IMG/VR virus record: IMGVR_UViG_3300023174_000046
Span: 124,001 to 188,000 of that record
Reading direction: 5' to 3' (one strand)
DNA: 64,000 bases
Made by a program: the position numbers and the translations under genes. Shown here one piece after another: positions 1-64,000 of the stretch; positions within the stretch are counted from its first letter, which is position 1; each line of letters opens with the position of its first letter. The notes below the pieces were generated by a model, which was given only the letters and a program-made list of their open reading frames with translations, made no database searches and was not told the DNA's origin.

Positions 1-3
1 GGG

Positions 4-2259
4 TTGTTTAAAGAAATTAACCCTGTAGGTGTTGGCCCCGATGGTAGCAATCAAGGTGATTTTATTTCTCAAGATGAATTAAACTTTTTTAATTTTACTG
101 GTGGTCGTGGTGGACTAAACGGTACTGGTCGCAAAGGACTCTCTTATAATCAATTTAACGAACTAAGATCAACACAGAAAAAACCGTGTATGATACTTGA
201 TGGGTATGTATTTTACGATATAACGGACGGTTATAATTTTAATTACTCAGTACCTAATCCTGACAAAAGAGTGTCTGGTGTCTTTACAAGAACTGTAACT
301 CAAATACCACCAGGCAGCGGTTACTACACATCTGGACCCAGTATTCTCTCTGCAGCACCCGATCCATATATTAATTATAAAATTTCGTTTCCTTATTCTG
401 CACCACCTAGCTTTAAGCCACTACCAACACCTTTGCTTCTTGTAGCGTACGGCAAAGGTCATTTTGTGCCTGATGATTTTTGCGATGTTAATACTGTAAG
501 TTATTGTTTAGTGTTAGATTGTGTTACCTTTCTCGATTCACTGAGCAATGCAAGATTAGACGTATCATCTGATTTACCTTCATGGTCAACCGCTATACCT
601 GTATATTACAGTGAATTACTCGAAGGCAGCTTAACAACTTCACTAACTAAGCCAAACAATATAGATAGAGCTACCTTCTCTTACACATACCCCGCTTCCG
701 CGCAAGTAATACAGGAGTTAAATGGTTACAGGTTTAATCTTCAAGGACAAACACCTTGCGCAGTGAATAATACTGCAATTACACCAGGATTGGATTACAA
801 TATTGATAATTCAAGCTTTGTAAACTTGCCTGTTCTGCCTGCTTTTGAAACCAAGGTTCAAGACTTATCTACTTCTCTTATTGGCAACAAAACCATTTAT
901 GCAGGCCGTAACGAAGTAGTTGGTACTATGTATTACAAAAACGCTAATACCTCACGGGTAGATCTCATTCAAGATGCACTATCTTCTGTTTTTGCAAAAT
1001 ATCCAATAGATGTTCAAAATAATATATCACAAGGTGTAATCAACTTTGATCTCATTTTCAATGTTATTTTCATTGAAACAGTTAATTATTTTATAATTGA
1101 TAAATTAGACTATGATTACGAACAAAATAATGTTGAACCGTACAATAGCGATAAAAATTTCTTACCTACATACATAGTAGATAAAAATATTGAAAAAATA
1201 AGCAATATTTTCTATAATGAAAAATTAAACGAAGTTGTCTTTACCCGCATGGTATTGCTACCAACAATGAGTGCCAGCAATTTAAAGATTATCTACCCTG
1301 AAATTTATAAAATTGATATAACAACCCCGGTAATTAAAAAACTTTATCCAAATTTTGAATTAACTTATAATAACTTATCGAGCTTTATTCATATTGACGC
1401 AGATACAAATGTTGAGCGAATTGATAAGCCTATTATTTCATATAATGAAGATTCAAAAACATATCTAATAAATTATCTTGCTAAAGATAGCAATAACGTA
1501 TTTTTTAATGTTTTTGAAGAATTTCAAATAAAGAATAGTGATATTATTTTCTTACAAAACGTATTCTATAAGCCTGAATACTTTATTAAAGATTATAATT
1601 TTACAGTTATCAATTCAATAACTGCACTCCAAGGCAATTTACTAGCCGGTACACTTTCATCTTTTCAAAATATCAATACACACACATATTGGTTCTGTAT
1701 TTCCTCTGAGCCTATAGTTATTGTTCCTGAATACATTGTTTGTTCTTATGGTATAGCGTTTGAACCAATAACTACTCCTGTGCCTACACCTTCTGTGACA
1801 CCAACAGTCACACCAACACCAACACCTACACCACCACCAACACCTACACTTCCTCCGTGGACCAATACATGTTCCACTTACAGCATCCAAGTTAGCGGGG
1901 CAGGTCTACTTGCAGCAAATGGCATGTATATTTTCTCTGCTGGTGACACTCTATTTTTCAGTGATTCATCACAATTTACTGTATTTTATCAATCAACAAG
2001 TGACTCGCGTTTCTTCGTAATCTTTGACAATGCATATCCTACAGCCAACAACGTAATTAAAGCTGTAGTACTTTCTGCAGATAATACTTACAGCAATCAA
2101 GCTTTCTTCTATGCAAGCACAGGGTTGATTCTTGATTATGCCTGTGTACCTTACGGTCAATATGGTGTTAGATCTGCCTTGGATCCAGTTTATCTTGAAA
2201 CATTGAATCTCTCCGGTATTGCACCATATCCAACAGTTTCATTCTTTAGTATGACGTAA
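4..2259 (+). CDS. Large probable virion/baseplate-associated protein, likely 5'-truncated, with a Pro/Thr linker and a C-terminal beta module
   Basis: ORF open from the window edge; Asn/Tyr/Ser/Thr-rich; [26 protein letters not shown] linker followed by a VSGAG..ANGMY module. Confidence 0.6.
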   Translation: MFKEINPVGVGPDGSNQGDFISQDELNFFNFTGGRGGLNGTGRKGLSYNQFNELRSTQKKPCMILDGYVFYDITDGYNFNYSVPNPDKRVSGVFTRTVTQIPPGSGYYTSGPSILSAAPDPYINYKISFPYSAPPSFKPLPTPLLLVAYGKGHFVPDDFCDVNTVSYCLVLDCVTFLDSLSNARLDVSSDLPSWSTAIPVYYSELLEGSLTTSLTKPNNIDRATFSYTYPASAQVIQELNGYRFNLQGQTPCAVNNTAITPGLDYNIDNSSFVNLPVLPAFETKVQDLSTSLIGNKTIYAGRNEVVGTMYYKNANTSRVDLIQDALSSVFAKYPIDVQNNISQGVINFDLIFNVIFIETVNYFIIDKLDYDYEQNNVEPYNSDKNFLPTYIVDKNIEKISNIFYNEKLNEVVFTRMVLLPTMSASNLKIIYPEIYKIDITTPVIKKLYPNFELTYNNLSSFIHIDADTNVERIDKPIISYNEDSKTYLINYLAKDSNNVFFNVFEEFQIKNSDIIFLQNVFYKPEYFIKDYNFTVINSITALQGNLLAGTLSSFQNINTHTYWFCISSEPIVIVPEYIVCSYGIAFEPITTPVPTPSVTPTVTPTPTPTPPPTPTLPPWTNTCSTYSIQVSGAGLLAANGMYIFSAGDTLFFSDSSQFTVFYQSTSDSRFFVIFDNAYPTANNVIKAVVLSADNTYSNQAFFYASTGLILDYACVPYGQYGVRSALDPVYLETLNLSGIAPYPTVSFFSMT

Positions 2260-2270
2260 TAAATAACTAG

Positions 2271-2741
2271 ATGGCAACGCTACCATACATATATGCCGAT
2301 TCATTATCAGGTTCTATCAAATATCTCGGAGAATGTTATGTTACAACAGGTAATAGCGGCATTATTAATGCTAAAAAAGAAGAATTTGTTGATTCACAAG
2401 ATTGTAATATCTGCTTAGGCCAATCGCCTTTCCCTTTACTTACACCAACACCTACAATTTCCCTTACACCAGATCCTACAAGAACTGTCACACCAACACC
2501 TACTGTAACTCCAACCGTGACCCCTACAGTAACACCCACTGTTACTCCTACGGTAACACCAACTGTTACACGCACACCAACACCTACAGTAACACCCACT
2601 GTTACTCCTACGGTAACACCAACTGTTACACGCACACCAACACCCACGGTAACACCGACAATTACCATCACACCTACAATTTCTCTTACACCTACTGTTA
2701 CACGAACACCAACACCTACAGTAACACCTACTAAACCATAA
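2271..2741 (+). CDS. Small protein with a Cys-containing head and a mucin-like (TPTV)n tail
   Basis: N-terminal CY...DCNIC, then about 100 aa of PT/TV repeats; TAAATA 5 nt upstream of the ATG. Confidence 0.75.
2523..2644 (+). repeat. Perfect 60-bp tandem duplication within the PT-repeat coding region
   Basis: Sequence lines starting at 2521 and 2581 are identical except for one base. Confidence 0.9.
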
Positions 2742-2744
2742 TAT

Positions 2745-4187
2745 ATGAACCTTTCAGCATCCAGATCCTTTTCTCTATTACCTACAGATCAATTATCGCC
2801 CGAAAATGACATTCTTGTTTCATTTGATTACGTAACAAATGTTTATGATAACTATCAAAATGTTTATGATAATGAAACACCGTCTGAGGGGTTTTGTTTG
2901 TTTTTTTACGAGGGCAATGCACCTCTTGGTGGTGGTGCGCCTGGTTCTGGCTTAGGGTATCTCCCCGACTCTTTTGCTGTAACAAATAATAATAATATTC
3001 TTTTTAGCGAATTTAACAATACTTTTATATCTTATAATCTCACAGCATATGGTACAGTCAATAACATGCCCGCATATAGAGGTGACTCATCTAGATTGAG
3101 CGGTGCTAAAATCGATTTTTATACTTCAGGTTACAATGGTCTCTTTCCTAGTACTTCCGGTTGGCGCATCTGGGATGGTACAAACAAATATTTTTACTAT
3201 AGTGACAGTAATGTATTGTATCCAATGTGGGCTGTTAACTGGAATAATGGGCCTGATATTCAATCGGGCTGGGGATACCCTTTAATTACCAGAAAAGATA
3301 TTGGATACAGTTATGCAGGTAAAGCTGGAAGCTTATTGGGAATTGGTTTTGATTTTACTGGTAATTTCAGAACCGCATACAACTCACCTGTGACAGGAAG
3401 CCCTGTTATTAATAATGTTACTATTAGAAACGGTGATTATACCTACCTCACAAATTCAACCAATCTTACTTCCACAAATTTTTTATACCCAACTATTCTT
3501 TGGAATAGTTTGACAAATAGCGGTCTACCCAATATTGGTAACCGCGTAAAAGTTAGATTAACGGATCTCGGCAGAACTATTAATGTAAAAATGCGCCCCT
3601 ACGGCATTGAGGAATACGTGGATGTATTAACTTATAGTTCTTTAAATTTAGGCCCAGGAAATACAACAGATAGTATTAAAGTAGGTTTAAATTTTTCTTC
3701 ACTTAATAATACAGATTTCGGTATTCGTAATTTCAATATTGCAGGGGTAGCTGCAACACCTACTGCAACACCAACACCAACATCAACAGTTACACCAACT
3801 GTTACACCTACACAAACAGTTACACCAACTGTAACACCTACACGAACTGTGACACCAACACCTACACGAACAGCTACACCAACAGTTACACCAACAATTA
3901 CTATCACGCGCACCCCAGGTATTACACCGACTGCAACTCCAACAGTTACACCTACAGCTACTGTCACACCAACAGCAGGCGCTACATCCACGCCTACACC
4001 TACTGTGACACCAACTGCAACACCGCCACCTTCACAGACACCTACTACAACACCAACACCTACAGTTACAGTAACTGCAACACCAACACCTACTGTGACA
4101 CCTACACCAACTGCGCCACCATCACCGTTCCCTGACGGCACTGTTCTGGCCAACGGTGTTATTGTTGGATTTGGAAGAACCCCATAA
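2745..4187 (+). CDS. L-type (legume) lectin-like domain with an inserted module, plus a long Pro/Thr stalk
   Basis: [18 protein letters not shown] and LLGIGFD..GNF match lectin-fold motifs and are separated by about 110 aa; PT repeats at about 3751-4125. Confidence 0.65.
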
Positions 4188-4199
4188 ATATCTTAATAT

Positions 4200-5642
4200 A
4201 TGGCAACAAATATATACAATCCAATTAATTTAGTTTACAGTACTAATACCTGGACAGGTGTTGATAATTCTTTAAGTGGTGGTGATACTTACAGAACACT
4301 CATTCACGATATTGTATATTCAGGGAGCAATCTTTTCTTTGGTGGTGCGTTTATATATGACTACACAAATGCAAACAACCTGCCCAGCTATCAACTGCCC
4401 ACTGATAAGAAAATACAAGTTATTAACATAGGATATTTTGATACTACAAGCAACCGCATACGCTCCATAGGCGGTATAGGGACACGCGTACAGGTTTCAA
4501 GCGCACAAACAGTAAACCAAAATACAGCCATATATAGCATGGCAATGAGCGGTAGCAATCTTGTTGCAGCAGGTAACTTTAATTTAATTAATACACAAAT
4601 TACAAGTTTTGAATGCACATCTGCAATAAATAGGACTCAATTTTACACACTTTCAGATACCATACCGTTTAATGCAAATGTAACTGTGGGGCAAGTTATC
4701 CATTTGTCTGCTTATAATTTACTATTCACATCTCTTTTTACAAACTCGTTACCTGGAATATGCTTCACTCCAAGGTTTTCCGGAGATTATGCAGATAGCA
4801 TTGCATACTACAGCTCTTCGAATCAAAAATGGAACGCGTTCCCTAACAGTACAAACGTTTCTTTTGGTCAATCAGCATATGCAGTAGAATTTTACAACAA
4901 CAGAATATACACTGCAGGTGCATATCTAAGCGGCACTATTTTCTATAATGATGGTACTACTTGGCAACAAGTAACGCCCAACATGGCAGCTAATAGAAAT
5001 TCGGATGCAACATGTTTGAAGCTATACAACGATCAACGTGGCAATCTTATATACTGCGGAACATTTTCTGGATTTAATGGTGATTTGAAAAAAACTGGCA
5101 TAATGGGGTATGACGGTAGCACATTCTTTGCTCTTGGTTCAGGCTTATCCGGTACTGCACCATATGCAGGTAATGTTGTTTTGTCGGGCGATAACTACAT
5201 TGCTGCTGGTCTTTTTGATGATCGTATTGCATATTGCAACCGATCAACTAATTCCAATTTTAAAAGTTTTTATAATGGTACAAATAATTTTGCATCTGAT
5301 GCATATGTTCTTTCAATTGCTCTTTCTGGCAGTACACTCATATTTGGTGGTTATTTTTACAACCTCAATTCTGTTGCAACTACTGTTGGTGCCGTTGATA
5401 CTGCCGGTAACATCACAAATCTTGGTGGGTTGATTGATGATAACGTGTACAATTTCGGCCCCGTGCCAAGAATAATGTTAGCAAATGTGCCAGTTAACTA
5501 CACCCTTGCTTCTTCAATATCAGGCGACTTCACTACTATAGATCTTCAAACATCACGCGATATTCTGGGTACAATTTCAGGTCTCTCCGCGTATGGTAGC
5601 TCACCTTATCAAGGTGTTAGCGGTATTGATGTAACTCTATAA
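4200..5642 (+). CDS. Beta-propeller probable virion protein
   Basis: Repeated blade motifs (SGSNLFFGGAF, SGSNLVAAGNF, SGDNYIAAGLF, SGSTLIFGGYF, YNDGTTW). Confidence 0.6.
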   Translation: MATNIYNPINLVYSTNTWTGVDNSLSGGDTYRTLIHDIVYSGSNLFFGGAFIYDYTNANNLPSYQLPTDKKIQVINIGYFDTTSNRIRSIGGIGTRVQVSSAQTVNQNTAIYSMAMSGSNLVAAGNFNLINTQITSFECTSAINRTQFYTLSDTIPFNANVTVGQVIHLSAYNLLFTSLFTNSLPGICFTPRFSGDYADSIAYYSSSNQKWNAFPNSTNVSFGQSAYAVEFYNNRIYTAGAYLSGTIFYNDGTTWQQVTPNMAANRNSDATCLKLYNDQRGNLIYCGTFSGFNGDLKKTGIMGYDGSTFFALGSGLSGTAPYAGNVVLSGDNYIAAGLFDDRIAYCNRSTNSNFKSFYNGTNNFASDAYVLSIALSGSTLIFGGYFYNLNSVATTVGAVDTAGNITNLGGLIDDNVYNFGPVPRIMLANVPVNYTLASSISGDFTTIDLQTSRDILGTISGLSAYGSSPYQGVSGIDVTL

Positions 5643-5675
5643 TAGCATTTTACACTTATTGTAGTAAAATAAAGT

Positions 5676-6932
5676 GTGGAAAATATTTTTATACAGATTG
5701 CTGCCTATCGCGACCCACAACTAGTACCAACTTTACGTGACTGCATTAAGAATGCAAAGTTTCCTGACAGGCTAAGATTTTGCATATGCTGGCAACATGA
5801 TGAGAAAGATAGCTTGGAAGAATTTGCTACTGATAAACGGTTTACTATTCTAGATGTACCATATCAAAAAAGCCAAGGTGTTTGTTGGGCAAGAAGTACC
5901 ATTCAGAATTATTATCGTGATGAAAAATATACACTCCAATTGGATAGCCATCATCGGTTTACCGAAAACTGGGATGATACGTTAATAAAAATGGTCAAAC
6001 AATTGCAAAAGAAAGGACACAGAAAGCCTCTCCTTACCGGGTATATTCCTAGTTTTGATCCAGATAACGATCCCGGTGCACGTATTCATGTGCCTTGGAA
6101 AATGAATTTTGATAGATTTATTCCTGAAGGAGCCGTTTTTTTCTTACCTGCATCAATTGACAATTTTAAAGAATTAAAAGAACCTATTCCTGCTAGATTT
6201 TATTCAGCACATTTCTGCTTTACATTAGGTCAATTCTGTAAAGAAGTACCACATGATCCTAATTATTACTTTCACGGTGAGGAGATTAGCATTGCAGTGA
6301 GAGCGTTCACACATGGATACGATTTATTTCATCCACACAAAGTAATTATTTGGCATGAATATACTAGAAAAGGCAGAACCAAACAATGGGACGATGATAA
6401 AGATTGGGGCAAACGAAATGAACAATGTCATCTACGCAATCGTAAACTATTTGAAATGGATGGTGAGAAAAAAGATATTGATTTCGGACCATACGGCTTT
6501 GGTGATAAAAGAACTCTTAAAGACTACGAAAAATATGCTGGTCTTAATTTTAAGAAAAGAGCTGTGCAGCAGTATACAGTAGACCATCACTTAGCACCAA
6601 ACCCATATACATTCAAAAATGAAAAAGAATGGGAAGCGTCTTTCCTTCAAATCTTTAAACATTGTATTGATATACGATACGATCAAGTGCCTGAAAAAGA
6701 TTATGATTTCTGGTGTGTAGCTTTTAAGGATAAGGAAGGCAAAGATGTATTCCGAAAAGATGCGGACAAAGACGAGATTCAGCGCATGTTTAATGATCCA
6801 GACAAGTACTGTAAAGTTTGGCGAGAATTTAATTGTGAAACAATGCCTGTGAGTTGGTTGGTGTGGCCACATAGCATAGGCAAAGGTTGGGCTGATCCTA
6901 TTACAGGTAGGATAGGTGACAGGGCTAGCTAA
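5676..6932 (+). CDS. GT60-family (PF11397 GlcNAc) polypeptide/hydroxyproline alpha-N-acetylglucosaminyltransferase-like enzyme
   Basis: IFIQIAAYRD, GVCWAR, LQLDSHHRF..WD, FHGEEISIAVRAFTHGYDLFHP, WHEY motifs. Confidence 0.85.
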   Translation: MENIFIQIAAYRDPQLVPTLRDCIKNAKFPDRLRFCICWQHDEKDSLEEFATDKRFTILDVPYQKSQGVCWARSTIQNYYRDEKYTLQLDSHHRFTENWDDTLIKMVKQLQKKGHRKPLLTGYIPSFDPDNDPGARIHVPWKMNFDRFIPEGAVFFLPASIDNFKELKEPIPARFYSAHFCFTLGQFCKEVPHDPNYYFHGEEISIAVRAFTHGYDLFHPHKVIIWHEYTRKGRTKQWDDDKDWGKRNEQCHLRNRKLFEMDGEKKDIDFGPYGFGDKRTLKDYEKYAGLNFKKRAVQQYTVDHHLAPNPYTFKNEKEWEASFLQIFKHCIDIRYDQVPEKDYDFWCVAFKDKEGKDVFRKDADKDEIQRMFNDPDKYCKVWREFNCETMPVSWLVWPHSIGKGWADPITGRIGDRAS

Positions 6933-6935
6933 CAT

Positions 6936-7514
6936 ATGATAGCGGTACAAATCGGTGCCAATAGAGGCAATGATGAATTTACATCATTAATAAAAAACGT
7001 ACATGTTGATACTCTTGTTTTAGTTGAACCATTAAGTGTTCACAATTCAAGCCTGAACGATTGTTACTCGAATATTCAAAATAAATTTATAGAAAATATT
7101 ATCATTACAGATAAAGAAAATAGCGAGGAGGTTATTTATTTTCATAAGCTTGACGGGCTAGAATACGGTAATAATTATGAATTAGCAAGCCTCAACAAAC
7201 AACATTCTTTAAATATAAGAAATTCTTACGAGGAAAAAGAGGTAATCGCATTAAAGCTGCCCAATTTGACAATCAATAATCTATTGGACAAATATAAATT
7301 ACAAAATATTGATTTGCTATTTATAGACACTGAAGGATATGATAGCAAAATAATTATGAGTATAGATTTCACTAAATTTAATATTAAAGAAATTTACTAT
7401 GAAAATCTTCATATTAACGCTTATGAATTAAGAACATTCTTAAAAGAGAAAAATTATTCTGTAAATGAAGGTGTTTTAACATATGGATGGAATGACAGGG
7501 CAATCAAATGCTAA
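6936..7514 (+). CDS. FkbM-family SAM-dependent methyltransferase
   Basis: QIGANRG, VEP, DLLFIDTEGYD. Confidence 0.85.
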   Translation: MIAVQIGANRGNDEFTSLIKNVHVDTLVLVEPLSVHNSSLNDCYSNIQNKFIENIIITDKENSEEVIYFHKLDGLEYGNNYELASLNKQHSLNIRNSYEEKEVIALKLPNLTINNLLDKYKLQNIDLLFIDTEGYDSKIIMSIDFTKFNIKEIYYENLHINAYELRTFLKEKNYSVNEGVLTYGWNDRAIKC

Positions 7515-8395
7515 CCTTAATAGATAACGGTGATTTTTATGACTGGTCCTGCTGGGGAGGCACGCATAGATATTATAAGAACGAAAAAAAATATTACTGT
7601 GATCGCGATTCAGGCATTTTTTCAAATCTTACCAATATGATGTTTTGTATTGCTTTTTTAGAATTGGATAATAAACCGGTAATTGAACTCGAAACAATAT
7701 TTGGTGAGTATATTTCTTCTGAGAATATATACAGTAAAATCTTTAAAAAAAATTCTGATTTGTTGTTAGATTTAAATTTAATTCAAAATAAGGAAGCTTT
7801 TCTACAAGCACATCCTTCTTACTGGGGAATAGGACAAAATCTAAAAGAAGTAAATTTTAAATTTTATAATAATATTATAAGAAAATTTTTTATGCCTAGT
7901 GATGAAACGCTTGAAATAAAAAATAATTTATTAACAAACAATAGTATAAATTTAGAAAAGAGTGTTTTTTTATGGTGCCGACTAACCGATAAGCGTAGAG
8001 AAACTGTAGTACCGCCAGTATCTAAGTATATAGAGATTATTGAAAAAAATTTCAAAGATTACGAAATTATAGTGCAGACAGATGATATTAGTGTTTTAAA
8101 TGAAATTAAAACATATAATTATAATTTTAAATTTTTAAAAGAAATACCCATTGACAACTCTAACACTTTTGATGGCTGTTTCCACAGTAAAATGTGTAAC
8201 GTTGATGAGGTAGATTTTTACAATAAATACAAAATGTCTAAGGTAGATTACATAAGGCATATGTATGCGGCAGCATTAATCGCTTCAGAAAGCAAATATT
8301 TCATATGTTACCCAGGTAATCCTGTAACTTATGTTCCAATGTTAAAAGGTGATACAGATAATACTTTTTTATTTAAAAATCAGGAGCTTTTCTAA
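7508..8395 (+). CDS. NodZ/GT23-like (fucosyltransferase-fold) glycosyltransferase
   Basis: SGIFSN, WCRLTDK, IVQTDD, YFIC..GN motifs; paralogue of 62284-63126. Confidence 0.6.
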   Translation: MLTLIDNGDFYDWSCWGGTHRYYKNEKKYYCDRDSGIFSNLTNMMFCIAFLELDNKPVIELETIFGEYISSENIYSKIFKKNSDLLLDLNLIQNKEAFLQAHPSYWGIGQNLKEVNFKFYNNIIRKFFMPSDETLEIKNNLLTNNSINLEKSVFLWCRLTDKRRETVVPPVSKYIEIIEKNFKDYEIIVQTDDISVLNEIKTYNYNFKFLKEIPIDNSNTFDGCFHSKMCNVDEVDFYNKYKMSKVDYIRHMYAAALIASESKYFICYPGNPVTYVPMLKGDTDNTFLFKNQELF

Positions 8396-9261
8396 TGGAT
8401 ATACTTGTACAGCATAATTTTAATACCGGTCTTGGTGATGGGTTATTTGCTATGACAGAATATCTCACAAACATTAAGGCTTTAAAAGAATATGGGTTTA
8501 GCGCTAAATTGCATTTTAATCTAAGTAGAAATTTATATTTTAAAGAAAAAACACCTCTAGATTACTTGAATAATAACGAATTTAAAGTTTTTGATACTAT
8601 AAGTACCGAGCATTGTGGTATTAATGAAGATACAATTAAAGACTATACATGTGTCTTTACACACGCAAATGCTAATCATAGTCAACACTACTGGGATTTA
8701 TTTGTACATAATTCAGTTTTAGACAAATACCACTCATTCAATTATAAAATTAAACAATTTAATATTAAAGAAATGCTGGCTGGTGTGTTGCCTGATTTTT
8801 ACCCAAAACTTTCTGAACATATTCTCAGTAAATTTAATGAATTCAAAATAAAAAATAATTTAGATGACTATGATGCGATATATTTTAGAACACAAGATTT
8901 ACAAGAAGAATTAGACTTCTTAGAAAACAATAAAAGTAAATTAAAAGAAATACTTTTCGAAAATACCGACAAAAAAATATTTTATTGTTCTAACAGTAAA
9001 GAATTTAAAAAATATATTAAAACATTATCAAGACCTAACCTTTACAACTGGGAAATGCCTTTAGAAGAAGAATGGGGCGGTAACCACTTATTACACCAAA
9101 CAATTGACTCTGAAAATCTACATCAACGAACCATATACACATTATTAGACATGTGGACTTTATGCTCAGCTAAAAAAATAAATTTTTTTACTACGTGGGG
9201 CAGGTATTCAAATTTCTTTATTTACGCCCCTATTAACCACAGTTCAGTAGTATGGTATTAG
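8395..9261 (+). CDS. GT-B fucosyltransferase-like glycosyltransferase
   Basis: GLGD, IYFRTQD, FYCSNS, LDMWTLC..K, SNF motif order typical of GT11/GT23/O-FucT folds. Confidence 0.55.
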   Translation: MDILVQHNFNTGLGDGLFAMTEYLTNIKALKEYGFSAKLHFNLSRNLYFKEKTPLDYLNNNEFKVFDTISTEHCGINEDTIKDYTCVFTHANANHSQHYWDLFVHNSVLDKYHSFNYKIKQFNIKEMLAGVLPDFYPKLSEHILSKFNEFKIKNNLDDYDAIYFRTQDLQEELDFLENNKSKLKEILFENTDKKIFYCSNSKEFKKYIKTLSRPNLYNWEMPLEEEWGGNHLLHQTIDSENLHQRTIYTLLDMWTLCSAKKINFFTTWGRYSNFFIYAPINHSSVVWY

Positions 9262-10184
9262 AAATATCCTCTATCTGTGTAGCTAATGATTGGTATGTTG
9301 GTGAAATATACCAATATATCATTCAACAGTTTATTGAAAAATATCCTAATATAAAATTTAATGTTACAGACAACAAATCTTTTGCCTCAAAATATGATAT
9401 TAACAATGATACCCACAAAAATTCAATAGCTAATATATATAATTTGCTGATATATAATCCTAAAAATAATAAACTATTTGTTAATAGCCTTAATGACTAT
9501 GCACCGTATTGTTTGATGAACGGCACAGGTGTTGAAAAATTTGATTTGGTAGGGTTTGGCTGTGTTTCAAATCATAATCAGTACACTATTGATAGTTTCA
9601 AACCCTACAATATCATACCTTCTTTTTATATTTTAGAAAATATGAGCGATTTCGAACGCATACAAAAGTATAAGAATAAGCCTAGAAAGTTCAACAGTGC
9701 GTATTTCTTAGGTTTACTATATAACAGAAGAAAAGAATACTTTGATACATTTAAAGATAGTGATTTAGTAAAAATTTATAATAAAGATGAATTCTGGAAA
9801 AATAGGGATGATTATTTTTGTGAACTGTCCGATTACAAGATGTCTTTTAGTATGGATGGTGCTGCATTAATTTGTCACCGTGATATTGAATCAATAGGTT
9901 TGGGTAATATTTTAGTTAGAGAGTATCTGGACGTGAGAATGCATGATCCTTTATTACCCAATATACATTATATTGAAGCCGTTACAAAAAAAGAAAAAGA
10001 AACTATGCGAATACAAGACTGTAAAGAGTTAATAATAAATAGAATAAACGATTTTATTAGTAATGAAAAATTAGTCACAGATTATTTAAATGAATGCAGC
10101 AGTTGGTTTCAACGCAATTGCATTCCTGAAAACCAATTTAAAATCGTTGAAGATATAACCAACAGTCTAGAACTCCTTCGTTGA
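9252..10184 (+). CDS. GT-B glycosyltransferase (Glyco_trans_1_2-like)
   Basis: YFLG..RR, LSDYKMSFSMDG..CHRDIE..GLG, LLPNIHYI. Confidence 0.6.
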   Translation: MVLEISSICVANDWYVGEIYQYIIQQFIEKYPNIKFNVTDNKSFASKYDINNDTHKNSIANIYNLLIYNPKNNKLFVNSLNDYAPYCLMNGTGVEKFDLVGFGCVSNHNQYTIDSFKPYNIIPSFYILENMSDFERIQKYKNKPRKFNSAYFLGLLYNRRKEYFDTFKDSDLVKIYNKDEFWKNRDDYFCELSDYKMSFSMDGAALICHRDIESIGLGNILVREYLDVRMHDPLLPNIHYIEAVTKKEKETMRIQDCKELIINRINDFISNEKLVTDYLNECSSWFQRNCIPENQFKIVEDITNSLELLR

Positions 10185-10213
10185 TATATAGAAAAAGCAA
10201 ATAATATATTATT

Positions 10214-10909
10214 ATGTCGTACGATCATATAAAGAAATGGGACGACATTTTTTGTGCACAACATGTTATAAATCTAGTTAACCACATTTCGAGTTTGCTC
10301 TTAAAAAATAATATCAACCAAATAAACTATCTGGATATTGGTGCAAACGTGGGTAAAGTCTACGATTTATTATCAGAAAGAATACCAATTAACAAAGCAT
10401 ATCTTGTTGAAGCCAGTCCCCTACTTTTTAACTATATCAAACAAAAATATACAAATAATTCAAAAGTACAATTGTTTAATTTTGCCGCTTATAACGAAGA
10501 AACAAAAATTCAATTTGATCAATCTTCAATGCTTCATCAATTTGAAACAGATGGATCAAATTTAAATTTAGGTCTTTCTAAAATTCAACACACACCCCAA
10601 TCTGTTAGTATTGATGCAAAGCGTGTCTCAACATTTTTAAATGAGCGTCAGCTTTTTAGTGAATTATCTTTTATAAAAATAGACACTGAAACAGTAGATT
10701 TCATGATACTTGAAGATTTGCTAAAAGTCATATCGTTATTTGACGTTAAACCACTTATTGAATTTGAAAAAAATCATTTCATACAAGGCTTGAGCGATGA
10801 ACAAGCTCAGCATATACTTGATAAATTTGTAAACTATGGTTATAAACCATTGAATTTAGGTCAATGTTACGGCGACGGGCTGTTAATACCGGAAGGGTTT
10901 GTAGAGTAA
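10214..10909 (+). CDS. FkbM-family methyltransferase
   Basis: LDIGANVG, VEA, FIKIDTE. Confidence 0.85.
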   Translation: MSYDHIKKWDDIFCAQHVINLVNHISSLLLKNNINQINYLDIGANVGKVYDLLSERIPINKAYLVEASPLLFNYIKQKYTNNSKVQLFNFAAYNEETKIQFDQSSMLHQFETDGSNLNLGLSKIQHTPQSVSIDAKRVSTFLNERQLFSELSFIKIDTETVDFMILEDLLKVISLFDVKPLIEFEKNHFIQGLSDEQAQHILDKFVNYGYKPLNLGQCYGDGLLIPEGFVE

Positions 10910-10910
10910 T

Positions 10911-12575
10911 ATGAATAATTTAACGTTAGTTACAGGTATTTGGGATTTAAGGCGCGACCAAGCGGGTGAAGGTTTTAAGCGACCTTTTACCCATTATATT
11001 GTAAAGTTTACCGAACTCCTAAGAGCCGCTAAAGAATACAATATGGTTGTTTATATTGAAGAAAAGTATAAAGATTTGGTATTGAGTATAAGAGATCCAC
11101 AAAATACACAAATTCGTATAAAAGAAGTTGATGAGTTCAAAACAAGCTTTCCTTTTTACGATAAAATTACAGAAATAAGAAATAAAGACAGTTGGCTGAA
11201 TCAAGCTGGTTGGTTACGCGAAAGCACGCAAGCAACTATGGAACTTTATAACCCCATGGTTATGTCAAAGTTGTTCATGCTTCACGACGAAAAAATTAGA
11301 AATTCTTTTAATACAGATTATTTTTATTGGATTGATGGTGGGTTAACTAGCACTGTGCATCACGGTTATTTTTCAAAAGAAAAAATATTAGACAAAATAC
11401 CAAAAATTACAGATAAATTTCTTTTTATAGCATTCCCTTATGCAGAAGGAGATGAGATACATGGGTTTACTAGAACAAAAATGAATGAGTTGGCACAAAC
11501 AAAGAATGTAGAGTATGTTTGCCGTGGAGGTTTTTTTGGTGGTCATAAGAATAATATATCGGACATTAACGGTATATATTACTCTCTTTTAAGCAGTACC
11601 CTTAATGACGGATACATGGGCACAGAAGAAAGCATCTTTACCCTCATGACATATACTCACCCGCACTTGTTTGCAAAACATATGATAGATGGCAATGGCC
11701 TTGTTGGTAAATTTTTTGAAGATATTAAAAACACACCATTTACTGAAAATAAAATTACACTAAATAATTATTCTGGTGTCAACTTATATGTTCTATCATT
11801 TAACTCACCAGAGCAGTTTGAGAGATTAATTGAAAGCTATTTAAAGCAACCTGGGTTTGTGCGTGAAACAAAAAATATTTTAATAGATAATAGTACAGAC
11901 CCTGCAGTTAATGACAAATATGTGGAGCTTTGCGCAAAATTTAATTTTGAACACATTAAAAAAGATAATATAGGTATTTGTGGTGGAAGACAATTTGTTG
12001 CAGAGCATTTCAATACTACTGACGCAAAATATTATATGTTTCTTGAAGATGATATGAATTTATGTGATGAAAATTTTAAATTTTGTAAAAACGGATTTTC
12101 AAGAAATATCGAAAATCTTTACTATAAGATTCAAAAAATTATGGATAAAGAAGATTATGATTTTCTTAAGCTCTCATTTACAGAGTTTTTTGGTGATAAT
12201 ATGACCCAGTGGTCGTGGTATAATGTACCGCAGTCTATAAGAGAGCTGTACTGGCCAGGTAAAGTTAAACTACCTGTAATAGGATTAGACCCTAACGCAC
12301 CGAAGACAGTTTTTAAGAATATAGGCAGTGTAGATGGTTTAAGTTATATTGATGGTGAGATATACTATTGTAACTGGCCTCAAATTGTATCGCGAGCTGG
12401 CAATAAAAGAATGTTTCTTAGCACTAAATGGGATCATCCCTTTGAGCAGACATGGATGTCTTATATGTATCAGCTAACTAAGAGAGACATGTTAAAAAGC
12501 GCAGTTTTGTTAGCGTCACCTATAAATCATGAGAGATTTGCCTTTTATAAAAGCGAAGAGAGAAGAGAGAACTAA
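10911..12575 (+). CDS. HtrL/YibB (WlaTC)-like glycosyltransferase fused to a GT-A domain
   Basis: N half: TLVTGIWD, FNTDYFYWIDGG, GGFFGG, GTEE. C half: IDNS, NIGICGGRQ, FLEDD. Confidence 0.7.
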   Translation: MNNLTLVTGIWDLRRDQAGEGFKRPFTHYIVKFTELLRAAKEYNMVVYIEEKYKDLVLSIRDPQNTQIRIKEVDEFKTSFPFYDKITEIRNKDSWLNQAGWLRESTQATMELYNPMVMSKLFMLHDEKIRNSFNTDYFYWIDGGLTSTVHHGYFSKEKILDKIPKITDKFLFIAFPYAEGDEIHGFTRTKMNELAQTKNVEYVCRGGFFGGHKNNISDINGIYYSLLSSTLNDGYMGTEESIFTLMTYTHPHLFAKHMIDGNGLVGKFFEDIKNTPFTENKITLNNYSGVNLYVLSFNSPEQFERLIESYLKQPGFVRETKNILIDNSTDPAVNDKYVELCAKFNFEHIKKDNIGICGGRQFVAEHFNTTDAKYYMFLEDDMNLCDENFKFCKNGFSRNIENLYYKIQKIMDKEDYDFLKLSFTEFFGDNMTQWSWYNVPQSIRELYWPGKVKLPVIGLDPNAPKTVFKNIGSVDGLSYIDGEIYYCNWPQIVSRAGNKRMFLSTKWDHPFEQTWMSYMYQLTKRDMLKSAVLLASPINHERFAFYKSEERREN

Positions 12576-12587
12576 TTAAATAATAGT

Positions 12588-13277
12588 GTGAATACAGTTG
12601 TAGTAAACCTATCTTCTAAGCAAGATCCTGGCGATATTGTAATGTACAACCATTACTGGTTTTCAGATCCTCTATCCGGCACAAATATTGCATACCCAGT
12701 TACTGCAAATGGTGATTTCTTTACATACAGTACTACTCCTACAGTAACAGCAGATGATGGTAACTTTTTTCCATGGGGATATATTTTCCAAGACACATCT
12801 GAAACTATATATGCGGGCAAATACAAAGGCCTTACAACTTTGAATATCAATGCGTCGGGCCTATCAACTGATTATTTTCCCATCTTGCGTATATATTATG
12901 ATTTTGGTGATGGTGAAGTATACAATAACTCCAGAAATGTATTAATCGATTATTCCAAGCTTGCTATTGACTCTTTTATCAATGGCTATGGTTACGGCGA
13001 TCCCAAATTTGTGCCTGTAAACCATACCTACCAACCAAGTGATACTACTTTCACTGTTACCTATACAGCGCATGTACAAGTGTTTAATGGTAGTTTGGTT
13101 ACCAACAACTTCTTCATTATAATAGACTTAGTACAAGATTCTATATTTGATTTTGATGATATAAATCTGTTAGATACAAAGTTCATATCATTATCTGATA
13201 AAACCATCATAAACGTGTTAGAAGCCTCTAAACCTGAATATATTCTAAATAATCTTTTAAAATATAGTAATACCTAG
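12588..13277 (+). CDS. PKD-like probable structural protein
   Basis: YDFGDG...VNHTY PKD signature; TAAATA 5 nt upstream of the GTG. Confidence 0.55.
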   Translation: MNTVVVNLSSKQDPGDIVMYNHYWFSDPLSGTNIAYPVTANGDFFTYSTTPTVTADDGNFFPWGYIFQDTSETIYAGKYKGLTTLNINASGLSTDYFPILRIYYDFGDGEVYNNSRNVLIDYSKLAIDSFINGYGYGDPKFVPVNHTYQPSDTTFTVTYTAHVQVFNGSLVTNNFFIIIDLVQDSIFDFDDINLLDTKFISLSDKTIINVLEASKPEYILNNLLKYSNT

Positions 13278-13305
13278 AAAGTATTGAAATTCATAAATAT
13301 TTTAG

Positions 13306-16300
13306 ATGGAAATCAGACCTTTAAATAAAACTACATTCCCGTCATTGAGATTGCAGTATAGTCTTGATTCAACGGTAAATGTAAACAGTGATAATTTCGA
13401 AAACGAGCAAAATCTTGATGTTCTTCTTAATAATTTCTTAAGCGATGCACGTGATGCATCTTCTAATAAATACAGCAATTTTTATTTAACAAATAGGGTC
13501 AATTTAAGTCAAAATATTGAGTTCAAAGAACTAGCAAACCCTGAAGTAGAAGTATTCACAACATGGTTAGCATCTGATGCTGACAGACAATTAAACACAA
13601 AAACAGATTTTTGGACCATTGGAACTGATATTGAAGGGGCAACGACACTGCAGGATGTCGCAGCCTCAGGTATTTTTGTTTCAATTGACAATACATATAT
13701 TTTTGATGTAGAGTTATTAAATGAAAAAGTTTGTAGGGTAGGCCACACCTATAATAACTATACAAGATATCTGACCATAAATTATCTCAACGCAACAGGT
13801 AATAGCTTTTTTTGTCTCAATAACGGGCAAGATCCTTATGATTTAAATTCTACACAAACGTTTTGCTATTTGTATGATAGGAAAAATGATTTTATTGTTC
13901 TTTATAAACTTATAAATGATATTGCTTATATTGTCTATACATTTGAAACTACAAAAGATATTTCCCTTGCAATACCCCTTACATCAGATGATTTTGGGTT
14001 TACGAACGATCAAATTTATAGATGCAGGGCACGTTTTGAATCTGCAAACAAACCAATTGTCAATAGCATATGGGCACAATATGAAAAAGGATTCAAGGAT
14101 AATAATTTAACAATCGACGATAGACCTGCACCATACAATATCTACTGCCCATCATACGCAAGCATTGATACAAACTTTCTTGTTAACACAGAATACTACA
14201 ACCTTTCTAATAATACATTACCGATTAACATATTAACTCTTAAAAATACAACCACACCCGAAAATTATGAATCGAAAAATAACCCTTTTGCGGTAAGAGA
14301 ACCTGAAATACAGCAACGTCAATACAGAAAACTCTTTACCGGTACAAATCAAATCGGTGGTTATGATAACATCAGACTTAGTTACGAAACATTTACAAGT
14401 CAGCGCAAATTTGAACCTGATAAACTAACATATTTTCATGCACCACAAGATTTGTTTCCATACTTGCAGCTTAATATTAAAGATACAGGTTTGATTGAAA
14501 GCGGGTCTATAGCAGGTGACCATCCTCTAAAATCAGATAAAATTTTTAAAAAGAAAGCCGGGTACAAGTATACCTCTCCGTTTGGTAATGCGAGTAATGA
14601 ACAAAATGGTTCTTTTCTTTGCTCTTGGCTATCGGGAGCTGACAGCATAACAACTAGACCCATATGGTTAGACCGGTATTATTTTCCTGACCAAACAACT
14701 TATCTTGCTGCTATGACAGCTGCGGTTAACCCCTTTATTAATTATATTTCAGAAGTGCAGGGTGTAAGAAATGAGCTTCCGTTTTTAAAGCAAGTTGTGG
14801 TTGATATACCTAGCCGGTTAGCATTTGAGCCTGGCGTGCAATATGCATATCATCATATTGGTAAAAATACAACAAATCAACTAATAGAAACTCTTGATAA
14901 TGTATTGTTTGAAAAAAATTTACCTGTCTACACAAATACAACATATGATGTTCTTACTGGTGAGCTAATAGATCAAGAACAACAAGAGTATGTTTTTGAT
15001 GGTTTTCGTTACGGAAAAACAGATCGCATATCAAGTCCTGGAAACTTCAACCAATTCACATTAAACTTTTACATGTATGTGAATGATTGGCAGTCTAATT
15101 TCGGTAATCAAATTATTGGCAATTATGTTAATGATGGATTTGGTGTATACAATACAAACTACGTTACACCGTTTATTACTTTACTTTCACCATCCGCAAT
15201 TAATATTTTTAATACAGATGGTATACTAGCAGATAGAAAGTCTTTTGATTCTAAAGTCACCAATATTTTTAAGTATGATCAATGTGAAGATTATTTTGCT
15301 GTAAAAGCAGATAATATTGTTATTAGAGTTGATACAGATAATGTCTCGTTAAACAAGTATGCTTTTGGGAATATAGGCAGCTCACGATCTATATACACAT
15401 TTAACGATAATTTAGCTTTTGTATTAACAGGCAGTCAATCCAATGCTTTTTATTGCATTAACACTGATACAGGTGGCTTGTCCGGTTACAACCAAACACC
15501 TTACCTTTACGATGCTGCAAATATAATTGATTTTACAAATACCGGGTTTTTAAATATTCTTACACACAAAAAACAAATTTATGTAATACAAGGATATTCA
15601 CCACAAATACTAAACAACGACATTTACTTTAGTTGGGGCAACTTCTTGTGGCAATTCAATACAATCACTAAAGAGAGATATTCTGCATACAAATTTAACA
15701 CACTAATTGACTTTAATGTTGATTTAGATGGTAATTTATGGGCTTTGCATGATAGTAATAAAATTTCGAAACTTGACACATCAGTAGATAAAAATGTTTT
15801 ATTTACAAAAACATTAGATCTTTCAGGCACCTTTTCGAATATAGATTTACTTTCCTATTTCCAGGGCAATGCCTACAAAAAAGAAATGTTAGTCTATTCA
15901 CGTTTAAGTGGGGCTGATCCTAAATTAAGAATGGATAAGATTGATTATGATGGCAATGTCGTTATGACAACATTGCTCCCTAGCTACCTCTCTGCTTCTG
16001 TTACTGATAATAACGGAATTACTTCAAAAACAGATACAACAGGTGGTGATTATGCAAGATACTATGTAAAAGAACAGTACCCCAAGAATAACTTGTCTGC
16101 AAAAATTAGATTAAGAAATGTTTATGATTTCGGTAAAACAAGAAAAATTGATTTGAAGTTTAATCTCTCTGCTGTGGACATTGGTTATCACCATGTGAGT
16201 GTCAGAGCTGATACATATAAAGGTATCATGTCGCTATATTTTGATGGTGAGCTCGTAGGGAATCAATATTTTGAAGAAAATAACTTTATCTTTAACAATC

Positions 16301-16728
16301 TTCTCAAAGAACCTTTTTATGCTGGCGCAACACCTTCATTTAATAATAAACTACTTGCGACTAGATTGAGACAAAAAGATACATTCCTTACAAATAATTT
16401 AAAACTAAAAAATATATACCTTTACAACAGACCACTTGATTACCATGAAATCGGATTACATGTAAAGCAAGGATTAGATTTCTATCCTGTTAGCTTTGAT
16501 ATCCCATCTGGTCGTCGTAATATATTAGATGAAATTGAGTACATCTTTAAAAATAAGATTCCAGGGTTTAAGACAGGCATCTTTGATCTTGAAATTAAAA
16601 ATACTGGGATCACAGACCCAGCACTAAGAATTACATTGGAAAAGCAAATCAAACAAACTCTTGCTAGCTGTATACCTTCGTATACAAAATTAAGAGATAT
16701 TATATGGAGTGACCCAAATGCAAGCTAA
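13306..16728 (+). CDS. Large probable structural protein with a split LamG/ConA-like domain and a beta-propeller region
   Basis: FTLNFYM...YHHVSV...LYFDGELVG...IYLYNRPL flanking DxDGNLW propeller repeats. Confidence 0.55.
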   Translation: MEIRPLNKTTFPSLRLQYSLDSTVNVNSDNFENEQNLDVLLNNFLSDARDASSNKYSNFYLTNRVNLSQNIEFKELANPEVEVFTTWLASDADRQLNTKTDFWTIGTDIEGATTLQDVAASGIFVSIDNTYIFDVELLNEKVCRVGHTYNNYTRYLTINYLNATGNSFFCLNNGQDPYDLNSTQTFCYLYDRKNDFIVLYKLINDIAYIVYTFETTKDISLAIPLTSDDFGFTNDQIYRCRARFESANKPIVNSIWAQYEKGFKDNNLTIDDRPAPYNIYCPSYASIDTNFLVNTEYYNLSNNTLPINILTLKNTTTPENYESKNNPFAVREPEIQQRQYRKLFTGTNQIGGYDNIRLSYETFTSQRKFEPDKLTYFHAPQDLFPYLQLNIKDTGLIESGSIAGDHPLKSDKIFKKKAGYKYTSPFGNASNEQNGSFLCSWLSGADSITTRPIWLDRYYFPDQTTYLAAMTAAVNPFINYISEVQGVRNELPFLKQVVVDIPSRLAFEPGVQYAYHHIGKNTTNQLIETLDNVLFEKNLPVYTNTTYDVLTGELIDQEQQEYVFDGFRYGKTDRISSPGNFNQFTLNFYMYVNDWQSNFGNQIIGNYVNDGFGVYNTNYVTPFITLLSPSAINIFNTDGILADRKSFDSKVTNIFKYDQCEDYFAVKADNIVIRVDTDNVSLNKYAFGNIGSSRSIYTFNDNLAFVLTGSQSNAFYCINTDTGGLSGYNQTPYLYDAANIIDFTNTGFLNILTHKKQIYVIQGYSPQILNNDIYFSWGNFLWQFNTITKERYSAYKFNTLIDFNVDLDGNLWALHDSNKISKLDTSVDKNVLFTKTLDLSGTFSNIDLLSYFQGNAYKKEMLVYSRLSGADPKLRMDKIDYDGNVVMTTLLPSYLSASVTDNNGITSKTDTTGGDYARYYVKEQYPKNNLSAKIRLRNVYDFGKTRKIDLKFNLSAVDIGYHHVSVRADTYKGIMSLYFDGELVGNQYFEENNFIFNNLLKEPFYAGATPSFNNKLLATRLRQKDTFLTNNLKLKNIYLYNRPLDYHEIGLHVKQGLDFYPVSFDIPSGRRNILDEIEYIFKNKIPGFKTGIFDLEIKNTGITDPALRITLEKQIKQTLASCIPSYTKLRDIIWSDPNAS

Positions 16729-18448
16729 AGACATAGTTAAACTCTACAACTACAATTACGATAGATCGCTCGGGATACCGCATAGCTTGCCCTACAGTCT
16801 TGATTCTATTCTTTTGCCTAACAATGAAATTGCATACCACACAACCATTAATGAGGTTTACGCCAAGTTACAGGCAAATTTAATTTATTTGTATTCCCTC
16901 ACTAAATTATCTGATAACAATATACCAGTAGATTATGCGAAAATAGCGTCAGGTACACCCACTGCTTTCTATCCTGCCTCAGGCGCTTTTAGATGGATAT
17001 CTACTGATATAATTACATCAAATCAAAGCAAACCACTCTCATCCTACGGTTTGCCTCAACTAGATAAATTAAACGATGGTAAATTTTATGAAAACAATGT
17101 TCTGGGTGGTGGTTCCAATCTTGGTTTTTTTGTTTCAAATAATTACATTTATGCATTAACATCCAACTACACCCAAAACACTATTGGTGTTCTTATTTCT
17201 GCTAATAGAGTTACAGAAAGTTCACAGTTTACTTTTTCAAATCTTAATTCTATAGCTTTTGATGGTAATATTTTTATATATGTAGCGGATAGTGGTCTCG
17301 ATTCAATATACAAATATGATATTTCTAATTTAATTTTTGAAGATAATTTAATCGGTAGAAAAATTCTCTATGTTGATAGCATGGGCGGTACCGGCACATA
17401 CCAAGATAGAGATAAGTTTAACAACCCTTCACATATTAATATATACGGAAGTGATTTATATGTTGTAGATAAAAATAATTATTGTGTGAAAGTTTTTGAT
17501 AGCAATCTGAACTGGAAGACAACATATAGAAGAAAAGCACTATTTCAGCAAAATAATGTCACAGCTTTCAGAGTTAATCCTTATAATAATTTATTTTATT
17601 TTGGATTTGAAGATAGGTTTACTATTTTAACTTCACAATTAACAGTGCCTCTACCACCTGCGACACCTAAAATTTTAGAAGGCAACATACCGTACGATGC
17701 GCAAAGGGCATCTATACCTACTAATGTTGATATTAACGATACTGTATTGTATAGCTTATCATCATTTTTGCTCTCTGGTGAAAATATTGTTGATTTTAGC
17801 TTTTCAAAAGTAGATAAAAATATTTTTTATATTATTACAAATAAAAACATATACAAGAGATTTATAAGCAAGCCAGATGCATATATCGGTCAGTTCCAGC
17901 TTTCACGAGATAATCTCTATATTGATAATTTCAAATTTAGTTATCTTGAAACATATGACGATAATACTGATAATCTCATTGTTTACGGCAATAGAAATAA
18001 CGCAGGCATATTTTATTCTTTCTTAGAAGACTCCAATTACATAACAATTTTAACAAATAATGATCTAGATTTTTATACTATACAAGAAATTGATATAGAT
18101 CCTGAAGAGTATTCACAAGATTGGGTATTTTCCAAAGCTAATCATAAGATCTTACTCAATATTCTCGCAATGAGAGATAGAATAGTAAAGAGATTTGCTG
18201 GTAAATATGATGAAGACGGCAATCTATTGTTTTTTGGTACTCTATATTTACTTGATAATGAAATACAAAAAGAACAGTTTGATTTATCGTTGAATTATTT
18301 TGTCGGGGTCAATGAAATGTTTAGTAATTCTGTAATAAACAGAAGTATTAAGAAATTCTACAGTCTTCAAACACAAATGCTAAGTGTTTTAAGAGATACA
18401 GCTGTAAACGTATACCCCCCACTAACATCTATAAGGGTGGTAACATAA
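16709..18448 (+). CDS. NHL-repeat beta-propeller probable structural protein
   Basis: IYVADSG, FNNPSHI, LYVVDKNNYCVKVFD. Confidence 0.65.
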   Translation: MTQMQAKDIVKLYNYNYDRSLGIPHSLPYSLDSILLPNNEIAYHTTINEVYAKLQANLIYLYSLTKLSDNNIPVDYAKIASGTPTAFYPASGAFRWISTDIITSNQSKPLSSYGLPQLDKLNDGKFYENNVLGGGSNLGFFVSNNYIYALTSNYTQNTIGVLISANRVTESSQFTFSNLNSIAFDGNIFIYVADSGLDSIYKYDISNLIFEDNLIGRKILYVDSMGGTGTYQDRDKFNNPSHINIYGSDLYVVDKNNYCVKVFDSNLNWKTTYRRKALFQQNNVTAFRVNPYNNLFYFGFEDRFTILTSQLTVPLPPATPKILEGNIPYDAQRASIPTNVDINDTVLYSLSSFLLSGENIVDFSFSKVDKNIFYIITNKNIYKRFISKPDAYIGQFQLSRDNLYIDNFKFSYLETYDDNTDNLIVYGNRNNAGIFYSFLEDSNYITILTNNDLDFYTIQEIDIDPEEYSQDWVFSKANHKILLNILAMRDRIVKRFAGKYDEDGNLLFFGTLYLLDNEIQKEQFDLSLNYFVGVNEMFSNSVINRSIKKFYSLQTQMLSVLRDTAVNVYPPLTSIRVVT

Positions 18449-18476
18449 ATTTTTACGTTTAAAACGTAAAATTACT

Positions 18477-18484
18477 TATAAATA
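18477..18484 (+). promoter_or_regulatory. T4-type late promoter TATAAATA (representative of about 18 TAAATA sites)
   Basis: Exact T4 gp55 consensus 5 nt before the ATG; same geometry at 2260, 12577, 13294, 19454, 37127, 38094, 40074, 41609, 44008, 50507. Confidence 0.8.
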
Positions 18485-18489
18485 CATAT

Positions 18490-18747
18490 ATGGCTGGAAA
18501 TGCACGATTTCATAACAAGTATCATAGAGCTAATCATCATACAACACCTTCTGGCACAATACCTGATAGTGGTTCAGATCCTATAGCATCACCACAATAT
18601 CCATTTCAAGGCGATTTTGTTATCAACGGTACACTTTCAGCTAGTGGTGGGTTAAAAATGCAAGGTCTATCTGGTATAAATTATTCTGCCACTATTAACG
18701 CTTTAACCTGGACATGGAAAAACGGAATATTGGTAAGCGTGGTATAA
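18490..18747 (+). CDS. Small late protein with a His-rich N-terminus
   Basis: NARFHNKYHRANHHT..DSGSDPIAS..PFQGDF; perfect TATAAATA upstream. Confidence 0.6.
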   Translation: MAGNARFHNKYHRANHHTTPSGTIPDSGSDPIASPQYPFQGDFVINGTLSASGGLKMQGLSGINYSATINALTWTWKNGILVSVV

Positions 18748-18751
18748 TAAA

Positions 18752-19450
18752 ATGGCAGATATAAGCATAGTCAAAATTAAGGTTCGTAGAGGCACAGACT
18801 CTGATAGAACGCGTGTAATTCTTGATGAAGGAGAGTTAGGATTTACAACGGACACACAGCGCCTTTATGTAGGTGATGGCAATACTCTTGGCGGTGTTAG
18901 TGTTGCAAATAAATTTCAAGGCAGAGGGTTGAGAGGATCATATGGTTCTGCTGTTGTTGGTGATACAGCTTATGATGTTTTACAGAATAATCTTTTCGCT
19001 TTAACAGCTGCTCCTGCTTCTCTTTCTGCAAATTGGACCAATTTAGGACCATTAGTTGATAATACTACACTTGAGTACAACACAACTTGTAAACTTGGCA
19101 TTATTGATCACGCTATTACACGCCAGCAGTTTAATGCAGCGGATATTGTTTATACAGGGTTGTCTGCAACAGGTGATAGCCAGATTACTCTGGATCTCGA
19201 TCAAAATACTTTAAAATTTAATGCTAATAAAGTTTATGTTGATACAACAGTTATTTCAGTTTCTTCTCTTAAGTCTACAGCGTTCGGGTTAAATGTAGGT
19301 AATCTAAGATTTGATGGTCTTTATGTTGTACAGGGTGCTTCTACACTTGCAACTGATCCCACATACATAACATTACCGGTCAAGTCATTGTTCATTCTCA
19401 ATGAACCATACCCATCAAACTTCTATTATCTAATGGTCAAGGCACCTTAA
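18752..19450 (+). CDS. Short tail-fibre protein with an Mtd-N (major tropism determinant N-terminal)-like anchor
   Basis: IKVRRGT...LDEGELGFTTDTQRLYVGDG. Confidence 0.75.
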   Translation: MADISIVKIKVRRGTDSDRTRVILDEGELGFTTDTQRLYVGDGNTLGGVSVANKFQGRGLRGSYGSAVVGDTAYDVLQNNLFALTAAPASLSANWTNLGPLVDNTTLEYNTTCKLGIIDHAITRQQFNAADIVYTGLSATGDSQITLDLDQNTLKFNANKVYVDTTVISVSSLKSTAFGLNVGNLRFDGLYVVQGASTLATDPTYITLPVKSLFILNEPYPSNFYYLMVKAP

Positions 19451-19464
19451 CATTAAATATTTTT

Positions 19465-21399
19465 ATGGCAGTATTTGAAGTAACAGATAAGACAATTCTC
19501 AAGATCCTTGTAAGACGAGGATTAGAAGAAGAGCGTCAAAACGTTCGCCTTGATGAAGGAGAGCTGGGATACACCATTGATTCTAAACGTGTATTTGTTG
19601 GTGATGGGCTAGGTGGCGGAGGCAACGTTGTTGGTAATTTATATCAAGGTGCATTCCCTGATGTAGATACTGTAATAGGTACAGTTGCAGGCTTACAGCC
19701 AGGCGATACTTTTTACGATACAACTGAATCAACACTGTATGCACTCGGTGAAGATGCTGTAACAAAATTTGATATTCACCCACGCTATGAAGATTTTGTT
19801 CTTGAAAAAACAACATCACCTACAGGAAGAGTAAGAATATCTGAAAGTGTTTACGGTAAAAGTGTTGTGGGTGTTACCAATTATCGCAAAGCATTTTTCT
19901 TTGATTATGCTTTGTATGAACCTTTTTACGGTACAAACAGAGTAGTAGAGTTAAACACAAACTATTGGGCTATAACTTCAAAATCTAATTTTGATCCTGC
20001 AAATAATGATGGTGTTTTTTACTTTGGTAATATTGGTAGCATTGTACCAGGTACTAAAAAATCTGATCTAGATTATAGAATCAATATCAATACTGCTGGT
20101 CTCAATAAGGGCGCGCTCATTGTTTACGGAACCGGCACCGATGTGTTTACAATTGGTAGCGGTGGTGAAATTGGCAACGCTCTTGGTGTTACTAGTATAA
20201 TTGGTGCTAGTGGTATTCAGTTTTTCCCTGGAGCAGACAATAAAAACGACCCCACAAAAAGTGCACTCTTTTTAAGTTCTTCTGGTACTGCATATTTTCA
20301 AAAGACAGGCGGTTCAGCATCGCAACCAGCTCTCTTAGTTGATGGGTTTAGCAGATTTACAAACAGTGTAATGATTGATACTAACTTATTGGTAGTAGGC
20401 AATCTAACAGCGCTGGGCGATTTCTCTGTTCTTGATACATTTGTTACAACATCATCTGCTTTGTCTGTTATTAATTCATCACCTAACACTGCCTTTACTG
20501 TAAAACAAGAAGCTAATAATGCTAATTACAATACTGCGCAGTTTATTAATAGCAATTTACCTGCAAATCGAGTATTGATCGACCGCTATTCAAATGCTGT
20601 TTTTGGTCAAGGCTATGGCACACAAAGTAGAGGTAGTCCCATTACAAATACCGCTGCAATGTCAACTGTACTTGTAGCAGGTGGCGTCTTTATTAGAGAC
20701 ATTTCAACTACTAATAATGGTGGTCTTGATGTTAGTGTGCGTGGCAATTCACAACTGCAATCTGGGTTCAATTTTATTGACGGCTCTAATAACGGTACTT
20801 TAATTTCAAAAAATAACGCTACAACAAATTATTACCCGACTGACATGGCATTGTTTGTGGATAGCGTAGCTCCTAACCAAGCTGGAGCCAAGATACTAAG
20901 TAACCCTGCCTATGGTGCAGCCTATCCAACTCTTGTTCTTGCGTCAAATCAAGCAGCTGGGAACGCTAGCCATTATTTGTTTAGTGGCAGGTATAATGGT
21001 TCTGGCGCTGCACCAAACAATGGCACCCAAACATCATTCATTGCTTCAGATGGCAGTTTTCAATTTAACGGAAACGGCACAGTGCTAGGCTATTTGAATG
21101 TAGGTGGCGACGTCACCGCGTTCTATAGCTCGGATGAGAGATTAAAGGATAACGTTCAAGTACTTGAATCACCTCTAGAAAAAATTGACAAGATTCGTGG
21201 TGTAAGTTTTGATTGGTCTAAAGAAGCTCAACATGAAGGTCATGATGTGGGTGTTATTGCACAAGAGATTGAAAAAGTTTTACCGGAGGTTGTAGTAACT
21301 CGTGAAAACGGCATGAAAGCTGTCAAGTATGAAAAGTTAGTACCCCTACTCATTGAAGGTATTAAAGAGTTACACAAATTAATTAAATGCCAGCAATAA
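19465..21399 (+). CDS. Tail fibre with an Mtd-N anchor and a C-terminal peptidase S74 intramolecular chaperone
   Basis: VRRG..LDEGELGYTIDSKRVFVGDG; SDERLKDN...GVIAQEIEKVLPEVV...VKYEKLVPLLIEGIKEL. Confidence 0.9.
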   Translation: MAVFEVTDKTILKILVRRGLEEERQNVRLDEGELGYTIDSKRVFVGDGLGGGGNVVGNLYQGAFPDVDTVIGTVAGLQPGDTFYDTTESTLYALGEDAVTKFDIHPRYEDFVLEKTTSPTGRVRISESVYGKSVVGVTNYRKAFFFDYALYEPFYGTNRVVELNTNYWAITSKSNFDPANNDGVFYFGNIGSIVPGTKKSDLDYRININTAGLNKGALIVYGTGTDVFTIGSGGEIGNALGVTSIIGASGIQFFPGADNKNDPTKSALFLSSSGTAYFQKTGGSASQPALLVDGFSRFTNSVMIDTNLLVVGNLTALGDFSVLDTFVTTSSALSVINSSPNTAFTVKQEANNANYNTAQFINSNLPANRVLIDRYSNAVFGQGYGTQSRGSPITNTAAMSTVLVAGGVFIRDISTTNNGGLDVSVRGNSQLQSGFNFIDGSNNGTLISKNNATTNYYPTDMALFVDSVAPNQAGAKILSNPAYGAAYPTLVLASNQAAGNASHYLFSGRYNGSGAAPNNGTQTSFIASDGSFQFNGNGTVLGYLNVGGDVTAFYSSDERLKDNVQVLESPLEKIDKIRGVSFDWSKEAQHEGHDVGVIAQEIEKVLPEVVVTRENGMKAVKYEKLVPLLIEGIKELHKLIKCQQ

Positions 21400-22058
21400 C
21401 CACGTCACCTTCAGCGCAACTAGCGATGTCTACTATTAGACAGTTCTTACAAAATGCAGGCAACGGGTCTGTTCCTTCTACTACAAACCTATCTTTATCT
21501 AATTTAGAATTCAGATACATGGGCAACAATACCACTGGAACAGGTGCTATTGTAACAACTGCAAAAGTTTGCATGTGGCGTCAACAAGAAACTTTTAACC
21601 TTGGCCCGATTCCACCAGGCCCAGGGCTTAATCCTGATCCAACGGCATATACACCCGGCAGTACAAATAAACCATGGGATTACTATGGTGGTACAGGTGT
21701 GCCGTGGAGACCTTCAAGGTTCTCAGAGTTTCAACAAGCATATTACAATCCACCTTCAGGTGTTGGTTATGGTGTTGCAACTGGAGCTACAAATTCTACA
21801 GGTATTATACGATTTGATTTTGCTGGTGGTTCGCGAGCTGCTCTAGGAACTGGTTCGTATTACTTGTATATATACAATGGAGGCGGACTCGGTGTTACTG
21901 TACCTGGTTGGTATTCAACAGCCGGTACAAGAATTGATTTTGGTACTGGCACAAGTGCTTTTGCACAAGCATATGTAGTTGACGATAAGTTCTGCGGCGG
22001 ACAGATGGTACTTGCATCTTCCGAAATTACAACTACTGGCTCTGCATCATACCCATAA
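21387..22058 (+). CDS. Gly/Thr-rich tail-fibre-associated protein
   Basis: Overlaps the S74 fibre end; LAMSTIRQ..LSLS..RFSEF motif typical of small fibre-tip proteins. Confidence 0.5.
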   Translation: MPAITTSPSAQLAMSTIRQFLQNAGNGSVPSTTNLSLSNLEFRYMGNNTTGTGAIVTTAKVCMWRQQETFNLGPIPPGPGLNPDPTAYTPGSTNKPWDYYGGTGVPWRPSRFSEFQQAYYNPPSGVGYGVATGATNSTGIIRFDFAGGSRAALGTGSYYLYIYNGGGLGVTVPGWYSTAGTRIDFGTGTSAFAQAYVVDDKFCGGQMVLASSEITTTGSASYP

Positions 22059-22094
22059 TATTGATTTTTTTGTTTGCATTTGTAAATTATAATA

Positions 22095-23399
22095 ATGATT
22101 ACTGAATTAGATAAGCATTTAAATGCTTCACTGTTGCTAATTAAAGACGAATCATCATGCTCGCCCTTTATTCTCGCTACCCGCAATAAAACAATTGCCG
22201 AATTTTTAAATACCCCGTACAATGAAAAGAAATTAAATTCATTTGATGAGCATCAAAAAACAAATTATAGTCAGTTTTATAATGTTATAACAAATAAAAT
22301 CGAAAATGTAGATCCAAATTCAATCACATTTCGTCATCATATTGGCATACCCATGTCATTTTCACCATCCTTTTTAGTTTCAGAGTTTTTAGATACAGAT
22401 GACAGAAATACCGCTTTTACAGTATATTTTGAAAATATGAAACCGCTTTTTCAAAAAATTAAAGAATTTAAAGAGTTAGGTATTGATGATTTCGGGCAAG
22501 TACCATCTTTAAATAACACTGTTTTCAATTTAAACAAAAAACTCCACGATCTTAATATCATTATTCCAGAAAATAACATTTACGGGTTCATGTCGTTTAT
22601 TGCTGCAAGCAATACATTAACACAAACGTTCATACGTAACTACGAAACACTTGACTACTTGCCTAGTGTAGAGTATGTATTTAAAGATCAAAATTTTTCT
22701 CTTGAGGTGACTACTTTTTCTGAATTCTGTGATAAAATTAATGACTCTGCTTTTATTGAAAAAATTAAAGACGTGTATATTTCATTTATTAACAAATATC
22801 GTAGCGAATACATTCTTAAAATTGAAAACGACTTGAACAATATACAACAAATTGTTGATAATACTGATCTGAATAACACAATTAATATTACTGATCTTAA
22901 GTCACAGCTTTTATTACAATTGCAACAGCTTAAAGAGCTCAATATAGAGGAAGATCTAAAAGATATTGACTCACCTTACATTGTTTACAAATATTGGCCT
23001 TTCAATACATTGCCACCTGAAGAACTTGGATTGAGTCTCCCTGCATTTGATAAAAAAGATATCACTCTTGTTAGAACACTACTCAAATTTACAGATATTG
23101 ATCATATAACTAACATTCTTATCAACCCTTCTTTCTACCTCGATGAACTCAAAACAATAAGAGAAAAGCAAATCTTAACATATAGAGACAATTTTACAGA
23201 AGAAATTAAAAAAGATATTGACAACACAACAGATGAGGATGAAGCAACAGATTTAAGAGATATCATTGCGCTGCTCAAGGACGATAACAAGCTTTACAAG
23301 GAAGAACTCGAGAAAAAGAATAATATTTACGAACTTTTAGAATACTGGCCGACTATGCTTTATCCTGCACCAGATTTTGTTTACAATTATGACAAATAA
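22095..23399 (+). CDS. Hypothetical helical protein with two YWP-ending repeats (tail-fibre chaperone-like)
   Basis: YR..helical..YKYWPFNTLPP and YR..helical..LEYWPTMLYPAP. Confidence 0.45.
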   Translation: MITELDKHLNASLLLIKDESSCSPFILATRNKTIAEFLNTPYNEKKLNSFDEHQKTNYSQFYNVITNKIENVDPNSITFRHHIGIPMSFSPSFLVSEFLDTDDRNTAFTVYFENMKPLFQKIKEFKELGIDDFGQVPSLNNTVFNLNKKLHDLNIIIPENNIYGFMSFIAASNTLTQTFIRNYETLDYLPSVEYVFKDQNFSLEVTTFSEFCDKINDSAFIEKIKDVYISFINKYRSEYILKIENDLNNIQQIVDNTDLNNTINITDLKSQLLLQLQQLKELNIEEDLKDIDSPYIVYKYWPFNTLPPEELGLSLPAFDKKDITLVRTLLKFTDIDHITNILINPSFYLDELKTIREKQILTYRDNFTEEIKKDIDNTTDEDEATDLRDIIALLKDDNKLYKEELEKKNNIYELLEYWPTMLYPAPDFVYNYDK

Positions 23400-23401
23400 G
23401 C

Positions 23402-24160
23402 ATGTATACAGACATTCAATTAGTATCTACGCTTAATAAAAAATATCTACCTGGCGCGCGAGCCTTTTTACGAAGTCTAGTCAAGCATAATAAAATTAAT
23501 TATCTTTATAATTTTTTTATTTTTGAAGAAATTAGCAGTTCAGACAAAGAGTCTCTCCAATGCATTTATCCTTCCGTAAATTTTATTGAAATAGATACAG
23601 AAGACTACTCTTACTATAATACTAATGATGTTTTTCGAAATTGGGGGTTCAATTGTTTTAATAGATTTGAGATTTTTACTTTAAAGTGTAAAAAATTGAT
23701 TTTTTTTGATTTAGATATGATTGTATTAGATTCATTAGAAGATATATTTACTAGTGATGTACGCTTTGGTTCTGTCGAAATAGAACCTTTCGGTAGACTA
23801 GATCACCCAACAAAAAGAATGTTTGATGGTGGTTTAATGGTAATCTCAGAAGAGTTTTTAACTCATAAGACAAAAAATAAGTTAATTGAAATATCTAAAC
23901 TGAAAAAATGGTCTAGTGATGAGCCAGTTTTAAATTTATTTTTTGAAAATGATGTTACTTTTTTACCTAAAAAATACAATATATTAAGCTACGAATATAA
24001 CAAACACAAGAATAATTGTAGCGTTTTGCAATATGTCGGTACTAAAAAACCATGGGCAGGTAAAACTATCGAAAGCAATTTTGATAATTATGTAATTAAA
24101 AGAAATAAAATTACAGATCTTATGAAGATACAACACATTTTTAATCAATATGCAAATTAA
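23402..24160 (+). CDS. GT8 glycosyltransferase
   Basis: YLPGA..SL, IFFDLDMIV, FDGGLMV, DEPVLN, YN, YVGTKKPW. Confidence 0.85.
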   Translation: MYTDIQLVSTLNKKYLPGARAFLRSLVKHNKINYLYNFFIFEEISSSDKESLQCIYPSVNFIEIDTEDYSYYNTNDVFRNWGFNCFNRFEIFTLKCKKLIFFDLDMIVLDSLEDIFTSDVRFGSVEIEPFGRLDHPTKRMFDGGLMVISEEFLTHKTKNKLIEISKLKKWSSDEPVLNLFFENDVTFLPKKYNILSYEYNKHKNNCSVLQYVGTKKPWAGKTIESNFDNYVIKRNKITDLMKIQHIFNQYAN

Positions 24161-24893
24161 TTCATTCTATTTTGGTAAAAAATTAAATCTTATGGAACAA
24201 CTCACTATAGTGAGCTTTCTTAATCAGGGGCATAGCTTTAAGCTATATACATATGATAATAATATTTGTGATATCAAACATAATAGTTTTAATATCATTG
24301 ATGCAAATGAAATTTTAGATAAAAAGTACTTCTTTACATATGACGGCAAGGGTGATTGTCCCGCTAATAGCGTTGGTGGTTTTTCAGATATTTTTAGATT
24401 TTCTATTTTAGAAAAAAATCAAGGCTGGTATGTAGATATGGATGTGACTTGTTTGAAAGACTTCAATCATTTAGATCAATTACCATGTGTATTTCGGCCA
24501 AATAAAAATTATGGAGCTGTCGCAAACATTATTAAATGCGAGAACAAGCAGTTAATTAGTGAAATACTAGCCCAGTATAAAGAATGTATAACTCCAATGA
24601 ATAACGAATGGGTTAAACCTCTTAATATTTTTTATGAACTAATTAAAAACCATAATCTAGAAAATTATATAATTGATAAAAAAATATTTGGTGATGATAA
24701 TGCATCGGACCTACTCAACTTTATTAATAAAAATATTTACGAACTTAATAATGTACCTGAATACGCTATACACTGGTGCAATACTGCATGCACAACTGCA
24801 TCTTGGAATAAGCGGCTAAAAATAGACTGGAATAATCCAAGACCTGCGTCCCTGTACTATTGTTTACTTAAAAAGAACGGCTTAATTAATTAG
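24150..24893 (+). CDS. GT32-like DxD glycosyltransferase
   Basis: SFL..GH..LYTY, DANEIL, FSDIFRF..L, GWYVDMDV, HW. Confidence 0.8.
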   Translation: MQINSFYFGKKLNLMEQLTIVSFLNQGHSFKLYTYDNNICDIKHNSFNIIDANEILDKKYFFTYDGKGDCPANSVGGFSDIFRFSILEKNQGWYVDMDVTCLKDFNHLDQLPCVFRPNKNYGAVANIIKCENKQLISEILAQYKECITPMNNEWVKPLNIFYELIKNHNLENYIIDKKIFGDDNASDLLNFINKNIYELNNVPEYAIHWCNTACTTASWNKRLKIDWNNPRPASLYYCLLKKNGLIN

Positions 24894-24895
24894 TT

Positions 24896-25639
24896 ATGAT
24901 ATCGATAGCTTGTGTTTCTGATTCTGGTTATTTACGCTACGCAAAAGCTATGTTTAAATCTTTTAATTACAAACATCAAAAATTACAGAAACATATGCTA
25001 TATGTAGGTAATAAACAAGAGTATGTAAACGAAGCAATTAATATGCATTACGATGGTACACAGCTTTCTGATGTGAAAGATATAATTAAAGATACGAATA
25101 CCGAAGATAATGAGTACAAGCAGTACTTTACAAATAGTACTTTTTTATCAGAAAAAAACTGCTACTGTAATAATCAGAGATTCAAATTCATAAGCAATTT
25201 ATTAGAAGCAAATACAAGAAATTTAATTTTTACAGATGCAGATATGCTATGCAACCGCAATGTAGATTTTTTAAAAGCCATTTCATACAAAAGAGATATT
25301 TGCTTACAACCATATTTTGAAGATAAAAAATATTACAGGACAAATTTTTGCTATATTAATAATACACCTGCGACGAGAGACTTTTTTAAGATGGTTTCTG
25401 TAGGTATAGAGAAAGATTTTGGTCTATTAAAATGGGGTCATACAAAATATTTTACTGAATTAATAAAGCAATCAAATTTAAAGGTATTAGACCTGCCAGA
25501 AAATTTTATTGATACTAATTATAGTGCTGATAGTTATATCTGGTCAGGAGAAAGTTTTAGAAAAGATAAAAATATGGTAAACCTATCAACTAAAAATTTT
25601 AATTATATTAACAAATATGAAAGTTATTATGAATCATGA
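24896..25639 (+). CDS. GT-A nucleotide-diphospho-sugar transferase
   Basis: RF..., FTDADM DxD motif; position within the GT cluster. Confidence 0.6.
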   Translation: MISIACVSDSGYLRYAKAMFKSFNYKHQKLQKHMLYVGNKQEYVNEAINMHYDGTQLSDVKDIIKDTNTEDNEYKQYFTNSTFLSEKNCYCNNQRFKFISNLLEANTRNLIFTDADMLCNRNVDFLKAISYKRDICLQPYFEDKKYYRTNFCYINNTPATRDFFKMVSVGIEKDFGLLKWGHTKYFTELIKQSNLKVLDLPENFIDTNYSADSYIWSGESFRKDKNMVNLSTKNFNYINKYESYYES

Positions 25640-26453
25640 ATTAATAATGGAGGTGAGCTTATATGTAGGGTGTAGTGTTAATTGCAGTTATTGTCCACAG
25701 TTTAGCTTGTTTAAACTATCAAAAAAGCGTAAAATGGGTATTGATGATTATAAAATTCTTTTAGATAAAATTCCTTGCACAACACATATAGGGTTTATTG
25801 GTATGAGTGAACCACTACTCTACAAAGAGTTTGATAAAATTATACAGTATACGCTCCACAAAAAACATAAAATGATATGCTTTACAACCTTACCCGAGAA
25901 GATACAAGCCAATGCTGATATATTTCTCAATAAAAATCTTTGGTATAGAAGATCGGTGCATATTAAAGATGAGAACATGTTGGATAAGACTATTACACAT
26001 CAGTATCTTAATAATTTAGAAAAATACTTTGATCAAATTGATATTAACGATATGAGCAAACAAAACTCCATCACAATATTATCAGATAATATAGATTCAC
26101 AAATTGAAAATTTAATATCAAAATACAACTTACAAGAATACGTCTTTAGAACACAACCTTTTAAACGCATAAGAGCTCCTATCACCTATAAAACACCTGT
26201 AATACCGTCAAAATTATCAGGCAAAATTTATTGTTCTCAGGGTCACGATAAAATACAACACTTATTGCCCGACGGTGATGTTGTGCTGTGTTGTATGGAT
26301 GTTGAAAAGATGCATGTTCTTGGCAACCTCTTTAAAAACTCCTACCAAGACCTATATAATTCAAAGGAATATAAGGAAATACAGCAAGGCTATGAAGATG
26401 ATAGAGTTAAAACTATATGCAGATCATGTATTTTTGCAAAAAACGTAATATGA
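25617..26453 (+). CDS. Radical SAM enzyme with a SPASM/twitch domain
   Basis: CSVNCSYC (CxxxCxxC), GMSEP, C...PDGDVVLCCMD...LGN...CRSC. Confidence 0.9.
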   Translation: MKVIMNHELIMEVSLYVGCSVNCSYCPQFSLFKLSKKRKMGIDDYKILLDKIPCTTHIGFIGMSEPLLYKEFDKIIQYTLHKKHKMICFTTLPEKIQANADIFLNKNLWYRRSVHIKDENMLDKTITHQYLNNLEKYFDQIDINDMSKQNSITILSDNIDSQIENLISKYNLQEYVFRTQPFKRIRAPITYKTPVIPSKLSGKIYCSQGHDKIQHLLPDGDVVLCCMDVEKMHVLGNLFKNSYQDLYNSKEYKEIQQGYEDDRVKTICRSCIFAKNVI

Positions 26454-27241
26454 AGATTTGTTTTTCATACAGTGTTGATGAGAACTACTATTCATACGTT
26501 AAAAATAGTATTAATTCGCTTACCAAAAATGCTCCAAACGTATATGCAAATATTGATCTTGTTGATTTCTACCAAACATATATTAATTTTGTCGACAGCA
26601 ATAAGATAAAATTCAATTACATTTTTCCTAAAGTACCGGCTAACAAAATTACTATTAAAAATAAAGGTTGTGAAGCATTAACAGAGAGAATAGTCAGTCT
26701 CACAGGTGCATATGCAAATCTACGCAAAGTTTACAACATTTATAGCCTACTATTAACTAATGAGTATGATTACGTGGTTAATATGGATGCAGATAATTTA
26801 ATTCTCAAGAATGTAGAGGACTATATCTCCAGATTACCACAAGGTTTCGATATTCACATCAAATATAATGAAGGTAAACTAGAAGGTGATGAGCTAGTAA
26901 GAAGAAAGGATAATTTTAAACATTTTAACGCAGTAGGGGTTGAATTAATCGACAAGCATTTCCGGGAAGGATGCATGGTAGTTAGCAATACTGAGAACTC
27001 ACGTAAATTTTTTAAGCTAGTGGCAGAGAATATCTTATCAAAAATTGTATGGTACGGTGATTCATACTGGATAACATATGCTTATTCTTTAATGAAAGAC
27101 GAAATTAAAATAAATCGTCTCCCTGAGGATTTTGTAATTTATGATCTCAATGAAACCAACATTGATACTGCATATGTTTGTAGTGGTTATGGCATGAATA
27201 AACATAGTAATTTATATAAACAGTTAATAGTTGATGAATAA
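26450..27241 (+). CDS. GT-A glycosyltransferase (start probably MKICF at 26450)
   Basis: SVDENY, NMDADNLI DxD motif, WYGD; ATGA overlap with the upstream stop. Confidence 0.55.
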   Translation: MKICFSYSVDENYYSYVKNSINSLTKNAPNVYANIDLVDFYQTYINFVDSNKIKFNYIFPKVPANKITIKNKGCEALTERIVSLTGAYANLRKVYNIYSLLLTNEYDYVVNMDADNLILKNVEDYISRLPQGFDIHIKYNEGKLEGDELVRRKDNFKHFNAVGVELIDKHFREGCMVVSNTENSRKFFKLVAENILSKIVWYGDSYWITYAYSLMKDEIKINRLPEDFVIYDLNETNIDTAYVCSGYGMNKHSNLYKQLIVDE

Positions 27242-27992
27242 ATTTTTAAATTTATACAATAGCTATATTAAGCTATCTAACACACATCAGTTTGAAAAAA
27301 ATAATACTAAGTTTATAGGTATGTTCGGTAAAACATATGAAAACGGCAAAATAATCACAACAAAATTATACTTTAATATAGAAAAGTCTATTAACTGTGA
27401 CTCCTTTCCGTATCAAAATAAAATTAACCTATATAAAAAATACGAACCCTTTGTAGATTATACACGCACTTTCAGCAACTGTATTGCAGTTAAAAAAGAT
27501 TTAACAAAAAATAATTTTACCGAATACTTTCATCTTAAATTTAACAACCAGTTCAAGTTTGAAGAGCTTGATACTTTTCATGGTATTAATTTAAATGATT
27601 ACAAAAAAGGTATATCTGTAGAATTCAATAAAACAAAAGAAGACATAAAACGATATTATTATATAAGTGACATTTTCGATATACAGACAATTTTCAATCA
27701 ATTTAATATTAAAGAGAATGCATCTGCATTAAAATATATCGAGTTTACATACAATCCAACTAAGAGCATTTTTATATATAACGATACAGAAAAGCTTTTA
27801 ACGGGCATAACACATAACTGCCCTGGTGATATTGTACTTGATGTGCATGCCATGACTGACAGCTACGGGCTTAAGCCATGTTTATTCGGAAAATACTATG
27901 GTACACCAAAATATACAGTATATTGGGATCTAAATTTTAACAATTTTAATTTGGGTAGCGACTTATTTAAATATATTACTGAGCAAAGTTGA
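27231..27992 (+). CDS. Hypothetical protein, possibly an ABBA/PatF-like prenyltransferase fold
   Basis: Recurring K-x-Y strands (TKLYF, KRYYY, YTVYW) and GISVEF; weak resemblance only. Confidence 0.25.
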   Translation: MMNKFLNLYNSYIKLSNTHQFEKNNTKFIGMFGKTYENGKIITTKLYFNIEKSINCDSFPYQNKINLYKKYEPFVDYTRTFSNCIAVKKDLTKNNFTEYFHLKFNNQFKFEELDTFHGINLNDYKKGISVEFNKTKEDIKRYYYISDIFDIQTIFNQFNIKENASALKYIEFTYNPTKSIFIYNDTEKLLTGITHNCPGDIVLDVHAMTDSYGLKPCLFGKYYGTPKYTVYWDLNFNNFNLGSDLFKYITEQS

Positions 27993-28016
27993 TATTATAA
28001 GTAGTTATTGTAGTAT
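27989..28016 (+). promoter_or_regulatory. sigma70-like promoter opening the amidinotransferase operon
   Basis: TTGATA-N16-TAGTAT, 6 nt before the ATG. Confidence 0.6.
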
Positions 28017-28022
28017 AAACTT

Positions 28023-29120
28023 ATGGAGTGTCCTGTCAATAGTCATAATGAATGGGATGTTTTGGAGGAAGTTATTGTGGGTAATGGATTTCCAGAAAAA
28101 ATACCTATTGATGATATGTCTTTCCGTTTATTTTTTCACGATAATATATACGGCAAACCTACAACTTACTTTTCCGAACGCTGGGGCATGTGTTCTAAGA
28201 TAATAGATGAGCATAATGAAGATTTAGAAAATTTTGTTAGTCTACTGCAACAGAATAACGTAACAGTAAGGAGACCGAAGAAACCTACCAGTATAAAGAA
28301 GATAAAAACCTTGGGCTGGAATAGTATAAATTACCCCGCACTCAATGTAAGAGACCTAACCATGATAGTTGGTAGTACGATTATTGAAACACCTGTTTCT
28401 GCGCGCTGGAGACAGTTTGAAAATGATTATATGAAACATTTATTTTTAGAATACTTTAATAAAGGTGCAAGATGGTTGAATGCACCGCGTCCTATCGCTA
28501 CAGACAACTCATACGATTTGAATGAAGTGTATAAAACAGAAGGTGCAGAAGCATTTTATTTTGATATTAAAGATAAGTTTAGTCACGAATTAGATTGTGG
28601 ATATGAAATAATGTTTGACGCAGCAAACTGTCAACGTCTAGGTGATAAAATTCTTTTTAATGCACCTACTAAAAATGAGATGCTTGGAGTAAAGTGGTTA
28701 CAAGACATGTTAGGGGAAGCATATACAATCTGGCCATGCAATGTAACAGATCATCATATAGACTCAGTATTTTTACCTTTACGCCCTGGATTGGCATTAA
28801 TTACACTTGATATTGTTGATAAGTTGCCGTGTGAATTACAAAAATGGGATTTTATACGCATACCTGCAGAGCTTGATTCCGATAAAAACATAAACTACAC
28901 ACCGCTAGCATCTGAAAAAATTTATTGTAACGTACTTTCTTTAAATCCAAATAAAATTATTTGTTTGCCTGAGTATTACTCTTTACTATCATCAAAGCTC
29001 AAGCCTTACAACATTGAAGTTATACCTTCACAAATACGTTATAGTCGGTTATTTGGTGGTGGTCATCACTGTCTCTCGTTAGATATACGAAGACAAAGTA
29101 AGTTAGAAAGCTATTTTTAA
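28023..29120 (+). CDS. L-arginine-dependent amidinotransferase (glycine/inosamine-phosphate amidinotransferase family)
   Basis: PVNSHNEWDVLEEVIVG, RD, FDAAN, HIDS..PLRPG, GGGHHC.SLD.RR with the catalytic Asp/His/Cys. Confidence 0.92.
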   Translation: MECPVNSHNEWDVLEEVIVGNGFPEKIPIDDMSFRLFFHDNIYGKPTTYFSERWGMCSKIIDEHNEDLENFVSLLQQNNVTVRRPKKPTSIKKIKTLGWNSINYPALNVRDLTMIVGSTIIETPVSARWRQFENDYMKHLFLEYFNKGARWLNAPRPIATDNSYDLNEVYKTEGAEAFYFDIKDKFSHELDCGYEIMFDAANCQRLGDKILFNAPTKNEMLGVKWLQDMLGEAYTIWPCNVTDHHIDSVFLPLRPGLALITLDIVDKLPCELQKWDFIRIPAELDSDKNINYTPLASEKIYCNVLSLNPNKIICLPEYYSLLSSKLKPYNIEVIPSQIRYSRLFGGGHHCLSLDIRRQSKLESYF

Positions 29121-29884
29121 TGAAATTATTAGTTTTAATATTTTCTTGCAAGAAAAATATAGACCGTTGCCTGGCAATACAACAGTCATGGCTGCAAGAT
29201 CTCAAGCAAAACCATATTGAGTATTTTTTTGTTTCTGCAGATGATCTAGAATTACAAGAACCGTCAATTAAACTAGAAAATTTTACTGAATGTTACGAAC
29301 AATTACCGCTTAAAACATTTCTTACTCTCAAACAAATTTACAATTATAAGTTTACACATCTTGTTAAAACAGATGATGATGTTTTCTTGAATATTAAAAA
29401 GTTAATTGCAACACTTCCGAAAAATGTTGATTATTCAGGCAAATTTAACCTCAAAGGTGTTGATGCGTCCATGATACACTATTATAAATGTAGTGGAGAA
29501 TTTAGAACACCAAAAAAGAAAGCAAGCCACGACTACGCAGAAGGGGGCATGTACATACTCAGTAAGAAAGCTGTTAAATATATTGTAAGTTGTGATCAGG
29601 AAACTTTCATTAATTCACCTAAAACTTATAAAGGTGAAGATGTTGCAGTTGGTGAACTACTTAATAATGAAAAATTTACTAAATTAGATCTTACAGATAG
29701 CTTATCTGACAAACTTAATATGGATATCACAAGAAATGGTGTCTCGTATCACCCGGTGCATAAATCGTTGATGCACAAATTATATAAAGCTAAGACAACG
29801 AACGACAGAATAGATATATTAGTTGCAAATACAGCAAAGAATGACTATAATAAACGGGATATATTTATTAGAAAATATGAGTAA
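29120..29884 (+). CDS. GT31 galactosyltransferase/Fringe-like glycosyltransferase
   Basis: YEQLPLKT, KTDDDVF, YAEGGMYILS, EDVAVG. Confidence 0.85.
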   Translation: MKLLVLIFSCKKNIDRCLAIQQSWLQDLKQNHIEYFFVSADDLELQEPSIKLENFTECYEQLPLKTFLTLKQIYNYKFTHLVKTDDDVFLNIKKLIATLPKNVDYSGKFNLKGVDASMIHYYKCSGEFRTPKKKASHDYAEGGMYILSKKAVKYIVSCDQETFINSPKTYKGEDVAVGELLNNEKFTKLDLTDSLSDKLNMDITRNGVSYHPVHKSLMHKLYKAKTTNDRIDILVANTAKNDYNKRDIFIRKYE

Positions 29885-30527
29885 TAATGTTTTAGTGCTA
29901 GCACCTCACGGTGATGACGAAGTTTTAGGCTGTGGTGGCAGCATTGCCAAGCATATTGAATTGGGTGATCAAGTTACAGTTGCTTTTATTAAAGCTGCGT
30001 ACGATGAGAGATCCACAGTACAGCTTCAAAACACGATAAGTGCGCAAAAAGTATTAGATTATGAGAGAATGATTATTATGAATTTAGATGAGAATACTAT
30101 TCATAACAAACTTGAGTTTATAAAAGAGCTTGAAGTAATCGTGAATACGGTAAAACCTGATACAATTTATTCAACTTTTTATGGCGATTTGCATCAAGAT
30201 CATCGCGCATTATTTGAAGCGCTCAATACAGCAGCGCGTGTATGGGCAGACCATCTTGTTAAAAAAATTCTACTTTGTGAGACAATATCTTCAACTGATC
30301 AAGGTATTATTCGTAATATTCATCCGTTTGTACCCAATTATTATGTAACATTAAGTGAACACCATATAGACAAAAAGATGAATGCATTATCATGCTATGA
30401 AAGGGAAATTAAAAAAGAATGTCACCCAAGATCAATAGAGCATGTTTTGAATGTAGCAAAATCTCGAGGTCGTGAGATAAGAAACTCTTATGCAGAAGCA
30501 TTTATGCTTATGAGATTTATAGATTAA
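29877..30527 (+). CDS. PIG-L/LmbE-family N-acetylglucosaminyl deacetylase (start probably MSNNV)
   Basis: APHGDDEVLGCGG, DLHQDH, AEAF. Confidence 0.9.
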   Translation: MSNNVLVLAPHGDDEVLGCGGSIAKHIELGDQVTVAFIKAAYDERSTVQLQNTISAQKVLDYERMIIMNLDENTIHNKLEFIKELEVIVNTVKPDTIYSTFYGDLHQDHRALFEALNTAARVWADHLVKKILLCETISSTDQGIIRNIHPFVPNYYVTLSEHHIDKKMNALSCYEREIKKECHPRSIEHVLNVAKSRGREIRNSYAEAFMLMRFID

Positions 30528-30528
30528 C

Positions 30529-31308
30529 ATGAATACTTGCAGACATAATAATAAAAATTATAATCTCAACGTAGCTAGTTATACAGAAGAAGAAAATTTT
30601 TTAAAAGAATTTATAGCTAAAGGTTACGTTTTCTTAGAGAATGTTGTTAACCTCAATTACAACTATAAAGAGAGATCTGAATATTCTAGAATAAAGCAAA
30701 TGGATGTTATTGATAATTTCTTTCCTGATAACCCCGAATATTTTCAAATTTATAATAGTTTTAAAAAATCAAAAATATTTGATATACTTTCCAATAATTT
30801 AACAAGCTTAAGACTGTATAATTTTATGTGTTTTCGTCTATACAAAGGGAACGAATGCTCATCATTGCACCGTGATGATGATTTTGCTATAACGTATACC
30901 CTCAAAACACCATTTGTAATTTGCTGGATGCCTTTGACAGACGTCTCTCTTGCGGCTGGTCCTCTTGCAATTGCAGAAAGAACCAAGACTGTGTATACAC
31001 AGCATGATATCAAAGAGGGTGAAAAATATATTCAAAAATATTTAAAAAGTAACAACGTTATGGAGAATATTGATGGTATACGCAATGCCATGCTAGAGGA
31101 AGAAGATTATAAAATTTCTGTACATAGAGATTTCGATACATTAATCTCACGTGATCTCAAAAAAGGTGATGTTGTTGTAATGAATCACGATATTGTTCAT
31201 GGATCATTAGATAATAATAATTTGATTCGGTCTTCTATTGATTTGAGATTGTTTTATAACTGTGACACAAATAATAATCTGCTCAAAAGAGTATCTCTAG
31301 ATACATGA
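30529..31308 (+). CDS. PhyH-family 2OG-Fe(II) dioxygenase
   Basis: LHRD, WMPLTDV..GPL, GDVVV..HGS..N..RSSIDLR. Confidence 0.85.
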   Translation: MNTCRHNNKNYNLNVASYTEEENFLKEFIAKGYVFLENVVNLNYNYKERSEYSRIKQMDVIDNFFPDNPEYFQIYNSFKKSKIFDILSNNLTSLRLYNFMCFRLYKGNECSSLHRDDDFAITYTLKTPFVICWMPLTDVSLAAGPLAIAERTKTVYTQHDIKEGEKYIQKYLKSNNVMENIDGIRNAMLEEEDYKISVHRDFDTLISRDLKKGDVVVMNHDIVHGSLDNNNLIRSSIDLRLFYNCDTNNNLLKRVSLDT

Positions 31309-32723
31309 ATAAAAGCATAGTTATTTTGGGTGGCGGTACTGCTGGTTGGATGAGCGCGCTTTTCTTTAAGAAAGCATACCCCCAATCAAAAGTTACTGTA
31401 GTTGAGTCCGAAGAGATAGGTATTATAGGCGTGGGCGAAAGCACCACACCGTATTTTATAGAAATGTTAGATTTTCTTGATATAAATGTTTTAGATATTT
31501 TAAAAGCAAGTGATATCGCTTTTAAAACAGGTGTAAAATTTGATGGATGGGGTAAAAGTATTTTCTACCACCCTTTTAATCTGAACGATGAACACTATAA
31601 TCATGATACTGCTCTTATTCAATACTATTTGAAAAATAAAGATACAAATGTGTTTAAAACATTAAACCCGTTAGTAACAATTACTGAACAAGGTAAGATT
31701 CAAAAAATTAAAAAAAACCTTCCACATAACGATTTTGCGGTTCATATTGATGCTTGCAAAACAAGCATTGCTTTAAAAAGTATTGCTCTCTCACGAGGCA
31801 TTCAGCTTGTACAGGGTGTAGTTGGTAGTGTAGAGGTAAAAGATAATAACGTTGCTTCTTTAATCTTAAATAGTGGGCATAGAGTTTGTGGTGATTTCTT
31901 TGTAGATTGTTCAGGATTTAATAGGGTTCTTGCAAATAAGTTCAATATTAAATTTTTAAAATTTAACGATTTATTGACAAATACAGCTATACCTTGCCCT
32001 ATTAAGAAGACTTTTTTTGAACCATATACAACCGCAAAAACCTTGAATTATGGCTGGACATGGAAGATACCTACACACTCTAGAACAGGTACCGGTTATG
32101 TTTTTTCAAGAGATTACACTGATATAGATAGTGCAAAAAAAGAATTTTATACATATTTGAAAACTGTTACAGATGAAGAAATTAACCTAAATAAAATTAT
32201 CTTTTTTGAAACTGGGACTCTTGAAAAAATTCATTTTAATAATGTATTAGCTGTTGGGTTAGCGTCACATTTTCTTGAACCACTAGAAGGCACATCTCTC
32301 GCTATATCTGCGATTATATTATTTGAGTTTATCAAACAAAAAGAAGGCTTTAATAGTAAAATACTACAAAAAATTTTACAGATAAAAGACTTTATTGTAT
32401 TACATTATTTAACTAAAAAAACACAGAGTAATTTTTGGTTGGACGCAAGCAAAAAAGCAAAAGAAAATAATTTAATTCAAAAACTCCTGTCTAGCAAAAC
32501 ATTAAATTTTGATTTATTTAAAGACAATGATTATTATTTTAGCTTTTTAAATCATCTCAACTTTTTACAGAATCTCGATGCGGTTGATACCAACACAAGT
32601 GTATCAACAGAACGCTATAAGACTGATTTTAGCTATATTAAGCTTTTAAAGTCTAAGGCATGGCATTACAGTCATGTTAAAAACGCTGTAGATTATAAAA
32701 CATATTACGAGCAGTTTCTATGA
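31305..32723 (+). CDS. Flavin-dependent tryptophan halogenase-family protein
   Basis: GGGTAGW, IGVGEST, DCSGF, WTWKIP (WxWxIP), FLEPLE. Confidence 0.9.
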   Translation: MNKSIVILGGGTAGWMSALFFKKAYPQSKVTVVESEEIGIIGVGESTTPYFIEMLDFLDINVLDILKASDIAFKTGVKFDGWGKSIFYHPFNLNDEHYNHDTALIQYYLKNKDTNVFKTLNPLVTITEQGKIQKIKKNLPHNDFAVHIDACKTSIALKSIALSRGIQLVQGVVGSVEVKDNNVASLILNSGHRVCGDFFVDCSGFNRVLANKFNIKFLKFNDLLTNTAIPCPIKKTFFEPYTTAKTLNYGWTWKIPTHSRTGTGYVFSRDYTDIDSAKKEFYTYLKTVTDEEINLNKIIFFETGTLEKIHFNNVLAVGLASHFLEPLEGTSLAISAIILFEFIKQKEGFNSKILQKILQIKDFIVLHYLTKKTQSNFWLDASKKAKENNLIQKLLSSKTLNFDLFKDNDYYFSFLNHLNFLQNLDAVDTNTSVSTERYKTDFSYIKLLKSKAWHYSHVKNAVDYKTYYEQFL

Positions 32724-33397
32724 AGATATTAGAAGAAATAGACCGCAAATATAGTTTTGATAAACTTAAAAAAGTTATTGACGAGTTTGGTCTCTGCCCT
32801 AACTGGCGAGCAATTTTGGATAACAATAAGTCTATTAATTTAGAGTATAAAGTATTACTTTTTTACAAAAAAATCTTTCTTAAATATAAAATTGATAAAA
32901 CTAAAAATATTTTAGATGTAGGGTCAGGGCTCTGCCACAATTACATGATCAGCAATATAATTGGAGCAAAATGTACCTGTCTTGAAAAAATACCATGCTC
33001 CACAGGCACAGATGAAAGCAATCTGTACGCATTATTTCATAAAATTTTAAATATAGAGTCAACACTTTATTATAACATTAATTCACCCAACGTTTCTCTC
33101 CCAGGAAAATTTGATTATATACTATTACTCAACCAGACTTTCGATGAAAAACAAAACGCTAATGGTGATATAACTGTGTGGAGCATTGAGGATTGGGAAA
33201 CGTTTATTAAAAACCTGAACATCAACTTAAACCCTGGTGGCAAGATACTTATCAATTGGACGTTGCAACAGTTAAATGATGTGCATGAAAATGACCCGCT
33301 TTATACTAGCAAAAATGGAAAGATTGTTAAGTATCAGCACAATAAAAACTTTAAATTTTTTAAAAAACACCCAGAATTTAATGTGAGGTTTATATAA
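32720..33397 (+). CDS. Class I SAM-dependent methyltransferase
   Basis: ILDVGSG, FDYI, LNPGG. Confidence 0.8.
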   Translation: MKILEEIDRKYSFDKLKKVIDEFGLCPNWRAILDNNKSINLEYKVLLFYKKIFLKYKIDKTKNILDVGSGLCHNYMISNIIGAKCTCLEKIPCSTGTDESNLYALFHKILNIESTLYYNINSPNVSLPGKFDYILLLNQTFDEKQNANGDITVWSIEDWETFIKNLNINLNPGGKILINWTLQQLNDVHENDPLYTSKNGKIVKYQHNKNFKFFKKHPEFNVRFI

Positions 33398-33400
33398 TAC

Positions 33401-33634
33401 ATGGATATTGAATTGTTTGGATGGTTTTCTACATTCTTTCTTTGGGGTGCTGCTCTACCCAAGCAAAGGCATGTATTGCATCTCTGTACAGCCATAGCAG
33501 CTTTGTCTCGTGCGGTCTATATTATAACCTTGTACCTGGGGCCTACAGGTAATCTCGCTAGGCCATTGATAATAAATTGGATAGCGCTATTTGTTATTCA
33601 CCTATATCAGTACTTTGTATATAAAAATAAATAA
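33401..33634 (+). CDS. Small membrane protein with about 3 TM segments
   Basis: Hydrophobic segments; ELFGW start; within the operon. Confidence 0.55.
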   Translation: MDIELFGWFSTFFLWGAALPKQRHVLHLCTAIAALSRAVYIITLYLGPTGNLARPLIINWIALFVIHLYQYFVYKNK

Positions 33635-33637
33635 TAA

Positions 33638-33826
33638 ATGGTAAGTTTGAGTGCAATTAACGATTTTTTTGATCTGTCTAAACCATGCCCCTCAGAAATA
33701 AAAAGATGTCGACAACTTAGAAACGATTACCGACTTGAACTTCGAAATATGAAGCAATGCACAAGCTGTGCAACACGAGTAGTAAAAAACGTTTATATTA
33801 ATAAAATAAATCAATGCTCGAATTAA
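33638..33826 (+). CDS. Small Cys-rich protein, paralogue 1
   Basis: FFD..PCP..I..C..LR.DY..EL...C..C pattern shared with the next ORF. Confidence 0.7.
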   Translation: MVSLSAINDFFDLSKPCPSEIKRCRQLRNDYRLELRNMKQCTSCATRVVKNVYINKINQCSN

Positions 33827-34017
33827 CTAAAATAGAAAGGTTTTTTGATATGAATCAGCCTTGCCCGTCAGATATACCTGATTGTGAACAACATAGAAAA
33901 GACTATTTAAATAAATTAGAAGAATTGAAAAAACAAAACGGTTGCAGTCCTTGCAAGATGCGAGGGATCAGAAACCATTATCTTCAAATTATTACAGGAG
34001 CGTATGGAGCTAAGTAA
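33814..34017 (+). CDS. Small Cys-rich protein, paralogue 2
   Basis: FFDMNQPCPSDIPDCEQHRKDY...GCSPC. Confidence 0.7.
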   Translation: MLELTKIERFFDMNQPCPSDIPDCEQHRKDYLNKLEELKKQNGCSPCKMRGIRNHYLQIITGAYGAK

Positions 34018-34333
34018 TTTTATAATAGGGTTTTTATCGACAAGTAGTTTACTGCTACTTTGGTTTTATTCTTCTTTAAAGATTACTTTAGCAGAAATCT
34101 TTTTTAATGAGAAAATTACAAATAATGATCAATTTGAAGACTTAATTATGATTCGTCTAAAAAATGAAAAACTATCACATTTATCAAGTTGTTATATTTG
34201 CATGAGTTTTTGGACATCATTTCTTGTAGGATGTCTTTTAACGTTTTTGGGTAGCCCCAACTATACCCCTGTCATTACATTCTTGACTTACCCCTGCTTG
34301 TGTTATATAATGAAGAAATATGTCTTTGATTGA
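34004..34333 (+). CDS. DUF1360-like membrane protein
   Basis: TM segments with SCYICMSFW (CxxCxSxW). Confidence 0.6.
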   Translation: MELSNFIIGFLSTSSLLLLWFYSSLKITLAEIFFNEKITNNDQFEDLIMIRLKNEKLSHLSSCYICMSFWTSFLVGCLLTFLGSPNYTPVITFLTYPCLCYIMKKYVFD

Positions 34334-35096
34334 TAGCAAAGTGTGTATCCTGGGGGATGGGTTCGTTGGCCAATCTCTAAAGAAAGCACTACAAAAATGT
34401 CATGATGTGGTTCTTCTTGGACCTCAAGAAGTGCCTGTACAGAAGGCTTTTGATGTCTGTTTTATTTGTGTGCCTACAAATAACACAAACAGTGTTACTG
34501 ATTTATCAAATATAGAAGACGCTTTTCACAAGATAAAGAGCAATCTATATATTATTAAGTCTACTGTGCCAGTTGGTACTTGTAAAGAATTGACTGATCG
34601 CTTTAAAGTAGATATAGTTTATTGTCCAGAATTTTTAAGTGAATCAACATACCACAATCCAACTAATTGTGCAGGCAATTTACTTGAATGGCCTTTTTTC
34701 GTTCTCGGTGGAAACAACGGGCCTGTTGATAATGCATATAATTTTTTATTAGAAATTTTTGGTCCCTGCAAGTCTTACTCTTTTGCTACTTTTGAAACTG
34801 CAGAGCTTTTTAAGTACACAATAAATTTATTCTGGACGTTTAAATTATCTTTTTTTAATAGCATATTTGATGTCTGTGCTGATTTTAATGTAGATTACAA
34901 AAAATTAAGAGAATTGGTACTTTTAGATAAACGTATACACCCGCTTCATACCGCTATTTTTAAAAATAAGAGAGGTTTTAGGGGAAAATGCTTGCCCAAA
35001 GATCTTGAATCCTTTGTATCACAAATAAAAAACAAACAAAGCAAAGATTTATTTGCTATGATTCAGCAATATAATAACCTTTTTATTAAAAAATAA
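34320..35096 (+). CDS. UDP-glucose/GDP-mannose dehydrogenase-family protein (short form)
   Basis: GDGFVG, FICVPT, IKSTVPVG, PEFL, AELFKY..N, GFRGKCLPKD. Confidence 0.9.
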   Translation: MSLIDSKVCILGDGFVGQSLKKALQKCHDVVLLGPQEVPVQKAFDVCFICVPTNNTNSVTDLSNIEDAFHKIKSNLYIIKSTVPVGTCKELTDRFKVDIVYCPEFLSESTYHNPTNCAGNLLEWPFFVLGGNNGPVDNAYNFLLEIFGPCKSYSFATFETAELFKYTINLFWTFKLSFFNSIFDVCADFNVDYKKLRELVLLDKRIHPLHTAIFKNKRGFRGKCLPKDLESFVSQIKNKQSKDLFAMIQQYNNLFIKK

Positions 35097-35132
35097 TATT
35101 GCATTTCTATCTTTCCAATTTAATATAACATT

Positions 35133-35333
35133 ATGTTTAAGTACAAAGCGGTGATCAAGGATAACTATTTAACTAAAACAAGAAATAAGTATGTACATGC
35201 AGCCAACAGCCTTGATGCACATAAATTTGCGCTTTATACAGTTAACCTTGCAAAAGAAGACATCATCAAAATTCTAGATGAAGATGGTGGCACGGTTTAT
35301 TCTGTTGCAAAAGGTTTCATACATAAGCATTAA
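35133..35333 (+). CDS. Hypothetical protein
   Basis: ORF directly behind a sigma70-like promoter. Confidence 0.55.
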   Translation: MFKYKAVIKDNYLTKTRNKYVHAANSLDAHKFALYTVNLAKEDIIKILDEDGGTVYSVAKGFIHKH

Positions 35334-35336
35334 TAT

Positions 35337-35537
35337 ATGAGCGATGTTGAAATAAATCTTGCTGATCTCAAAGCTGTGGTTGATATCATTAATTTGATGG
35401 CATCCCGAGGAGCCATTAGAGGTCAAGAGCTGGCAGTAATTGGTGGTGTCTATAATAAATATTCATACGTCATTGAAAAAATCAAAGAAAAGCAAGACAG
35501 TCCTAGGCCTGGAGTTGAATCAGATTCAGCGAATTGA
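35337..35537 (+). CDS. Hypothetical phage protein
   Basis: LADL..V..II..SRGAIRG.EL..IG.VY motif seen in T4-like phage hypotheticals. Confidence 0.6.
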   Translation: MSDVEINLADLKAVVDIINLMASRGAIRGQELAVIGGVYNKYSYVIEKIKEKQDSPRPGVESDSAN

Positions 35538-35709
35538 TGATAAAAGCGTTGAAGTCAATTTCTCTATTACCCATGATGTTGAAGAGCTTTTTAAAAACGT
35601 ATACAAGCTCCATAAACTTACTGATAAGCAGTTTTGCAAAAAGATCGGTTCTATAATTGTTGAATATGTTGAAGAAAAATTGAATGAAAAGTATAGAGAT
35701 AGAAGTTAA
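35515..35709 (+). CDS. Hypothetical protein (start uncertain, TTG at 35515 likely)
   Basis: Fills the gap between neighbours; the longer 35440 start overlaps the upstream gene heavily. Confidence 0.4.
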   Translation: MNQIQRIDDKSVEVNFSITHDVEELFKNVYKLHKLTDKQFCKKIGSIIVEYVEEKLNEKYRDRS

Positions 35710-35896
35710 AGATTCTTACAACGACAAACAAAATCTTATTGTCAAAATTGACGGTAAAGAGGTTGGTATCTTATACATTGACGAAGATCAGAAGTTTGAT
35801 TTACTTAAGATTCTACGCAGAGGCAAAGATGAAGACACTGAATTAATTGAGCCTCAAGAGCTGGACGACCTTGATGAAGACGGTGAAGAGTATTAA
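35684..35896 (+). CDS. Small acidic hypothetical protein
   Basis: ORF with an acidic C-terminus, tightly packed. Confidence 0.55.
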   Translation: MKSIEIEVKDSYNDKQNLIVKIDGKEVGILYIDEDQKFDLLKILRRGKDEDTELIEPQELDDLDEDGEEY

Positions 35897-35903
35897 ATAA
35901 TAA

Positions 35904-36716
35904 GTGTTTAAGTATATAGTAGGTTTTTCATCGTTTCTCATAGCATCTATTGCCGCATATTTTTCAATAAAAGGCATATCTTTACTGTTCGCAGGTAGTT
36001 TTTGGCCTGTTGTTTTGATGGCCGGTTCTCTTGAAATTGGCAAGCTTGTTGCAACCAGTAGCTTATATCGGTATTACCATGAATTGAATGGTTTTATTAA
36101 AACATACCTATTTACTGCTATAGCTGTTTTAATGATTATTACTAGCTTGGGCATATTTGGGTTTTTATCCGATGCATTTTATAGAAGTAAAATCAAGTCA
36201 GAAACCATGTCAGCTAAAGTTACTTTTGCTGAAGAAAAGAAAATTACATTGCAGCAGAAATTTGACTACAATAAAGAAAGAGTCAAAACATTATCAAATA
36301 TTAGAACATCGCAAGAGGAGAGACTCTCTTCAACAACCAAACAAAATACAAGTACGCAAAAAAGCGGTCTTTTTGGCACAGACCAATCAATAGATGCAAA
36401 TGCTCTTAAGAGTAAAACTAAAATTCTCGAAAACGTAAGTGAAGAAATAAAAACTGCAAACTTACAGATTGATGAGCTTAATAAAGAAAACGGTGGCATA
36501 ATGAATGAGCTAGAATCACTCAATTCGCAACTATTAGCGCTTAAACAGAATGAAAGCAAGGAATCAGATATTGGCACTTTCAAGTTTATTGCAAAATCAT
36601 TTAATCTTGAGTTGGATGTAGCTGTAAAATACTTCATCATATCACTAGTGTTTGTATTTGACCCATTAGCAGTAATCTTGTTGATAGTTTTTAACTCTCT
36701 AATAAAAAAAAAGTAA
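35904..36716 (+). CDS. Membrane protein (3 N-terminal TMs, coiled coil, C-terminal TM) ending in a slippery A9 run
   Basis: AAYFSI.G, SLEIGKLV, TSLGIFGFLS, VFVFDPLAV; ends ATA AAA AAA AAG TAA. Confidence 0.85.
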   Translation: MFKYIVGFSSFLIASIAAYFSIKGISLLFAGSFWPVVLMAGSLEIGKLVATSSLYRYYHELNGFIKTYLFTAIAVLMIITSLGIFGFLSDAFYRSKIKSETMSAKVTFAEEKKITLQQKFDYNKERVKTLSNIRTSQEERLSSTTKQNTSTQKSGLFGTDQSIDANALKSKTKILENVSEEIKTANLQIDELNKENGGIMNELESLNSQLLALKQNESKESDIGTFKFIAKSFNLELDVAVKYFIISLVFVFDPLAVILLIVFNSLIKKK

Positions 36717-36742
36717 TATTTGACGAAGAAATAATTGTACTG

Positions 36743-37129
36743 GTGCCTTCACCAACACCGACTGTCACTCCGACGCCCACAGTAACGCCAACTTTAACTG
36801 TAACTGCTACGCCTGCTCCCACTATGACTTCAACCCCTACGGCCACATATACTCCACCACCCACACAAACGCCAACCGCTACCAGTTTTTCTACACCCCT
36901 TCAAGTAGATGAAATGAAAACTACATCAAATAGCAGACTAGAAGGCACCATATATTGGAGTAAAATGAAATGGGATCTGCCTACATTGACGCCTACACCA
37001 CAGGCACAAGAAAGTGAAAAAATAGAACAAAAAGAAATAAATAGTGAAAATTTTATTCGTATAACCGACAACACCCCATCAGTATTTGATAGTAAAAACA
37101 AGCTGTCATATTTTAAAAAGATTGATTAA
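36743..37129 (+). CDS. Pro/Thr mucin-like ORF, probably the -1 frameshift extension of the upstream membrane protein
   Basis: -1 frame open from 36710 (AAA GTA ATA TTT GAC GAA...) through the PT repeats. Confidence 0.6.
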   Translation: MPSPTPTVTPTPTVTPTLTVTATPAPTMTSTPTATYTPPPTQTPTATSFSTPLQVDEMKTTSNSRLEGTIYWSKMKWDLPTLTPTPQAQESEKIEQKEINSENFIRITDNTPSVFDSKNKLSYFKKID

Positions 37130-37137
37130 ATATTATT

Positions 37138-37368
37138 ATGATTGGAAGCGATGCATTTACAAATGGCATTGCCATTTGCGAAGAGTTTTCTCGCCATACA
37201 TATGGCGACAAAGAGAATCAATCTATGCTTGTCAATGTTTCACATGATTGGGTTGATAGCTTAATAAACAGAATGTCAAGAATTGGTTTCAAATTAATTA
37301 CAAAGATAGAGATGGACATGACAACCACGGTCGTCTTTAGTTTGGTCAAGCTTAAAAAATCTGCTTGA
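37138..37368 (+). CDS. Hypothetical late protein
   Basis: TAAATA 5 nt upstream of the ATG. Confidence 0.55.
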   Translation: MIGSDAFTNGIAICEEFSRHTYGDKENQSMLVNVSHDWVDSLINRMSRIGFKLITKIEMDMTTTVVFSLVKLKKSA

Positions 37369-37397
37369 ATTATAGAATCTTATATTATCATTAGTAG

Positions 37398-38096
37398 GTG
37401 ATAGAATTTAATAAAGCACTTCATGCCTATACAAATGTCCATACAGGCGCAAATTACTTCTCTGTAACAACTGTAATTAATTCTTTTAAAGAGCCTTTTG
37501 ATGTTGATAAATTTTCCAAGCTTGTAGCTGCAAAAGAAGGTGTAACACAAGATGAGATCAAGAAGAGATGGAATACTGTAAAAACAACTGCGTGTGACTT
37601 TGGCACTGATTCACATTCAAAGATTGAAGAGCATATAAAATCTGGTGGTGAAAAATTTAAGGATGATGAAATGGTTATTAAGTTTCTGGAGATATCGGAT
37701 CTGAATATTGATAAAGTTAAGAGTGAAACACTTGTACATAATAACGAATACAGAATTGCTGGTACAGCAGATTTTATTGTTGATCAGGGCAAAACGTTTG
37801 ATGTGTATGATCTCAAGACCAATAAGAATTTCAGACAATCCTCAAAATATAACAAAACTTTACTGGCGCCTCTGACTCATTTTAGTGATTGTGAATACAA
37901 TGCATACTCACTTCAAATTTCTACCTATGCTTATCTCTACAGTACCATGACAGGCAAGAACGTTAATAGCTTACGTTTATTTTGGTATGATAAACAGAAA
38001 AACGTGTTTTCTCGTTACGATACACCTTATCTGTATACTGACGTGAAAAACATGTTAGAAGCATTTAAAGCCAAAGGTTTTACATTAAAGAAATAA
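37398..38096 (+). CDS. Cas4-like/PD-(D/E)XK exonuclease
   Basis: SVTTVI, GT..H..IE, E...IAGTAD, DLKT, YSLQISTY. Confidence 0.85.
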   Translation: MIEFNKALHAYTNVHTGANYFSVTTVINSFKEPFDVDKFSKLVAAKEGVTQDEIKKRWNTVKTTACDFGTDSHSKIEEHIKSGGEKFKDDEMVIKFLEISDLNIDKVKSETLVHNNEYRIAGTADFIVDQGKTFDVYDLKTNKNFRQSSKYNKTLLAPLTHFSDCEYNAYSLQISTYAYLYSTMTGKNVNSLRLFWYDKQKNVFSRYDTPYLYTDVKNMLEAFKAKGFTLKK

Positions 38097-38104
38097 ATAT
38101 TAAT

Positions 38105-38287
38105 ATGCCAAGCAGTAAACCAACACCCAAACCTACACACAAGGTTATTGATTCAAGTAACAACAATAAAGAATTGGCTAAAAAAGCCATATATAACGGT
38201 GATATGAGTCATATCATTCATTACTGCAAGCTCCGTGGTATTAAACTAGAAGATTACCTAGGAACATCTGAAGTAGATGATAAGTAA
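38105..38287 (+). CDS. Small hypothetical late protein
   Basis: TAAATA upstream; directly precedes the portal gene. Confidence 0.5.
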   Translation: MPSSKPTPKPTHKVIDSSNNNKELAKKAIYNGDMSHIIHYCKLRGIKLEDYLGTSEVDDK

Positions 38288-38300
38288 TTTAACTTAATTT

Positions 38301-40076
38301 ATGGCAACAGAAGGCTCAGGTGGATTCGGAAGACAACTATATAAGTTTATTAGCAATAAACTGCCTTATACTTCTTATAATATTCTCGATAAATTTGATG
38401 AGTTGAACCCAAAGTTTAAATTGTTCCACGATCAAGGAACATCCAGGCAGGAAGCTTTGCAAAGACAGAGCATTTCTTCTTCTACAAGTTACGGTGATGA
38501 TCAAGTTGCGAATGTGATGCGCGAATCGCAATTCTATCAATACATGTACGCAAACGTACAAACTGATAAACCTAAGCGCATGATGGATTACAGAATCATG
38601 GCAGCATTTTCAGAAGTTGCAGATGCATTGGATGAGATTTGTGATGAGTGTGTTAATAAGAATGATAAAGGTGAAATTGTTAAACTTACTTTTAATGTTT
38701 CAGAAGATTTTGAAGCAACAGTAAAGGAAAGTCTTTCACGTGAATTTGACCGCTACATCAATTACTTTAACCTTGAAGCTAATGGTTGGGAATATTTTAG
38801 AAGAATGCTTGTTGAAGCTGAGTTATATTTTGAGCATGTTATTCATAAAAGATTTCCACAAGAAGGTGTTCTGGGTGTTGTATCTGTTCCAAGTGAATTA
38901 ATTGATCCTATCTTTTCTAATGTACAGAACATGCTTGTAAAGGGCTTCTTGCTTAGAAAGCCAATCATGGATCCACAAAATCCTCTTAAGATTAAAGACT
39001 ACAAGATGATCCCGATGGACAAGAATCAGATAACATATATCAATTCTGGTATATGGAACGAAAATAAGACGCTCCGTCTTCCATTCATTGAGAATGCTCG
39101 TCGTGCTTATCGTCAGTTATCTTTGATTGAAGATTCAATCGTAATTTATAGATTAGTTAGAGCACCAGAACGTTTGATCTTTAATGTGGATGTGGGTAAC
39201 ATGTCGCCACCAAAAGCTGAGGCTTATCTGCGCAAGCTCATGAGCAATTATTGGTCCAAGAGAACATTTGATATTGACCAGAGTGCAACTGTGCAGAAGT
39301 TTAACCCACAATCAATGTTGGATAGCTTCTGGTTTGCCAAGCGTGCTGGCAGCGATGGTACCAATGTTACCTCGTTACCTGGTGGTCAGAATCTCGGTGA
39401 GTTGACTGACTTGATGTACTTTGTTAAGAAACTCTATAAAGCTCTTAAAGTACCAACTACAAGATTGAATCCAGAAGATCAATACCAAGGTGGTGAAAAT
39501 ATTCTTCGTGAAGAGTTAAAGTTTGCAAAATTTGTTGTACGGTTGCAACAGAGATTTGCTTTAGGTTTGAAGAACGGTTTTATTACACATCTAAAGCTTA
39601 AAGAGTTGTGGGACAAGCATAAACTCAAAGAACATCACCTCGATCTCACTTTTAACCCACCATCTAACTTTTATGAACTCAGAGAACAACAGAAACTCGA
39701 ACTCAAAGCTAAGACATTTAATGATTTCTCTCAAAACGATAGTGTCTCAAAGACTTACGCACAAAAGCGTTATCTTGGATGGACTGAGAAAGAAATTATG
39801 GCTAACCGTGAATTCTTACGTAAAGATAAAGAATTCTCATGGGAACTTGCACAAATTGAAGCAGCAGGTCCAGCATGGCAAAAAGCTATTGCAGCAGGTG
39901 GCGAGCCAGCGGCTGCAGAAGGTGGTGCTGAAGCCGGTGGTGGTGCGCCTCCCGCGTTTGGACCAGGTACTGCAGCTGTCAGTGGCGGGGCAGAAGCAGG
40001 CGCGGCTCCTGAGGCTCCAGCAGCTGGTGCAGAAGCAGGTGCGGCCGCAGCAACTCCTGAAGCACCTGCAGCATAA
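38301..40076 (+). CDS. gp20: T4-like portal vertex protein gp20
   Basis: YR.MA..EV.DALDEI, QLSLIEDSIVIYRLVRAPERLIFNVDVGNMSPPKAEAYL, LPGGQNL, KKLYKALKVP, REELKF. Confidence 0.97.
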   Translation: MATEGSGGFGRQLYKFISNKLPYTSYNILDKFDELNPKFKLFHDQGTSRQEALQRQSISSSTSYGDDQVANVMRESQFYQYMYANVQTDKPKRMMDYRIMAAFSEVADALDEICDECVNKNDKGEIVKLTFNVSEDFEATVKESLSREFDRYINYFNLEANGWEYFRRMLVEAELYFEHVIHKRFPQEGVLGVVSVPSELIDPIFSNVQNMLVKGFLLRKPIMDPQNPLKIKDYKMIPMDKNQITYINSGIWNENKTLRLPFIENARRAYRQLSLIEDSIVIYRLVRAPERLIFNVDVGNMSPPKAEAYLRKLMSNYWSKRTFDIDQSATVQKFNPQSMLDSFWFAKRAGSDGTNVTSLPGGQNLGELTDLMYFVKKLYKALKVPTTRLNPEDQYQGGENILREELKFAKFVVRLQQRFALGLKNGFITHLKLKELWDKHKLKEHHLDLTFNPPSNFYELREQQKLELKAKTFNDFSQNDSVSKTYAQKRYLGWTEKEIMANREFLRKDKEFSWELAQIEAAGPAWQKAIAAGGEPAAAEGGAEAGGGAPPAFGPGTAAVSGGAEAGAAPEAPAAGAEAGAAAATPEAPAA

Positions 40077-40084
40077 ATAATTAG

Positions 40085-41161
40085 ATGGAATGCACAGCAG
40101 TCACGCCAGTAACAGCGTTCGTTAGTACCAATCTTAATAGTAAAATCACTAATTATAATAGATTAGGTGAACGAATTTCACGTGCGCTTGGCGCCCCATT
40201 AATCAATCTTGAAGTACATCAAGATCAACTGTATGAGAACATATCTATTTCTGCAGAAATGTTTACTAAATTTGCTGGTTATACAGAAGAGCTTCTTGTA
40301 TTTGATTCTGATTTGTATGTTGATAATGTTGGGTTGAGATTAGATCAATTATATTCTATAACACCATTCTTTAACCGTGTAAATGTTAACGCTAGTGTGG
40401 TGTTTATTGCAAACACTGCTGTACCGAGCAGTGTATTTTCTGCTTCTTCATCTTTGAGTGCCACTTATGCAAGCGGGTTGTTTACAAATCAAATTCTCAA
40501 TCAAACATTATATGGTGCTATTACTGCGTATAATCTTGCTTTAAGTTCTTACTTTACACCATCTCAACCAAGCACAACACAATACGTTAATAGTTTTGAT
40601 TATGACATAATGGACTACCGCAAGGTAATAGATATTACAGATTTCGAAGAAGGATCAACAACCGGTGTCAATACATTGTTCACTATTGAACAAACTTTAG
40701 CTCAACAAACTTATTTTAGTTATGCAATGGGCAATTATGGTTTTGATCTTATCAGTTGGGTTGTTCTTAAGAACTGGTTAGATACCCGTGAAAAAGTTTT
40801 AGCACAAAGAAGATATATTCAATTTGACGATCGTACACAAATGATGACCATGTTCCCACCTCCTCGCACACCTGGAAGTGGTCATCGTTTCTATGGTGTA
40901 ATTTCTTGCTACGTGGAAAGACCTCTGCGTGATATTATTAAGGAACCTTGGGTCTATCAATACGCTCTCGCATTGACCAAGATTAACATTGGTCAAGTCC
41001 GTGGCAAATATAATAACATGAATTTACTTGGTGGTGGTGTGTTGAATTACAACGACATGCTACAGCAAGGTTTAGCCGAAAAGAAAGAATTGGAAGAAAG
41101 GCTTTATACAGGTGCGCCTGGGCTTGGAGATGTTGCTCCACCACAATTCTTCTTGGGCTAA
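40085..41161 (+). CDS. gp13: T4-like neck protein gp13
   Basis: RALGAPLINLEV..DQ, WVYQYALALTK..IGQVRGKY..LLGGGVLN...QG..E..ELE. Confidence 0.9.
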   Translation: MECTAVTPVTAFVSTNLNSKITNYNRLGERISRALGAPLINLEVHQDQLYENISISAEMFTKFAGYTEELLVFDSDLYVDNVGLRLDQLYSITPFFNRVNVNASVVFIANTAVPSSVFSASSSLSATYASGLFTNQILNQTLYGAITAYNLALSSYFTPSQPSTTQYVNSFDYDIMDYRKVIDITDFEEGSTTGVNTLFTIEQTLAQQTYFSYAMGNYGFDLISWVVLKNWLDTREKVLAQRRYIQFDDRTQMMTMFPPPRTPGSGHRFYGVISCYVERPLRDIIKEPWVYQYALALTKINIGQVRGKYNNMNLLGGGVLNYNDMLQQGLAEKKELEERLYTGAPGLGDVAPPQFFLG

Positions 41162-41162
41162 C

Positions 41163-41615
41163 ATGTTCGTTAAAAACGACAGATACAATCAAGGCATTTA
41201 CAAGCCGATCAATCCACAAAAATACAGAGGCAAAGGATATGCCATATATCGCTCTGGATACGAATTAAAATTCTTCAAATGGTGTGATATGAATTCCAGA
41301 GTGCTTGAGTGGGGTAGCGAGAATTTTGTAATACCATATCTCAATCCTCTGGATAGTAAGTATCATCGATATTTTGTTGATAACTATGTAAAGATCAAAT
41401 TAGATAACAATATAATAGAAAAGTATCTAATAGAGATAAAGCCTTTTAAACAAACGCTTAAACCTGTTAAAGGTAATAAGAAAAATACAACGTTTATCTA
41501 TGAAGCTAAAACATATGTTCAGAACCGTGCTAAATGGGATGCTGCAAAAGCCTTCTGTGATCAAAAGGGTTTTAAGTTTTTAATCATTACAGAGAACGAG
41601 CTAAACATTAAATAA
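41163..41615 (+). CDS. gp4: T4-like head completion nuclease gp4 (TnsA-like)
   Basis: QGIYKPINPQKYRG, YRSGYE, WGSE..IPY, HRYFVD, EIKP, AKWDAA, ITE. Confidence 0.92.
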   Translation: MFVKNDRYNQGIYKPINPQKYRGKGYAIYRSGYELKFFKWCDMNSRVLEWGSENFVIPYLNPLDSKYHRYFVDNYVKIKLDNNIIEKYLIEIKPFKQTLKPVKGNKKNTTFIYEAKTYVQNRAKWDAAKAFCDQKGFKFLIITENELNIK

Positions 41616-41619
41616 TTTA

Positions 41620-42327
41620 GTGAAAGATCGGGCATTTAGCTTTGAAATCAAAGACTTAATGATTCAATTTGTCGCTGCATTCGACAATGTAATTATTAAG
41701 AGGTATAATTCTATACGTGAAGAGCAAGATCAGATTCAGGTAAGATATGTTTACAGTCCAAAGCAACGTGTTCTATTTGATATTGTAAATAGATCTCAAA
41801 ATTTAACACTACCTGTTATTGCTGTATCTATTAATAGTGTGTCACGCGATAACGAAAGAGTCTTCAATAAGATAGCTGGCTTTTATACTAACAAGACACA
41901 AACTGAATCAAACCGAGGTGCAACATCTGCATACATGCGCACACCGGTGCCTGTTAACATATCTGTTAATATGTCTATTCTTGCAAAATATCAAAGTGAT
42001 ATGGATCAAATTATTTCTAATTTTGTACCTTATAATGACCCGTACATCATTATAAGTTGGAAGATACCTGAAGCAGCCGGTCTCTCTATTCCTCAAGAAA
42101 TAAGAAGCGAAGTATTATGGGATGGTAATTTGAACATGACATACCCAACAGACATTAACGCATCTGACAAGTATCGTATTTCTGCAGATACTTCATTCAC
42201 AATTAAAGGTTGGTTGTTCAAGGATCTATCTAAAAATGCTGTATCAAATATATTCTTTATTGATAATAATTTTAATTTAGATACTAGCTTTAGTTCACTC
42301 ACATCATTCGATGCAGATACCAGATAA
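41620..42327 (+). CDS. gp15: T4-like tail sheath stabiliser/completion protein gp15
   Basis: F...FDNVII.R, V..Y.PKQR, LP, PVP.NI..., D.DQII..F.PY, FTIKGWLF. Confidence 0.85.
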   Translation: MKDRAFSFEIKDLMIQFVAAFDNVIIKRYNSIREEQDQIQVRYVYSPKQRVLFDIVNRSQNLTLPVIAVSINSVSRDNERVFNKIAGFYTNKTQTESNRGATSAYMRTPVPVNISVNMSILAKYQSDMDQIISNFVPYNDPYIIISWKIPEAAGLSIPQEIRSEVLWDGNLNMTYPTDINASDKYRISADTSFTIKGWLFKDLSKNAVSNIFFIDNNFNLDTSFSSLTSFDADTR

Positions 42328-42332
42328 AGAAA

Positions 42333-43946
42333 ATGATCCTCGAGGCTATAGATGGCAGTATATTAATTGCGCTTGATGATGCAATCTTACTAGATGTAGG
42401 AAGTACACCGCCCGCTCCAGACACAAATTATACAGAACTCCCACAAGGTGAACCTCTTACACTTTCACTTCAAAGTTACAACTTGTTAAGAACCAACGGT
42501 GTGTATTTGTGTGGAGCTGATTATTCATCAGTAACTGATTATTTGAGTACAGGGTTTTTCGATGGTTACGTAAATGTTGAAGATTTTAAAAACACAAAAA
42601 GTTTATCTGGGTATTTTCCTTCGTTCTCTGCATATAAAATTTCAACAAATGCATACAGAGTAGCAAATAATAATATTATTGATGTAAAGTTACCGCCAGT
42701 AGCAATTTCATACGATACAGATGCATCGTTTAATATTATTGTAAAAAATACAGGTGGGTATAGTAAGAGCAGGTTATATTACCCAGCTAGCATCGAACCT
42801 TCACCAACGCCCACACTAACTGTCACACCAACTGTCACACCAACTGTCACACCTACAGTAACGCCATCTGCAACACTCCCACCCCCTTTACCAAAGAAAT
42901 TGCTTAGCACAGGAAACAATTTATATGGTCAATTGGGATTGGGCAACAGTGGTGCTAGTACAAGCAGAAACACTCTCACTCCATTGACTGGCAATTGGTT
43001 ACAGGTCACATGTGGGTATTGGCACACCATGGCGCTGTCTGCTGGTGCTACAAAATGGTTTAGCGCAGGAAGCAATTTCAGTGGTCAATTAGGATTAGGA
43101 TTGGAATTTGGTAACACCAGAAGCACATTCACTCCATTGACTGGCAATTGGAGTCAGATGGCATGTGGTCACAGCTACACCATGGCACTGTCTGCTGGTA
43201 CTACTCGGTTGTTTGGCACAGGACTCAATTCCTTTGGTGGTTTTGGATTGGGTGATACAGTTCGGAGAAACACCTTCACTGCACTGACTGGCAACTGGTC
43301 CCAGATGGCATGTGGTGTGGGTCACACCATAGCATTAAGTGCAGATACAGACAGGTGGTTTATCACAGGAGACAATTTCAGCGGTCAATTAGGCTTAGGT
43401 GACAGTGGCAGCGCTACTGATAGACTCACTTTTATAGCATTGACTGGCAATTGGTCACAAGTCAGATGTGGTGGGTATCACACCATGGCACTGTCTGCTG
43501 GTACTACTCGGTTGTTTGGCACAGGAAACAATAGCAGCGGTCAATTGGGATTGAGCGACACAACTAATAGAAACACTTTCACTGCATTGACTGGCAATTG
43601 GTCACAAGTCATATGTGGAAGCGAACTTACCATAGCATTAAGTGCAGATACAGACAGGTGGTTTATCACCGGGCGGAATGACAATGGTCAATTGGGATTG
43701 GGTGATACAGTTCAGAGAAACACCTTCACTGCATTGACTGGCAATTGGTCACAGTTTGCATGTGGTAGGTTTCACACCATGGCACTGTCTGCTGGTACCG
43801 ATGCATGGTTTGGCACAGGAAACAATAGCAGCGGTCAATTGGGATTGGGTGATACAGTTCAGAGAAACACCTTCACTGCATTGACTGGCAATTGGTTACA
43901 ATTCATATGTGGAAGCGAACACACCATGGCATTGAGCGCTACATAA
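42333..43946 (+). CDS. Ig-like domain, PT stalk and 7-bladed RCC1/BLIP-II beta-propeller
   Basis: Seven G.N..GQLGLG....R.TF..LTGNW.Q..CG..HT.ALS repeats after a TPTV linker. Confidence 0.9.
   Translation: MILEAIDGSILIALDDAILLDVGSTPPAPDTNYTELPQGEPLTLSLQSYNLLRTNGVYLCGADYSSVTDYLSTGFFDGYVNVEDFKNTKSLSGYFPSFSAYKISTNAYRVANNNIIDVKLPPVAISYDTDASFNIIVKNTGGYSKSRLYYPASIEPSPTPTLTVTPTVTPTVTPTVTPSATLPPPLPKKLLSTGNNLYGQLGLGNSGASTSRNTLTPLTGNWLQVTCGYWHTMALSAGATKWFSAGSNFSGQLGLGLEFGNTRSTFTPLTGNWSQMACGHSYTMALSAGTTRLFGTGLNSFGGFGLGDTVRRNTFTALTGNWSQMACGVGHTIALSADTDRWFITGDNFSGQLGLGDSGSATDRLTFIALTGNWSQVRCGGYHTMALSAGTTRLFGTGNNSSGQLGLSDTTNRNTFTALTGNWSQVICGSELTIALSADTDRWFITGRNDNGQLGLGDTVQRNTFTALTGNWSQFACGRFHTMALSAGTDAWFGTGNNSSGQLGLGDTVQRNTFTALTGNWLQFICGSEHTMALSAT
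42900..43943 (+). repeat. Seven near-identical ~150-bp RCC1 repeat units
   Basis: Recurring DNA such as ggtcaattgggattgggtgatacagttcagagaaacaccttcactgcattgactggcaattgg. Confidence 0.9.
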
Positions 43947-44019
43947 TAATTGTATAGTTTCTTAAATGGTCTTTAATTTTAGACAAGTTATTCGTAAGGA
44001 ATTTTAATAAATATATACA

Positions 44020-47000
44020 ATGCCAACGTATAAGAAATTTACAGATTTTAGTCTTGTAACTGCACCTGCAGACGCAGATTTCATAGTGGGCTACAAGGCA
44101 GATGCATCTGCGGAGCAACGCACCACAGTGAATGATTTGCTCAGTACAAGTCTTGCCTCCAAAGGTGTATTTTTACAGGGTGACCTAAGTGTTGCAATTG
44201 GTGGTGATGGTAACACGGTCAATTCACAATGCATGGCCATTGGTGACGCAAATGTTGCTCAGGGGCTCAATTCTTTGGCTCAGGGTTATTCCAATGTTAC
44301 AGCTTTACTGTACAGCACTGCTATGGGCTATAACAACAAAGCAACAGGTGATGTGGCATTTGCACAAGGTGATTCCAATCAGGCCACAGGTGAAGCCAGC
44401 TTTGCACAAGGCACTCTCAACATTGCAGAAGGTACAGACAGTCAAGCACAAGGCTTCCGCAACATTGCTTCAGGTCCTTATTCACATGCACAAGGCTACA
44501 ACAATTGCACTGGAGGCTATGTGACCGGTAACATTTCATATGGTGCTGCACATGCACAAGGTGGTTACAATGTGGTGGCCATTCCACTTGCACATGCACA
44601 AGGTTTTGCAAACAAAATTGGTTATTATGAATATGCAGATTGGTATGCAACCAACCCACCTCGCCTGGGATTTGGTTACAGTGACCGAACTTTATCCGGT
44701 TTGAATGTGTATGGTTTGAACAATCCTGCATTGAGTTCTTCTGTGCGATTGTTTTTCATTGGTGACAATGGTATCAATACATATTCTGCCTGTGTTTCCT
44801 GCACACAGGCCAATTACTATGATCCATTTAGTCAAACAACTGGATTTACAATTTTCTTAAAAAATGATGCATCTGCTGTATTGCCTGCAGACGACTACTA
44901 TAGTCCTTCAATCATATGTGTGCCTATCACAGCATATGATGGATCCACCAGTTTCAGTAACTTTGGTGTTGCAGCTTATGCACAAGGCCTTCAAAATGTT
45001 GTAGCTGGTAATTACGCATATGCGCAAGGAATTAGCAATACAGCTCAAGGATATGCCAGCCATGCAGCAGGTTATGCCAGTAGCACAGGACCAAATGCAG
45101 TATATGCTTTTGCACATGGTTACAATTGCATAGCTTATGGTCGTTATAGCCATGCCATAGGCATAAAAGCATATGCACAGCATGATAACAGTTATGTGTG
45201 GAATTCTGATCCAAATCCTACAGGAAATTATTTTACTTCATCTCTGAGTGCACAATACAGTGTGAATGCACCCGGTGGCATTGTGCTCAGTGGAGGCAAC
45301 ACATCAGTGCAAGGGTTGGTAGTTAAGAATGGAAATAATATAGTTGCAGAACTTACTGATGGGACCAAAAACTGGATCTATGGTGGTTTAAGCGCCAGCA
45401 CATTGTTTGGTTATGGCAACAGTGCAGGCTTTTTCTATAGAGGCATAGGTCTTGCCACTGGCAATGTAGCTGTTAGTATCAATGGTGTTGCAAATTATGC
45501 TAATAGTGGGATCACAGATATTAATGGGGCATATAATTTTGTTTATAGTGATCTAGGCAGAGTTTCTGGTATTTCAAATGTGTTGGGTATGGAGAGTGGA
45601 TCTGTGGAAGGAGCCCTCAACACAGTTGGTTCACCTTTTACCATATCAAGAATAGTTTCAGCTTCAAATACCATATTTGTTCATTCTACTTTCATAAACA
45701 ACAATACCAATAGTTTTTATTTTAGACCTAATCAAGTCATACAGATAGATGGCATAGTGGGCAATACTTATAATAACTCAGCTGCCAGCAGAGTAAACAC
45801 CCGCTTCACAGTTGTATCATCTGACACAACAGCCAGATCAATTACTGTTGTTGAATCTGTAACAGCAATGCAAGATTACCGAGACAATCAGCCATTTACC
45901 GATCAAAGATATGTTGTGGCAGTACAAGGCCGTAATACAAGCAATACTTTAAATGTAGCGGGTGCTCATGCTGAGGGTATGGGTAATACGGTTTTTAGTC
46001 GAGCAGGGCATGTTGAGGGAGAAGCTAATGTAGTTACCGGTTCAGATGGACATGCAGAAAATTTTGGTAATTTTGCTGCCACTGGTGCACATGCAGAAGG
46101 TAATGAGAACCGGGCCGGTTTTGGTGTTCTGTATTTTGATTCCTATAATGCCAGTACAAAGACTTTTCAGTTGTTTACAAACTTTCTCAGCGCACATAAC
46201 ACCATTGATCTTCCTCTCACACCAAACTCTACTCTGTATTTTATTAATGTAGCTGCTGGCGCTTCAAACAAAAGAAAATTTACTAGATTTTTGGTGCTTT
46301 CATCAGATCCAGCGCTCAACACAGTAACAGCTTTATCAGCTGTGTATCCTGATGACATACCTAGTTCAGGAGTTTCTACATTGACCCGTGCAAAACAATT
46401 GCTTCAATCACTCAATAGTTATACACATGCAGAAGGATCATTCAATAATGCAAAAGGTCCATCAAGCCATGCAGAAGGTGCATTTACTATAGCTCAAGGA
46501 TCTTATTCACATGCTGCAGGTGTCAATGCAACTGCCAAGCAAGATTATACATATGCATGGAGTAGCAATGATGGTGCTGGTCCTCAAAGCAATCGTAAGA
46601 ACACAGAAACAACTCGCACTGGCCAATACATGGTGTCAGCACATGGCGGCATATTCTTCCCTGGCAAAGTGGGCATTGGCACTGATAGCATAGAAAATGC
46701 ATTAACTGTAGCTGGTACCATATCTGCTACTACCATAACAGCAGATAGCATTTCATACAATGGTGCAGGGTTCAATACATTACCCACATACAAAACTTAC
46801 CAAGTCAATTTAGCTGCTAAAAATTCTGCATGGCCTGTCATTTCAGCTGCACAGCTAGCTGAAACTGGTTACTATGATAGTGGTGCTGCATATGCCATGC
46901 CTGGCGGTCTTGTCATCAAAGGTCATTCACCTGCTTACAACACCAGCATTCAAAACTTACCTGGTTATGGCACATACGGCATGTGGCTTCAAGGTGTAGA

Positions 47001-48717
47001 TCAAATGGATCCAGGTACCACTTTTGTGAGTGATGGGCGTGCTGCAGTAACTCATGCCATGACATTCCGAGCAGGTATCAATAACTTTACCGGGGGATCA
47101 GATCATAATCACGTGCAATGGCAAGGCGCCCCTTCCAATCCTACCCAAGCATGGCAAATGACCAATGGTGGATCAACAAGTGTTTATGGTTATGGTGCCA
47201 ATACATATTCACAAAGATTTCTTGTACATACACTGCCACAATATCAAATCAGTACCACCATTGCAGCTGTTAGCGGTTTCCTTGACACTCAATCAGCTAC
47301 CCTTGGTGCAGATTCAGATACACTGTCAGGAGTTAAACTTATTCTTGATACTACTGCTGGAGTAGGCAATTATGGGTTAATTAATGTGGGAGAGGTGGTT
47401 GGGTTTGTAGTTAATCCGGGATTGGTAGGCTTGGTTGCTGCAGCTTACGAAACACAATGCACATTAATTTCATCCAATAACACTGGTACATTATCGACAT
47501 TTCAATTTAATTTCTTTATTGGTAACGGTGACAACTGGAGCTCTGCAAACAGAGGTATTCAACCAGTTAATTTAAAATCTAGAGCTGAAGGAGGCAATCC
47601 AGGCGTAAATCAAGTTACAAGTCAAATTGGTACCCCCAGCACACAGTACATAGGTCTCACCGGCAGTTACAGAGGCATGAACAAGCATTGCTTAGCCCGC
47701 TTCACTACAGGTGATATTTTAACTGGCTTCAAGCCAGGCTCTCCTCTCACATTGTGGGTACCTAAGAGCATGCCATCATCTTCTCCAATTGGCTCTGGTT
47801 TCATCACATCTGATAAAATTTCAACCTTTGCACAAGGCACATTCCCCACTGGTGTGCGCACAGGTTATTTTGATGCTTATGTAGTGAATGTGAGTGGTGG
47901 AGACATGGAATTTGCTTTGTGTAACTTGATGGATTCATATGGATTTGAAAACAGGTCTTGGCCCATATCTGCTGCTGGAAATGCGGGGTGGTTGTTGTAC
48001 GGTGGCACACAAGACACAGTGCATAGACCCACATTTGGTACTGCTGGTTTTTATTTTGAAAGAGAACCTTGGTACTTTTCTGGCCCGGATTATAACTACC
48101 TAAGCGGTGGCATGGTCAAGTGTGTTGGCTTAGGTAACTCAGAGGTGTATGGTGATTACTCTTATGGCTTGGGTTACCGTGGTGCTGTGTTAGGTAAGAA
48201 GTCCGGTACATTTGCAGGTGATTACAATGCAGTATTTGGTGATAATTCAGTAGCCATCGGTGGCAGTAATTTAATCTCTACAAGTGGCAATCAGGTAGTC
48301 ATTGGCACGTATAACAACCCCAACACCAATTCATTGTTTGTAGTTGGCAGCGGCGCATCAGATAAAAATAGAAAGAATGTATTTGAAGTAAAAGGAAATG
48401 GAGACACTACACAGTCTGGATTTAATATTAGAAGTTTCTCTCTTATTGCTGCTGCTGGTAGCAATCAAGCAACTGCTACAGAAATAACAACAGAAATTGT
48501 TACTGTTACCGGAGGTACCGGTGGTGTTAGATTGCCTGTTACAAATGGAGGTCATTACATAACATTAAATAATAGAAACATAGCTTTCTCACTTTACCCT
48601 CCCGTAGGTGGTATAATCATAGATCAGAGTATTGGTGTTAATCAACCATATGTTAGCCAGTGGTTCGGTAGCTTGATTATGTATTCGATTAGCGCTAATA
48701 CCTGGGCACTTTACTAA
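44020..48717 (+). CDS. Long fibre/adhesin with YadA-head-like (AHAQG/SHAEG) repeat clusters
   Basis: Several clusters of ~14-aa AQG/AEG repeats interleaved with globular inserts; VIGTYN..LFVVGSG..RKNVFEV neck motif; late promoter. Confidence 0.8.
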   Translation: MPTYKKFTDFSLVTAPADADFIVGYKADASAEQRTTVNDLLSTSLASKGVFLQGDLSVAIGGDGNTVNSQCMAIGDANVAQGLNSLAQGYSNVTALLYSTAMGYNNKATGDVAFAQGDSNQATGEASFAQGTLNIAEGTDSQAQGFRNIASGPYSHAQGYNNCTGGYVTGNISYGAAHAQGGYNVVAIPLAHAQGFANKIGYYEYADWYATNPPRLGFGYSDRTLSGLNVYGLNNPALSSSVRLFFIGDNGINTYSACVSCTQANYYDPFSQTTGFTIFLKNDASAVLPADDYYSPSIICVPITAYDGSTSFSNFGVAAYAQGLQNVVAGNYAYAQGISNTAQGYASHAAGYASSTGPNAVYAFAHGYNCIAYGRYSHAIGIKAYAQHDNSYVWNSDPNPTGNYFTSSLSAQYSVNAPGGIVLSGGNTSVQGLVVKNGNNIVAELTDGTKNWIYGGLSASTLFGYGNSAGFFYRGIGLATGNVAVSINGVANYANSGITDINGAYNFVYSDLGRVSGISNVLGMESGSVEGALNTVGSPFTISRIVSASNTIFVHSTFINNNTNSFYFRPNQVIQIDGIVGNTYNNSAASRVNTRFTVVSSDTTARSITVVESVTAMQDYRDNQPFTDQRYVVAVQGRNTSNTLNVAGAHAEGMGNTVFSRAGHVEGEANVVTGSDGHAENFGNFAATGAHAEGNENRAGFGVLYFDSYNASTKTFQLFTNFLSAHNTIDLPLTPNSTLYFINVAAGASNKRKFTRFLVLSSDPALNTVTALSAVYPDDIPSSGVSTLTRAKQLLQSLNSYTHAEGSFNNAKGPSSHAEGAFTIAQGSYSHAAGVNATAKQDYTYAWSSNDGAGPQSNRKNTETTRTGQYMVSAHGGIFFPGKVGIGTDSIENALTVAGTISATTITADSISYNGAGFNTLPTYKTYQVNLAAKNSAWPVISAAQLAETGYYDSGAAYAMPGGLVIKGHSPAYNTSIQNLPGYGTYGMWLQGVDQMDPGTTFVSDGRAAVTHAMTFRAGINNFTGGSDHNHVQWQGAPSNPTQAWQMTNGGSTSVYGYGANTYSQRFLVHTLPQYQISTTIAAVSGFLDTQSATLGADSDTLSGVKLILDTTAGVGNYGLINVGEVVGFVVNPGLVGLVAAAYETQCTLISSNNTGTLSTFQFNFFIGNGDNWSSANRGIQPVNLKSRAEGGNPGVNQVTSQIGTPSTQYIGLTGSYRGMNKHCLARFTTGDILTGFKPGSPLTLWVPKSMPSSSPIGSGFITSDKISTFAQGTFPTGVRTGYFDAYVVNVSGGDMEFALCNLMDSYGFENRSWPISAAGNAGWLLYGGTQDTVHRPTFGTAGFYFEREPWYFSGPDYNYLSGGMVKCVGLGNSEVYGDYSYGLGYRGAVLGKKSGTFAGDYNAVFGDNSVAIGGSNLISTSGNQVVIGTYNNPNTNSLFVVGSGASDKNRKNVFEVKGNGDTTQSGFNIRSFSLIAAAGSNQATATEITTEIVTVTGGTGGVRLPVTNGGHYITLNNRNIAFSLYPPVGGIIIDQSIGVNQPYVSQWFGSLIMYSISANTWALY

Positions 48718-48725
48718 ACAAAAGC

Positions 48726-48753
48726 TTGACTACATTGAACGTTCCTTTATAAT
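48726..48753 (+). promoter_or_regulatory. sigma70-like early promoter
   Basis: TTGACT-N16-TATAAT in the gap after the fibre gene. Confidence 0.75.
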
Positions 48754-48760
48754 GGGAACA

Positions 48761-49261
48761 ATGAAATCAAAAGTACTTACTTGTATTGTGTCTGGTATTG
48801 AGAAGCGGGTGTCTGGCAGTACCATGAACAAACAATCATTAAAGTTTGGCAATGAAGAACAGTTTGAAAGTCATTTTGTTTGTCGAGAAGCCAAGCAACT
48901 ACTCAAGAAACGCATTCAACCTGATCAAGTACAAGCACAATTGCTTCCCAAAGGCAAAAGACCATTCAGTATTGATCTAGTAGCATTGGCTCGTCTCAAG
49001 CTTCTCAAGAAACCCAAGTCAGAAAAAAGCAAAGCCAGTACTAATATTGTTTTTGAGCCAACAGGGCCCAGAGAATTTGATAGCTTTCGCGCTTATGTGG
49101 AAGAAATGACTGGTGGCAAGAATCGCTGTCAAGTGGTGCAAGGCGGCACATGCATTCGACCAGACATTTATTATGATAATGAATTCAGTAAGCAGGGCAA
49201 TTGTTACACCTGCACATACAAAGAGTTTTGTTTGTGTGCCAATAAAAAAGTGTTGATGTAA
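48761..49261 (+). CDS. Cys-rich hypothetical early protein (start probably MKSKV)
   Basis: LTCIVSG, FVCREAK, C-terminal CIRPD..C..C..C.C; the ATG at 48752 lies inside the -10 box. Confidence 0.6.
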   Translation: MKSKVLTCIVSGIEKRVSGSTMNKQSLKFGNEEQFESHFVCREAKQLLKKRIQPDQVQAQLLPKGKRPFSIDLVALARLKLLKKPKSEKSKASTNIVFEPTGPREFDSFRAYVEEMTGGKNRCQVVQGGTCIRPDIYYDNEFSKQGNCYTCTYKEFCLCANKKVLM

Positions 49262-49287
49262 AGCACTTTTACCGGTATAATACTTGT

Positions 49288-49575
49288 ATGCTAAAAAAGA
49301 AAGACGCATACGCAACAACAAGTAAACTTTGCCGGGTTCTGTCTGCCAGAGAAAGGGGGGAGCGGTTTCCAGTTATTGAGTTAAATTTTCTAGCAGATAA
49401 AACTGTTAGCACTGGCCACAAGGTGTATGTCAATTTAGATTGTGCTAAACGTCTGTTAAGCAATTTACAGAATAACATTGATGTGATTGAATCTACTTAT
49501 GATGCAGCTAATTATTATGAGAGACGCAATTATGAAACTGCCAACGGAACTCGAAGAGATTCAGAACACAATTGA
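49288..49575 (+). CDS. Hypothetical protein
   Basis: ORF 6 nt after a TATAAT. Confidence 0.6.
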   Translation: MLKKKDAYATTSKLCRVLSARERGERFPVIELNFLADKTVSTGHKVYVNLDCAKRLLSNLQNNIDVIESTYDAANYYERRNYETANGTRRDSEHN

Positions 49576-49837
49576 GACGCACAACAAAGACGTCTTCATT
49601 GATACACACAGTTTATCTAATTTAGGCATATACCCTATATTGGGTGAAAATAGTTTCGTAGGGTTTGTTTACATCTACGAAAATAAAATTAAAGAGTTTG
49701 GCATACTCAACAACAATATAGTTGAATATGCACTAACAGAAGGTTTTAAAATAAACGATATTTACAAATCTTTTGATCGAAAATTGTTTTCATTTTACAG
49801 CAAAGAAGAGTTTTTACAAAAGCTTTTGCACAGTTAA
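49532..49837 (+). CDS. Hypothetical protein (start probably MKLPT)
   Basis: ORF in a packed run of small genes. Confidence 0.5.
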   Translation: MKLPTELEEIQNTIETHNKDVFIDTHSLSNLGIYPILGENSFVGFVYIYENKIKEFGILNNNIVEYALTEGFKINDIYKSFDRKLFSFYSKEEFLQKLLHS

Positions 49838-49840
49838 TAT

Positions 49841-50146
49841 ATGTTTAAAAAAGAATTAAATATTGATATGGAGTTGCCAGAGAAACTTAAAGATCAAGAG
49901 GCTTTGGTCAAGTGGTATGTCAAAGGAATTAACCGTAAAATTTTTACAGCTAAATTCATTGATCCGGTTTCTGCATCAGAAGCTGCCACAAGAATTTTAG
50001 AGACTGAAATGAGAGCCAACGATAAGATTACACTGGCGAAAAAGATTGATGTATATGGCACTCACAAAAACTCAAAAGTGCATACTTTTGACCCAGATAT
50101 TATTGCCGCAAATGCAGGCTACTATTCTCTTAAAAAAAATAATTGA
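49841..50146 (+). CDS. Hypothetical protein, likely paralogous to 53431-53721
   Basis: Shares W.(V/I), AAT...E and (I/V)ANAG with 53431-53721. Confidence 0.55.
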   Translation: MFKKELNIDMELPEKLKDQEALVKWYVKGINRKIFTAKFIDPVSASEAATRILETEMRANDKITLAKKIDVYGTHKNSKVHTFDPDIIAANAGYYSLKKNN

Positions 50147-50170
50147 TTATTATTTTGAATATATTATAAT
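50143..50170 (+). promoter_or_regulatory. sigma70-like promoter
   Basis: TTGATT-N16-TATAAT. Confidence 0.7.
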
Positions 50171-50176
50171 AGGGGT

Positions 50177-50416
50177 ATGTTAAGCAATAAACGTAAACAT
50201 ACAAGGAAAGGAGGTAGCAAAGTGATCGACTATAATAACCGTAATCTTCGCGCGAAGACGTTCTACGCAAAGTTCACCCGGAACCGCAATGGTTCTTTTG
50301 AACTTGCTCGCGTTAACGTTCTTGACGTTAAGAATCAGTACGCACAGCGTATTCGTCGCGCCGACAAGCGTGACTTTACCCGTGCCCTACGCAACAACAA
50401 CATCGTTGTAGCCTAA
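50177..50416 (+). CDS. Small, very basic protein in its own transcription unit (alternative start GTG 50222 after AGGAGGT)
   Basis: Arg/Asn-rich; CGC/CGT/AAC/TTC codon bias; own promoter and terminator. Confidence 0.75.
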   Translation: MLSNKRKHTRKGGSKVIDYNNRNLRAKTFYAKFTRNRNGSFELARVNVLDVKNQYAQRIRRADKRDFTRALRNNNIVVA

Positions 50417-50466
50417 GTGCTGGTTCAAGTTGCCCGTGCTACCTTGGAACGTACACGATTTTCGCC

Positions 50467-50503
50467 GATCCCCGTATATGGCAACTATACGGGGATCTTT
50501 TTT
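50467..50503 (+). terminator. Rho-independent terminator
   Basis: GATCCCCGTATA-tggcaac-TATACGGGGATC followed by T6. Confidence 0.9.
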
Positions 50504-50517
50504 GTATAAATAACAAC

Positions 50518-50799
50518 ATGGACAAGTTCGAAGATCTTCCAGACTCTGAAGAAACATATCCAGAAGATGAAGAATACATATACTCTGCAAACACCATAAA
50601 AGAGATATTAGAAAAGTTTCGAAACAAATATAATGAACGGTTGGATCCTAATTTTAATCCTGATCTATGGCTGGAAGATTTTACTATATACGATTATGTT
50701 ATAGAAGTGCAAAAGCGTAACATGAACAAGTTTGATAAACTTACTGATCAAGGTTACAAGCTAGACTACATGACTGGTGAGTTTAAACTATCTGCTTGA
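50518..50799 (+). CDS. Acidic hypothetical late protein
   Basis: Perfect TATAAATA 5 nt upstream. Confidence 0.6.
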   Translation: MDKFEDLPDSEETYPEDEEYIYSANTIKEILEKFRNKYNERLDPNFNPDLWLEDFTIYDYVIEVQKRNMNKFDKLTDQGYKLDYMTGEFKLSA

Positions 50800-50829
50800 A
50801 AGTTTTGAGATTTCCTTCATAATTCTTGC

Positions 50830-51072
50830 ATGATTAGAAAAGACCCACCATTCCCCATTAAAGAACGTAAAGTTGTGCAAATTTATTCAGATCCTGAAAA
50901 AAATAAAAATCGATTTGGCCGAATGGTATATCTGCATAAAACTGGTGCTGTGGTCGACGTTATGACCAAGGAACAGTTCAATAATTTTAAGTCTTATGAA
51001 CCCGGTAGAATGGGCATAAGTTCAATCAAAACAAGAAGTAAATCTAGCTCCGGCCAAGCGGGAACTATTTAG
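50830..51072 (+). CDS. Hypothetical protein
   Basis: TTGAAA-N16-CATAAT upstream. Confidence 0.55.
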   Translation: MIRKDPPFPIKERKVVQIYSDPEKNKNRFGRMVYLHKTGAVVDVMTKEQFNNFKSYEPGRMGISSIKTRSKSSSGQAGTI

Positions 51073-51256
51073 ACTTCTTACGACCTTTTTTCTTTTTCTT
51101 TGGAACTACTTCTTCTTCAAAGGATTCAACATCATAATATTCATTCTTTGCAAATGAATCTTTTACAATATAGCCAATTTGTTCGAAGTAGACAACAAAT
51201 GCTGAGCCAAGCTCAGTCACAAGGTCTTTGGTTGCATACAATATAGATGATAGCAT
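51065..51256 (-). CDS. Small protein with a Lys-rich C-terminus
   Basis: TAAATA 5 nt upstream on the minus strand. Confidence 0.55.
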   Translation of the reverse strand: MLSSILYATKDLVTELGSAFVVYFEQIGYIVKDSFAKNEYYDVESFEEEVVPKKKKKGRKKSK

Positions 51257-51312
51257 AATTATATTTATGAAGAAAAGCTGTTATATCTCAAGAAAACACA
51301 TATAATATTCAT

Positions 51313-51480
51313 ATGAGCAAGAGTACAAACAATGCCGGGAAAGGCGACAAAGCGCGTAATTGCTTTAGTAGGCAGTTCAAAGACAATTTTGATATTATTG
51401 CCGGTTGGGCATCCAAAGAGAACAAAGAGATACGAAACTACACATCAAAAAAAGGTAAAAAGATCTACAAATATCCATGA
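51313..51480 (+). CDS. Small phage protein (GKGDK.R type), not in the ORF track
   Basis: MSKSTNNAGKGDKARNCFSRQFKDNFDII...; TATAAT 6 nt upstream; ATGA overlap with the next gene. Confidence 0.65.
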   Translation: MSKSTNNAGKGDKARNCFSRQFKDNFDIIAGWASKENKEIRNYTSKKGKKIYKYP

Positions 51481-51842
51481 GTTGGGACCGCAAGCGAATG
51501 AACAAAGGTAAACCGTATACCTTTCATGTGTTTGTTTTCTTCTCTCCTAAGCAATTTGCTAGTAAGAAGAAATACGAAGATAAAGATTTTCTATTTAAAA
51601 TTAAAGTTTGTACTAATTCAAACCGAGCTTATTCAGGTCCTTTCATTGATGAAGTTGTGGGTGAGTATGAACTAACCAATAAAGAGCTCAAGAAAATGCT
51701 TGAGATAGTGAATGAAACACCAGACTTGATCATGTGTGGTGAAGAGTATACCATTTATGATGATTACAACGGGCTGTGGAAGCACTACGGCCGAGAAGAA
51801 GAGACGCCTTTAGCTCATATTGTTGCGGAAGAGCTTATTTAA
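51477..51842 (+). CDS. Hypothetical protein
   Basis: ORF ending just before the tRNA. Confidence 0.55.
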   Translation: MSWDRKRMNKGKPYTFHVFVFFSPKQFASKKKYEDKDFLFKIKVCTNSNRAYSGPFIDEVVGEYELTNKELKKMLEIVNETPDLIMCGEEYTIYDDYNGLWKHYGREEETPLAHIVAEELI

Positions 51843-51843
51843 C

Positions 51844-51935
51844 GCGCGGGTGGTGAAACGGCGAAACACATCTGGCTTAAGATCAGATACGGATTAATGA
51901 TCACACTGTGGGTTCAAATCCCACCCCGCGTACCA
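51844..51935 (+). tRNA. trnL: tRNA-Leu(UAA) with encoded CCA
   Basis: Acceptor GCGCGGG/CCCGCGT-A-CCA; anticodon arm TCTGG-CTTAAGA-TCAGA; long variable arm; T arm GTGGG-TTCAAAT-CCCAC. Confidence 0.95.
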
Positions 51936-52372
51936 TTTAAAAGCTGCAAAGCTCTAGAATAATTAGCGCCCCTAGGACTTAATTTAACCGCTATTAACGC
52001 CTGTCTAATATTAGAAGTATTTTTAAGTGCTTTCAAAAGCCTATCATTTGATACTTTTTTCTTTCCACTGTTTTTATTTTTTCCTTTGTATGTTTTGGTT
52101 TGACTGTGACAGTTGGGGCATAAAAATCTTAGATTATCTAAAGTATTATTAAACGTATCACCATCAATGTGATCTAAATCTAGATTTATTGGTTTACCTC
52201 TCCATTCGGTCATATTGCAATGATTGCATTTATACTTTCTGCCTGATGTTAATAAAATTTTCTTTAAAGCATGATTAGATAAAAAAGGCTGATTTGCTTG
52301 CTTAGCCCTTTGTAGAGCTTTAGCCCTTTTGGCTTCTATAGATTTTTGCCTTTGCTCATTATTCCAACTCAT
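51914..52372 (-). mobile_element. Free-standing HNH homing endonuclease gene overlapping the tRNA 3' end antisense
   Basis: CNHC..W.GKPI.LDLDHIDGD..NN.LDNLRFLCPNCHSQT. Confidence 0.9.
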
Positions 52373-52461
52373 ACCAATATTTATGAGACATATATTATAA
52401 ATTTTGTGTGTTGCACTATTTTAATTTTCATGCATAATAAGCATGAACAATAAGGAGATAT

Positions 52462-52758
52462 ATGGATAACATAGATGCATTGTGTGATCAAATAGAATTG
52501 TACAACAAGAACTATGAATGGATTATCAGAGAATCAGAACGTATTCTTGTGGAGATGAACAAACTTGATAAAATGGAAACATTTCAAGCAGACAAGTATG
52601 AAGCGCTTTCACGAAAACATCTGGAGCTACAACAACGTTATAGTAGAGATAAAGATAATTACAATCAAATGATTAAAGCGGTGCGATCCTATTTCAATGA
52701 AAATCATGGCATTGATATAATAGGGTTGCTGGAAGGTGATATTGATGAGGTTAAATAA
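52462..52758 (+). CDS. Coiled-coil hypothetical protein
   Basis: AAGGAG Shine-Dalgarno upstream; helical. Confidence 0.6.
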   Translation: MDNIDALCDQIELYNKNYEWIIRESERILVEMNKLDKMETFQADKYEALSRKHLELQQRYSRDKDNYNQMIKAVRSYFNENHGIDIIGLLEGDIDEVK

Positions 52759-53026
52759 TAGCATGATTGATCATATTACCAAGCATAGCTTGCTCTGGAG
52801 TTTAGATATCAGTATCAGAGAACTCAAAGCATCATACGATAAATACACAACATTTGGAAGATGCACAATATTTCCATTGGAGTTTCTTTTTGCGGGGTGT
52901 TGTGTATTGGTGGGTACTGTAGCTATTCTTGCATCCATAGTTTTAGATAAGCTTCTTTTGATTCATATCTCCAGAGCTTTAAGATTTGTTACGAAAGGGT
53001 TGCATGGATTATTCTTTAAATACTAA
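52736..53026 (+). CDS. Small membrane protein
   Basis: Hydrophobic central segment. Confidence 0.45.
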   Translation: MILMRLNNSMIDHITKHSLLWSLDISIRELKASYDKYTTFGRCTIFPLEFLFAGCCVLVGTVAILASIVLDKLLLIHISRALRFVTKGLHGLFFKY

Positions 53027-53186
53027 ACAACAAGAAATAATGTCCAAGCTCCGAACTATAGCTGGCAGTGACAGAGAACTAGATCTTTGGTTGTCAACTC
53101 CAAACAAAGAGTTTCGCGGCAAAGCTCCAATTGATATGCTTCGTCAAGAAGAATACCAATACTTTGCCAAGGTGGTAGCAAAATGA
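53004..53186 (+). CDS. Stand-alone Xre/MbcA/ParS antitoxin C-terminal toxin-binding domain (DUF2384-like)
   Basis: WLSTPNKEFRGKAPIDML matches WL..PN..L.G..P.DLL. Confidence 0.7.
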   Translation: MDYSLNTKQQEIMSKLRTIAGSDRELDLWLSTPNKEFRGKAPIDMLRQEEYQYFAKVVAK

Positions 53187-53434
53187 AACATCAACACTTT
53201 ATTCCTTGTAGCTGTGAAACAGAAGGTCTTTATATTACAAAATATGAAGATGAACCAGAGACATATGTAGCCATCTTCAAGCATGGGTACAATCCTAAAT
53301 GCAAATCATTGTGGAACAAAGTTCGTTACATCTGGCAAATTATTAAAACAGGTCAGCCTTTTGGAGATGATATTGTGCTAAGCAAATCAGATGCTTTGAG
53401 ACTTTCCAGTTTGCTCAATTCTTTGTACAAATGA
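53183..53434 (+). CDS. Hypothetical phage protein
   Basis: CSC..E, LW.KVRY.W.II..G, DIVL. Confidence 0.6.
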   Translation: MKHQHFIPCSCETEGLYITKYEDEPETYVAIFKHGYNPKCKSLWNKVRYIWQIIKTGQPFGDDIVLSKSDALRLSSLLNSLYK

Positions 53435-53721
53435 ACACATGGCATATTCGGTTGAGCGATCAGATGGCATACATGAAAGCTTCTGGTGACTGTGTAGTAA
53501 ATGCTGCAACTGAAGTGTATGAGAAAATGTGCAATAGCAACGAAAACTTTAAAGTGTCTCTGGTGGGTGAAGCATATGAAGATGGTTATACACCTGAAGA
53601 TCCAGATCATACTTTTTTCTTTTTAAATGCTTTGGTAGTGGCCAATGCAGGTGATCATGCCATGGCCAAAGCCTTGAAACAATTGGAAAAGAAGATAATT
53701 AAACAAAATGGTCATTCTTAA
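53431..53721 (+). CDS. Hypothetical protein
   Basis: AATE...ANAG shared with 49841-50146. Confidence 0.55.
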   Translation: MNTWHIRLSDQMAYMKASGDCVVNAATEVYEKMCNSNENFKVSLVGEAYEDGYTPEDPDHTFFFLNALVVANAGDHAMAKALKQLEKKIIKQNGHS

Positions 53722-53911
53722 CAAAGACAAGTTGTTAATTCGATTAACACATCCTAAACTTTTGCTTCACCGCAAAAGCGATTTAGGGGACGTTGAATGT
53801 GGACCGTATCTTACAGATACAGAAACTGGAATTTACTTCAGTCATTATGATTATGGGTGTGTTTTTAAACTGCAGCTTCTTGGTTTTGGCATAGATATTT
53901 GGTGGTTATGA
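53708..53911 (+). CDS. Hypothetical protein
   Basis: Packed overlapping ORF. Confidence 0.45.
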   Translation: MVILNKDKLLIRLTHPKLLLHRKSDLGDVECGPYLTDTETGIYFSHYDYGCVFKLQLLGFGIDIWWL

Positions 53912-54198
53912 AAATTCCAACTACATTTAAATTAGCAGGTCAAACATGGAATGTGGTGTTTGATAAAGATCTCTTGGCCAATGAAGATGAGTATGGTAGT
54001 TGTCATGAAGTCACAAATACCATTAGATTGCAGGCAGAAGGTGTTGTGCCTAGATCCAGAGTAGAAGCCACATTCTTGCATGAACTTCTGCATGCAATAT
54101 TTCATGAATTAGGACAAAGCTCTTTAACCAGTGATGAAAAGTTAGTTGACAGTGTTTCTGCGCTGCTACACCAAGCGCTAGCTGAATGTGAAGAGTAA
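53908..54198 (+). CDS. Small HExxH zinc metallopeptidase-like protein
   Basis: IP..FKLAG..W.V, YG.C, TFLHELLHAIF, DEKLVD. Confidence 0.75.
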   Translation: MKIPTTFKLAGQTWNVVFDKDLLANEDEYGSCHEVTNTIRLQAEGVVPRSRVEATFLHELLHAIFHELGQSSLTSDEKLVDSVSALLHQALAECEE

Positions 54199-54460
54199 AT
54201 ATTTTTTCTTAATTGTAATTCTTTTAACTGCAAACATAAGAGCAGAAGAAGAAGAGCAAGACCTGGTTAAAGACACTGCACTTGGTGCTGTAGCAGGGGC
54301 TGCAATTGGGTATGTGTGTGGTGGGTGGTTATGCTCCATTCCTAGTGCAGCAGGTCAAGCATTCCTTGTATATGACTCAGAGTCCAATACAACACCACGT
54401 GATGTGTACAAACACCCTACTATTGATTTGGATGAATTTAACAAGAGATATAGCAAATAA
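54188..54460 (+). CDS. Secreted/membrane glycine-zipper protein
   Basis: Signal-like N-terminus, then ALGAVAGAAIG. Confidence 0.5.
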   Translation: MKSKYFFLIVILLTANIRAEEEEQDLVKDTALGAVAGAAIGYVCGGWLCSIPSAAGQAFLVYDSESNTTPRDVYKHPTIDLDEFNKRYSK

Positions 54461-54472
54461 TAGATACAAGTT

Positions 54473-55216
54473 TTATACGTATTCTAACAACCTCAACCTA
54501 AGCCAATTTTGCAGACCGCCCCAAGGAGCATAGGGGTCAGGAGTATTATTAAAGGTTAACACAGGCATCCCTGTGGGTACTTGAGTCTGGGATACCCATG
54601 CTACATCTGTCGGATAATAAGATAGATCGCCTTCCTCAGAGCGAAACAAAAAACCATTGCCAACATATTCATTATAGATATACCAAAAGTCATCATCCCA
54701 TCTTATAATGTATGACCAACGATCATAATCTTCCGAACTATATCCATTAGTTTTTACATAAAAAGGTCTCTGGAAATTAGTACCAAATTCTTCCCCGTTA
54801 GGATCTTGCCACCAATTTCCAAACCCCCTGTAACCTAGAATATAACTTCCATTTATATCAATACCCTCTACACCAGAATTTCCAAGTCCAGAAACAACAA
54901 TATTAGATTTGTTAAAAGATACAAGAGCAAACACAGGAGTGCCATCAAGTTCACCATCTTGAAGTGCCCAGCTTGTTACATTCCATGGCCAGTCTATATT
55001 TTGCTGATTTGAAACCAGATTAAAATCATTATTAAGAGCTTTAAAAATCCAATTGTTGTTCTCATAATAAATGGTAAAAGCATCATCTAGAGAATTCCAA
55101 AAAGGCTTCCCTTCATTAAAACCTGCATAGCCATAAAATGTATTGGCACTTGGATTGCTTAGACCAGAGATACTGAAGTTATAATCCGGGTAATTCTGAA
55201 AAACACCTTCAGCCAT
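54473..55216 (-). CDS. Late protein with two tandem beta modules
   Basis: Two (I/V)SGL.N...P.(W/Y)...W.(F/I)...P...W...G.PV repeats; TAAATA 6 nt upstream. Confidence 0.65.
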   Translation of the reverse strand: MAEGVFQNYPDYNFSISGLSNPSANTFYGYAGFNEGKPFWNSLDDAFTIYYENNNWIFKALNNDFNLVSNQQNIDWPWNVTSWALQDGELDGTPVFALVSFNKSNIVVSGLGNSGVEGIDINGSYILGYRGFGNWWQDPNGEEFGTNFQRPFYVKTNGYSSEDYDRWSYIIRWDDDFWYIYNEYVGNGFLFRSEEGDLSYYPTDVAWVSQTQVPTGMPVLTFNNTPDPYAPWGGLQNWLRLRLLEYV

Positions 55217-55355
55217 ATAATATATTTATTAATAAACTGCATTGTATTCTAGGATTAGAAGGCCTAATAACATCCATTAGCAGCTTGCTTTAATAATAAT
55301 ATCTGTTATAAGTATAGGTATAAGAACAAATTAAAAAATATGAAAAATATTTCTA

Positions 55356-55568
55356 ATGTTTTCCAGTCTCACCTGTCTAATATGGTATATGAAAGGTAAC
55401 ACTTTAACTTTCCATGATAAGAAAAGTCTCGCTGCAATAGGCGATACAATAGGACAAGCCGCATTTAGTGCGGCTTTTTTTATGGCCTATGGTGTTTTCT
55501 GGTTAATACTTTTACCTTTTGAATTGTTTTTGAAACTAGATGATTTTTTTAAAAAAATAAATTTATGA
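55356..55568 (+). CDS. Small hydrophobic ORF containing an internal terminator-like hairpin
   Basis: Hydrophobic C-half; ATGA overlap with the PEP-CTERM gene. Confidence 0.4.
   Translation: MFSSLTCLIWYMKGNTLTFHDKKSLAAIGDTIGQAAFSAAFFMAYGVFWLILLPFELFLKLDDFFKKINL
55456..55482 (+). terminator. Terminator/attenuator-like hairpin upstream of the surface island
   Basis: AAGCCGCA-tttag-TGCGGCTT followed by a T run. Confidence 0.6.
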
Positions 55569-57997
55569 AAACAACAAACATAATAAAGAAGGCATTGAGC
55601 TTAATTGCCGCTGCTTTCATGACAACCGCAGCCAACAATGCCCAAGCAGTAGTGTTTCTATGGAACAACACTGGATCCAACTGGACATCCCCCACCAGCT
55701 GGACCAATGGCATTCAACCTTCTGCAACCAGCTCCAGCACCACCACAGATGAAATACAGTTTGGTAATTATGGAGCCAACAATAACACTGTCATCTTGAC
55801 ATCCACCAGAGCTGCAAAAAATATCACATTCTTAGCCAATGCAAATCCATATTTGATCAACAGTTTCAATGGTGCTCAAACACTGTCATCTAGTGCAGGC
55901 ATTACCAACAATTCTACTGCTACCCAAACATTCAACATATTGGTAGAGAATGCTAACAACAGTAACACCTGGTTTCAAACTGCAGGAGGAGCATTAGTAT
56001 TCAATAATGTAGCTTCACTCACCACTGCATCTTCTAGCACATCCAGACTATTAACTCTGGCAGGAGATGGTGCATTCACATTCAACAATGAATTGAGGCA
56101 AGGTGGTTCAGCTACAGCTGGCAGAGTCCTGTACACAGGCAATGGCACAGTCACATTCAATGGCACCAACACTCTGGGTGGAGGGTTTGAAATCAAAGGA
56201 GGAGGCACTGTGAATGTGAATGGAGGCACTGGAGTCGGTCAAGGGTTGGTAACAATGGGAGCGGCAACTGGCACAACCAATACACCCAAATTGGTAATCA
56301 ACACCACCAATGGCTTGTCTGTGGCCAACAGCTTCAAGGGTTCCAGCAGCTTAGCTACCATGGCCACATTGGATTTGCTAGCAGGCAATGATGCAAATGC
56401 AGTCACGACTTTTGTTGTGAATCAATATCAAGGCAACAACATGAGCTTCACCAACCATGGTGCAGGCAAAACACTGCTACAATTCACCAATGCTGCCAAC
56501 ATACTCACACTATCCACAGACACCAGTGGTGGCAGGAGATTGATTAATAACAGCGCCAATTTAACTATACAGTTTGATGGCACCATGGACATTGGATCCA
56601 CAACTGCAGATGTTAGTACTTTAGGTGGAGCAGGTGATCTTCTCTTCAAAGGATCTCTGTTCAACAACACAGCGTCAGTGCTCAGAGGATTGAACAAAAC
56701 AGGCACTGGAACAGTCACTTTGCAAGCAGTCAATGCTTACAATGGAGACACTACCATTCAAGACGGTACACTGTTGGTGGACACTGCAGGTTCCATTGCT
56801 TCCAGTGCTGCTGTAGTATCAGGGGGTACTTTAAGAGTCAAAGGTACAGCTGGCAGTGCAGCACTTAATAGTGGAACCTTGCTAGTAGAAGGCACAGCTG
56901 GTGTAATAACACAAGGTGGGGGTACTTTTGATCTGAGAGGCACAGCTGGTGCCTTTACTATCTCCTCAGGAACTGCCACAGTGTATAGTGGTGGGTTTCT
57001 TGGCAACTCAACTCTCACTGGAGGCAGCTTGCTTAACAGTGGTACAGTAGGTGAAACAACCATTGCCACTGGCAGTACATTTGATGTGAAGACGGGCGGT
57101 ACATCTTCCAAAGCTACTGTGAATGGTGGTACTTTGTTGGTATCAGGATCAGTGGCACAGACTGTTGTTAATTCTGGCACAGCCACAGTAAATTCTGGTG
57201 GTAATTCTGGCATTACAACTGTGAATGGCAGTGCATTGAATGTGTATGGAAGAACTGGTGTATCCACAGTTAATACAGGTGGCACACTCAATGTAAAGAC
57301 AGGTGGCAGTCTGTTGGGCACTAGCACTGTAGGTGGTGGCACATTGCTAGTGGATGGAACTGCTGGTACAGTAACAGTCAACTCTGGAACTGCTACAGTT
57401 AATACTGGAGGCACAATTAACAGCACCACTGTGAATGGCGGTCTATTATCTGTGAATGGATCTGCAGGAGATGCATTGGTTAATACAGGAGGTACTTTGG
57501 GTGGTTCTGGTAGCGTGCAAGGCCTGACACTCAATGGTGGTATTGTGGCCCCAGGCAACAGCCCGGGTCTGCTCACTGCCTATGAGTTGAATGGAAGCAA
57601 TGGAACATTCCAATTCCAGTTGGGTGCACCTACTACCAGAGGGGTAACATATGATGCTATCAATGTGACAAGCTTGTTAACATTGGGTGCCAATACAGCA
57701 TGGACATTTGAAACCTTAGACAATTATGCATATGCTGATGGCAACACATATGACTTGTTTGATTGGGGTACAGCTGACATGAGCACATTTGATAGTGCAG
57801 TGCTGTTGGCTGCTCTGCCTGATCTTAACACTGCTAGTACAGATCTGAAATGGAATGTGAGCAACTTTACCATGGACGGTACAATTGGTGTTATTCCTGA
57901 ACCTTCTACAGGTTCACTCATGGTGTTTGGTATTGCTAGCTTGATAACACTCAAAGCTATAAGGAGAAGAAAATGCCAACACCAAATACATTCCTAA
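55565..57997 (+). CDS. Secreted beta-helix protein with autotransporter-associated beta-strand repeats and a PEP-CTERM sorting signal
   Basis: Signal peptide (..AQA); LNKTGTGTVTL..NAYNGDTTI..GTL; GGTLGGSG; VAPGNSPG; IPEPSTGSL-TM-RRRK. Confidence 0.92.
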   Translation: MKTTNIIKKALSLIAAAFMTTAANNAQAVVFLWNNTGSNWTSPTSWTNGIQPSATSSSTTTDEIQFGNYGANNNTVILTSTRAAKNITFLANANPYLINSFNGAQTLSSSAGITNNSTATQTFNILVENANNSNTWFQTAGGALVFNNVASLTTASSSTSRLLTLAGDGAFTFNNELRQGGSATAGRVLYTGNGTVTFNGTNTLGGGFEIKGGGTVNVNGGTGVGQGLVTMGAATGTTNTPKLVINTTNGLSVANSFKGSSSLATMATLDLLAGNDANAVTTFVVNQYQGNNMSFTNHGAGKTLLQFTNAANILTLSTDTSGGRRLINNSANLTIQFDGTMDIGSTTADVSTLGGAGDLLFKGSLFNNTASVLRGLNKTGTGTVTLQAVNAYNGDTTIQDGTLLVDTAGSIASSAAVVSGGTLRVKGTAGSAALNSGTLLVEGTAGVITQGGGTFDLRGTAGAFTISSGTATVYSGGFLGNSTLTGGSLLNSGTVGETTIATGSTFDVKTGGTSSKATVNGGTLLVSGSVAQTVVNSGTATVNSGGNSGITTVNGSALNVYGRTGVSTVNTGGTLNVKTGGSLLGTSTVGGGTLLVDGTAGTVTVNSGTATVNTGGTINSTTVNGGLLSVNGSAGDALVNTGGTLGGSGSVQGLTLNGGIVAPGNSPGLLTAYELNGSNGTFQFQLGAPTTRGVTYDAINVTSLLTLGANTAWTFETLDNYAYADGNTYDLFDWGTADMSTFDSAVLLAALPDLNTASTDLKWNVSNFTMDGTIGVIPEPSTGSLMVFGIASLITLKAIRRRKCQHQIHS

Positions 57998-58641
57998 GAC
58001 ATTTAAGACTATTAAGACGTACATATTTTGGCTTTACATTAGTTGAAATGGCAGTGGTCATAGTTATAATGGCATTTGTAATGAGTCTTTCATTCCCTTC
58101 ATATGCAGCTGTTAAACGCAAGTCATCTCAAGCTGCTTGTGCATCCAACATGAAACAAGTGGGTACAAGCATTGTGTTGTTTGCCACAGAAAATGATGGA
58201 TGGCTTCCACCAGGTCCTTCTGGTCAAACAATTAATTCGTTTATTAGCGATTCTAGGTTTGGTAGTGATACATCAAATGTTGTAGATACATCCAATCTTG
58301 AATATTATCTTACTAATTATATATCAACCAAATCTTTGGGTAAAAAAAAGAGAAAAGGCAATCCTGTGTTTTCATGCCCAGCTCATGATGAAAAGCGACC
58401 TTTGATTTGGAAGAGAGGATCTTGTTTTGGTGGAGCAGGAGGGCAATATGGTACGCAAAATTCAGAAAAATTAATTGCAGTAGATACAAATGATTATTTT
58501 TTAGTTGACTTTACAAAAGCTTTCACCAATCATTCTGGTGCATCTTTAGATCGAACAATGAAAAATCCGCATGGCGCAACCAGAAATCTGCTAAGAACAG
58601 ATGGCAGTGTGACTACAGAACTGGATAACAAGGCTAGGTAA
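57973..58641 (+). CDS. Prepilin-type N-terminal cleavage/methylation protein with a C-terminal H-X9-DG motif (DUF1559-like)
   Basis: G|FTLVEMAVVIVI..., C.SNMKQVG, FSCPA, HGATRNLLRTDG. Confidence 0.9.
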   Translation: MPTPNTFLRHLRLLRRTYFGFTLVEMAVVIVIMAFVMSLSFPSYAAVKRKSSQAACASNMKQVGTSIVLFATENDGWLPPGPSGQTINSFISDSRFGSDTSNVVDTSNLEYYLTNYISTKSLGKKKRKGNPVFSCPAHDEKRPLIWKRGSCFGGAGGQYGTQNSEKLIAVDTNDYFLVDFTKAFTNHSGASLDRTMKNPHGATRNLLRTDGSVTTELDNKAR

Positions 58642-59105
58642 TGGAGTATGTGTCTGTATCACAAGCTATTAAGGCTGCTGCAGATCTTAATACGCCTTCC
58701 ACAGAGTATCTTAATAATTTCTTGCCTGCTTATAGAAAGTACCATAAGAGGCAAAATTTCAGAAGAGCAGTTTGCAAAATTGGTTCGGGTATTGCAGTCT
58801 TTATAGTTGCATGTCTCTGCTATTCATCTATAAATAATGATAGCAAGCTGGACATTGATACAGCTTCAGGAGGTGAAATGGCACAACACAATACACATGG
58901 CAAGCACGTGGTGTTTGAAGGTGATGTAAAAGAAGTTACTAATTTTATCAAAGAGCATGTCAAAGAAAAAACACAAACGTTAAATTTAAGAGATCATTTT
59001 CAAGCTGATGTATGGGGTGTGTATGTTGAGGGAGAACAGACATTTAGATATTATTACCAATGCTTAGGGCATGGCAGATATTCTGTCTTTATTATCAATG
59101 AATAA
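58641..59105 (+). CDS. Single-pass membrane protein with a DIDTASGGE motif
   Basis: TM at about aa 47-62, followed by DIDTASGGE. Confidence 0.6.
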   Translation: MEYVSVSQAIKAAADLNTPSTEYLNNFLPAYRKYHKRQNFRRAVCKIGSGIAVFIVACLCYSSINNDSKLDIDTASGGEMAQHNTHGKHVVFEGDVKEVTNFIKEHVKEKTQTLNLRDHFQADVWGVYVEGEQTFRYYYQCLGHGRYSVFIINE

Positions 59106-59436
59106 TGCGCAACGCATAGAAAATTTTGTTCCTTATATAGTTGGGTTGTGCCTGGCAGGTAGTATTTTTTACACTGTGTACAGCCCACATGCATCCATGG
59201 TGAAGCAACACATGGACACATATGGCATGGATTTTGAATATGTAACTCCTGAAGGTTCTTGTTTTACGCAAAATATTGAACCCATTGGTCATGAGAGCCA
59301 TAAATATGTTTTAAGCCTGAGCAAACCTGCTAAACCTACAAATGCAGAAGAGCCTTTGTATGTGATGGTTGGATACACCATGAAACAAGTGAGAGTTAGA
59401 TACAGATCTAATGCATTAACATCTAATAATCTATAA
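59098..59436 (+). CDS. Single-pass membrane protein (start probably MNNAQ)
   Basis: N-terminal TM. Confidence 0.5.
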   Translation: MNNAQRIENFVPYIVGLCLAGSIFYTVYSPHASMVKQHMDTYGMDFEYVTPEGSCFTQNIEPIGHESHKYVLSLSKPAKPTNAEEPLYVMVGYTMKQVRVRYRSNALTSNNL

Positions 59437-59437
59437 T

Positions 59438-59620
59438 ATGCCATTTAATTTTTTAGACAAAGACAAGTGCAAAAGAAGCTACTATTATCAGGTGACTGAT
59501 ATTTGGCATAGATTGAGTAGTGATCACCCCATAAAGCAGATTTTGACATCTGTAATATTCATTGGCACCATAGGCTTAATAATTCATTTTATTTTTAAAC
59601 TCTTTTCTAATGATTATTAG
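59438..59620 (+). CDS. Small membrane protein
   Basis: C-terminal TM. Confidence 0.45.
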   Translation: MPFNFLDKDKCKRSYYYQVTDIWHRLSSDHPIKQILTSVIFIGTIGLIIHFIFKLFSNDY

Positions 59621-59640
59621 TTTCAACTGTCTAATACTAT

Positions 59641-60582
59641 ATGAAAACATTAATTTGCTTAGCCTTAATAGCAGTAGCAAGCCATAGTGCATGTGCTACC
59701 TCTGTATCTTTCTTAAAGAATAGTGTATATAAAATTGACAATACCAACAAAGTCACAGCTACTTTAAATGATAAAGTAGAATCCAACACACAAGTGGGCA
59801 CAGGTGCACAGAGCATGTGTGAATTGTCATTAGATGATAAGTCCATAACACGCATTGGAGCCAATGCTGTCTTCACATTTGTAGAACAAGAGCGTTTGGT
59901 TAAATGCGACAAAGGAACATTTCTGGTTTCCAAAGATCCTGCAACAGAAACTATGACAGTTACCACAGGCAGTGTTACTGCTGCAGTTAATGGCAGCACT
60001 GTGATGTTTGATGTGACAGGTGATGCAACACATGTTGCTGTTGCTGAAACAACTACTGGAGTTGTGGTGACAGATAAGAATGGCAAATCTATAACATTGC
60101 AATCTGGTGAAGGCATCTCTGCAACACCTAATGGCATGGCATCTGCAGCTCCTAAATCTGTGGACGTTAAAGATCTAGCATCATCATCGCCTCTGTTTAC
60201 TGAAGCGGGGTTGGCTCCTCTGGCCAATGATGCATTGATCAAGGGTGTTGCAAGCGCTCAAGAATCTGCAAAAGCTGCAGGCATGTCTTTTACAAGTGAA
60301 ATTAATGATGTGGTAGCTGGTAGAATTGATAGTGCTACTGCTTTGGCCAGAGCCAGTGGCATGGATGCGCCAGGTGCTGATGTGCCTGACATTGATACTG
60401 CTGCAGGGGGTGAAGCTGTAGGTAGTAATGCACCTGCAGGCAGTGGAGCAGGAGCCATCTCTGGTTCACAGCAGTTTAATCCTTTATTGAATCCCAATCT
60501 TGTGCCCCCTGTAACTTCTTCTCCCTTGCCTTCATTAGCTACGCCAATAGGAAGTGATATTACCCCTTATCCTGGTAGATAA
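59641..60582 (+). CDS. Secreted FecR-domain protein with a low-complexity tail
   Basis: Signal peptide; TGAQSMCELSLDDKSITRIGANAVF, TAAVNGS; DIDTAAGGE. Confidence 0.75.
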   Translation: MKTLICLALIAVASHSACATSVSFLKNSVYKIDNTNKVTATLNDKVESNTQVGTGAQSMCELSLDDKSITRIGANAVFTFVEQERLVKCDKGTFLVSKDPATETMTVTTGSVTAAVNGSTVMFDVTGDATHVAVAETTTGVVVTDKNGKSITLQSGEGISATPNGMASAAPKSVDVKDLASSSPLFTEAGLAPLANDALIKGVASAQESAKAAGMSFTSEINDVVAGRIDSATALARASGMDAPGADVPDIDTAAGGEAVGSNAPAGSGAGAISGSQQFNPLLNPNLVPPVTSSPLPSLATPIGSDITPYPGR

Positions 60583-60598
60583 GAGCAGACTAATTTAG

Positions 60599-60626
60599 TT
60601 GACTACTTCGTATTTTCCTGCATAAT
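60599..60626 (+). promoter_or_regulatory. sigma70-like promoter for uvsE-rnh
   Basis: TTGACT-N16-CATAAT. Confidence 0.6.
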
Positions 60627-60633
60627 ATAAGAA

Positions 60634-61530
60634 ATGAAGTTATCTTTGTGCTGTCAGAGTAATGTGCTTAATGACAAAGGCATTAAATTTCGCACCATGA
60701 CTGTGACACAATTCAAGAAGAAGCCTCTCAATGAATCTTTAAATGTGTTGTGTCATAGAATTGTAGAGAACTTTCAAACACTCAAAGCTACAGTAGAATT
60801 ATGCAAAAGCATGAACCTGGCTGGCATGCGCATTGGCAGCGACTTGATACCTGTTATCAATCACCCAGATCTTAATTTAGACTTTTACAAATTACCCATG
60901 CAAGATGAAATGATGCATGCTATTGGTGAAGCTAAACAAGCCATGAAATGTTCTGGCTTACGCTTTTCTGCTCATCCTTCTGAGTTTATTAGCTTAACAT
61001 CCGATAACCCTAAAGTTGTTGCCAATAGCATTCGCGATCTGATTGCTCATGCATTAGTGTTTGAATTGCTTGCATTGCCTGAATCATATGAAGCACCATT
61101 GAACATTCATATTCGCAAAGATGGTGATCCTGAAACGATCTATGCCAATGTGGTGCGTAGTTTGAAGCAATGTCCTGTCAATGTGACCAAGCGATTGGTT
61201 TTTGAGAATAATGACAACAAGAAAGGTGTGTGGAGCATCAGCAATTTGGTAAAATATTTTCATGCTCGTGATGGCATACCCATCACTTTTGATAATTTGC
61301 ATCACAAAATGTTGCCTGGAGATCTATCAGAGTCTGAAGCATTTCACTTGGCACATGGCACATGGCCTGTGATGCCCATATTTCATTATTCAGAAGGCAT
61401 AGGTGACACACGCAAGCATGCAGATTACGCACAATATGCTCCTCCAGATTATGGCAAACCTGTGGTATGGGAAGTGGAGCTCAAAGCTAAGGATAGAGCT
61501 ATTAACAAGATCATGGGCATGATTTCATGA
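60634..61530 (+). CDS. uvsE: UV-damage endonuclease UvsE/UvdE
   Basis: RIGSDLIP, RFSAHP, LNIH, RLVFENND, FDNLHH, HYSE, HADY, VELKAKD. Confidence 0.93.
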   Translation: MKLSLCCQSNVLNDKGIKFRTMTVTQFKKKPLNESLNVLCHRIVENFQTLKATVELCKSMNLAGMRIGSDLIPVINHPDLNLDFYKLPMQDEMMHAIGEAKQAMKCSGLRFSAHPSEFISLTSDNPKVVANSIRDLIAHALVFELLALPESYEAPLNIHIRKDGDPETIYANVVRSLKQCPVNVTKRLVFENNDNKKGVWSISNLVKYFHARDGIPITFDNLHHKMLPGDLSESEAFHLAHGTWPVMPIFHYSEGIGDTRKHADYAQYAPPDYGKPVVWEVELKAKDRAINKIMGMIS

Positions 61531-62279
61531 ACATTCTCATCATTGATGCTACCAATTTGTTGTACCGCATTTATCATGTGTTGCGTGTCACTGGAGGGCA
61601 GGACATGGTGCCTGCATACATGCGCAGCATCAACAAGTATGTGCGTGATTTTGCACCTGATGCAACATATGCAGTGTCAGATAAGCGCTTGATCAAAGGG
61701 CAGAAGAATTACAGACGTCAACAAGCTGATTACAAGCAAAACAGAGACTGTAGCATGTGGGAAACTGTGCATGCTGCTGAAGATGAATTGGAGCAGGTCA
61801 TGCAAACACAAGGCATTCACATGATGTATCCAGGCATACTGGAAGCAGATGATGTAATTGCATTCTTGTGCAAACATTTGACTGGGCGCAAGACCATAGT
61901 ATCCACAGACAATGACATGGTGCAATTGATTGATGAACATACACAATTGTATTCACCCATCAAGAAGGTGATCATTGATGTGCACAATTGCGAACAGCAT
62001 TTGCCAGTGCATGTGAACAAGTATCTGCTATACAAGAGCATACTAGGTGATGCATCAGATTGCATCAAAGGGTTATCAGGTTATGGCAAAGTGAAAGCCA
62101 AGAGATTAACAGAAAATTATGATGCGGAGTTTGCAAAATTATCTGTTGAACTGCAACAGCAACAGCTCAATAACATGAGGCTCATGAACTTGAATCAAGG
62201 TCTTATAGAACATCCAGAAGAACGCAATTGTTACATGCAGCAATTGCAACAATTAACAACCCAGAGTGCTTGCAATTGA
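61527..62279 (+). CDS. rnh: T4 RNase H-like 5'-3' exonuclease
   Basis: IIDATNL, YKQNR, LEADDVIA, VSTDND, LGDASD.I.G..GYG.VKA. Confidence 0.88.
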   Translation: MNILIIDATNLLYRIYHVLRVTGGQDMVPAYMRSINKYVRDFAPDATYAVSDKRLIKGQKNYRRQQADYKQNRDCSMWETVHAAEDELEQVMQTQGIHMMYPGILEADDVIAFLCKHLTGRKTIVSTDNDMVQLIDEHTQLYSPIKKVIIDVHNCEQHLPVHVNKYLLYKSILGDASDCIKGLSGYGKVKAKRLTENYDAEFAKLSVELQQQQLNNMRLMNLNQGLIEHPEERNCYMQQLQQLTTQSACN

Positions 62280-62283
62280 GTTT

Positions 62284-63126
62284 CTATAGAAACTCACCAT
62301 TATGATTGTATTTAAAAGTATTCTCCATATTACCTCTAAACAAATCTACAAACGCGCCACAATTTCCTGTATGGTTTACAACATACTTGCATTCAGCTAC
62401 TAATCTTAATACTGCATCAAATATTTGTGCTTTAGCAATAGGGTCGTCATTGGTTTCTTCATGTATTATAAGCCAAGTAACTTTACTGGTATCTGTAACA
62501 ACTGCTTCATCAAAGTAAAAACATTTCTCACCAAACTCTTGTTTAAAAAAGTCTCGAACTTGCAGCTGATCTGTTTGAATTAAAACCCTACACTCCGGGT
62601 GAATATTGGTAAGTTTTTTGGTTTGCTCCAAGACATATTCTTTAGAAGGGAGACGACATTCAGTGTGTTTATCTGTGCCCCTATAAAATACAGATATGGT
62701 TCTTTCAAAATTAATATTATACTTAGAAATTAATTGCTGTTTAATTGTATTAATTTGATCGGAAGGTGAGAAAAAACAATTTAAAATTTTTGTATAATCT
62801 TCAAAATTATATAATTTTATTGTATCCAAGTTATATGTATTTGCACCATTAAATGAGTCGGGTAAGAATAAATTTTTATTAACAGGTAGCTCGTTAATAT
62901 TATAATTTGTTTTATAAAATAGAGGGTAAATGTCAAGATTCTTGTCTCTTTTAAAATACCAAAAACCTTGCGCATAATTTATTTTATCTGGTATTATACC
63001 ACTGTTAAGACACATAATAAGAGATAAAAATGTTTGGTAGGAATTAGAATAAAATCCGCTGTTCCATCTATTATAAATAATTTTTTGGCCGTTTTCTTCT
63101 TCTAGAGTGCAATTGCAAAGCTGCAT
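62284..63126 (-). CDS. NodZ/GT23-like glycosyltransferase, paralogue of 7508-8395
   Basis: SGFYSN, FFSPSD, YRGTDK..E, IQTD, HTGN. Confidence 0.65.
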   Translation of the reverse strand: MQLCNCTLEEENGQKIIYNRWNSGFYSNSYQTFLSLIMCLNSGIIPDKINYAQGFWYFKRDKNLDIYPLFYKTNYNINELPVNKNLFLPDSFNGANTYNLDTIKLYNFEDYTKILNCFFSPSDQINTIKQQLISKYNINFERTISVFYRGTDKHTECRLPSKEYVLEQTKKLTNIHPECRVLIQTDQLQVRDFFKQEFGEKCFYFDEAVVTDTSKVTWLIIHEETNDDPIAKAQIFDAVLRLVAECKYVVNHTGNCGAFVDLFRGNMENTFKYNHNGEFL

Positions 63127-63199
63127 TTAATTATTTATTCGGAAGTATATTTATTTGGAAGTATATTGCAATCATATCAAAATCCTATAATATATTCAT

Positions 63200-63880
63200 A
63201 TGGGCATGTTTGACACAGTTATTACAGAAGGATTAAAGCTCAAGGCTCCCAAGGAGATTGCTAACTTTCTCAGGATTAATAATGCAGAGTTTCCTGCTGA
63301 ATTTCAAACTAAAGATCTAGATAATGTTTTGGGTACTTATAAGATAAATGCAAAAGGTGATATCTTTAGAGAAGAAAGAAAGCCTACAGGTAAAAAAATA
63401 TCTTATGAATTGCCTTTTTTAAGCTGGAAAGATAATAGATCATGGTTAGAGAGAGTATACTGGAAGATCAAGTATAAAGAAAATAAAAAAGAGAAAATTA
63501 AGTTAATTGACGAAACAAAGCCAGTATTTGTAAGAGTAAAATTAACAAATACTTTCACAATGTTAGCTGTAGAACAGATTAGTGGTAGGAATTTAGTTTT
63601 AGATTACGAGGTTAAAGCAATAGATGGCAAGGTTAAATCAACAAAACTCTTGGAATGGTCTTTAGAGTCTGAAAAAGATGCACAAAAGCGTCATCTGGAT
63701 GATAAAGAGTTTACATTACAAACAGATAGAGCCATGGCTAAGCATAGAGAATTAAGATCCAAATGGTATTATCCTGTATTAAAAGAAACTTATAATCCTT
63801 TTATATTCTTTTCTCGCATAACGGTTCAAGCTGCTTGCAACACTATAGTGCGCTGGAGCTACAGCTGGACGGGTATATAA
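63200..63880 (+). CDS. Hypothetical phage protein
   Basis: MGMFD...FQTKDLD..L..Y.I...G motif common in phage hypotheticals. Confidence 0.65.
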   Translation: MGMFDTVITEGLKLKAPKEIANFLRINNAEFPAEFQTKDLDNVLGTYKINAKGDIFREERKPTGKKISYELPFLSWKDNRSWLERVYWKIKYKENKKEKIKLIDETKPVFVRVKLTNTFTMLAVEQISGRNLVLDYEVKAIDGKVKSTKLLEWSLESEKDAQKRHLDDKEFTLQTDRAMAKHRELRSKWYYPVLKETYNPFIFFSRITVQAACNTIVRWSYSWTGI

Positions 63881-63887
63881 TAAGAAT

Positions 63888-64000
63888 ATGACATATACGC
63901 TCAAAGTGGAGCAAAACGAAATTACAGGTGAATATTTTATTATATTGCCAGAAAAACTTTTAAAAAGAATGAAGTGGAAGACTGGTGATAATATTAAATG
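63888..64000 (+). CDS. AbrB/MazE-like DNA-binding protein, 3'-truncated
   Basis: MTYTLKVEQNEITGEYFIILPEKLLKRMKWKTGDNIK. Confidence 0.6.
   Translation, partial: MTYTLKVEQNEITGEYFIILPEKLLKRMKWKTGDNIK

What the first reader, a model, noticed from the sequence alone, without database searches (positions are those of the whole stretch)
36702..37129. -1 slippery site A_AAA_AAG fuses a membrane protein to a mucin-like tail
Gene 35904 ends ATA AAA AAA AAG TAA. It has an A9 run at 36704-36712 and the canonical dnaX/IS-type heptamer A AAA AAG at 36707-36713, directly before the stop. The -1 frame is open (K V I F D E E I I V L V P S P T P T V T...) to 37129, and the downstream ORF has no promoter or SD of its own. 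This predicts two isoforms, with and without a glycosylatable PT extension, by ribosomal frameshifting, transcriptional slippage or A-tract phase variation.
Basis: partly seen in the sequence, partly recalled or inferred. Interest (0 to 1): 0.72.

Follow-up and report, generated by a model that had tools for sequence, protein, structure and literature searches.

The report
Poly-A recoding extends phage membrane protein
A run of nine A's at the end of a phage membrane-protein gene, kept in every relative examined, most likely lets some transcripts or ribosomes slip by one base so that the protein gains a proline/threonine-rich tail with a small conserved end piece. This is a new, well-conserved example of a known trick, not a new kind of mechanism.

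Summary
Gene 35904..36716 (270 aa; four membrane helices plus a long helical hairpin) ends ATA AAA AAA AAG TAA. The A9 run lies at 36704-36712, and the -1 frame is open from 36695 to 37129.

The site is real and conserved, not an assembly error.
- In 17 of 18 distinct relatives (57-97% protein identity, several assemblers) an A9 or A10 run sits at the same place. The 0-frame stop follows 1-25 nt later, and the -1 frame runs on for 94-183 codons.
- Those codons encode a PT-rich linker and a conserved C-terminal motif. Many lineages have no start codon there.
- The tail is under purifying selection (dN/dS 0.18-0.46).
- A second, distant clade of the same family (26 sequence contexts) always carries A10 followed by a -1 PT-rich tail.
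- Other clades, including cultured phages, carry their tails in frame.

Run length (9-10) is the conserved feature, not the A_AAA_AAG heptamer. No conserved hairpin or Shine-Dalgarno-like stimulator exists. I therefore favour programmed transcriptional slippage, with ribosomal -1 slippage as a possible contributor. The result would be 270-aa and 408-aa isoforms.

Phase variation, separate initiation and a decayed gene are unlikely. Glycosylation was not tested, and the protein's function is unknown.

The parts
35904..36716 (+). Gene A, 270 aa (GTG start). It is a phage membrane protein with helices 2-28, 33-56 and 63-146, a return helix 165-220, and a last membrane helix 237-268. It ends in an invariant Lys-Lys-Lys. 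This is the short isoform.
   Evidence: ORF list. More than 4900 homologues, all viral. AlphaFold2 model with mean pLDDT 71. The best AlphaFold DB fold matches are DUF4407 proteins. No Pfam or PHROG family reaches significance.
36704..36712 (+). A9 run, the proposed slippage site. It is made of the wobble A of the Ile codon ATA, AAA, AAA and the first two bases of AAG.
   Evidence: Sequence. The run is A9 or A10 in all 18 clade lineages. Among the 16 aligned lineages, the wobble of the preceding codon is A in 15 and the first two Lys codons are AAA in 16, while neighbouring third positions vary freely.
36707..36713 (+). Heptamer A_AAA_AAG, a candidate ribosomal -1 slippery site inside the run.
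   Evidence: Sequence. Present in 13 of 18 lineages. The other five have A_AAA_AAA: four A10-T lineages and L179.
36714..36716 (+). 0-frame stop codon TAA of the short isoform.
   Evidence: Its position is not conserved: it lies 1-25 nt after the run in relatives.
36692..36694 (+). TAA in the -1 frame, 9 nt before the run. It closes the -1 frame upstream, so the tail can only be entered at the run.
   Evidence: In most lineages the -1 ORF opens 9 nt before the run.
36713..37129 (+). The -1 frame extension: 138 codons plus the TAA stop. Joined to gene A it gives a predicted 408-aa long isoform.
   Evidence: Open in the -1 frame in 17 of 18 lineages. dN/dS is 0.18-0.46 in that frame. Six lineages have no ATG, GTG or TTG anywhere in it. 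Gene callers leave this roughly 400-nt stretch empty in relatives.
36746..36898 (+). Pro/Thr-rich low-complexity linker (tail residues 12-62).
   Evidence: Translation. The composition is conserved but the sequence is not. Predicted disordered.
36944..36982 (+). Motif G-x-I-x-W-S-x-x-x-W-x-L-P (tail residues 78-90), conserved in part of the clade.
   Evidence: Alignments A2 and A4.
37049..37126 (+). Conserved C-terminal motif, roughly F-I-K-I-I-D-N-T-P ... L-S-Y-F-K-K. It is predicted to form two short beta strands.
   Evidence: I, D, T and L are invariant across 13-17 sequences. Strands fall at tail-fragment residues 45-49 and 63-67, with pLDDT about 70-78. A profile search of 1.84 billion proteins found only short fragments of the same ORFs.
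37138..37368 (+). Next gene (76 aa, unknown function). It always follows the tail ORF in this clade and marks the end of the recoded unit.

Best explanation
This is a programmed recoding site.

Proposed mechanism:
- Standard decoding of gene A stops at 36714-36716 and gives a 270-aa membrane protein.
- On the A9 run (36704-36712), a fraction of transcripts most likely gains one extra A by RNA-polymerase slippage. Ribosomal -1 slippage on the same A_AAA_AAG may add to this.
- Translation then continues in the -1 frame to 37129. It adds a disordered linker of about 110 residues, whose first half is Pro/Thr-rich, and a small conserved two-strand end motif, giving a 408-aa isoform.
- The long form has the architecture that other clades of the family encode in frame: membrane core, flexible tail, short conserved C-terminal motif. 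So the site probably sets a fixed ratio of anchor-only to anchor-plus-tether protein.

Shown here: the conserved run, the conserved -1 relationship, selection on the tail, and the lack of start codons.
Inferred: that slippage happens, at which level, its efficiency, and what the tail binds.

The confidence of 0.5 is for transcription as the main route. My confidence that the site is programmed recoding of either kind is about 0.85-0.9.
For: Conservation in this clade:
- 18 lineages (57-97% identity, from JGI, ENA and Logan assemblies) all carry A9 or A10 at the Lys-Lys-Lys that follows the last membrane helix. In 17 of them the tail is in the -1 frame and open from the run.
- Synonymous sites are saturated (dS 0.5 to over 2). 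Yet, in the 16 aligned lineages, the wobble before the run is A in 15 and the first two Lys codons are AAA in 16. In L179, loss of the leading A is matched by AAG becoming AAA, so the run stays at nine.
- The chance of this is about 1e-4 to 1e-7 for 5-8 independent lineages.

The tail is a real coding region:
- Its dN/dS is 0.18-0.46.
- Six lineages have no ATG, GTG or TTG in the whole -1 ORF.

Second clade:
- All 26 contexts read CCG AAA AAA AAA A(T/C)T GG(A/G) TAG.
- The -1 peptide is conserved from the first codon after the run, followed by a long (TP)n linker and a conserved C-terminal domain.
- 24 of 26 have no start codon before the run.

Family context:
- The genome otherwise avoids such runs.
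- Other clades and cultured phages have in-frame tails.

Favouring transcription as the main route:
- Run length is fixed at 9-10, the length of the RNA:DNA hybrid. Runs of 9 A/T slip efficiently in bacteria (PMC5009743).
- AAG is dispensable.
- There is no conserved downstream structure (fold z-scores about 0) and no upstream Shine-Dalgarno-like element.
- In E. coli reporters, 9 A's gave 40% shifted product and 7 A's gave 10% (PMC3711429).
Against: - No RNA or protein data exist for this site. Only assembled contigs of public runs could be laid, and the one metatranscriptome found holds only a relative and does not span the run.
- A_AAA_AAG is the most shift-prone heptamer for E. coli ribosomes. 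It is present in 13 of 18 lineages, in some directly before a stop. That fits ribosomal frameshifting equally well.
- The host and its tRNA-Lys set are unknown, and the phage encodes no tRNA-Lys.
- Nine A's is near the lower limit for efficient polymerase slippage.
- One lineage (L181, a single Logan contig) has the tail in the +1 frame. This could not be verified.
Confidence: 0.5

Rival explanations
1. Purely ribosomal -1 programmed frameshifting of the dnaX/IS type. Ribosomes decoding A_AAA_AAG (36707-36713) slip back one base, helped by the adjacent stop codon. The mRNA is a faithful copy of the DNA.
For: - A canonical heptamer lies in the correct phase, directly before a stop.
- It is kept in 13 of 18 lineages.
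- The product would be identical to that of a +1 A transcript.
Against: - Five lineages of this clade and all 26 contexts of the second clade have A_AAA_AAA instead.
- The A two positions before the heptamer, which the heptamer does not need, is conserved or compensated.
- There is no conserved hairpin or pseudoknot and no conserved Shine-Dalgarno-like element.
- The distance to the stop varies from 1 to 25 nt.
Confidence: 0.33
2. DNA-level phase variation. Replication slippage changes the tract between A9 (off) and A10 (on), so subpopulations of phage carry fused or unfused genes.
For: Homopolymer tracts of this length are also slippery for DNA polymerases (PMC3711429). Raw reads could not be inspected.
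Against: - Every consensus in 18 + 26 lineages or contexts and more than 60 contigs is in an out-of-frame state. All but L181 need the same -1 shift, and no fused gene was seen.
- No protein of about 400 aa carrying the tail motif exists among 1.84 billion representatives.
- Two independent assemblies agree on A9.
- A9 changes to A10 only by substitution (AAG to AAA followed by T), which preserves the frame.
Confidence: 0.04
3. Two separate genes. The PT-rich ORF is translated on its own, from the GTG at 36743, from a non-canonical start, or by re-initiation after the stop.
For: The window has a GTG 30 nt after the run. A few relatives have GTG or TTG codons somewhere in the ORF, and gene callers occasionally call fragments.
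Against: - The GTG is absent in the 97% relative.
- Six lineages have no ATG, GTG or TTG in the whole ORF.
- No Shine-Dalgarno sequence is present.
- In the second clade the -1 peptide is conserved from the very first codon after the run.
Confidence: 0.04
4. Artefact or decay: an assembly error in a homopolymer, or a dead frameshifted gene whose tail is no longer made.
For: Homopolymers are error-prone, and all the data are metagenomic.
Against: - The same state appears in different samples, studies and assemblers.
- A10 lineages still need a -1 shift.
- The tail is under purifying selection and stays open despite saturated synonymous divergence.
Confidence: 0.02

Closest known systems
Citrobacter rodentium tssM1 (and Yersinia pseudotuberculosis tssM): transcriptional frameshifting at a poly-A run (PMC4256274)
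   Same: An inner-membrane protein gene stops just after a run of A's. Extra A's in the mRNA restore the frame and add a C-terminal domain. Two length variants are made, and their ratio matters.
   Different: The tssM1 run is A11 in a bacterial secretion gene, and slippage was shown experimentally. Here the run is A9-A10 in a phage gene of unknown function, is conserved across two deep clades, and nothing has been measured.
Thermus thermophilus dnaX (run of nine) and two-ORF dnaX genes with A10 in Chlorobi (PMC5009743, PMC3711429)
   Same: A run of 9-10 is used as a programmed transcriptional slippage site that gives two products in a set ratio. In the two-ORF dnaX genes the long product needs the shift, as it does here.
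   Different: The protein is different. In T. thermophilus the long product comes from the 0 frame.
E. coli dnaX -1 ribosomal frameshifting at A_AAA_AAG
   Same: The same heptamer in the same phase.
   Different: dnaX has an upstream Shine-Dalgarno-like element and a downstream hairpin. None is conserved here. In dnaX the shift truncates the protein. Here it extends it.
Shigella flexneri spa13, mxiE and related genes: transcriptional slippage (cited in PMC5009743, PMC3711429)
   Same: A or T runs of 9-10 give a C-terminally extended functional product in a fraction of molecules (25-30% for spa13).
   Different: These are bacterial type III secretion genes, not phage genes.
Phage tail assembly chaperone G/GT-type -1 frameshift (PMC5009743, PMC10885494)
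   Same: A phage gene pair in which a conserved -1 shift near the end of the first ORF makes a fixed minority of an extended protein.
   Different: That is a different gene family, with heptamers such as G_GGA_AAG and a ribosomal mechanism. The gene here is a membrane protein and not part of the tail module.
DUF4407 (PF14362) membrane proteins
   Same: The predicted fold of gene A (membrane helices plus a long helical hairpin) best matches AlphaFold DB entries named DUF4407.
   Different: The Pfam model gives no hit at E <= 0.1. DUF4407 has no known function, so the likeness explains nothing about role.

Membership tests
Programmed transcriptional slippage (realignment) | Homopolymeric A or T run of about 9 or more, the length of the RNA:DNA hybrid | tested here: met
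   A9 at 36704-36712. A9 or A10 in all 18 lineages of this clade and A10 in all 26 contexts of the second clade.
Programmed transcriptional slippage (realignment) | Run length, rather than codon phase or a heptamer, is what selection keeps | tested here: met
   The wobble A before the run is kept in 15 of 16 aligned lineages. L179 loses it but gains AAA in the third Lys codon, so the run stays at 9 in another phase. AAG is replaced by AAA in five lineages.
Programmed transcriptional slippage (realignment) | The extended product needs the commonest slippage product, one extra base, which equals the -1 frame | tested here: met
   17 of 18 lineages and 26 of 26 contexts have the tail in the -1 frame. 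L181 has it in the +1 frame and is unverified.
Programmed transcriptional slippage (realignment) | The mRNA population contains extra A's that are absent from the DNA | not testable with these tools
   Only assembled contigs of public runs could be laid. No RNA run holds this sequence across the run.
Programmed -1 ribosomal frameshifting (dnaX/IS type) | X_XXY_YYZ heptamer in the 0-frame phase with an open -1 ORF | tested here: met
   A_AAA_AAG at 36707-36713. The -1 frame is open to 37129.
Programmed -1 ribosomal frameshifting (dnaX/IS type) | Stimulators: a downstream hairpin or pseudoknot, and/or an upstream Shine-Dalgarno-like element | tested here: not met
   The 60 nt after the run fold at 0 to -12.8 kcal/mol, with z-scores from -2.1 to +1.4 and no shared structure. 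The upstream sequence is T-rich without GGAG. A GGAG occurs upstream in part of the second clade only.
Programmed -1 ribosomal frameshifting (dnaX/IS type) | A trans-frame protein is made from unedited mRNA | not testable with these tools
   This needs protein and RNA data.
Phase variation by slipped-strand mispairing | In-frame and out-of-frame tract lengths coexist among strains or within populations | tested here: not met
   No in-frame tract in more than 60 contigs. No fused protein in 1.84 billion representatives. Two assemblies are identical. Minor variants within reads could not be examined.
DUF4407 (PF14362) | A significant match to the Pfam model | tested here: not met
   No Pfam hit at E <= 0.1 other than two chance-level matches. 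There is fold similarity only.
Spanin pair (Rz/Rz1-like embedded or overlapped genes) | The second ORF has its own start, a signal peptide with a lipobox Cys, and lies in the +1 frame | tested here: not met
   The tail ORF lacks a start codon in many lineages, has no N-terminal signal or lipobox, and lies in the -1 frame.

The most novel reading that the evidence does not exclude
Programmed RNA-polymerase slippage at an A9-A10 run is a family-wide, anciently maintained feature of a 'dark' membrane-protein family of aquatic myoviruses. It is found in two well-supported clades covering at least 44 lineages or sequence contexts. It sets the ratio of an anchor-only form to an anchor-plus-PT-tether form, and the terminal motif of the tether docks an unknown partner. 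To my knowledge, and in the papers I could search, it would be the first conserved transcriptional-slippage gene of tailed phages outside the tail-chaperone paradigm.
Probability: 0.45. Interest if true: 0.65.

Novelty: new member of a known kind. Interest (0 to 1): 0.58.

Why it matters
- Annotation: gene callers leave a gap of about 400 nt after this gene in every relative, or call meaningless fragments. A conserved protein segment is therefore missing from databases. A simple rule would recover it across many uncultured phage genomes: an A9-10 run after the last membrane helix, with an open -1 frame.
- Mechanism: it adds a deeply conserved natural case in which run length, not a heptamer, is under selection. 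That makes it a good system for separating polymerase slippage from ribosome slippage.
- Phage biology: a widespread, uncharacterised phage membrane protein appears to need two isoforms in some lineages. This is a handle for finding out what the protein does.

Tried and rejected
- Assembly error: rejected. Independent assemblies and many lineages agree.
- Read-level A9/A10 polymorphism: could not be tested. All runs are held only as contigs.
- RNA evidence: the only metatranscriptomes found hold a relative, and none spans the run.
- Downstream stimulatory RNA structure and upstream Shine-Dalgarno element: none conserved.
- Own promoter or terminator: at chance level.
- Pfam and PHROG searches of gene A, both tails and the neighbours: nothing informative.
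- Profile search with the tail end against 1.84 billion proteins: found only fragments of the same ORFs. There is no fused protein and no other context.
- Complex prediction of the tail end with the two flanking small proteins: 'no answer' (score 0.02), so it is evidence neither for nor against binding.
- Verifying the one +1-frame exception (L181): no second contig found.
- Single versus double origin of the recoding site: the tree shows two well-supported recoding clades. The branches between them are weak, so one origin is not excluded.
- The other two A9 runs of the genome (genome 18866 and 91531): neither has an open alternative frame, so they are not recoding sites.
- Spanin-like reading: rejected (no lipobox, no start codon).

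Full report
**Setting.** The window is bases 124001-188000 of a 217,413-bp IMG/VR virus record assembled from a lake metagenome (35.7% G+C). It is a large tailed phage. A T4-type portal gene lies at 38301..40076 (PHROG 213; PF07230 in relatives). Tail-fibre-like genes and a block of sugar-modifying enzymes lie upstream.

**Observation.**
- Gene A (35904..36716, 270 aa) ends ATA AAA AAA AAG TAA.
- The A9 run is at 36704-36712 and the heptamer A_AAA_AAG at 36707-36713.
- The -1 frame is closed by a TAA at 36692-36694, opens at 36695 and runs to the TAA at 37127-37129.
- After the run it encodes 138 residues: a short acidic start, a Pro/Thr-rich stretch (36746-36898), and a C-terminal part with two conserved motifs.
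- An open frame of that length has a chance of about 3e-5 at this composition.

**The genome avoids such runs elsewhere.**
- It holds only three A9 runs and no T9 run, against 7-11 of each expected.
- Only 2 of 22 Lys-Lys-Lys triplets in long ORFs are written AAA-AAA-AAR, against about 10 expected (P = 4e-4).
- The two other A9 runs have no open alternative frame.

**Not an assembly artefact.** Logan's independent assembly of the source sample (depth 31) and a contig from another study (depth 11) both span 35904-37400 without a gap.

**Comparative evidence in this clade.** Gene A has more than 4900 homologues, all viral. Its closest clade (57-97% identity) always ends in ...Lys-Lys-Lys plus 0-9 unconserved residues. 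I recovered DNA for 18 distinct lineages from IMG/VR, JGI, ENA and Logan assemblies.
- All carry an A9 (14) or A10 (4) run at the Lys triplet.
- The 0-frame stop lies 1-25 nt after the run.
- In 17 of 18 the -1 frame is open from the run for 94-183 codons. It encodes a PT-rich linker and then a conserved end motif, roughly F-I-K-I-I-D-N-T-P ... L-x-Y-F-K-K.
- Six lineages have no ATG, GTG or TTG anywhere in this ORF. The window's GTG at 36743 is missing in the 97% relative.
- Gene callers leave the stretch empty.
- Read in the -1 frame, the tail has dN/dS of 0.18-0.46, against 0.03-0.15 for gene A, with dS of 0.5 to over 2.

The tail is therefore a translated, selected coding region that can only be reached from gene A.

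**What is conserved at the site.** In the 30 codons before the run, third positions vary freely. The site itself is much more constrained (16 aligned lineages).
- The wobble of the codon before the run is A in 15 of 16, although the residue changes among Ile, Leu and Val (ATA, TTA, CTA, GTA).
- The first two Lys codons are AAA in 16 of 16.
- The single lineage that lost the leading A (L179, ATT) has AAA instead of AAG as its third Lys codon. The run is still nine, in another codon phase.
- The four A10 lineages replace AAG with AAA followed by T, a substitution that preserves the frame relation.
- With this genome's codon usage, the chance of keeping nine or more A's is about 0.14-0.2 per lineage. 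That gives 1e-4 to 1e-7 for 5-8 independent lineages.

The conserved unit is thus a run of 9-10 A's, not the heptamer. No conserved secondary structure follows the run (minimum free energies 0 to -12.8 kcal/mol, z-scores around 0). No Shine-Dalgarno-like element precedes it.

**A second clade with the same device.** A distant branch of the family (32-35% identity to gene A, 361-364 aa; 37 IMG/VR loci, 26 distinct sequence contexts) shows the same design.
- It always reads CCG AAA AAA AAA A(T/C)T GG(A/G) TAG, which is an A10 run.
- The -1 frame is conserved from its very first codons (N-W-I-D-N-L-P-F-A-D...).
- A (TP)n linker of up to about 200 residues follows, then a conserved C-terminal domain of about 80 residues.
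- 24 of 26 contexts have no start codon in that frame before the run.
- In a maximum-likelihood tree both recoding clades are strongly supported (100/99 and 100/100). The window's clade groups with in-frame clades, but those joining branches are weak, so one or two origins remain possible.

**Family architecture.** The other clades carry in-frame hydrophilic tails of 40-200 residues after the last membrane helix, often ending in a short conserved motif. Examples are Pelagibacter phage Mosig (326 aa, next to a putative glucosaminidase), Flavobacterium phage immuto (381 aa) and Microcystis phage Mel-JY01 (363 aa). The frameshifted 408-aa product therefore has the family's normal layout. The peculiarity of the recoding clades is the additional tail-less isoform.

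A profile of the clade's tail end found only six short fragments of the same ORFs among 1.84 billion proteins. No fused version turned up.

**Structure and function.**
- AlphaFold2 (mean pLDDT 71) gives three N-terminal membrane helices, the third running into a long helix (63-146) that returns (165-220) as a hairpin, and a last membrane helix (237-268).
- The best fold matches are uncharacterised phage proteins and DUF4407 proteins. Pfam and PHROG give nothing.
- The tail is predicted disordered except for two short strands in the end motif (pLDDT about 70-78).
- I infer a membrane anchor carrying a flexible tether whose end binds a partner by strand addition. The partner, the side of the membrane and the biological role are unknown.
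- A complex prediction with the two flanking small proteins gave no answer.
- Whether the Thr-rich linker is glycosylated was not tested.

**Mechanism.** Both routes give the same protein.
- For polymerase slippage: the fixed run length of 9-10 equals the RNA:DNA hybrid length, and runs of nine A/T slip efficiently in bacteria (PMC5009743). AAG is dispensable. There are no stimulators. The required frame is the one produced by one extra A. In E. coli reporters, shifted product rose with run length: 7 A's 10%, 9 A's 40%, 11 A's 63% (PMC3711429).
- For the ribosome: A_AAA_AAG is the best E. coli heptamer and is present in 13 of 18 lineages, sometimes next to a stop.
- My estimates: about 0.5 that transcription is the main route, about 0.33 that it is purely ribosomal, and about 0.85-0.9 that the site is programmed recoding of either kind.
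- DNA-level phase variation is unlikely because no in-frame genotype was seen anywhere.

**An exception.** L181, a single Logan contig, has A9-G-TAA with the tail in the +1 frame. One more A would make it a standard -1 case. If the contig is right, only polymerase slippage (+2 or -1 bases) could reach the tail. I found no second copy to check it.

**Comparison and novelty.** The closest documented analogue is C. rodentium tssM1. There an A11 run before the stop of an inner-membrane protein gene gives two length variants by transcriptional frameshifting, and both are needed (PMC4256274). Also close are T. thermophilus dnaX and the two-ORF A10 dnaX genes (PMC5009743, PMC3711429). Known phage recoding is dominated by tail assembly chaperones, which use ribosomal shifts (PMC10885494). 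This is a new member of a known kind: the mechanism is familiar, while the gene family, its breadth and its depth of conservation are new.

Noticed in passing
L014-L017 and L187-L223 (e.g. L189:610-2300): A second, distant clade of the same membrane-protein family (361-364 aa) always has an A10 run 5 nt before its stop. A conserved -1 extension follows, with a very long (TP)n linker of up to about 200 residues and a conserved C-terminal domain of about 80 aa.
   Followed up: yes
L181:2001-3240 (same contig as L184): This is the only clade member whose tail ORF lies in the +1 rather than the -1 frame after an A9 run. It is either a one-base homopolymer error in a Logan contig or a lineage that depends on a +2 or -1 base slippage.
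   Followed up: partly
window 22095-35096: A block of sugar- and small-molecule-modifying genes lies in the phage: glycosyltransferase family 8 (23402-24160), a galactosyltransferase/Fringe-like gene (29120-29884), a PhyH-type dioxygenase (30529-31308), a tryptophan-halogenase-like flavoenzyme (31305-32723) and a UDP-glucose-dehydrogenase-like gene (34320-35096). Relatives also carry PIG-L deacetylase and asparagine-synthase-like genes here.
   Followed up: partly
window 18752-21399: Two tail-fibre-like genes carry the N-terminal domain of the major tropism determinant (Mtd_N). The second also has a C-terminal endosialidase-chaperone (Peptidase_S74) domain.
   Followed up: no
window 39850-40076: The portal protein ends in a tail of about 70 residues rich in Ala, Gly, Pro and Glu. 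The DNA encoding it is very G+C-rich for a 36% G+C genome. A 135-aa ORF (39673..40080) overlaps it in another frame.
   Followed up: no
window 42333-43946: A 537-aa protein with seven RCC1 repeats (a beta-propeller) lies among the structural genes downstream of the portal.
   Followed up: no
genome 18866-18874 and 91531-91539 (outside the window): These are the only other A9 runs of the genome. One lies at codons 12-15 of a gene. The other is two codons before a stop (…N-K-K-K-E-L-stop). Neither has an open alternative frame, so they do not look like recoding sites.
   Followed up: yes
window 51844-51935 and genome 25059-32095, 190587-190839: The phage encodes 16 tRNAs (Thr, Gly, Ser, Asp, Gln, Val, Glu, Asn, Pro, Tyr, Leu x2, Ala, Ile, Met, Arg) but no tRNA-Lys. 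Decoding of the Lys run therefore depends on the host's tRNA.
   Followed up: partly
L224:825-2457 (Pelagibacter phage Mosig): In this cultured phage the in-frame homologue (326 aa) directly follows a putative glucosaminidase gene. This hints at a cell-envelope or lysis-related role for the family. The same neighbourhood is not seen in the window.
   Followed up: no
L216:2592-3461: One second-clade tail has an extra Cys/Trp-rich domain of about 130 residues inserted between two PT stretches. It matches PHROG 15511 (unknown function).
   Followed up: no
L014 versus L015 (about 4200-4500): Two otherwise identical contigs differ by an indel inside the (TP)n repeat, which moves the tail into another frame in L014. 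It is probably an assembly problem in the repeat.
   Followed up: no

What the first reader, a model, noticed from the sequence alone, without database searches (positions are those of the whole stretch)
55565..60582. Phage-borne host cell-surface module: PEP-CTERM beta-helix, H-X9-DG pilin-like protein, membrane proteins and a FecR-like protein
Seen: a compact co-oriented cluster of exported proteins with intact sorting signals. Established: PEP-CTERM proteins need a host exosortase, G|FTLxE proteins need prepilin peptidase, and both families are greatly expanded in Verrucomicrobia/Planctomycetes. Neither processing enzyme is in this window. Inference: the phage feeds its own substrates into host sorting pathways to remodel the infected cell surface, for example for pilus jamming or superinfection exclusion, grazing avoidance, adhesion or nutrient capture. 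This is unusual cargo for a T4-like phage and also predicts the host.
Basis: partly seen in the sequence, partly recalled or inferred. Interest (0 to 1): 0.8.

Follow-up and report, generated by a model that had tools for sequence, protein, structure and literature searches.

The report
Phage cassette of host-sorted envelope proteins
A widespread group of large uncultured lake phages carries a conserved six-gene block of proteins that need the host's own export and sorting enzymes, so the infected cell's surface is probably rebuilt by the phage, though what for is not shown.

Summary
Window 55565-60582 (+) is a tight six-gene operon:
- A: Sec signal, PATR beta-helix and a PEP-CTERM tail.
- B: a prepilin-type pseudopilin with G|FTLVE and H-X9-DG.
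- C, D, E: three single-pass membrane proteins.
- F: a secreted FecR-domain protein.

It is real phage DNA, not a host chimera. The window is part of a 217-kb IMG/VR contig with a T4-type portal. The same block lies in 13 further viral contigs and in independent lake metagenomes. Its third-codon-position G+C (GC3) matches the phage's. All five genes tested are under purifying selection (dN/dS 0.15-0.24, dS up to about 2).

The sorting signals are conserved: 119 of 120 A homologues keep the PEP tail and 56 of 56 B homologues keep H-X9-DG. The nearest cellular relatives are all from the PVC group (Planctomycetota, Verrucomicrobiota, Lentisphaerae). They are distant, and phage B forms one clade.

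The function is inferred, not shown. I favour modification of the host pilus or pseudopilus and surface to block further phage adsorption, by analogy with prophage P-FimU. I found no paper describing a PEP-CTERM protein in a phage.

Caveats:
- The window copy scores below Pfam's PEP-CTERM cut-off, and TIGR04294 matches none of 29 B homologues.
- Expression is only suggested by metatranscriptome libraries.
- The host is unidentified.

The parts
55356..55568 (+). g70: small (70 aa) one-helix membrane ORF whose stop overlaps the start of A (ATGA). Possible first gene of the operon; membership uncertain.
   Evidence: Conserved at 62% aa in L003 and fused to A in homologue P0183. A terminator-like hairpin lies inside it at 55456-55476.
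55565..57997 (+). Gene A: 810-aa exported beta-helix protein (PATR, the autotransporter-associated beta-strand repeat) with a PEP-CTERM sorting tail.
   Evidence: dN/dS 0.15. Homologues range from 657 to 832 aa.
55565..55648 (+). A: Sec signal peptide, aa 1-28, ending AQA before the invariant mature N-terminus VVFLWNN.
   Evidence: Read from the sequence. Every full-length homologue has a signal peptide. At least three different leader versions precede the same mature end.
56690..56779 (+). A: best-scoring PATR repeat, aa 376-405.
   Evidence: PF12951 30.5 bits and TIGR02601 32.7 bits.
57893..57970 (+). A: PEP-CTERM tail, aa 777-802 (VIPEPS, hydrophobic helix, RRRK).
   Evidence: PF07589 18.4 bits against a cut-off of 20.7. 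Motif kept in 119 of 120 homologues despite sequence change.
57973..58641 (+). Gene B: 222-aa prepilin-type pseudopilin, a compact divergent relative of the DUF1559 / H-X9-DG family. Overlaps the end of A by 25 nt.
   Evidence: dN/dS 0.18.
57973..58032 (+). B: basic leader peptide, aa 1-20. Predicted prepilin-peptidase cut after G20, so mature residue 1 is F21 and E25 is residue +5.
   Evidence: F21 aligns with residue 1 of mature pilins and GspG in solved structures. F21, T22, L23 and E25 are invariant.
58570..58605 (+). B: H-X9-DG motif, H200 to G211.
   Evidence: Kept in 56 of 56 homologues. The columns align with the cellular motif in alignment A3.
58641..59105 (+). Gene C: 154-aa bitopic membrane protein with a basic N-terminus, one helix and a beta-alpha-beta4 C-domain of about 70 aa. 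Known only from this phage clade.
   Evidence: Split into C1 and C2 in most relatives. dN/dS 0.22 for the C-domain.
59071..59436 (+). Gene D: 121-aa protein with an N-terminal signal-anchor helix and a conserved C-domain of about 80 aa.
   Evidence: dN/dS 0.24. The structure model was too poor to use, pLDDT 52.
59438..59620 (+). Gene E: 60-aa tail-anchored membrane ORF, found only in the window and its closest relative L002.
59641..60582 (+). Gene F: 313-aa secreted FecR-domain protein (signal peptide aa 1-19, FecR domain aa 52-136).
   Evidence: PF04773 35 bits against a cut-off of 24. 180 homologues. Atlas neighbours are FecR proteins of about 300 aa from Verrucomicrobiota. dN/dS 0.16.
60466..60549 (+). 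F: conserved C-terminal tail SQQFNPLLNPNLVPPV..P..ATPI. In relatives that lack F, an unrelated small secreted protein F' in the same slot carries the same tail.

Best explanation
This is a genuine, long-resident phage operon. Its products are made in the infected cell and sent to the cell envelope by host machinery.

Shown:
- The genes are conserved, selected and phage-borne.
- All the targeting signals are present and maintained.

Inferred, step by step:
- A is exported by Sec and held by its C-terminal helix. A host exosortase then cuts it at PEP and passes it to the cell surface.
- B inserts in the inner membrane. The host prepilin peptidase cuts it after G20, and it enters a host type II secretion or type IV pilus-like fibre in place of a host H-X9-DG pseudopilin.
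- C, D and E sit in the inner membrane with small domains on the outer side.
- F is released into the periplasm.

Most likely purpose, by analogy only: replacing or capping a host fibre component and coating the surface. Further phages, including the phage's own progeny, would then no longer adsorb to a cell that is already infected or to its debris. That is superinfection exclusion or receptor masking.

The host is most likely a freshwater member of the PVC group, with Verrucomicrobiota slightly favoured.
For: Phage origin:
- The window is part of IMGVR_UViG_3300023174_000046 (217,413 bp).
- It has a T4-type portal and a tail fibre.
- A-B-C(-D)(-F) recurs in 13 other viral contigs of up to 171,916 bp, beside a T4-type terminase, ribonucleotide reductase and virion genes.
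- Independent lake DNA runs hold it. One contig bridges F into UvdE with one mismatch.
- Cassette GC3 is 0.22-0.38, against 0.25-0.46 for other phage genes.

Selection: median dN/dS is 0.15 (A), 0.18 (B), 0.22 (C-domain), 0.24 (D) and 0.16 (F), with dS of 0.3-2.

Signals maintained:
- The signal peptide and PEP tail of A are kept in 119 of 120 homologues, while the leader and tail sequences themselves vary.
- H-X9-DG is kept in 56 of 56 and G|FTLxE in 51 of 56 B homologues.

Family links:
- The phage B profile against the DUF1559 profile gives probability 99.9%.
- F21 of B aligns with mature residue 1 of pilins.
- All 80 best genome loci are PVC bacteria.
- Atlas neighbours of A and F are Verrucomicrobiota.

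No processing enzyme was found in the window.

Precedents for the mechanism:
- Prophage P-FimU is built into the host pilus and blocks phage adsorption. The same paper reports PilA-like genes in virulent phages (PMC12952977).
- Pilins of the archaeal virus SNJ2 hijack host secretion (PMC12426801).

RNA libraries hold related contigs over A, B, C and F.
Against: - No experiment or host genome is available. Processing, localisation and any exclusion phenotype are all inferred.
- The window's PEP-CTERM score is under Pfam's cut-off, and TIGR02595 and TIGR04294 give no hit.
- B and A are under purifying rather than diversifying selection. That fits a phage-versus-phage arms race less well than the highly diverse P-FimU proteins do.
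- Exclusion does not obviously need an 810-aa beta-helix, a FecR-domain protein and three membrane proteins kept together.
- Only 64 kb of the 217-kb genome was inspected for an exosortase or a prepilin peptidase.
- The RNA evidence could be DNA carry-over.
Confidence: 0.4

Rival explanations
1. Adhesion or aggregation module. The exosortase-sorted beta-helix A, with its helpers, makes infected cells sticky. They clump with uninfected hosts or attach to particles, which helps progeny find new hosts or alters sinking and grazing.
For: PATR beta-helix proteins with PEP-CTERM tails resemble adhesins, and A's nearest neighbours are such proteins of Verrucomicrobiota. From my own knowledge, PEP-CTERM/exosortase systems are linked to exopolysaccharide and floc formation. 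The cassette often lies beside glycosyltransferase, sulfotransferase and nucleotide-sugar genes. F weakly resembles the Leptospira FecR-type adhesins Lsa33 and Lsa19. The repeat number of A varies, giving 657-832 aa.
Against: No binding domain or ligand was identified. It does not explain the strictly linked pseudopilin B. The benefit to a lytic phage is speculative. The Lsa hits are far below their cut-offs (19.6 bits against 420).
Confidence: 0.2
2. Envelope signalling or lysis-timing module. F acts in the periplasm on a host FecR/ECF-type or protease pathway through its FecR domain and its C-terminal T-P-I tail. C and D act like a holin/antiholin or spanin-type pair. The block would then control envelope stress or the time of lysis, and A and B would be accessory.
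For: C is N-in with one helix and an outer domain. D has a signal-anchor with an outer domain. These are the topologies of T4 holin T and antiholin RI (topology; the comparison is from my own knowledge). F' proteins share only the C-terminal tail with F, so the tail is the conserved working part.
Against: C and D hit no PHROG family, and C has no fold match in the PDB. No endolysin lies nearby. F lacks every part of FecR that signals across the membrane.
Confidence: 0.12
3. Virion proteins. A is a tail-spike or fibre-like beta-helix, and the block belongs to the adsorption apparatus.
For: Beta-helices are common in tail spikes. In several relatives the block lies directly upstream of tail-fibre-like or virion genes: phrog_10356, a 952-aa BspA-LRR protein and a 1266-aa protein.
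Against: A has a cleavable Sec signal and a membrane-anchoring PEP-CTERM tail in 119 of 120 homologues. B has a prepilin leader. T4-type virions assemble in the cytoplasm. A and F hit no PHROG structural family.
Confidence: 0.06
4. Artefact: host DNA joined to a phage contig by misassembly, or decaying, non-functional recently captured host genes.
For: The block has a higher G+C than the window (0.42 against 0.35), and its families are typical of bacteria.
Against: The same block sits in 13 other viral contigs with different phage flanks and in independent runs that bridge the junction. GC3 is phage-like. dN/dS is 0.15-0.24. No cellular relative exceeds 45% identity, and phage B forms one clade with 100/100 support on a long stem.
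Confidence: 0.01

Closest known systems
Prophage-encoded minor pilin P-FimU of Pseudomonas aeruginosa F10-like phages, and PilA-like genes in virulent phages (Sztanko et al., Cell Rep 2026, PMC12952977)
   Same: A phage gene encodes a prepilin-type protein. It must be processed and assembled by the host pilus machinery, where it replaces a host component. The published effect is a block of phage adsorption. The paper notes that some carriers are virulent phages.
   Different: B belongs to the PVC-specific DUF1559 / H-X9-DG pseudopilin family, not to FimU or PilA. It is at most about 45% identical to any cellular copy, and over the N-terminal half only. It is conserved rather than hypervariable. 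It is always linked to a PEP-CTERM protein and other envelope genes. The carrier is a T4-like phage of about 200 kb from lakes.
Type IV pilins of the temperate archaeal virus SNJ2 (Xiang et al., Cell Rep 2025, PMC12426801)
   Same: Virus-encoded pilins hijack the host secretion machinery and become a cell-surface structure that changes host behaviour and virus adsorption.
   Different: An archaeal provirus with major pilins that form whole filaments, and no companion sorted proteins.
Cellular PEP-CTERM/exosortase substrates with PATR beta-helix repeats (PF07589/TIGR02595 with PF12951/TIGR02601) of Verrucomicrobiota and relatives
   Same: The same architecture: Sec signal, PATR beta-helix, PEP motif, membrane helix and basic tail.
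   Different: It is encoded by a phage, with no exosortase or EPS locus seen beside it. The window copy scores just under Pfam's PEP-CTERM cut-off. I found no published phage example. It has no hit in 50,697 phage records or in PHROGs.
Exported superinfection-exclusion and receptor-masking proteins of virulent and temperate phages (T4 Imm and Sp, T5 Llp, phi80 Cor; from my own knowledge)
   Same: Phage proteins carrying host export signals act in the envelope of the infected cell to stop further adsorption or DNA entry.
   Different: Those are single small proteins using Sec or lipoprotein signals. Here six linked genes use two further host sorting routes, the prepilin peptidase and the exosortase.
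FecR-domain proteins (PF04773): FecR anti-sigma factors and secreted FecR-type proteins such as Leptospira Lsa33/Lsa19
   Same: F has the central FecR domain above Pfam's cut-off. Like the Leptospira proteins and the roughly 300-aa Verrucomicrobiota family, it is a secreted stand-alone form.
   Different: It has no anti-sigma domain, no membrane helix and no C-terminal FecR module. It has its own conserved proline-rich tail ending ATPI, which it shares with unrelated F' proteins.

Membership tests
PEP-CTERM sorting domain (PF07589 / TIGR02595) | Score at or above the curated cut-off of the family model | tested here: not met
   PF07589 scores 18.4 bits against a cut-off of 20.7, E 0.0023. TIGR02595 is not listed at E up to 0.1. 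Two homologues, P0159 and P0173, carry a precomputed PF07589 hit.
PEP-CTERM sorting domain (PF07589 / TIGR02595) | At the extreme C-terminus: a P-E-P motif, then a hydrophobic helix, then a basic cluster; and an N-terminal signal peptide | tested here: met
   The window tail reads VIPEPSTGSLMVFGIASLITLKAIRRRK. [VI]PEP plus helix plus R/K is found in 119 of 120 homologues, and every full-length one has a signal peptide.
PEP-CTERM sorting domain (PF07589 / TIGR02595) | An exosortase (EpsH/Xrt) in the same cell | not testable with these tools
   The host is unknown. No polytopic candidate was found in the 64-kb window. The other 153 kb of the contig was not read.
PATR / autotransporter-associated beta-strand repeat (PF12951 / TIGR02601) | Repeat model at or above the cut-off | tested here: met
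   PF12951 scores 30.5 bits (cut-off 27) and TIGR02601 32.7 bits (cut-off 19.85). PF12951 is precomputed for almost all homologues.
Prepilin-type N-terminal cleavage/methylation domain (PF07963 / TIGR02532) | Model at or above the cut-off; G at -1, hydrophobic +1, E at +5, followed by a hydrophobic helix | tested here: met
   PF07963 scores 26.3 bits (cut-off 21.2) and TIGR02532 17.9 bits (cut-off 16.3). All 29 family members match. F21 aligns with residue 1 of mature pilins in solved structures.
H-X9-DG / DUF1559 pseudopilin family (TIGR04294 / PF07596) | Curated model hit | tested here: not met
   TIGR04294 matches 0 of 29 members at E up to 10. PF07596 gives only weak hits in 14 of 29, best E 0.0026. 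JGI names some homologues as H-X9-DG proteins.
H-X9-DG / DUF1559 pseudopilin family (TIGR04294 / PF07596) | Homology to family members, with the C-terminal H-X9-DG motif and the family motifs CASNMxQxG, GWLPP and VFxCP | tested here: met
   hhalign gives probability 99.9%, E 2e-31 over residues 17-143. H200, N205, L207, D210 and G211 align with the cellular motif. The motif is in 56 of 56 homologues.
FecR domain (PF04773) | Domain model at or above the cut-off | tested here: met
   35 bits against a cut-off of 24, residues 52-136. The hit is precomputed for all 120 listed homologues.
FecR anti-sigma factor / ferric citrate regulator (PRK09774) | Equivalog score; N-terminal cytoplasmic anti-sigma domain and one membrane helix | tested here: not met
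   15.1 bits against a cut-off of 385. The N-terminus is a cleavable signal peptide, and there is no internal membrane helix.
T4-like (Straboviridae/Kyanoviridae-type) myovirus | gp20-type portal, T4-type large terminase and a contractile-tail gene set | tested here: inconclusive
   The portal matches phrog_213 at E 1e-104 and is about 35% identical to cyanomyovirus g20. A tail fibre is present. A T4-type terminase was seen only in the relatives' contigs. Sheath, tube and major capsid genes were not checked.
Known anti-phage defence systems (PADLOC-DB) | Any model hit | tested here: not met
   No hit for g70, A-F or the upstream ORF (54473-55216, - strand) at E up to 0.01.

The most novel reading that the evidence does not exclude
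The six genes form one phage-built envelope device, not a set of independent decoys. B primes or caps a host type II secretion or pilus-like fibre. C, D and E form its inner-membrane adaptor. A and F/F' are the cargo it presents, with A finished by the host exosortase and the shared ATPI tail of F and F' acting as a docking signal. A lytic T4-like phage would then install a new surface organelle on PVC bacteria during infection. This would be the first case of a virus using the exosortase pathway.
Probability: 0.15. Interest if true: 0.85.

Novelty: new variant of a known kind. Interest (0 to 1): 0.62.

Why it matters
- It extends the idea of phage proteins that ride host sorting pathways to alter the infected cell's surface. 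So far this has been shown for pilins of Pseudomonas prophages and of an archaeal virus. Here it would reach a second pathway (PEP-CTERM/exosortase), a new bacterial group (PVC) and large lytic-type phages that are common in lakes.
- It gives a testable host assignment for a very large uncultured phage lineage. At least 598 IMG/VR contigs carry a related terminase, and none has a cultured member.
- It offers a natural handle on two cellular families of unknown function that are hugely expanded in PVC bacteria: the DUF1559 / H-X9-DG pseudopilins and the PATR PEP-CTERM proteins. A phage has kept one minimal copy of each under strong selection.

Tried and rejected
- GenBank phages: megablast of the region and tblastn of A, B and F against 50,697 records found nothing.
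- PHROGs: no family for A, C, D or F. B gave only weak hits to its N-terminal helix in two families of unknown function.
- PADLOC: nothing.
- Gene C: an exhaustive HMMER search of 1.84 billion representative proteins found only 11 hits. Ten are short pieces or the full-length phage form; one is a weak partial match (38% identity, six short stretches) in an 817-aa protein that I did not follow up. The C-domain model is fair (pLDDT about 84), but no PDB match reached E 0.001.
- Gene D: the model has pLDDT 52, so no fold search was made. The Atlas gave no usable neighbour, best score 0.74.
- Gene F: no relative in the PDB by sequence.
- Cellular counterpart of the block: none of the 80 best PVC loci holding a DUF1559 gene has A-, C-, D- or F-like neighbours. 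One locus has a weak C-terminal match to A.
- Promoters and terminators: sigma-70-like sites are no more frequent than in shuffled sequence, and the T4 late motif TATAAATA is not enriched. No statement on timing is possible.
- Tandem repeats in A: none at the DNA level.
- Tree building: two attempts to pull cellular ORFs from the genome loci by motif recovered only 1 and 3 ORFs, on absurdly long branches. I discarded them. The tree I report uses 30 database proteins and 13 phage rows.
- Polytopic ORFs: the hydropathy scan flagged 2336-2671 (-), 3632-4153 (-) and 5110-5433 (+). I dismissed them as nested in longer ORFs without searching them. The fourth, 35904-36716, has no Pfam hit.
- Literature: no paper links PEP-CTERM or DUF1559 to phages.

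Full report
**1. What is there**

Window 55565-60582 carries six co-oriented ORFs on the + strand. They overlap or lie at most 20 nt apart.

- **A (55565-57997, 810 aa).** It starts with a typical Sec signal peptide ending AQA. It matches the PATR / autotransporter-associated beta-strand repeat above threshold: PF12951 at 30.5 bits (cut-off 27) and TIGR02601 at 32.7 bits (cut-off 19.85). It ends in VIPEPS, a hydrophobic helix and RRRK. Pfam's PEP-CTERM model scores 18.4 bits, just under its cut-off of 20.7, and TIGR02595 does not hit.
- **B (57973-58641, 222 aa).** It has a basic 20-residue leader, G|FTLVE and a hydrophobic helix. PF07963 scores 26.3 bits (cut-off 21.2) and TIGR02532 17.9 bits (cut-off 16.3). 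It also has H200-X9-D210-G211.
- **C (154 aa), D (121 aa) and E (60 aa).** Each has one predicted membrane helix and no family hit.
- **F (59641-60582, 313 aa).** It has a signal peptide and a FecR domain (PF04773, 35 bits, cut-off 24). It is not a FecR anti-sigma factor: PRK09774 scores 15 bits against a cut-off of 385, and there is no anti-sigma domain or membrane helix.

A hydropathy scan of all window ORFs found no credible polytopic protein that could be an exosortase or a prepilin peptidase. The one candidate, 35904-36716, has no Pfam hit. The one reservation is that the curated PEP-CTERM and H-X9-DG models are not passed by score.

**2. It is phage DNA, not a chimera**

- The window is positions 124001-188000 of IMGVR_UViG_3300023174_000046, a 217,413-bp contig.
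- It has a gp20-type portal. This matches phrog_213 at E 1e-104 and is about 35% identical to cyanomyovirus portals. It also has a tail fibre.
- The block A-B-C, usually with D and F, is present in 13 other IMG/VR contigs of up to 171,916 bp.
- The flanks differ between contigs, but they are phage genes:
  - a T4-type large terminase and a virion protein in L006;
  - ribonucleotide reductase and a sigma-70 region-2 protein in L175;
  - UvdE and a 5'-3' exonuclease in the window and L003.
- The L006 terminase is shared at 80-100% identity by three other cassette contigs. It has at least 598 relatives in IMG/VR.
- Independent lake and freshwater DNA runs from other studies hold the stretch. One Logan contig bridges F into UvdE with a single mismatch.
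- GC3 of the cassette genes is 0.22-0.38, within the range of the portal, fibre and other phage genes (0.25-0.46). The higher overall G+C of A and F comes from amino-acid composition.

**3. The genes are functional and their signals are maintained**

- Pairwise Nei-Gojobori estimates give median dN/dS of 0.15 (A), 0.18 (B), 0.22 (C-domain), 0.24 (D) and 0.16 (F), at dS of about 0.3-2.
- Among 120 A homologues, every full-length one has a signal peptide and 119 keep [VI]PEP + helix + basic tail. The leader exists in at least three unrelated versions and the tail in several, while the mature N-terminus VVFLWNN is invariant. That is the pattern expected if the signals, not their exact sequences, are under selection.
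- All 56 full-length B homologues keep H-X9-DG, and 51 keep G[FM]T[LM]xE.

**4. Family relations and host**

- B has about 73 close homologues, 70-95% identical. Then comes a gap to cellular DUF1559 / H-X9-DG proteins at about 25-45% identity.
- Profile-profile comparison joins the two groups at probability 99.9% (E 2e-31) over residues 17-143. In a joint alignment the H-X9-DG columns coincide.
- TIGR04294 nevertheless matches 0 of 29 phage-clade members, and PF07596 matches only weakly in 14 of 29. I therefore call B a compact, divergent relative of that family.
- F21 of B aligns with residue 1 of mature pilins and GspG in solved structures.
- In a scan of one genome per species, the 80 best loci are all PVC bacteria: mostly Planctomycetota, plus Verrucomicrobiota and one Lentisphaerae. 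None has A-, C-, D- or F-like neighbours.
- In a maximum-likelihood tree of 13 phage rows and the 30 nearest database proteins, the phage copies form one clade (100/100) on a stem of 3.55 changes per site. The other hits were left out of that tree. This points to one old acquisition, and no donor can be named.
- Atlas neighbours of A are PATR/PEP-CTERM proteins of Verrucomicrobiota and Planctomycetota. Those of F are FecR proteins of about 300 aa from Verrucomicrobiota, scoring 0.95-0.96.
- Gene C has no demonstrable relative outside the phage clade among 1.84 billion representative proteins.

**5. Expression**

- Two lake metatranscriptome libraries hold contigs 90-95% alike over A, B, C and F. 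One is a 955-nt contig across the A/B junction.
- At least 24 such libraries hold 6-15% of gene A's sampled 31-mers.
- This is consistent with transcription of close relatives.

**6. Mechanism**

Shown: a selected, phage-borne operon whose products carry Sec, prepilin and PEP-CTERM signals, with no processing enzyme found nearby.

Inferred:
- A is exported and then handled by a host exosortase.
- B is cut after G20 by the host prepilin peptidase and enters a host pseudopilus or pilus.
- C, D and E are inner-membrane proteins with outward-facing domains.
- F is periplasmic.

For the purpose, I rank receptor masking or superinfection exclusion first. There is direct precedent for phage-encoded pilins that are built into the host fibre and block adsorption, including PilA-like genes in virulent phages (PMC12952977). 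Virus pilins are also known to hijack host secretion (PMC12426801).

Three things count against this ranking: the lack of diversifying selection, the unexplained need for six linked genes, and the absence of any experiment.

The rivals are:
- adhesion or aggregation through A, which fits the neighbouring glycan genes seen;
- a periplasmic signalling or lysis-timing role for F, C and D;
- virion proteins, made unlikely by the export signals;
- an assembly artefact, which is refuted.

**7. Novelty**

- The pilin component is a new member of a recently described kind.
- I found no paper describing a phage-borne PEP-CTERM/exosortase substrate, or its fixed linkage to a pseudopilin and a secreted FecR-domain protein.
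- A, B and F have no match in deposited phage genomes. A, C, D and F hit no PHROG family; B gave only weak N-terminal hits to two PHROG families of unknown function.
- I rate the cassette a new variant of a known kind, namely phage proteins that use host sorting routes to alter the infected cell's surface.

Noticed in passing
window 58641-59105; L005 10679-11136, and the same region of L004, L006-L013 and L175: Gene C is one ORF in the window, L002 and L003. In at least six other distinct loci it is split into C1 (88 aa, membrane helix) and C2 (72 aa, no signal), which overlap by 28 nt with C2 in the -1 frame. The junction GAA-AAA-TGC would let a -1 slip on GAAAAAT read straight into C2, colinear with the fused form. 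This is either two genes or a programmed frameshift.
   Followed up: partly
window 60466-60549; L006 11447-11779, L010 3131-3463, L013 8010-8393: F ends in a conserved proline-rich tail (SQQFNPLxNPNLVPPV..PNP.EATPI). In many relatives this is the very C-terminus. Loci that lack F carry, in the same slot, an unrelated secreted protein of 110-127 aa with the same tail. The tail looks like a shared docking or sorting signal. Its T-P-I end resembles a PDZ ligand, which is my speculation.
   Followed up: partly
L005 12090-12356, and the equivalent ORF in L004, L006-L013 and L175 13792-14058: A conserved 88-aa protein, two-helix by eye (M.IKIKNWW..LK.YDKFFFI...), follows F or F' in most relatives, ahead of tail-fibre-like genes. 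It is missing after F in the window, where UvdE follows.
   Followed up: no
window 5676-32723: A large glycan or small-molecule modification island. It holds a phrog_24687 glycosyltransferase, GT8, a DXD glycosyltransferase, a galactosyl/Fringe-like transferase, two FkbM methyltransferases and an HtrL/YibB-like protein. It also holds a radical-SAM/SPASM protein, a PhyH dioxygenase and a flavin-dependent tryptophan halogenase (31305-32723, E 9e-84). Relatives carry sulfotransferase, UDP-glucose dehydrogenase and epimerase genes next to the cassette.
   Followed up: partly
window 55565-55648 and the homologues P0121-P0240: The signal peptide of A occurs in at least three unrelated versions (MKTTNIIKKALSLIAAAF.., MKINLTKRLLKSTAAKLIAAFLMSG.., MKKIILTILTAITLTANSQA) in front of an invariant mature end VVFLWNN. 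The PEP-CTERM tail also has several versions. This suggests module swapping between phage lineages.
   Followed up: no
window 60634-62279: A UV-damage endonuclease UvdE (PF03851, E 2e-34) and a 5'-3' exonuclease/FEN lie directly downstream. This repair pair is conserved with the cassette only in L003.
   Followed up: no
window 51844-52372: tRNA-Leu(TAA) at 51844-51935 (+) overlaps by about 22 nt the 3' end of a minus-strand ORF, 51914-52372. By eye that ORF has an HNH-endonuclease motif (HCNM..DHIDGD..N..NLRFLCPNCH). No tool was run on it.
   Followed up: no
window 42333-48717; L005 1057-6135: Very large putative surface or fibre proteins lie near the head genes: an RCC1-repeat protein (537 aa) and a 1565-aa protein with no Pfam hit. 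In L005 a 1692-aa PA14/GLEYA/LamG lectin-like protein lies about 1.4 kb upstream of the cassette, with two ORFs between them.
   Followed up: no
window 55456-55476: A strong terminator-like hairpin (9-bp stem followed by a T-run) lies inside the small ORF g70, just upstream of A. Either g70 is not translated in full, or the hairpin has another role.
   Followed up: no
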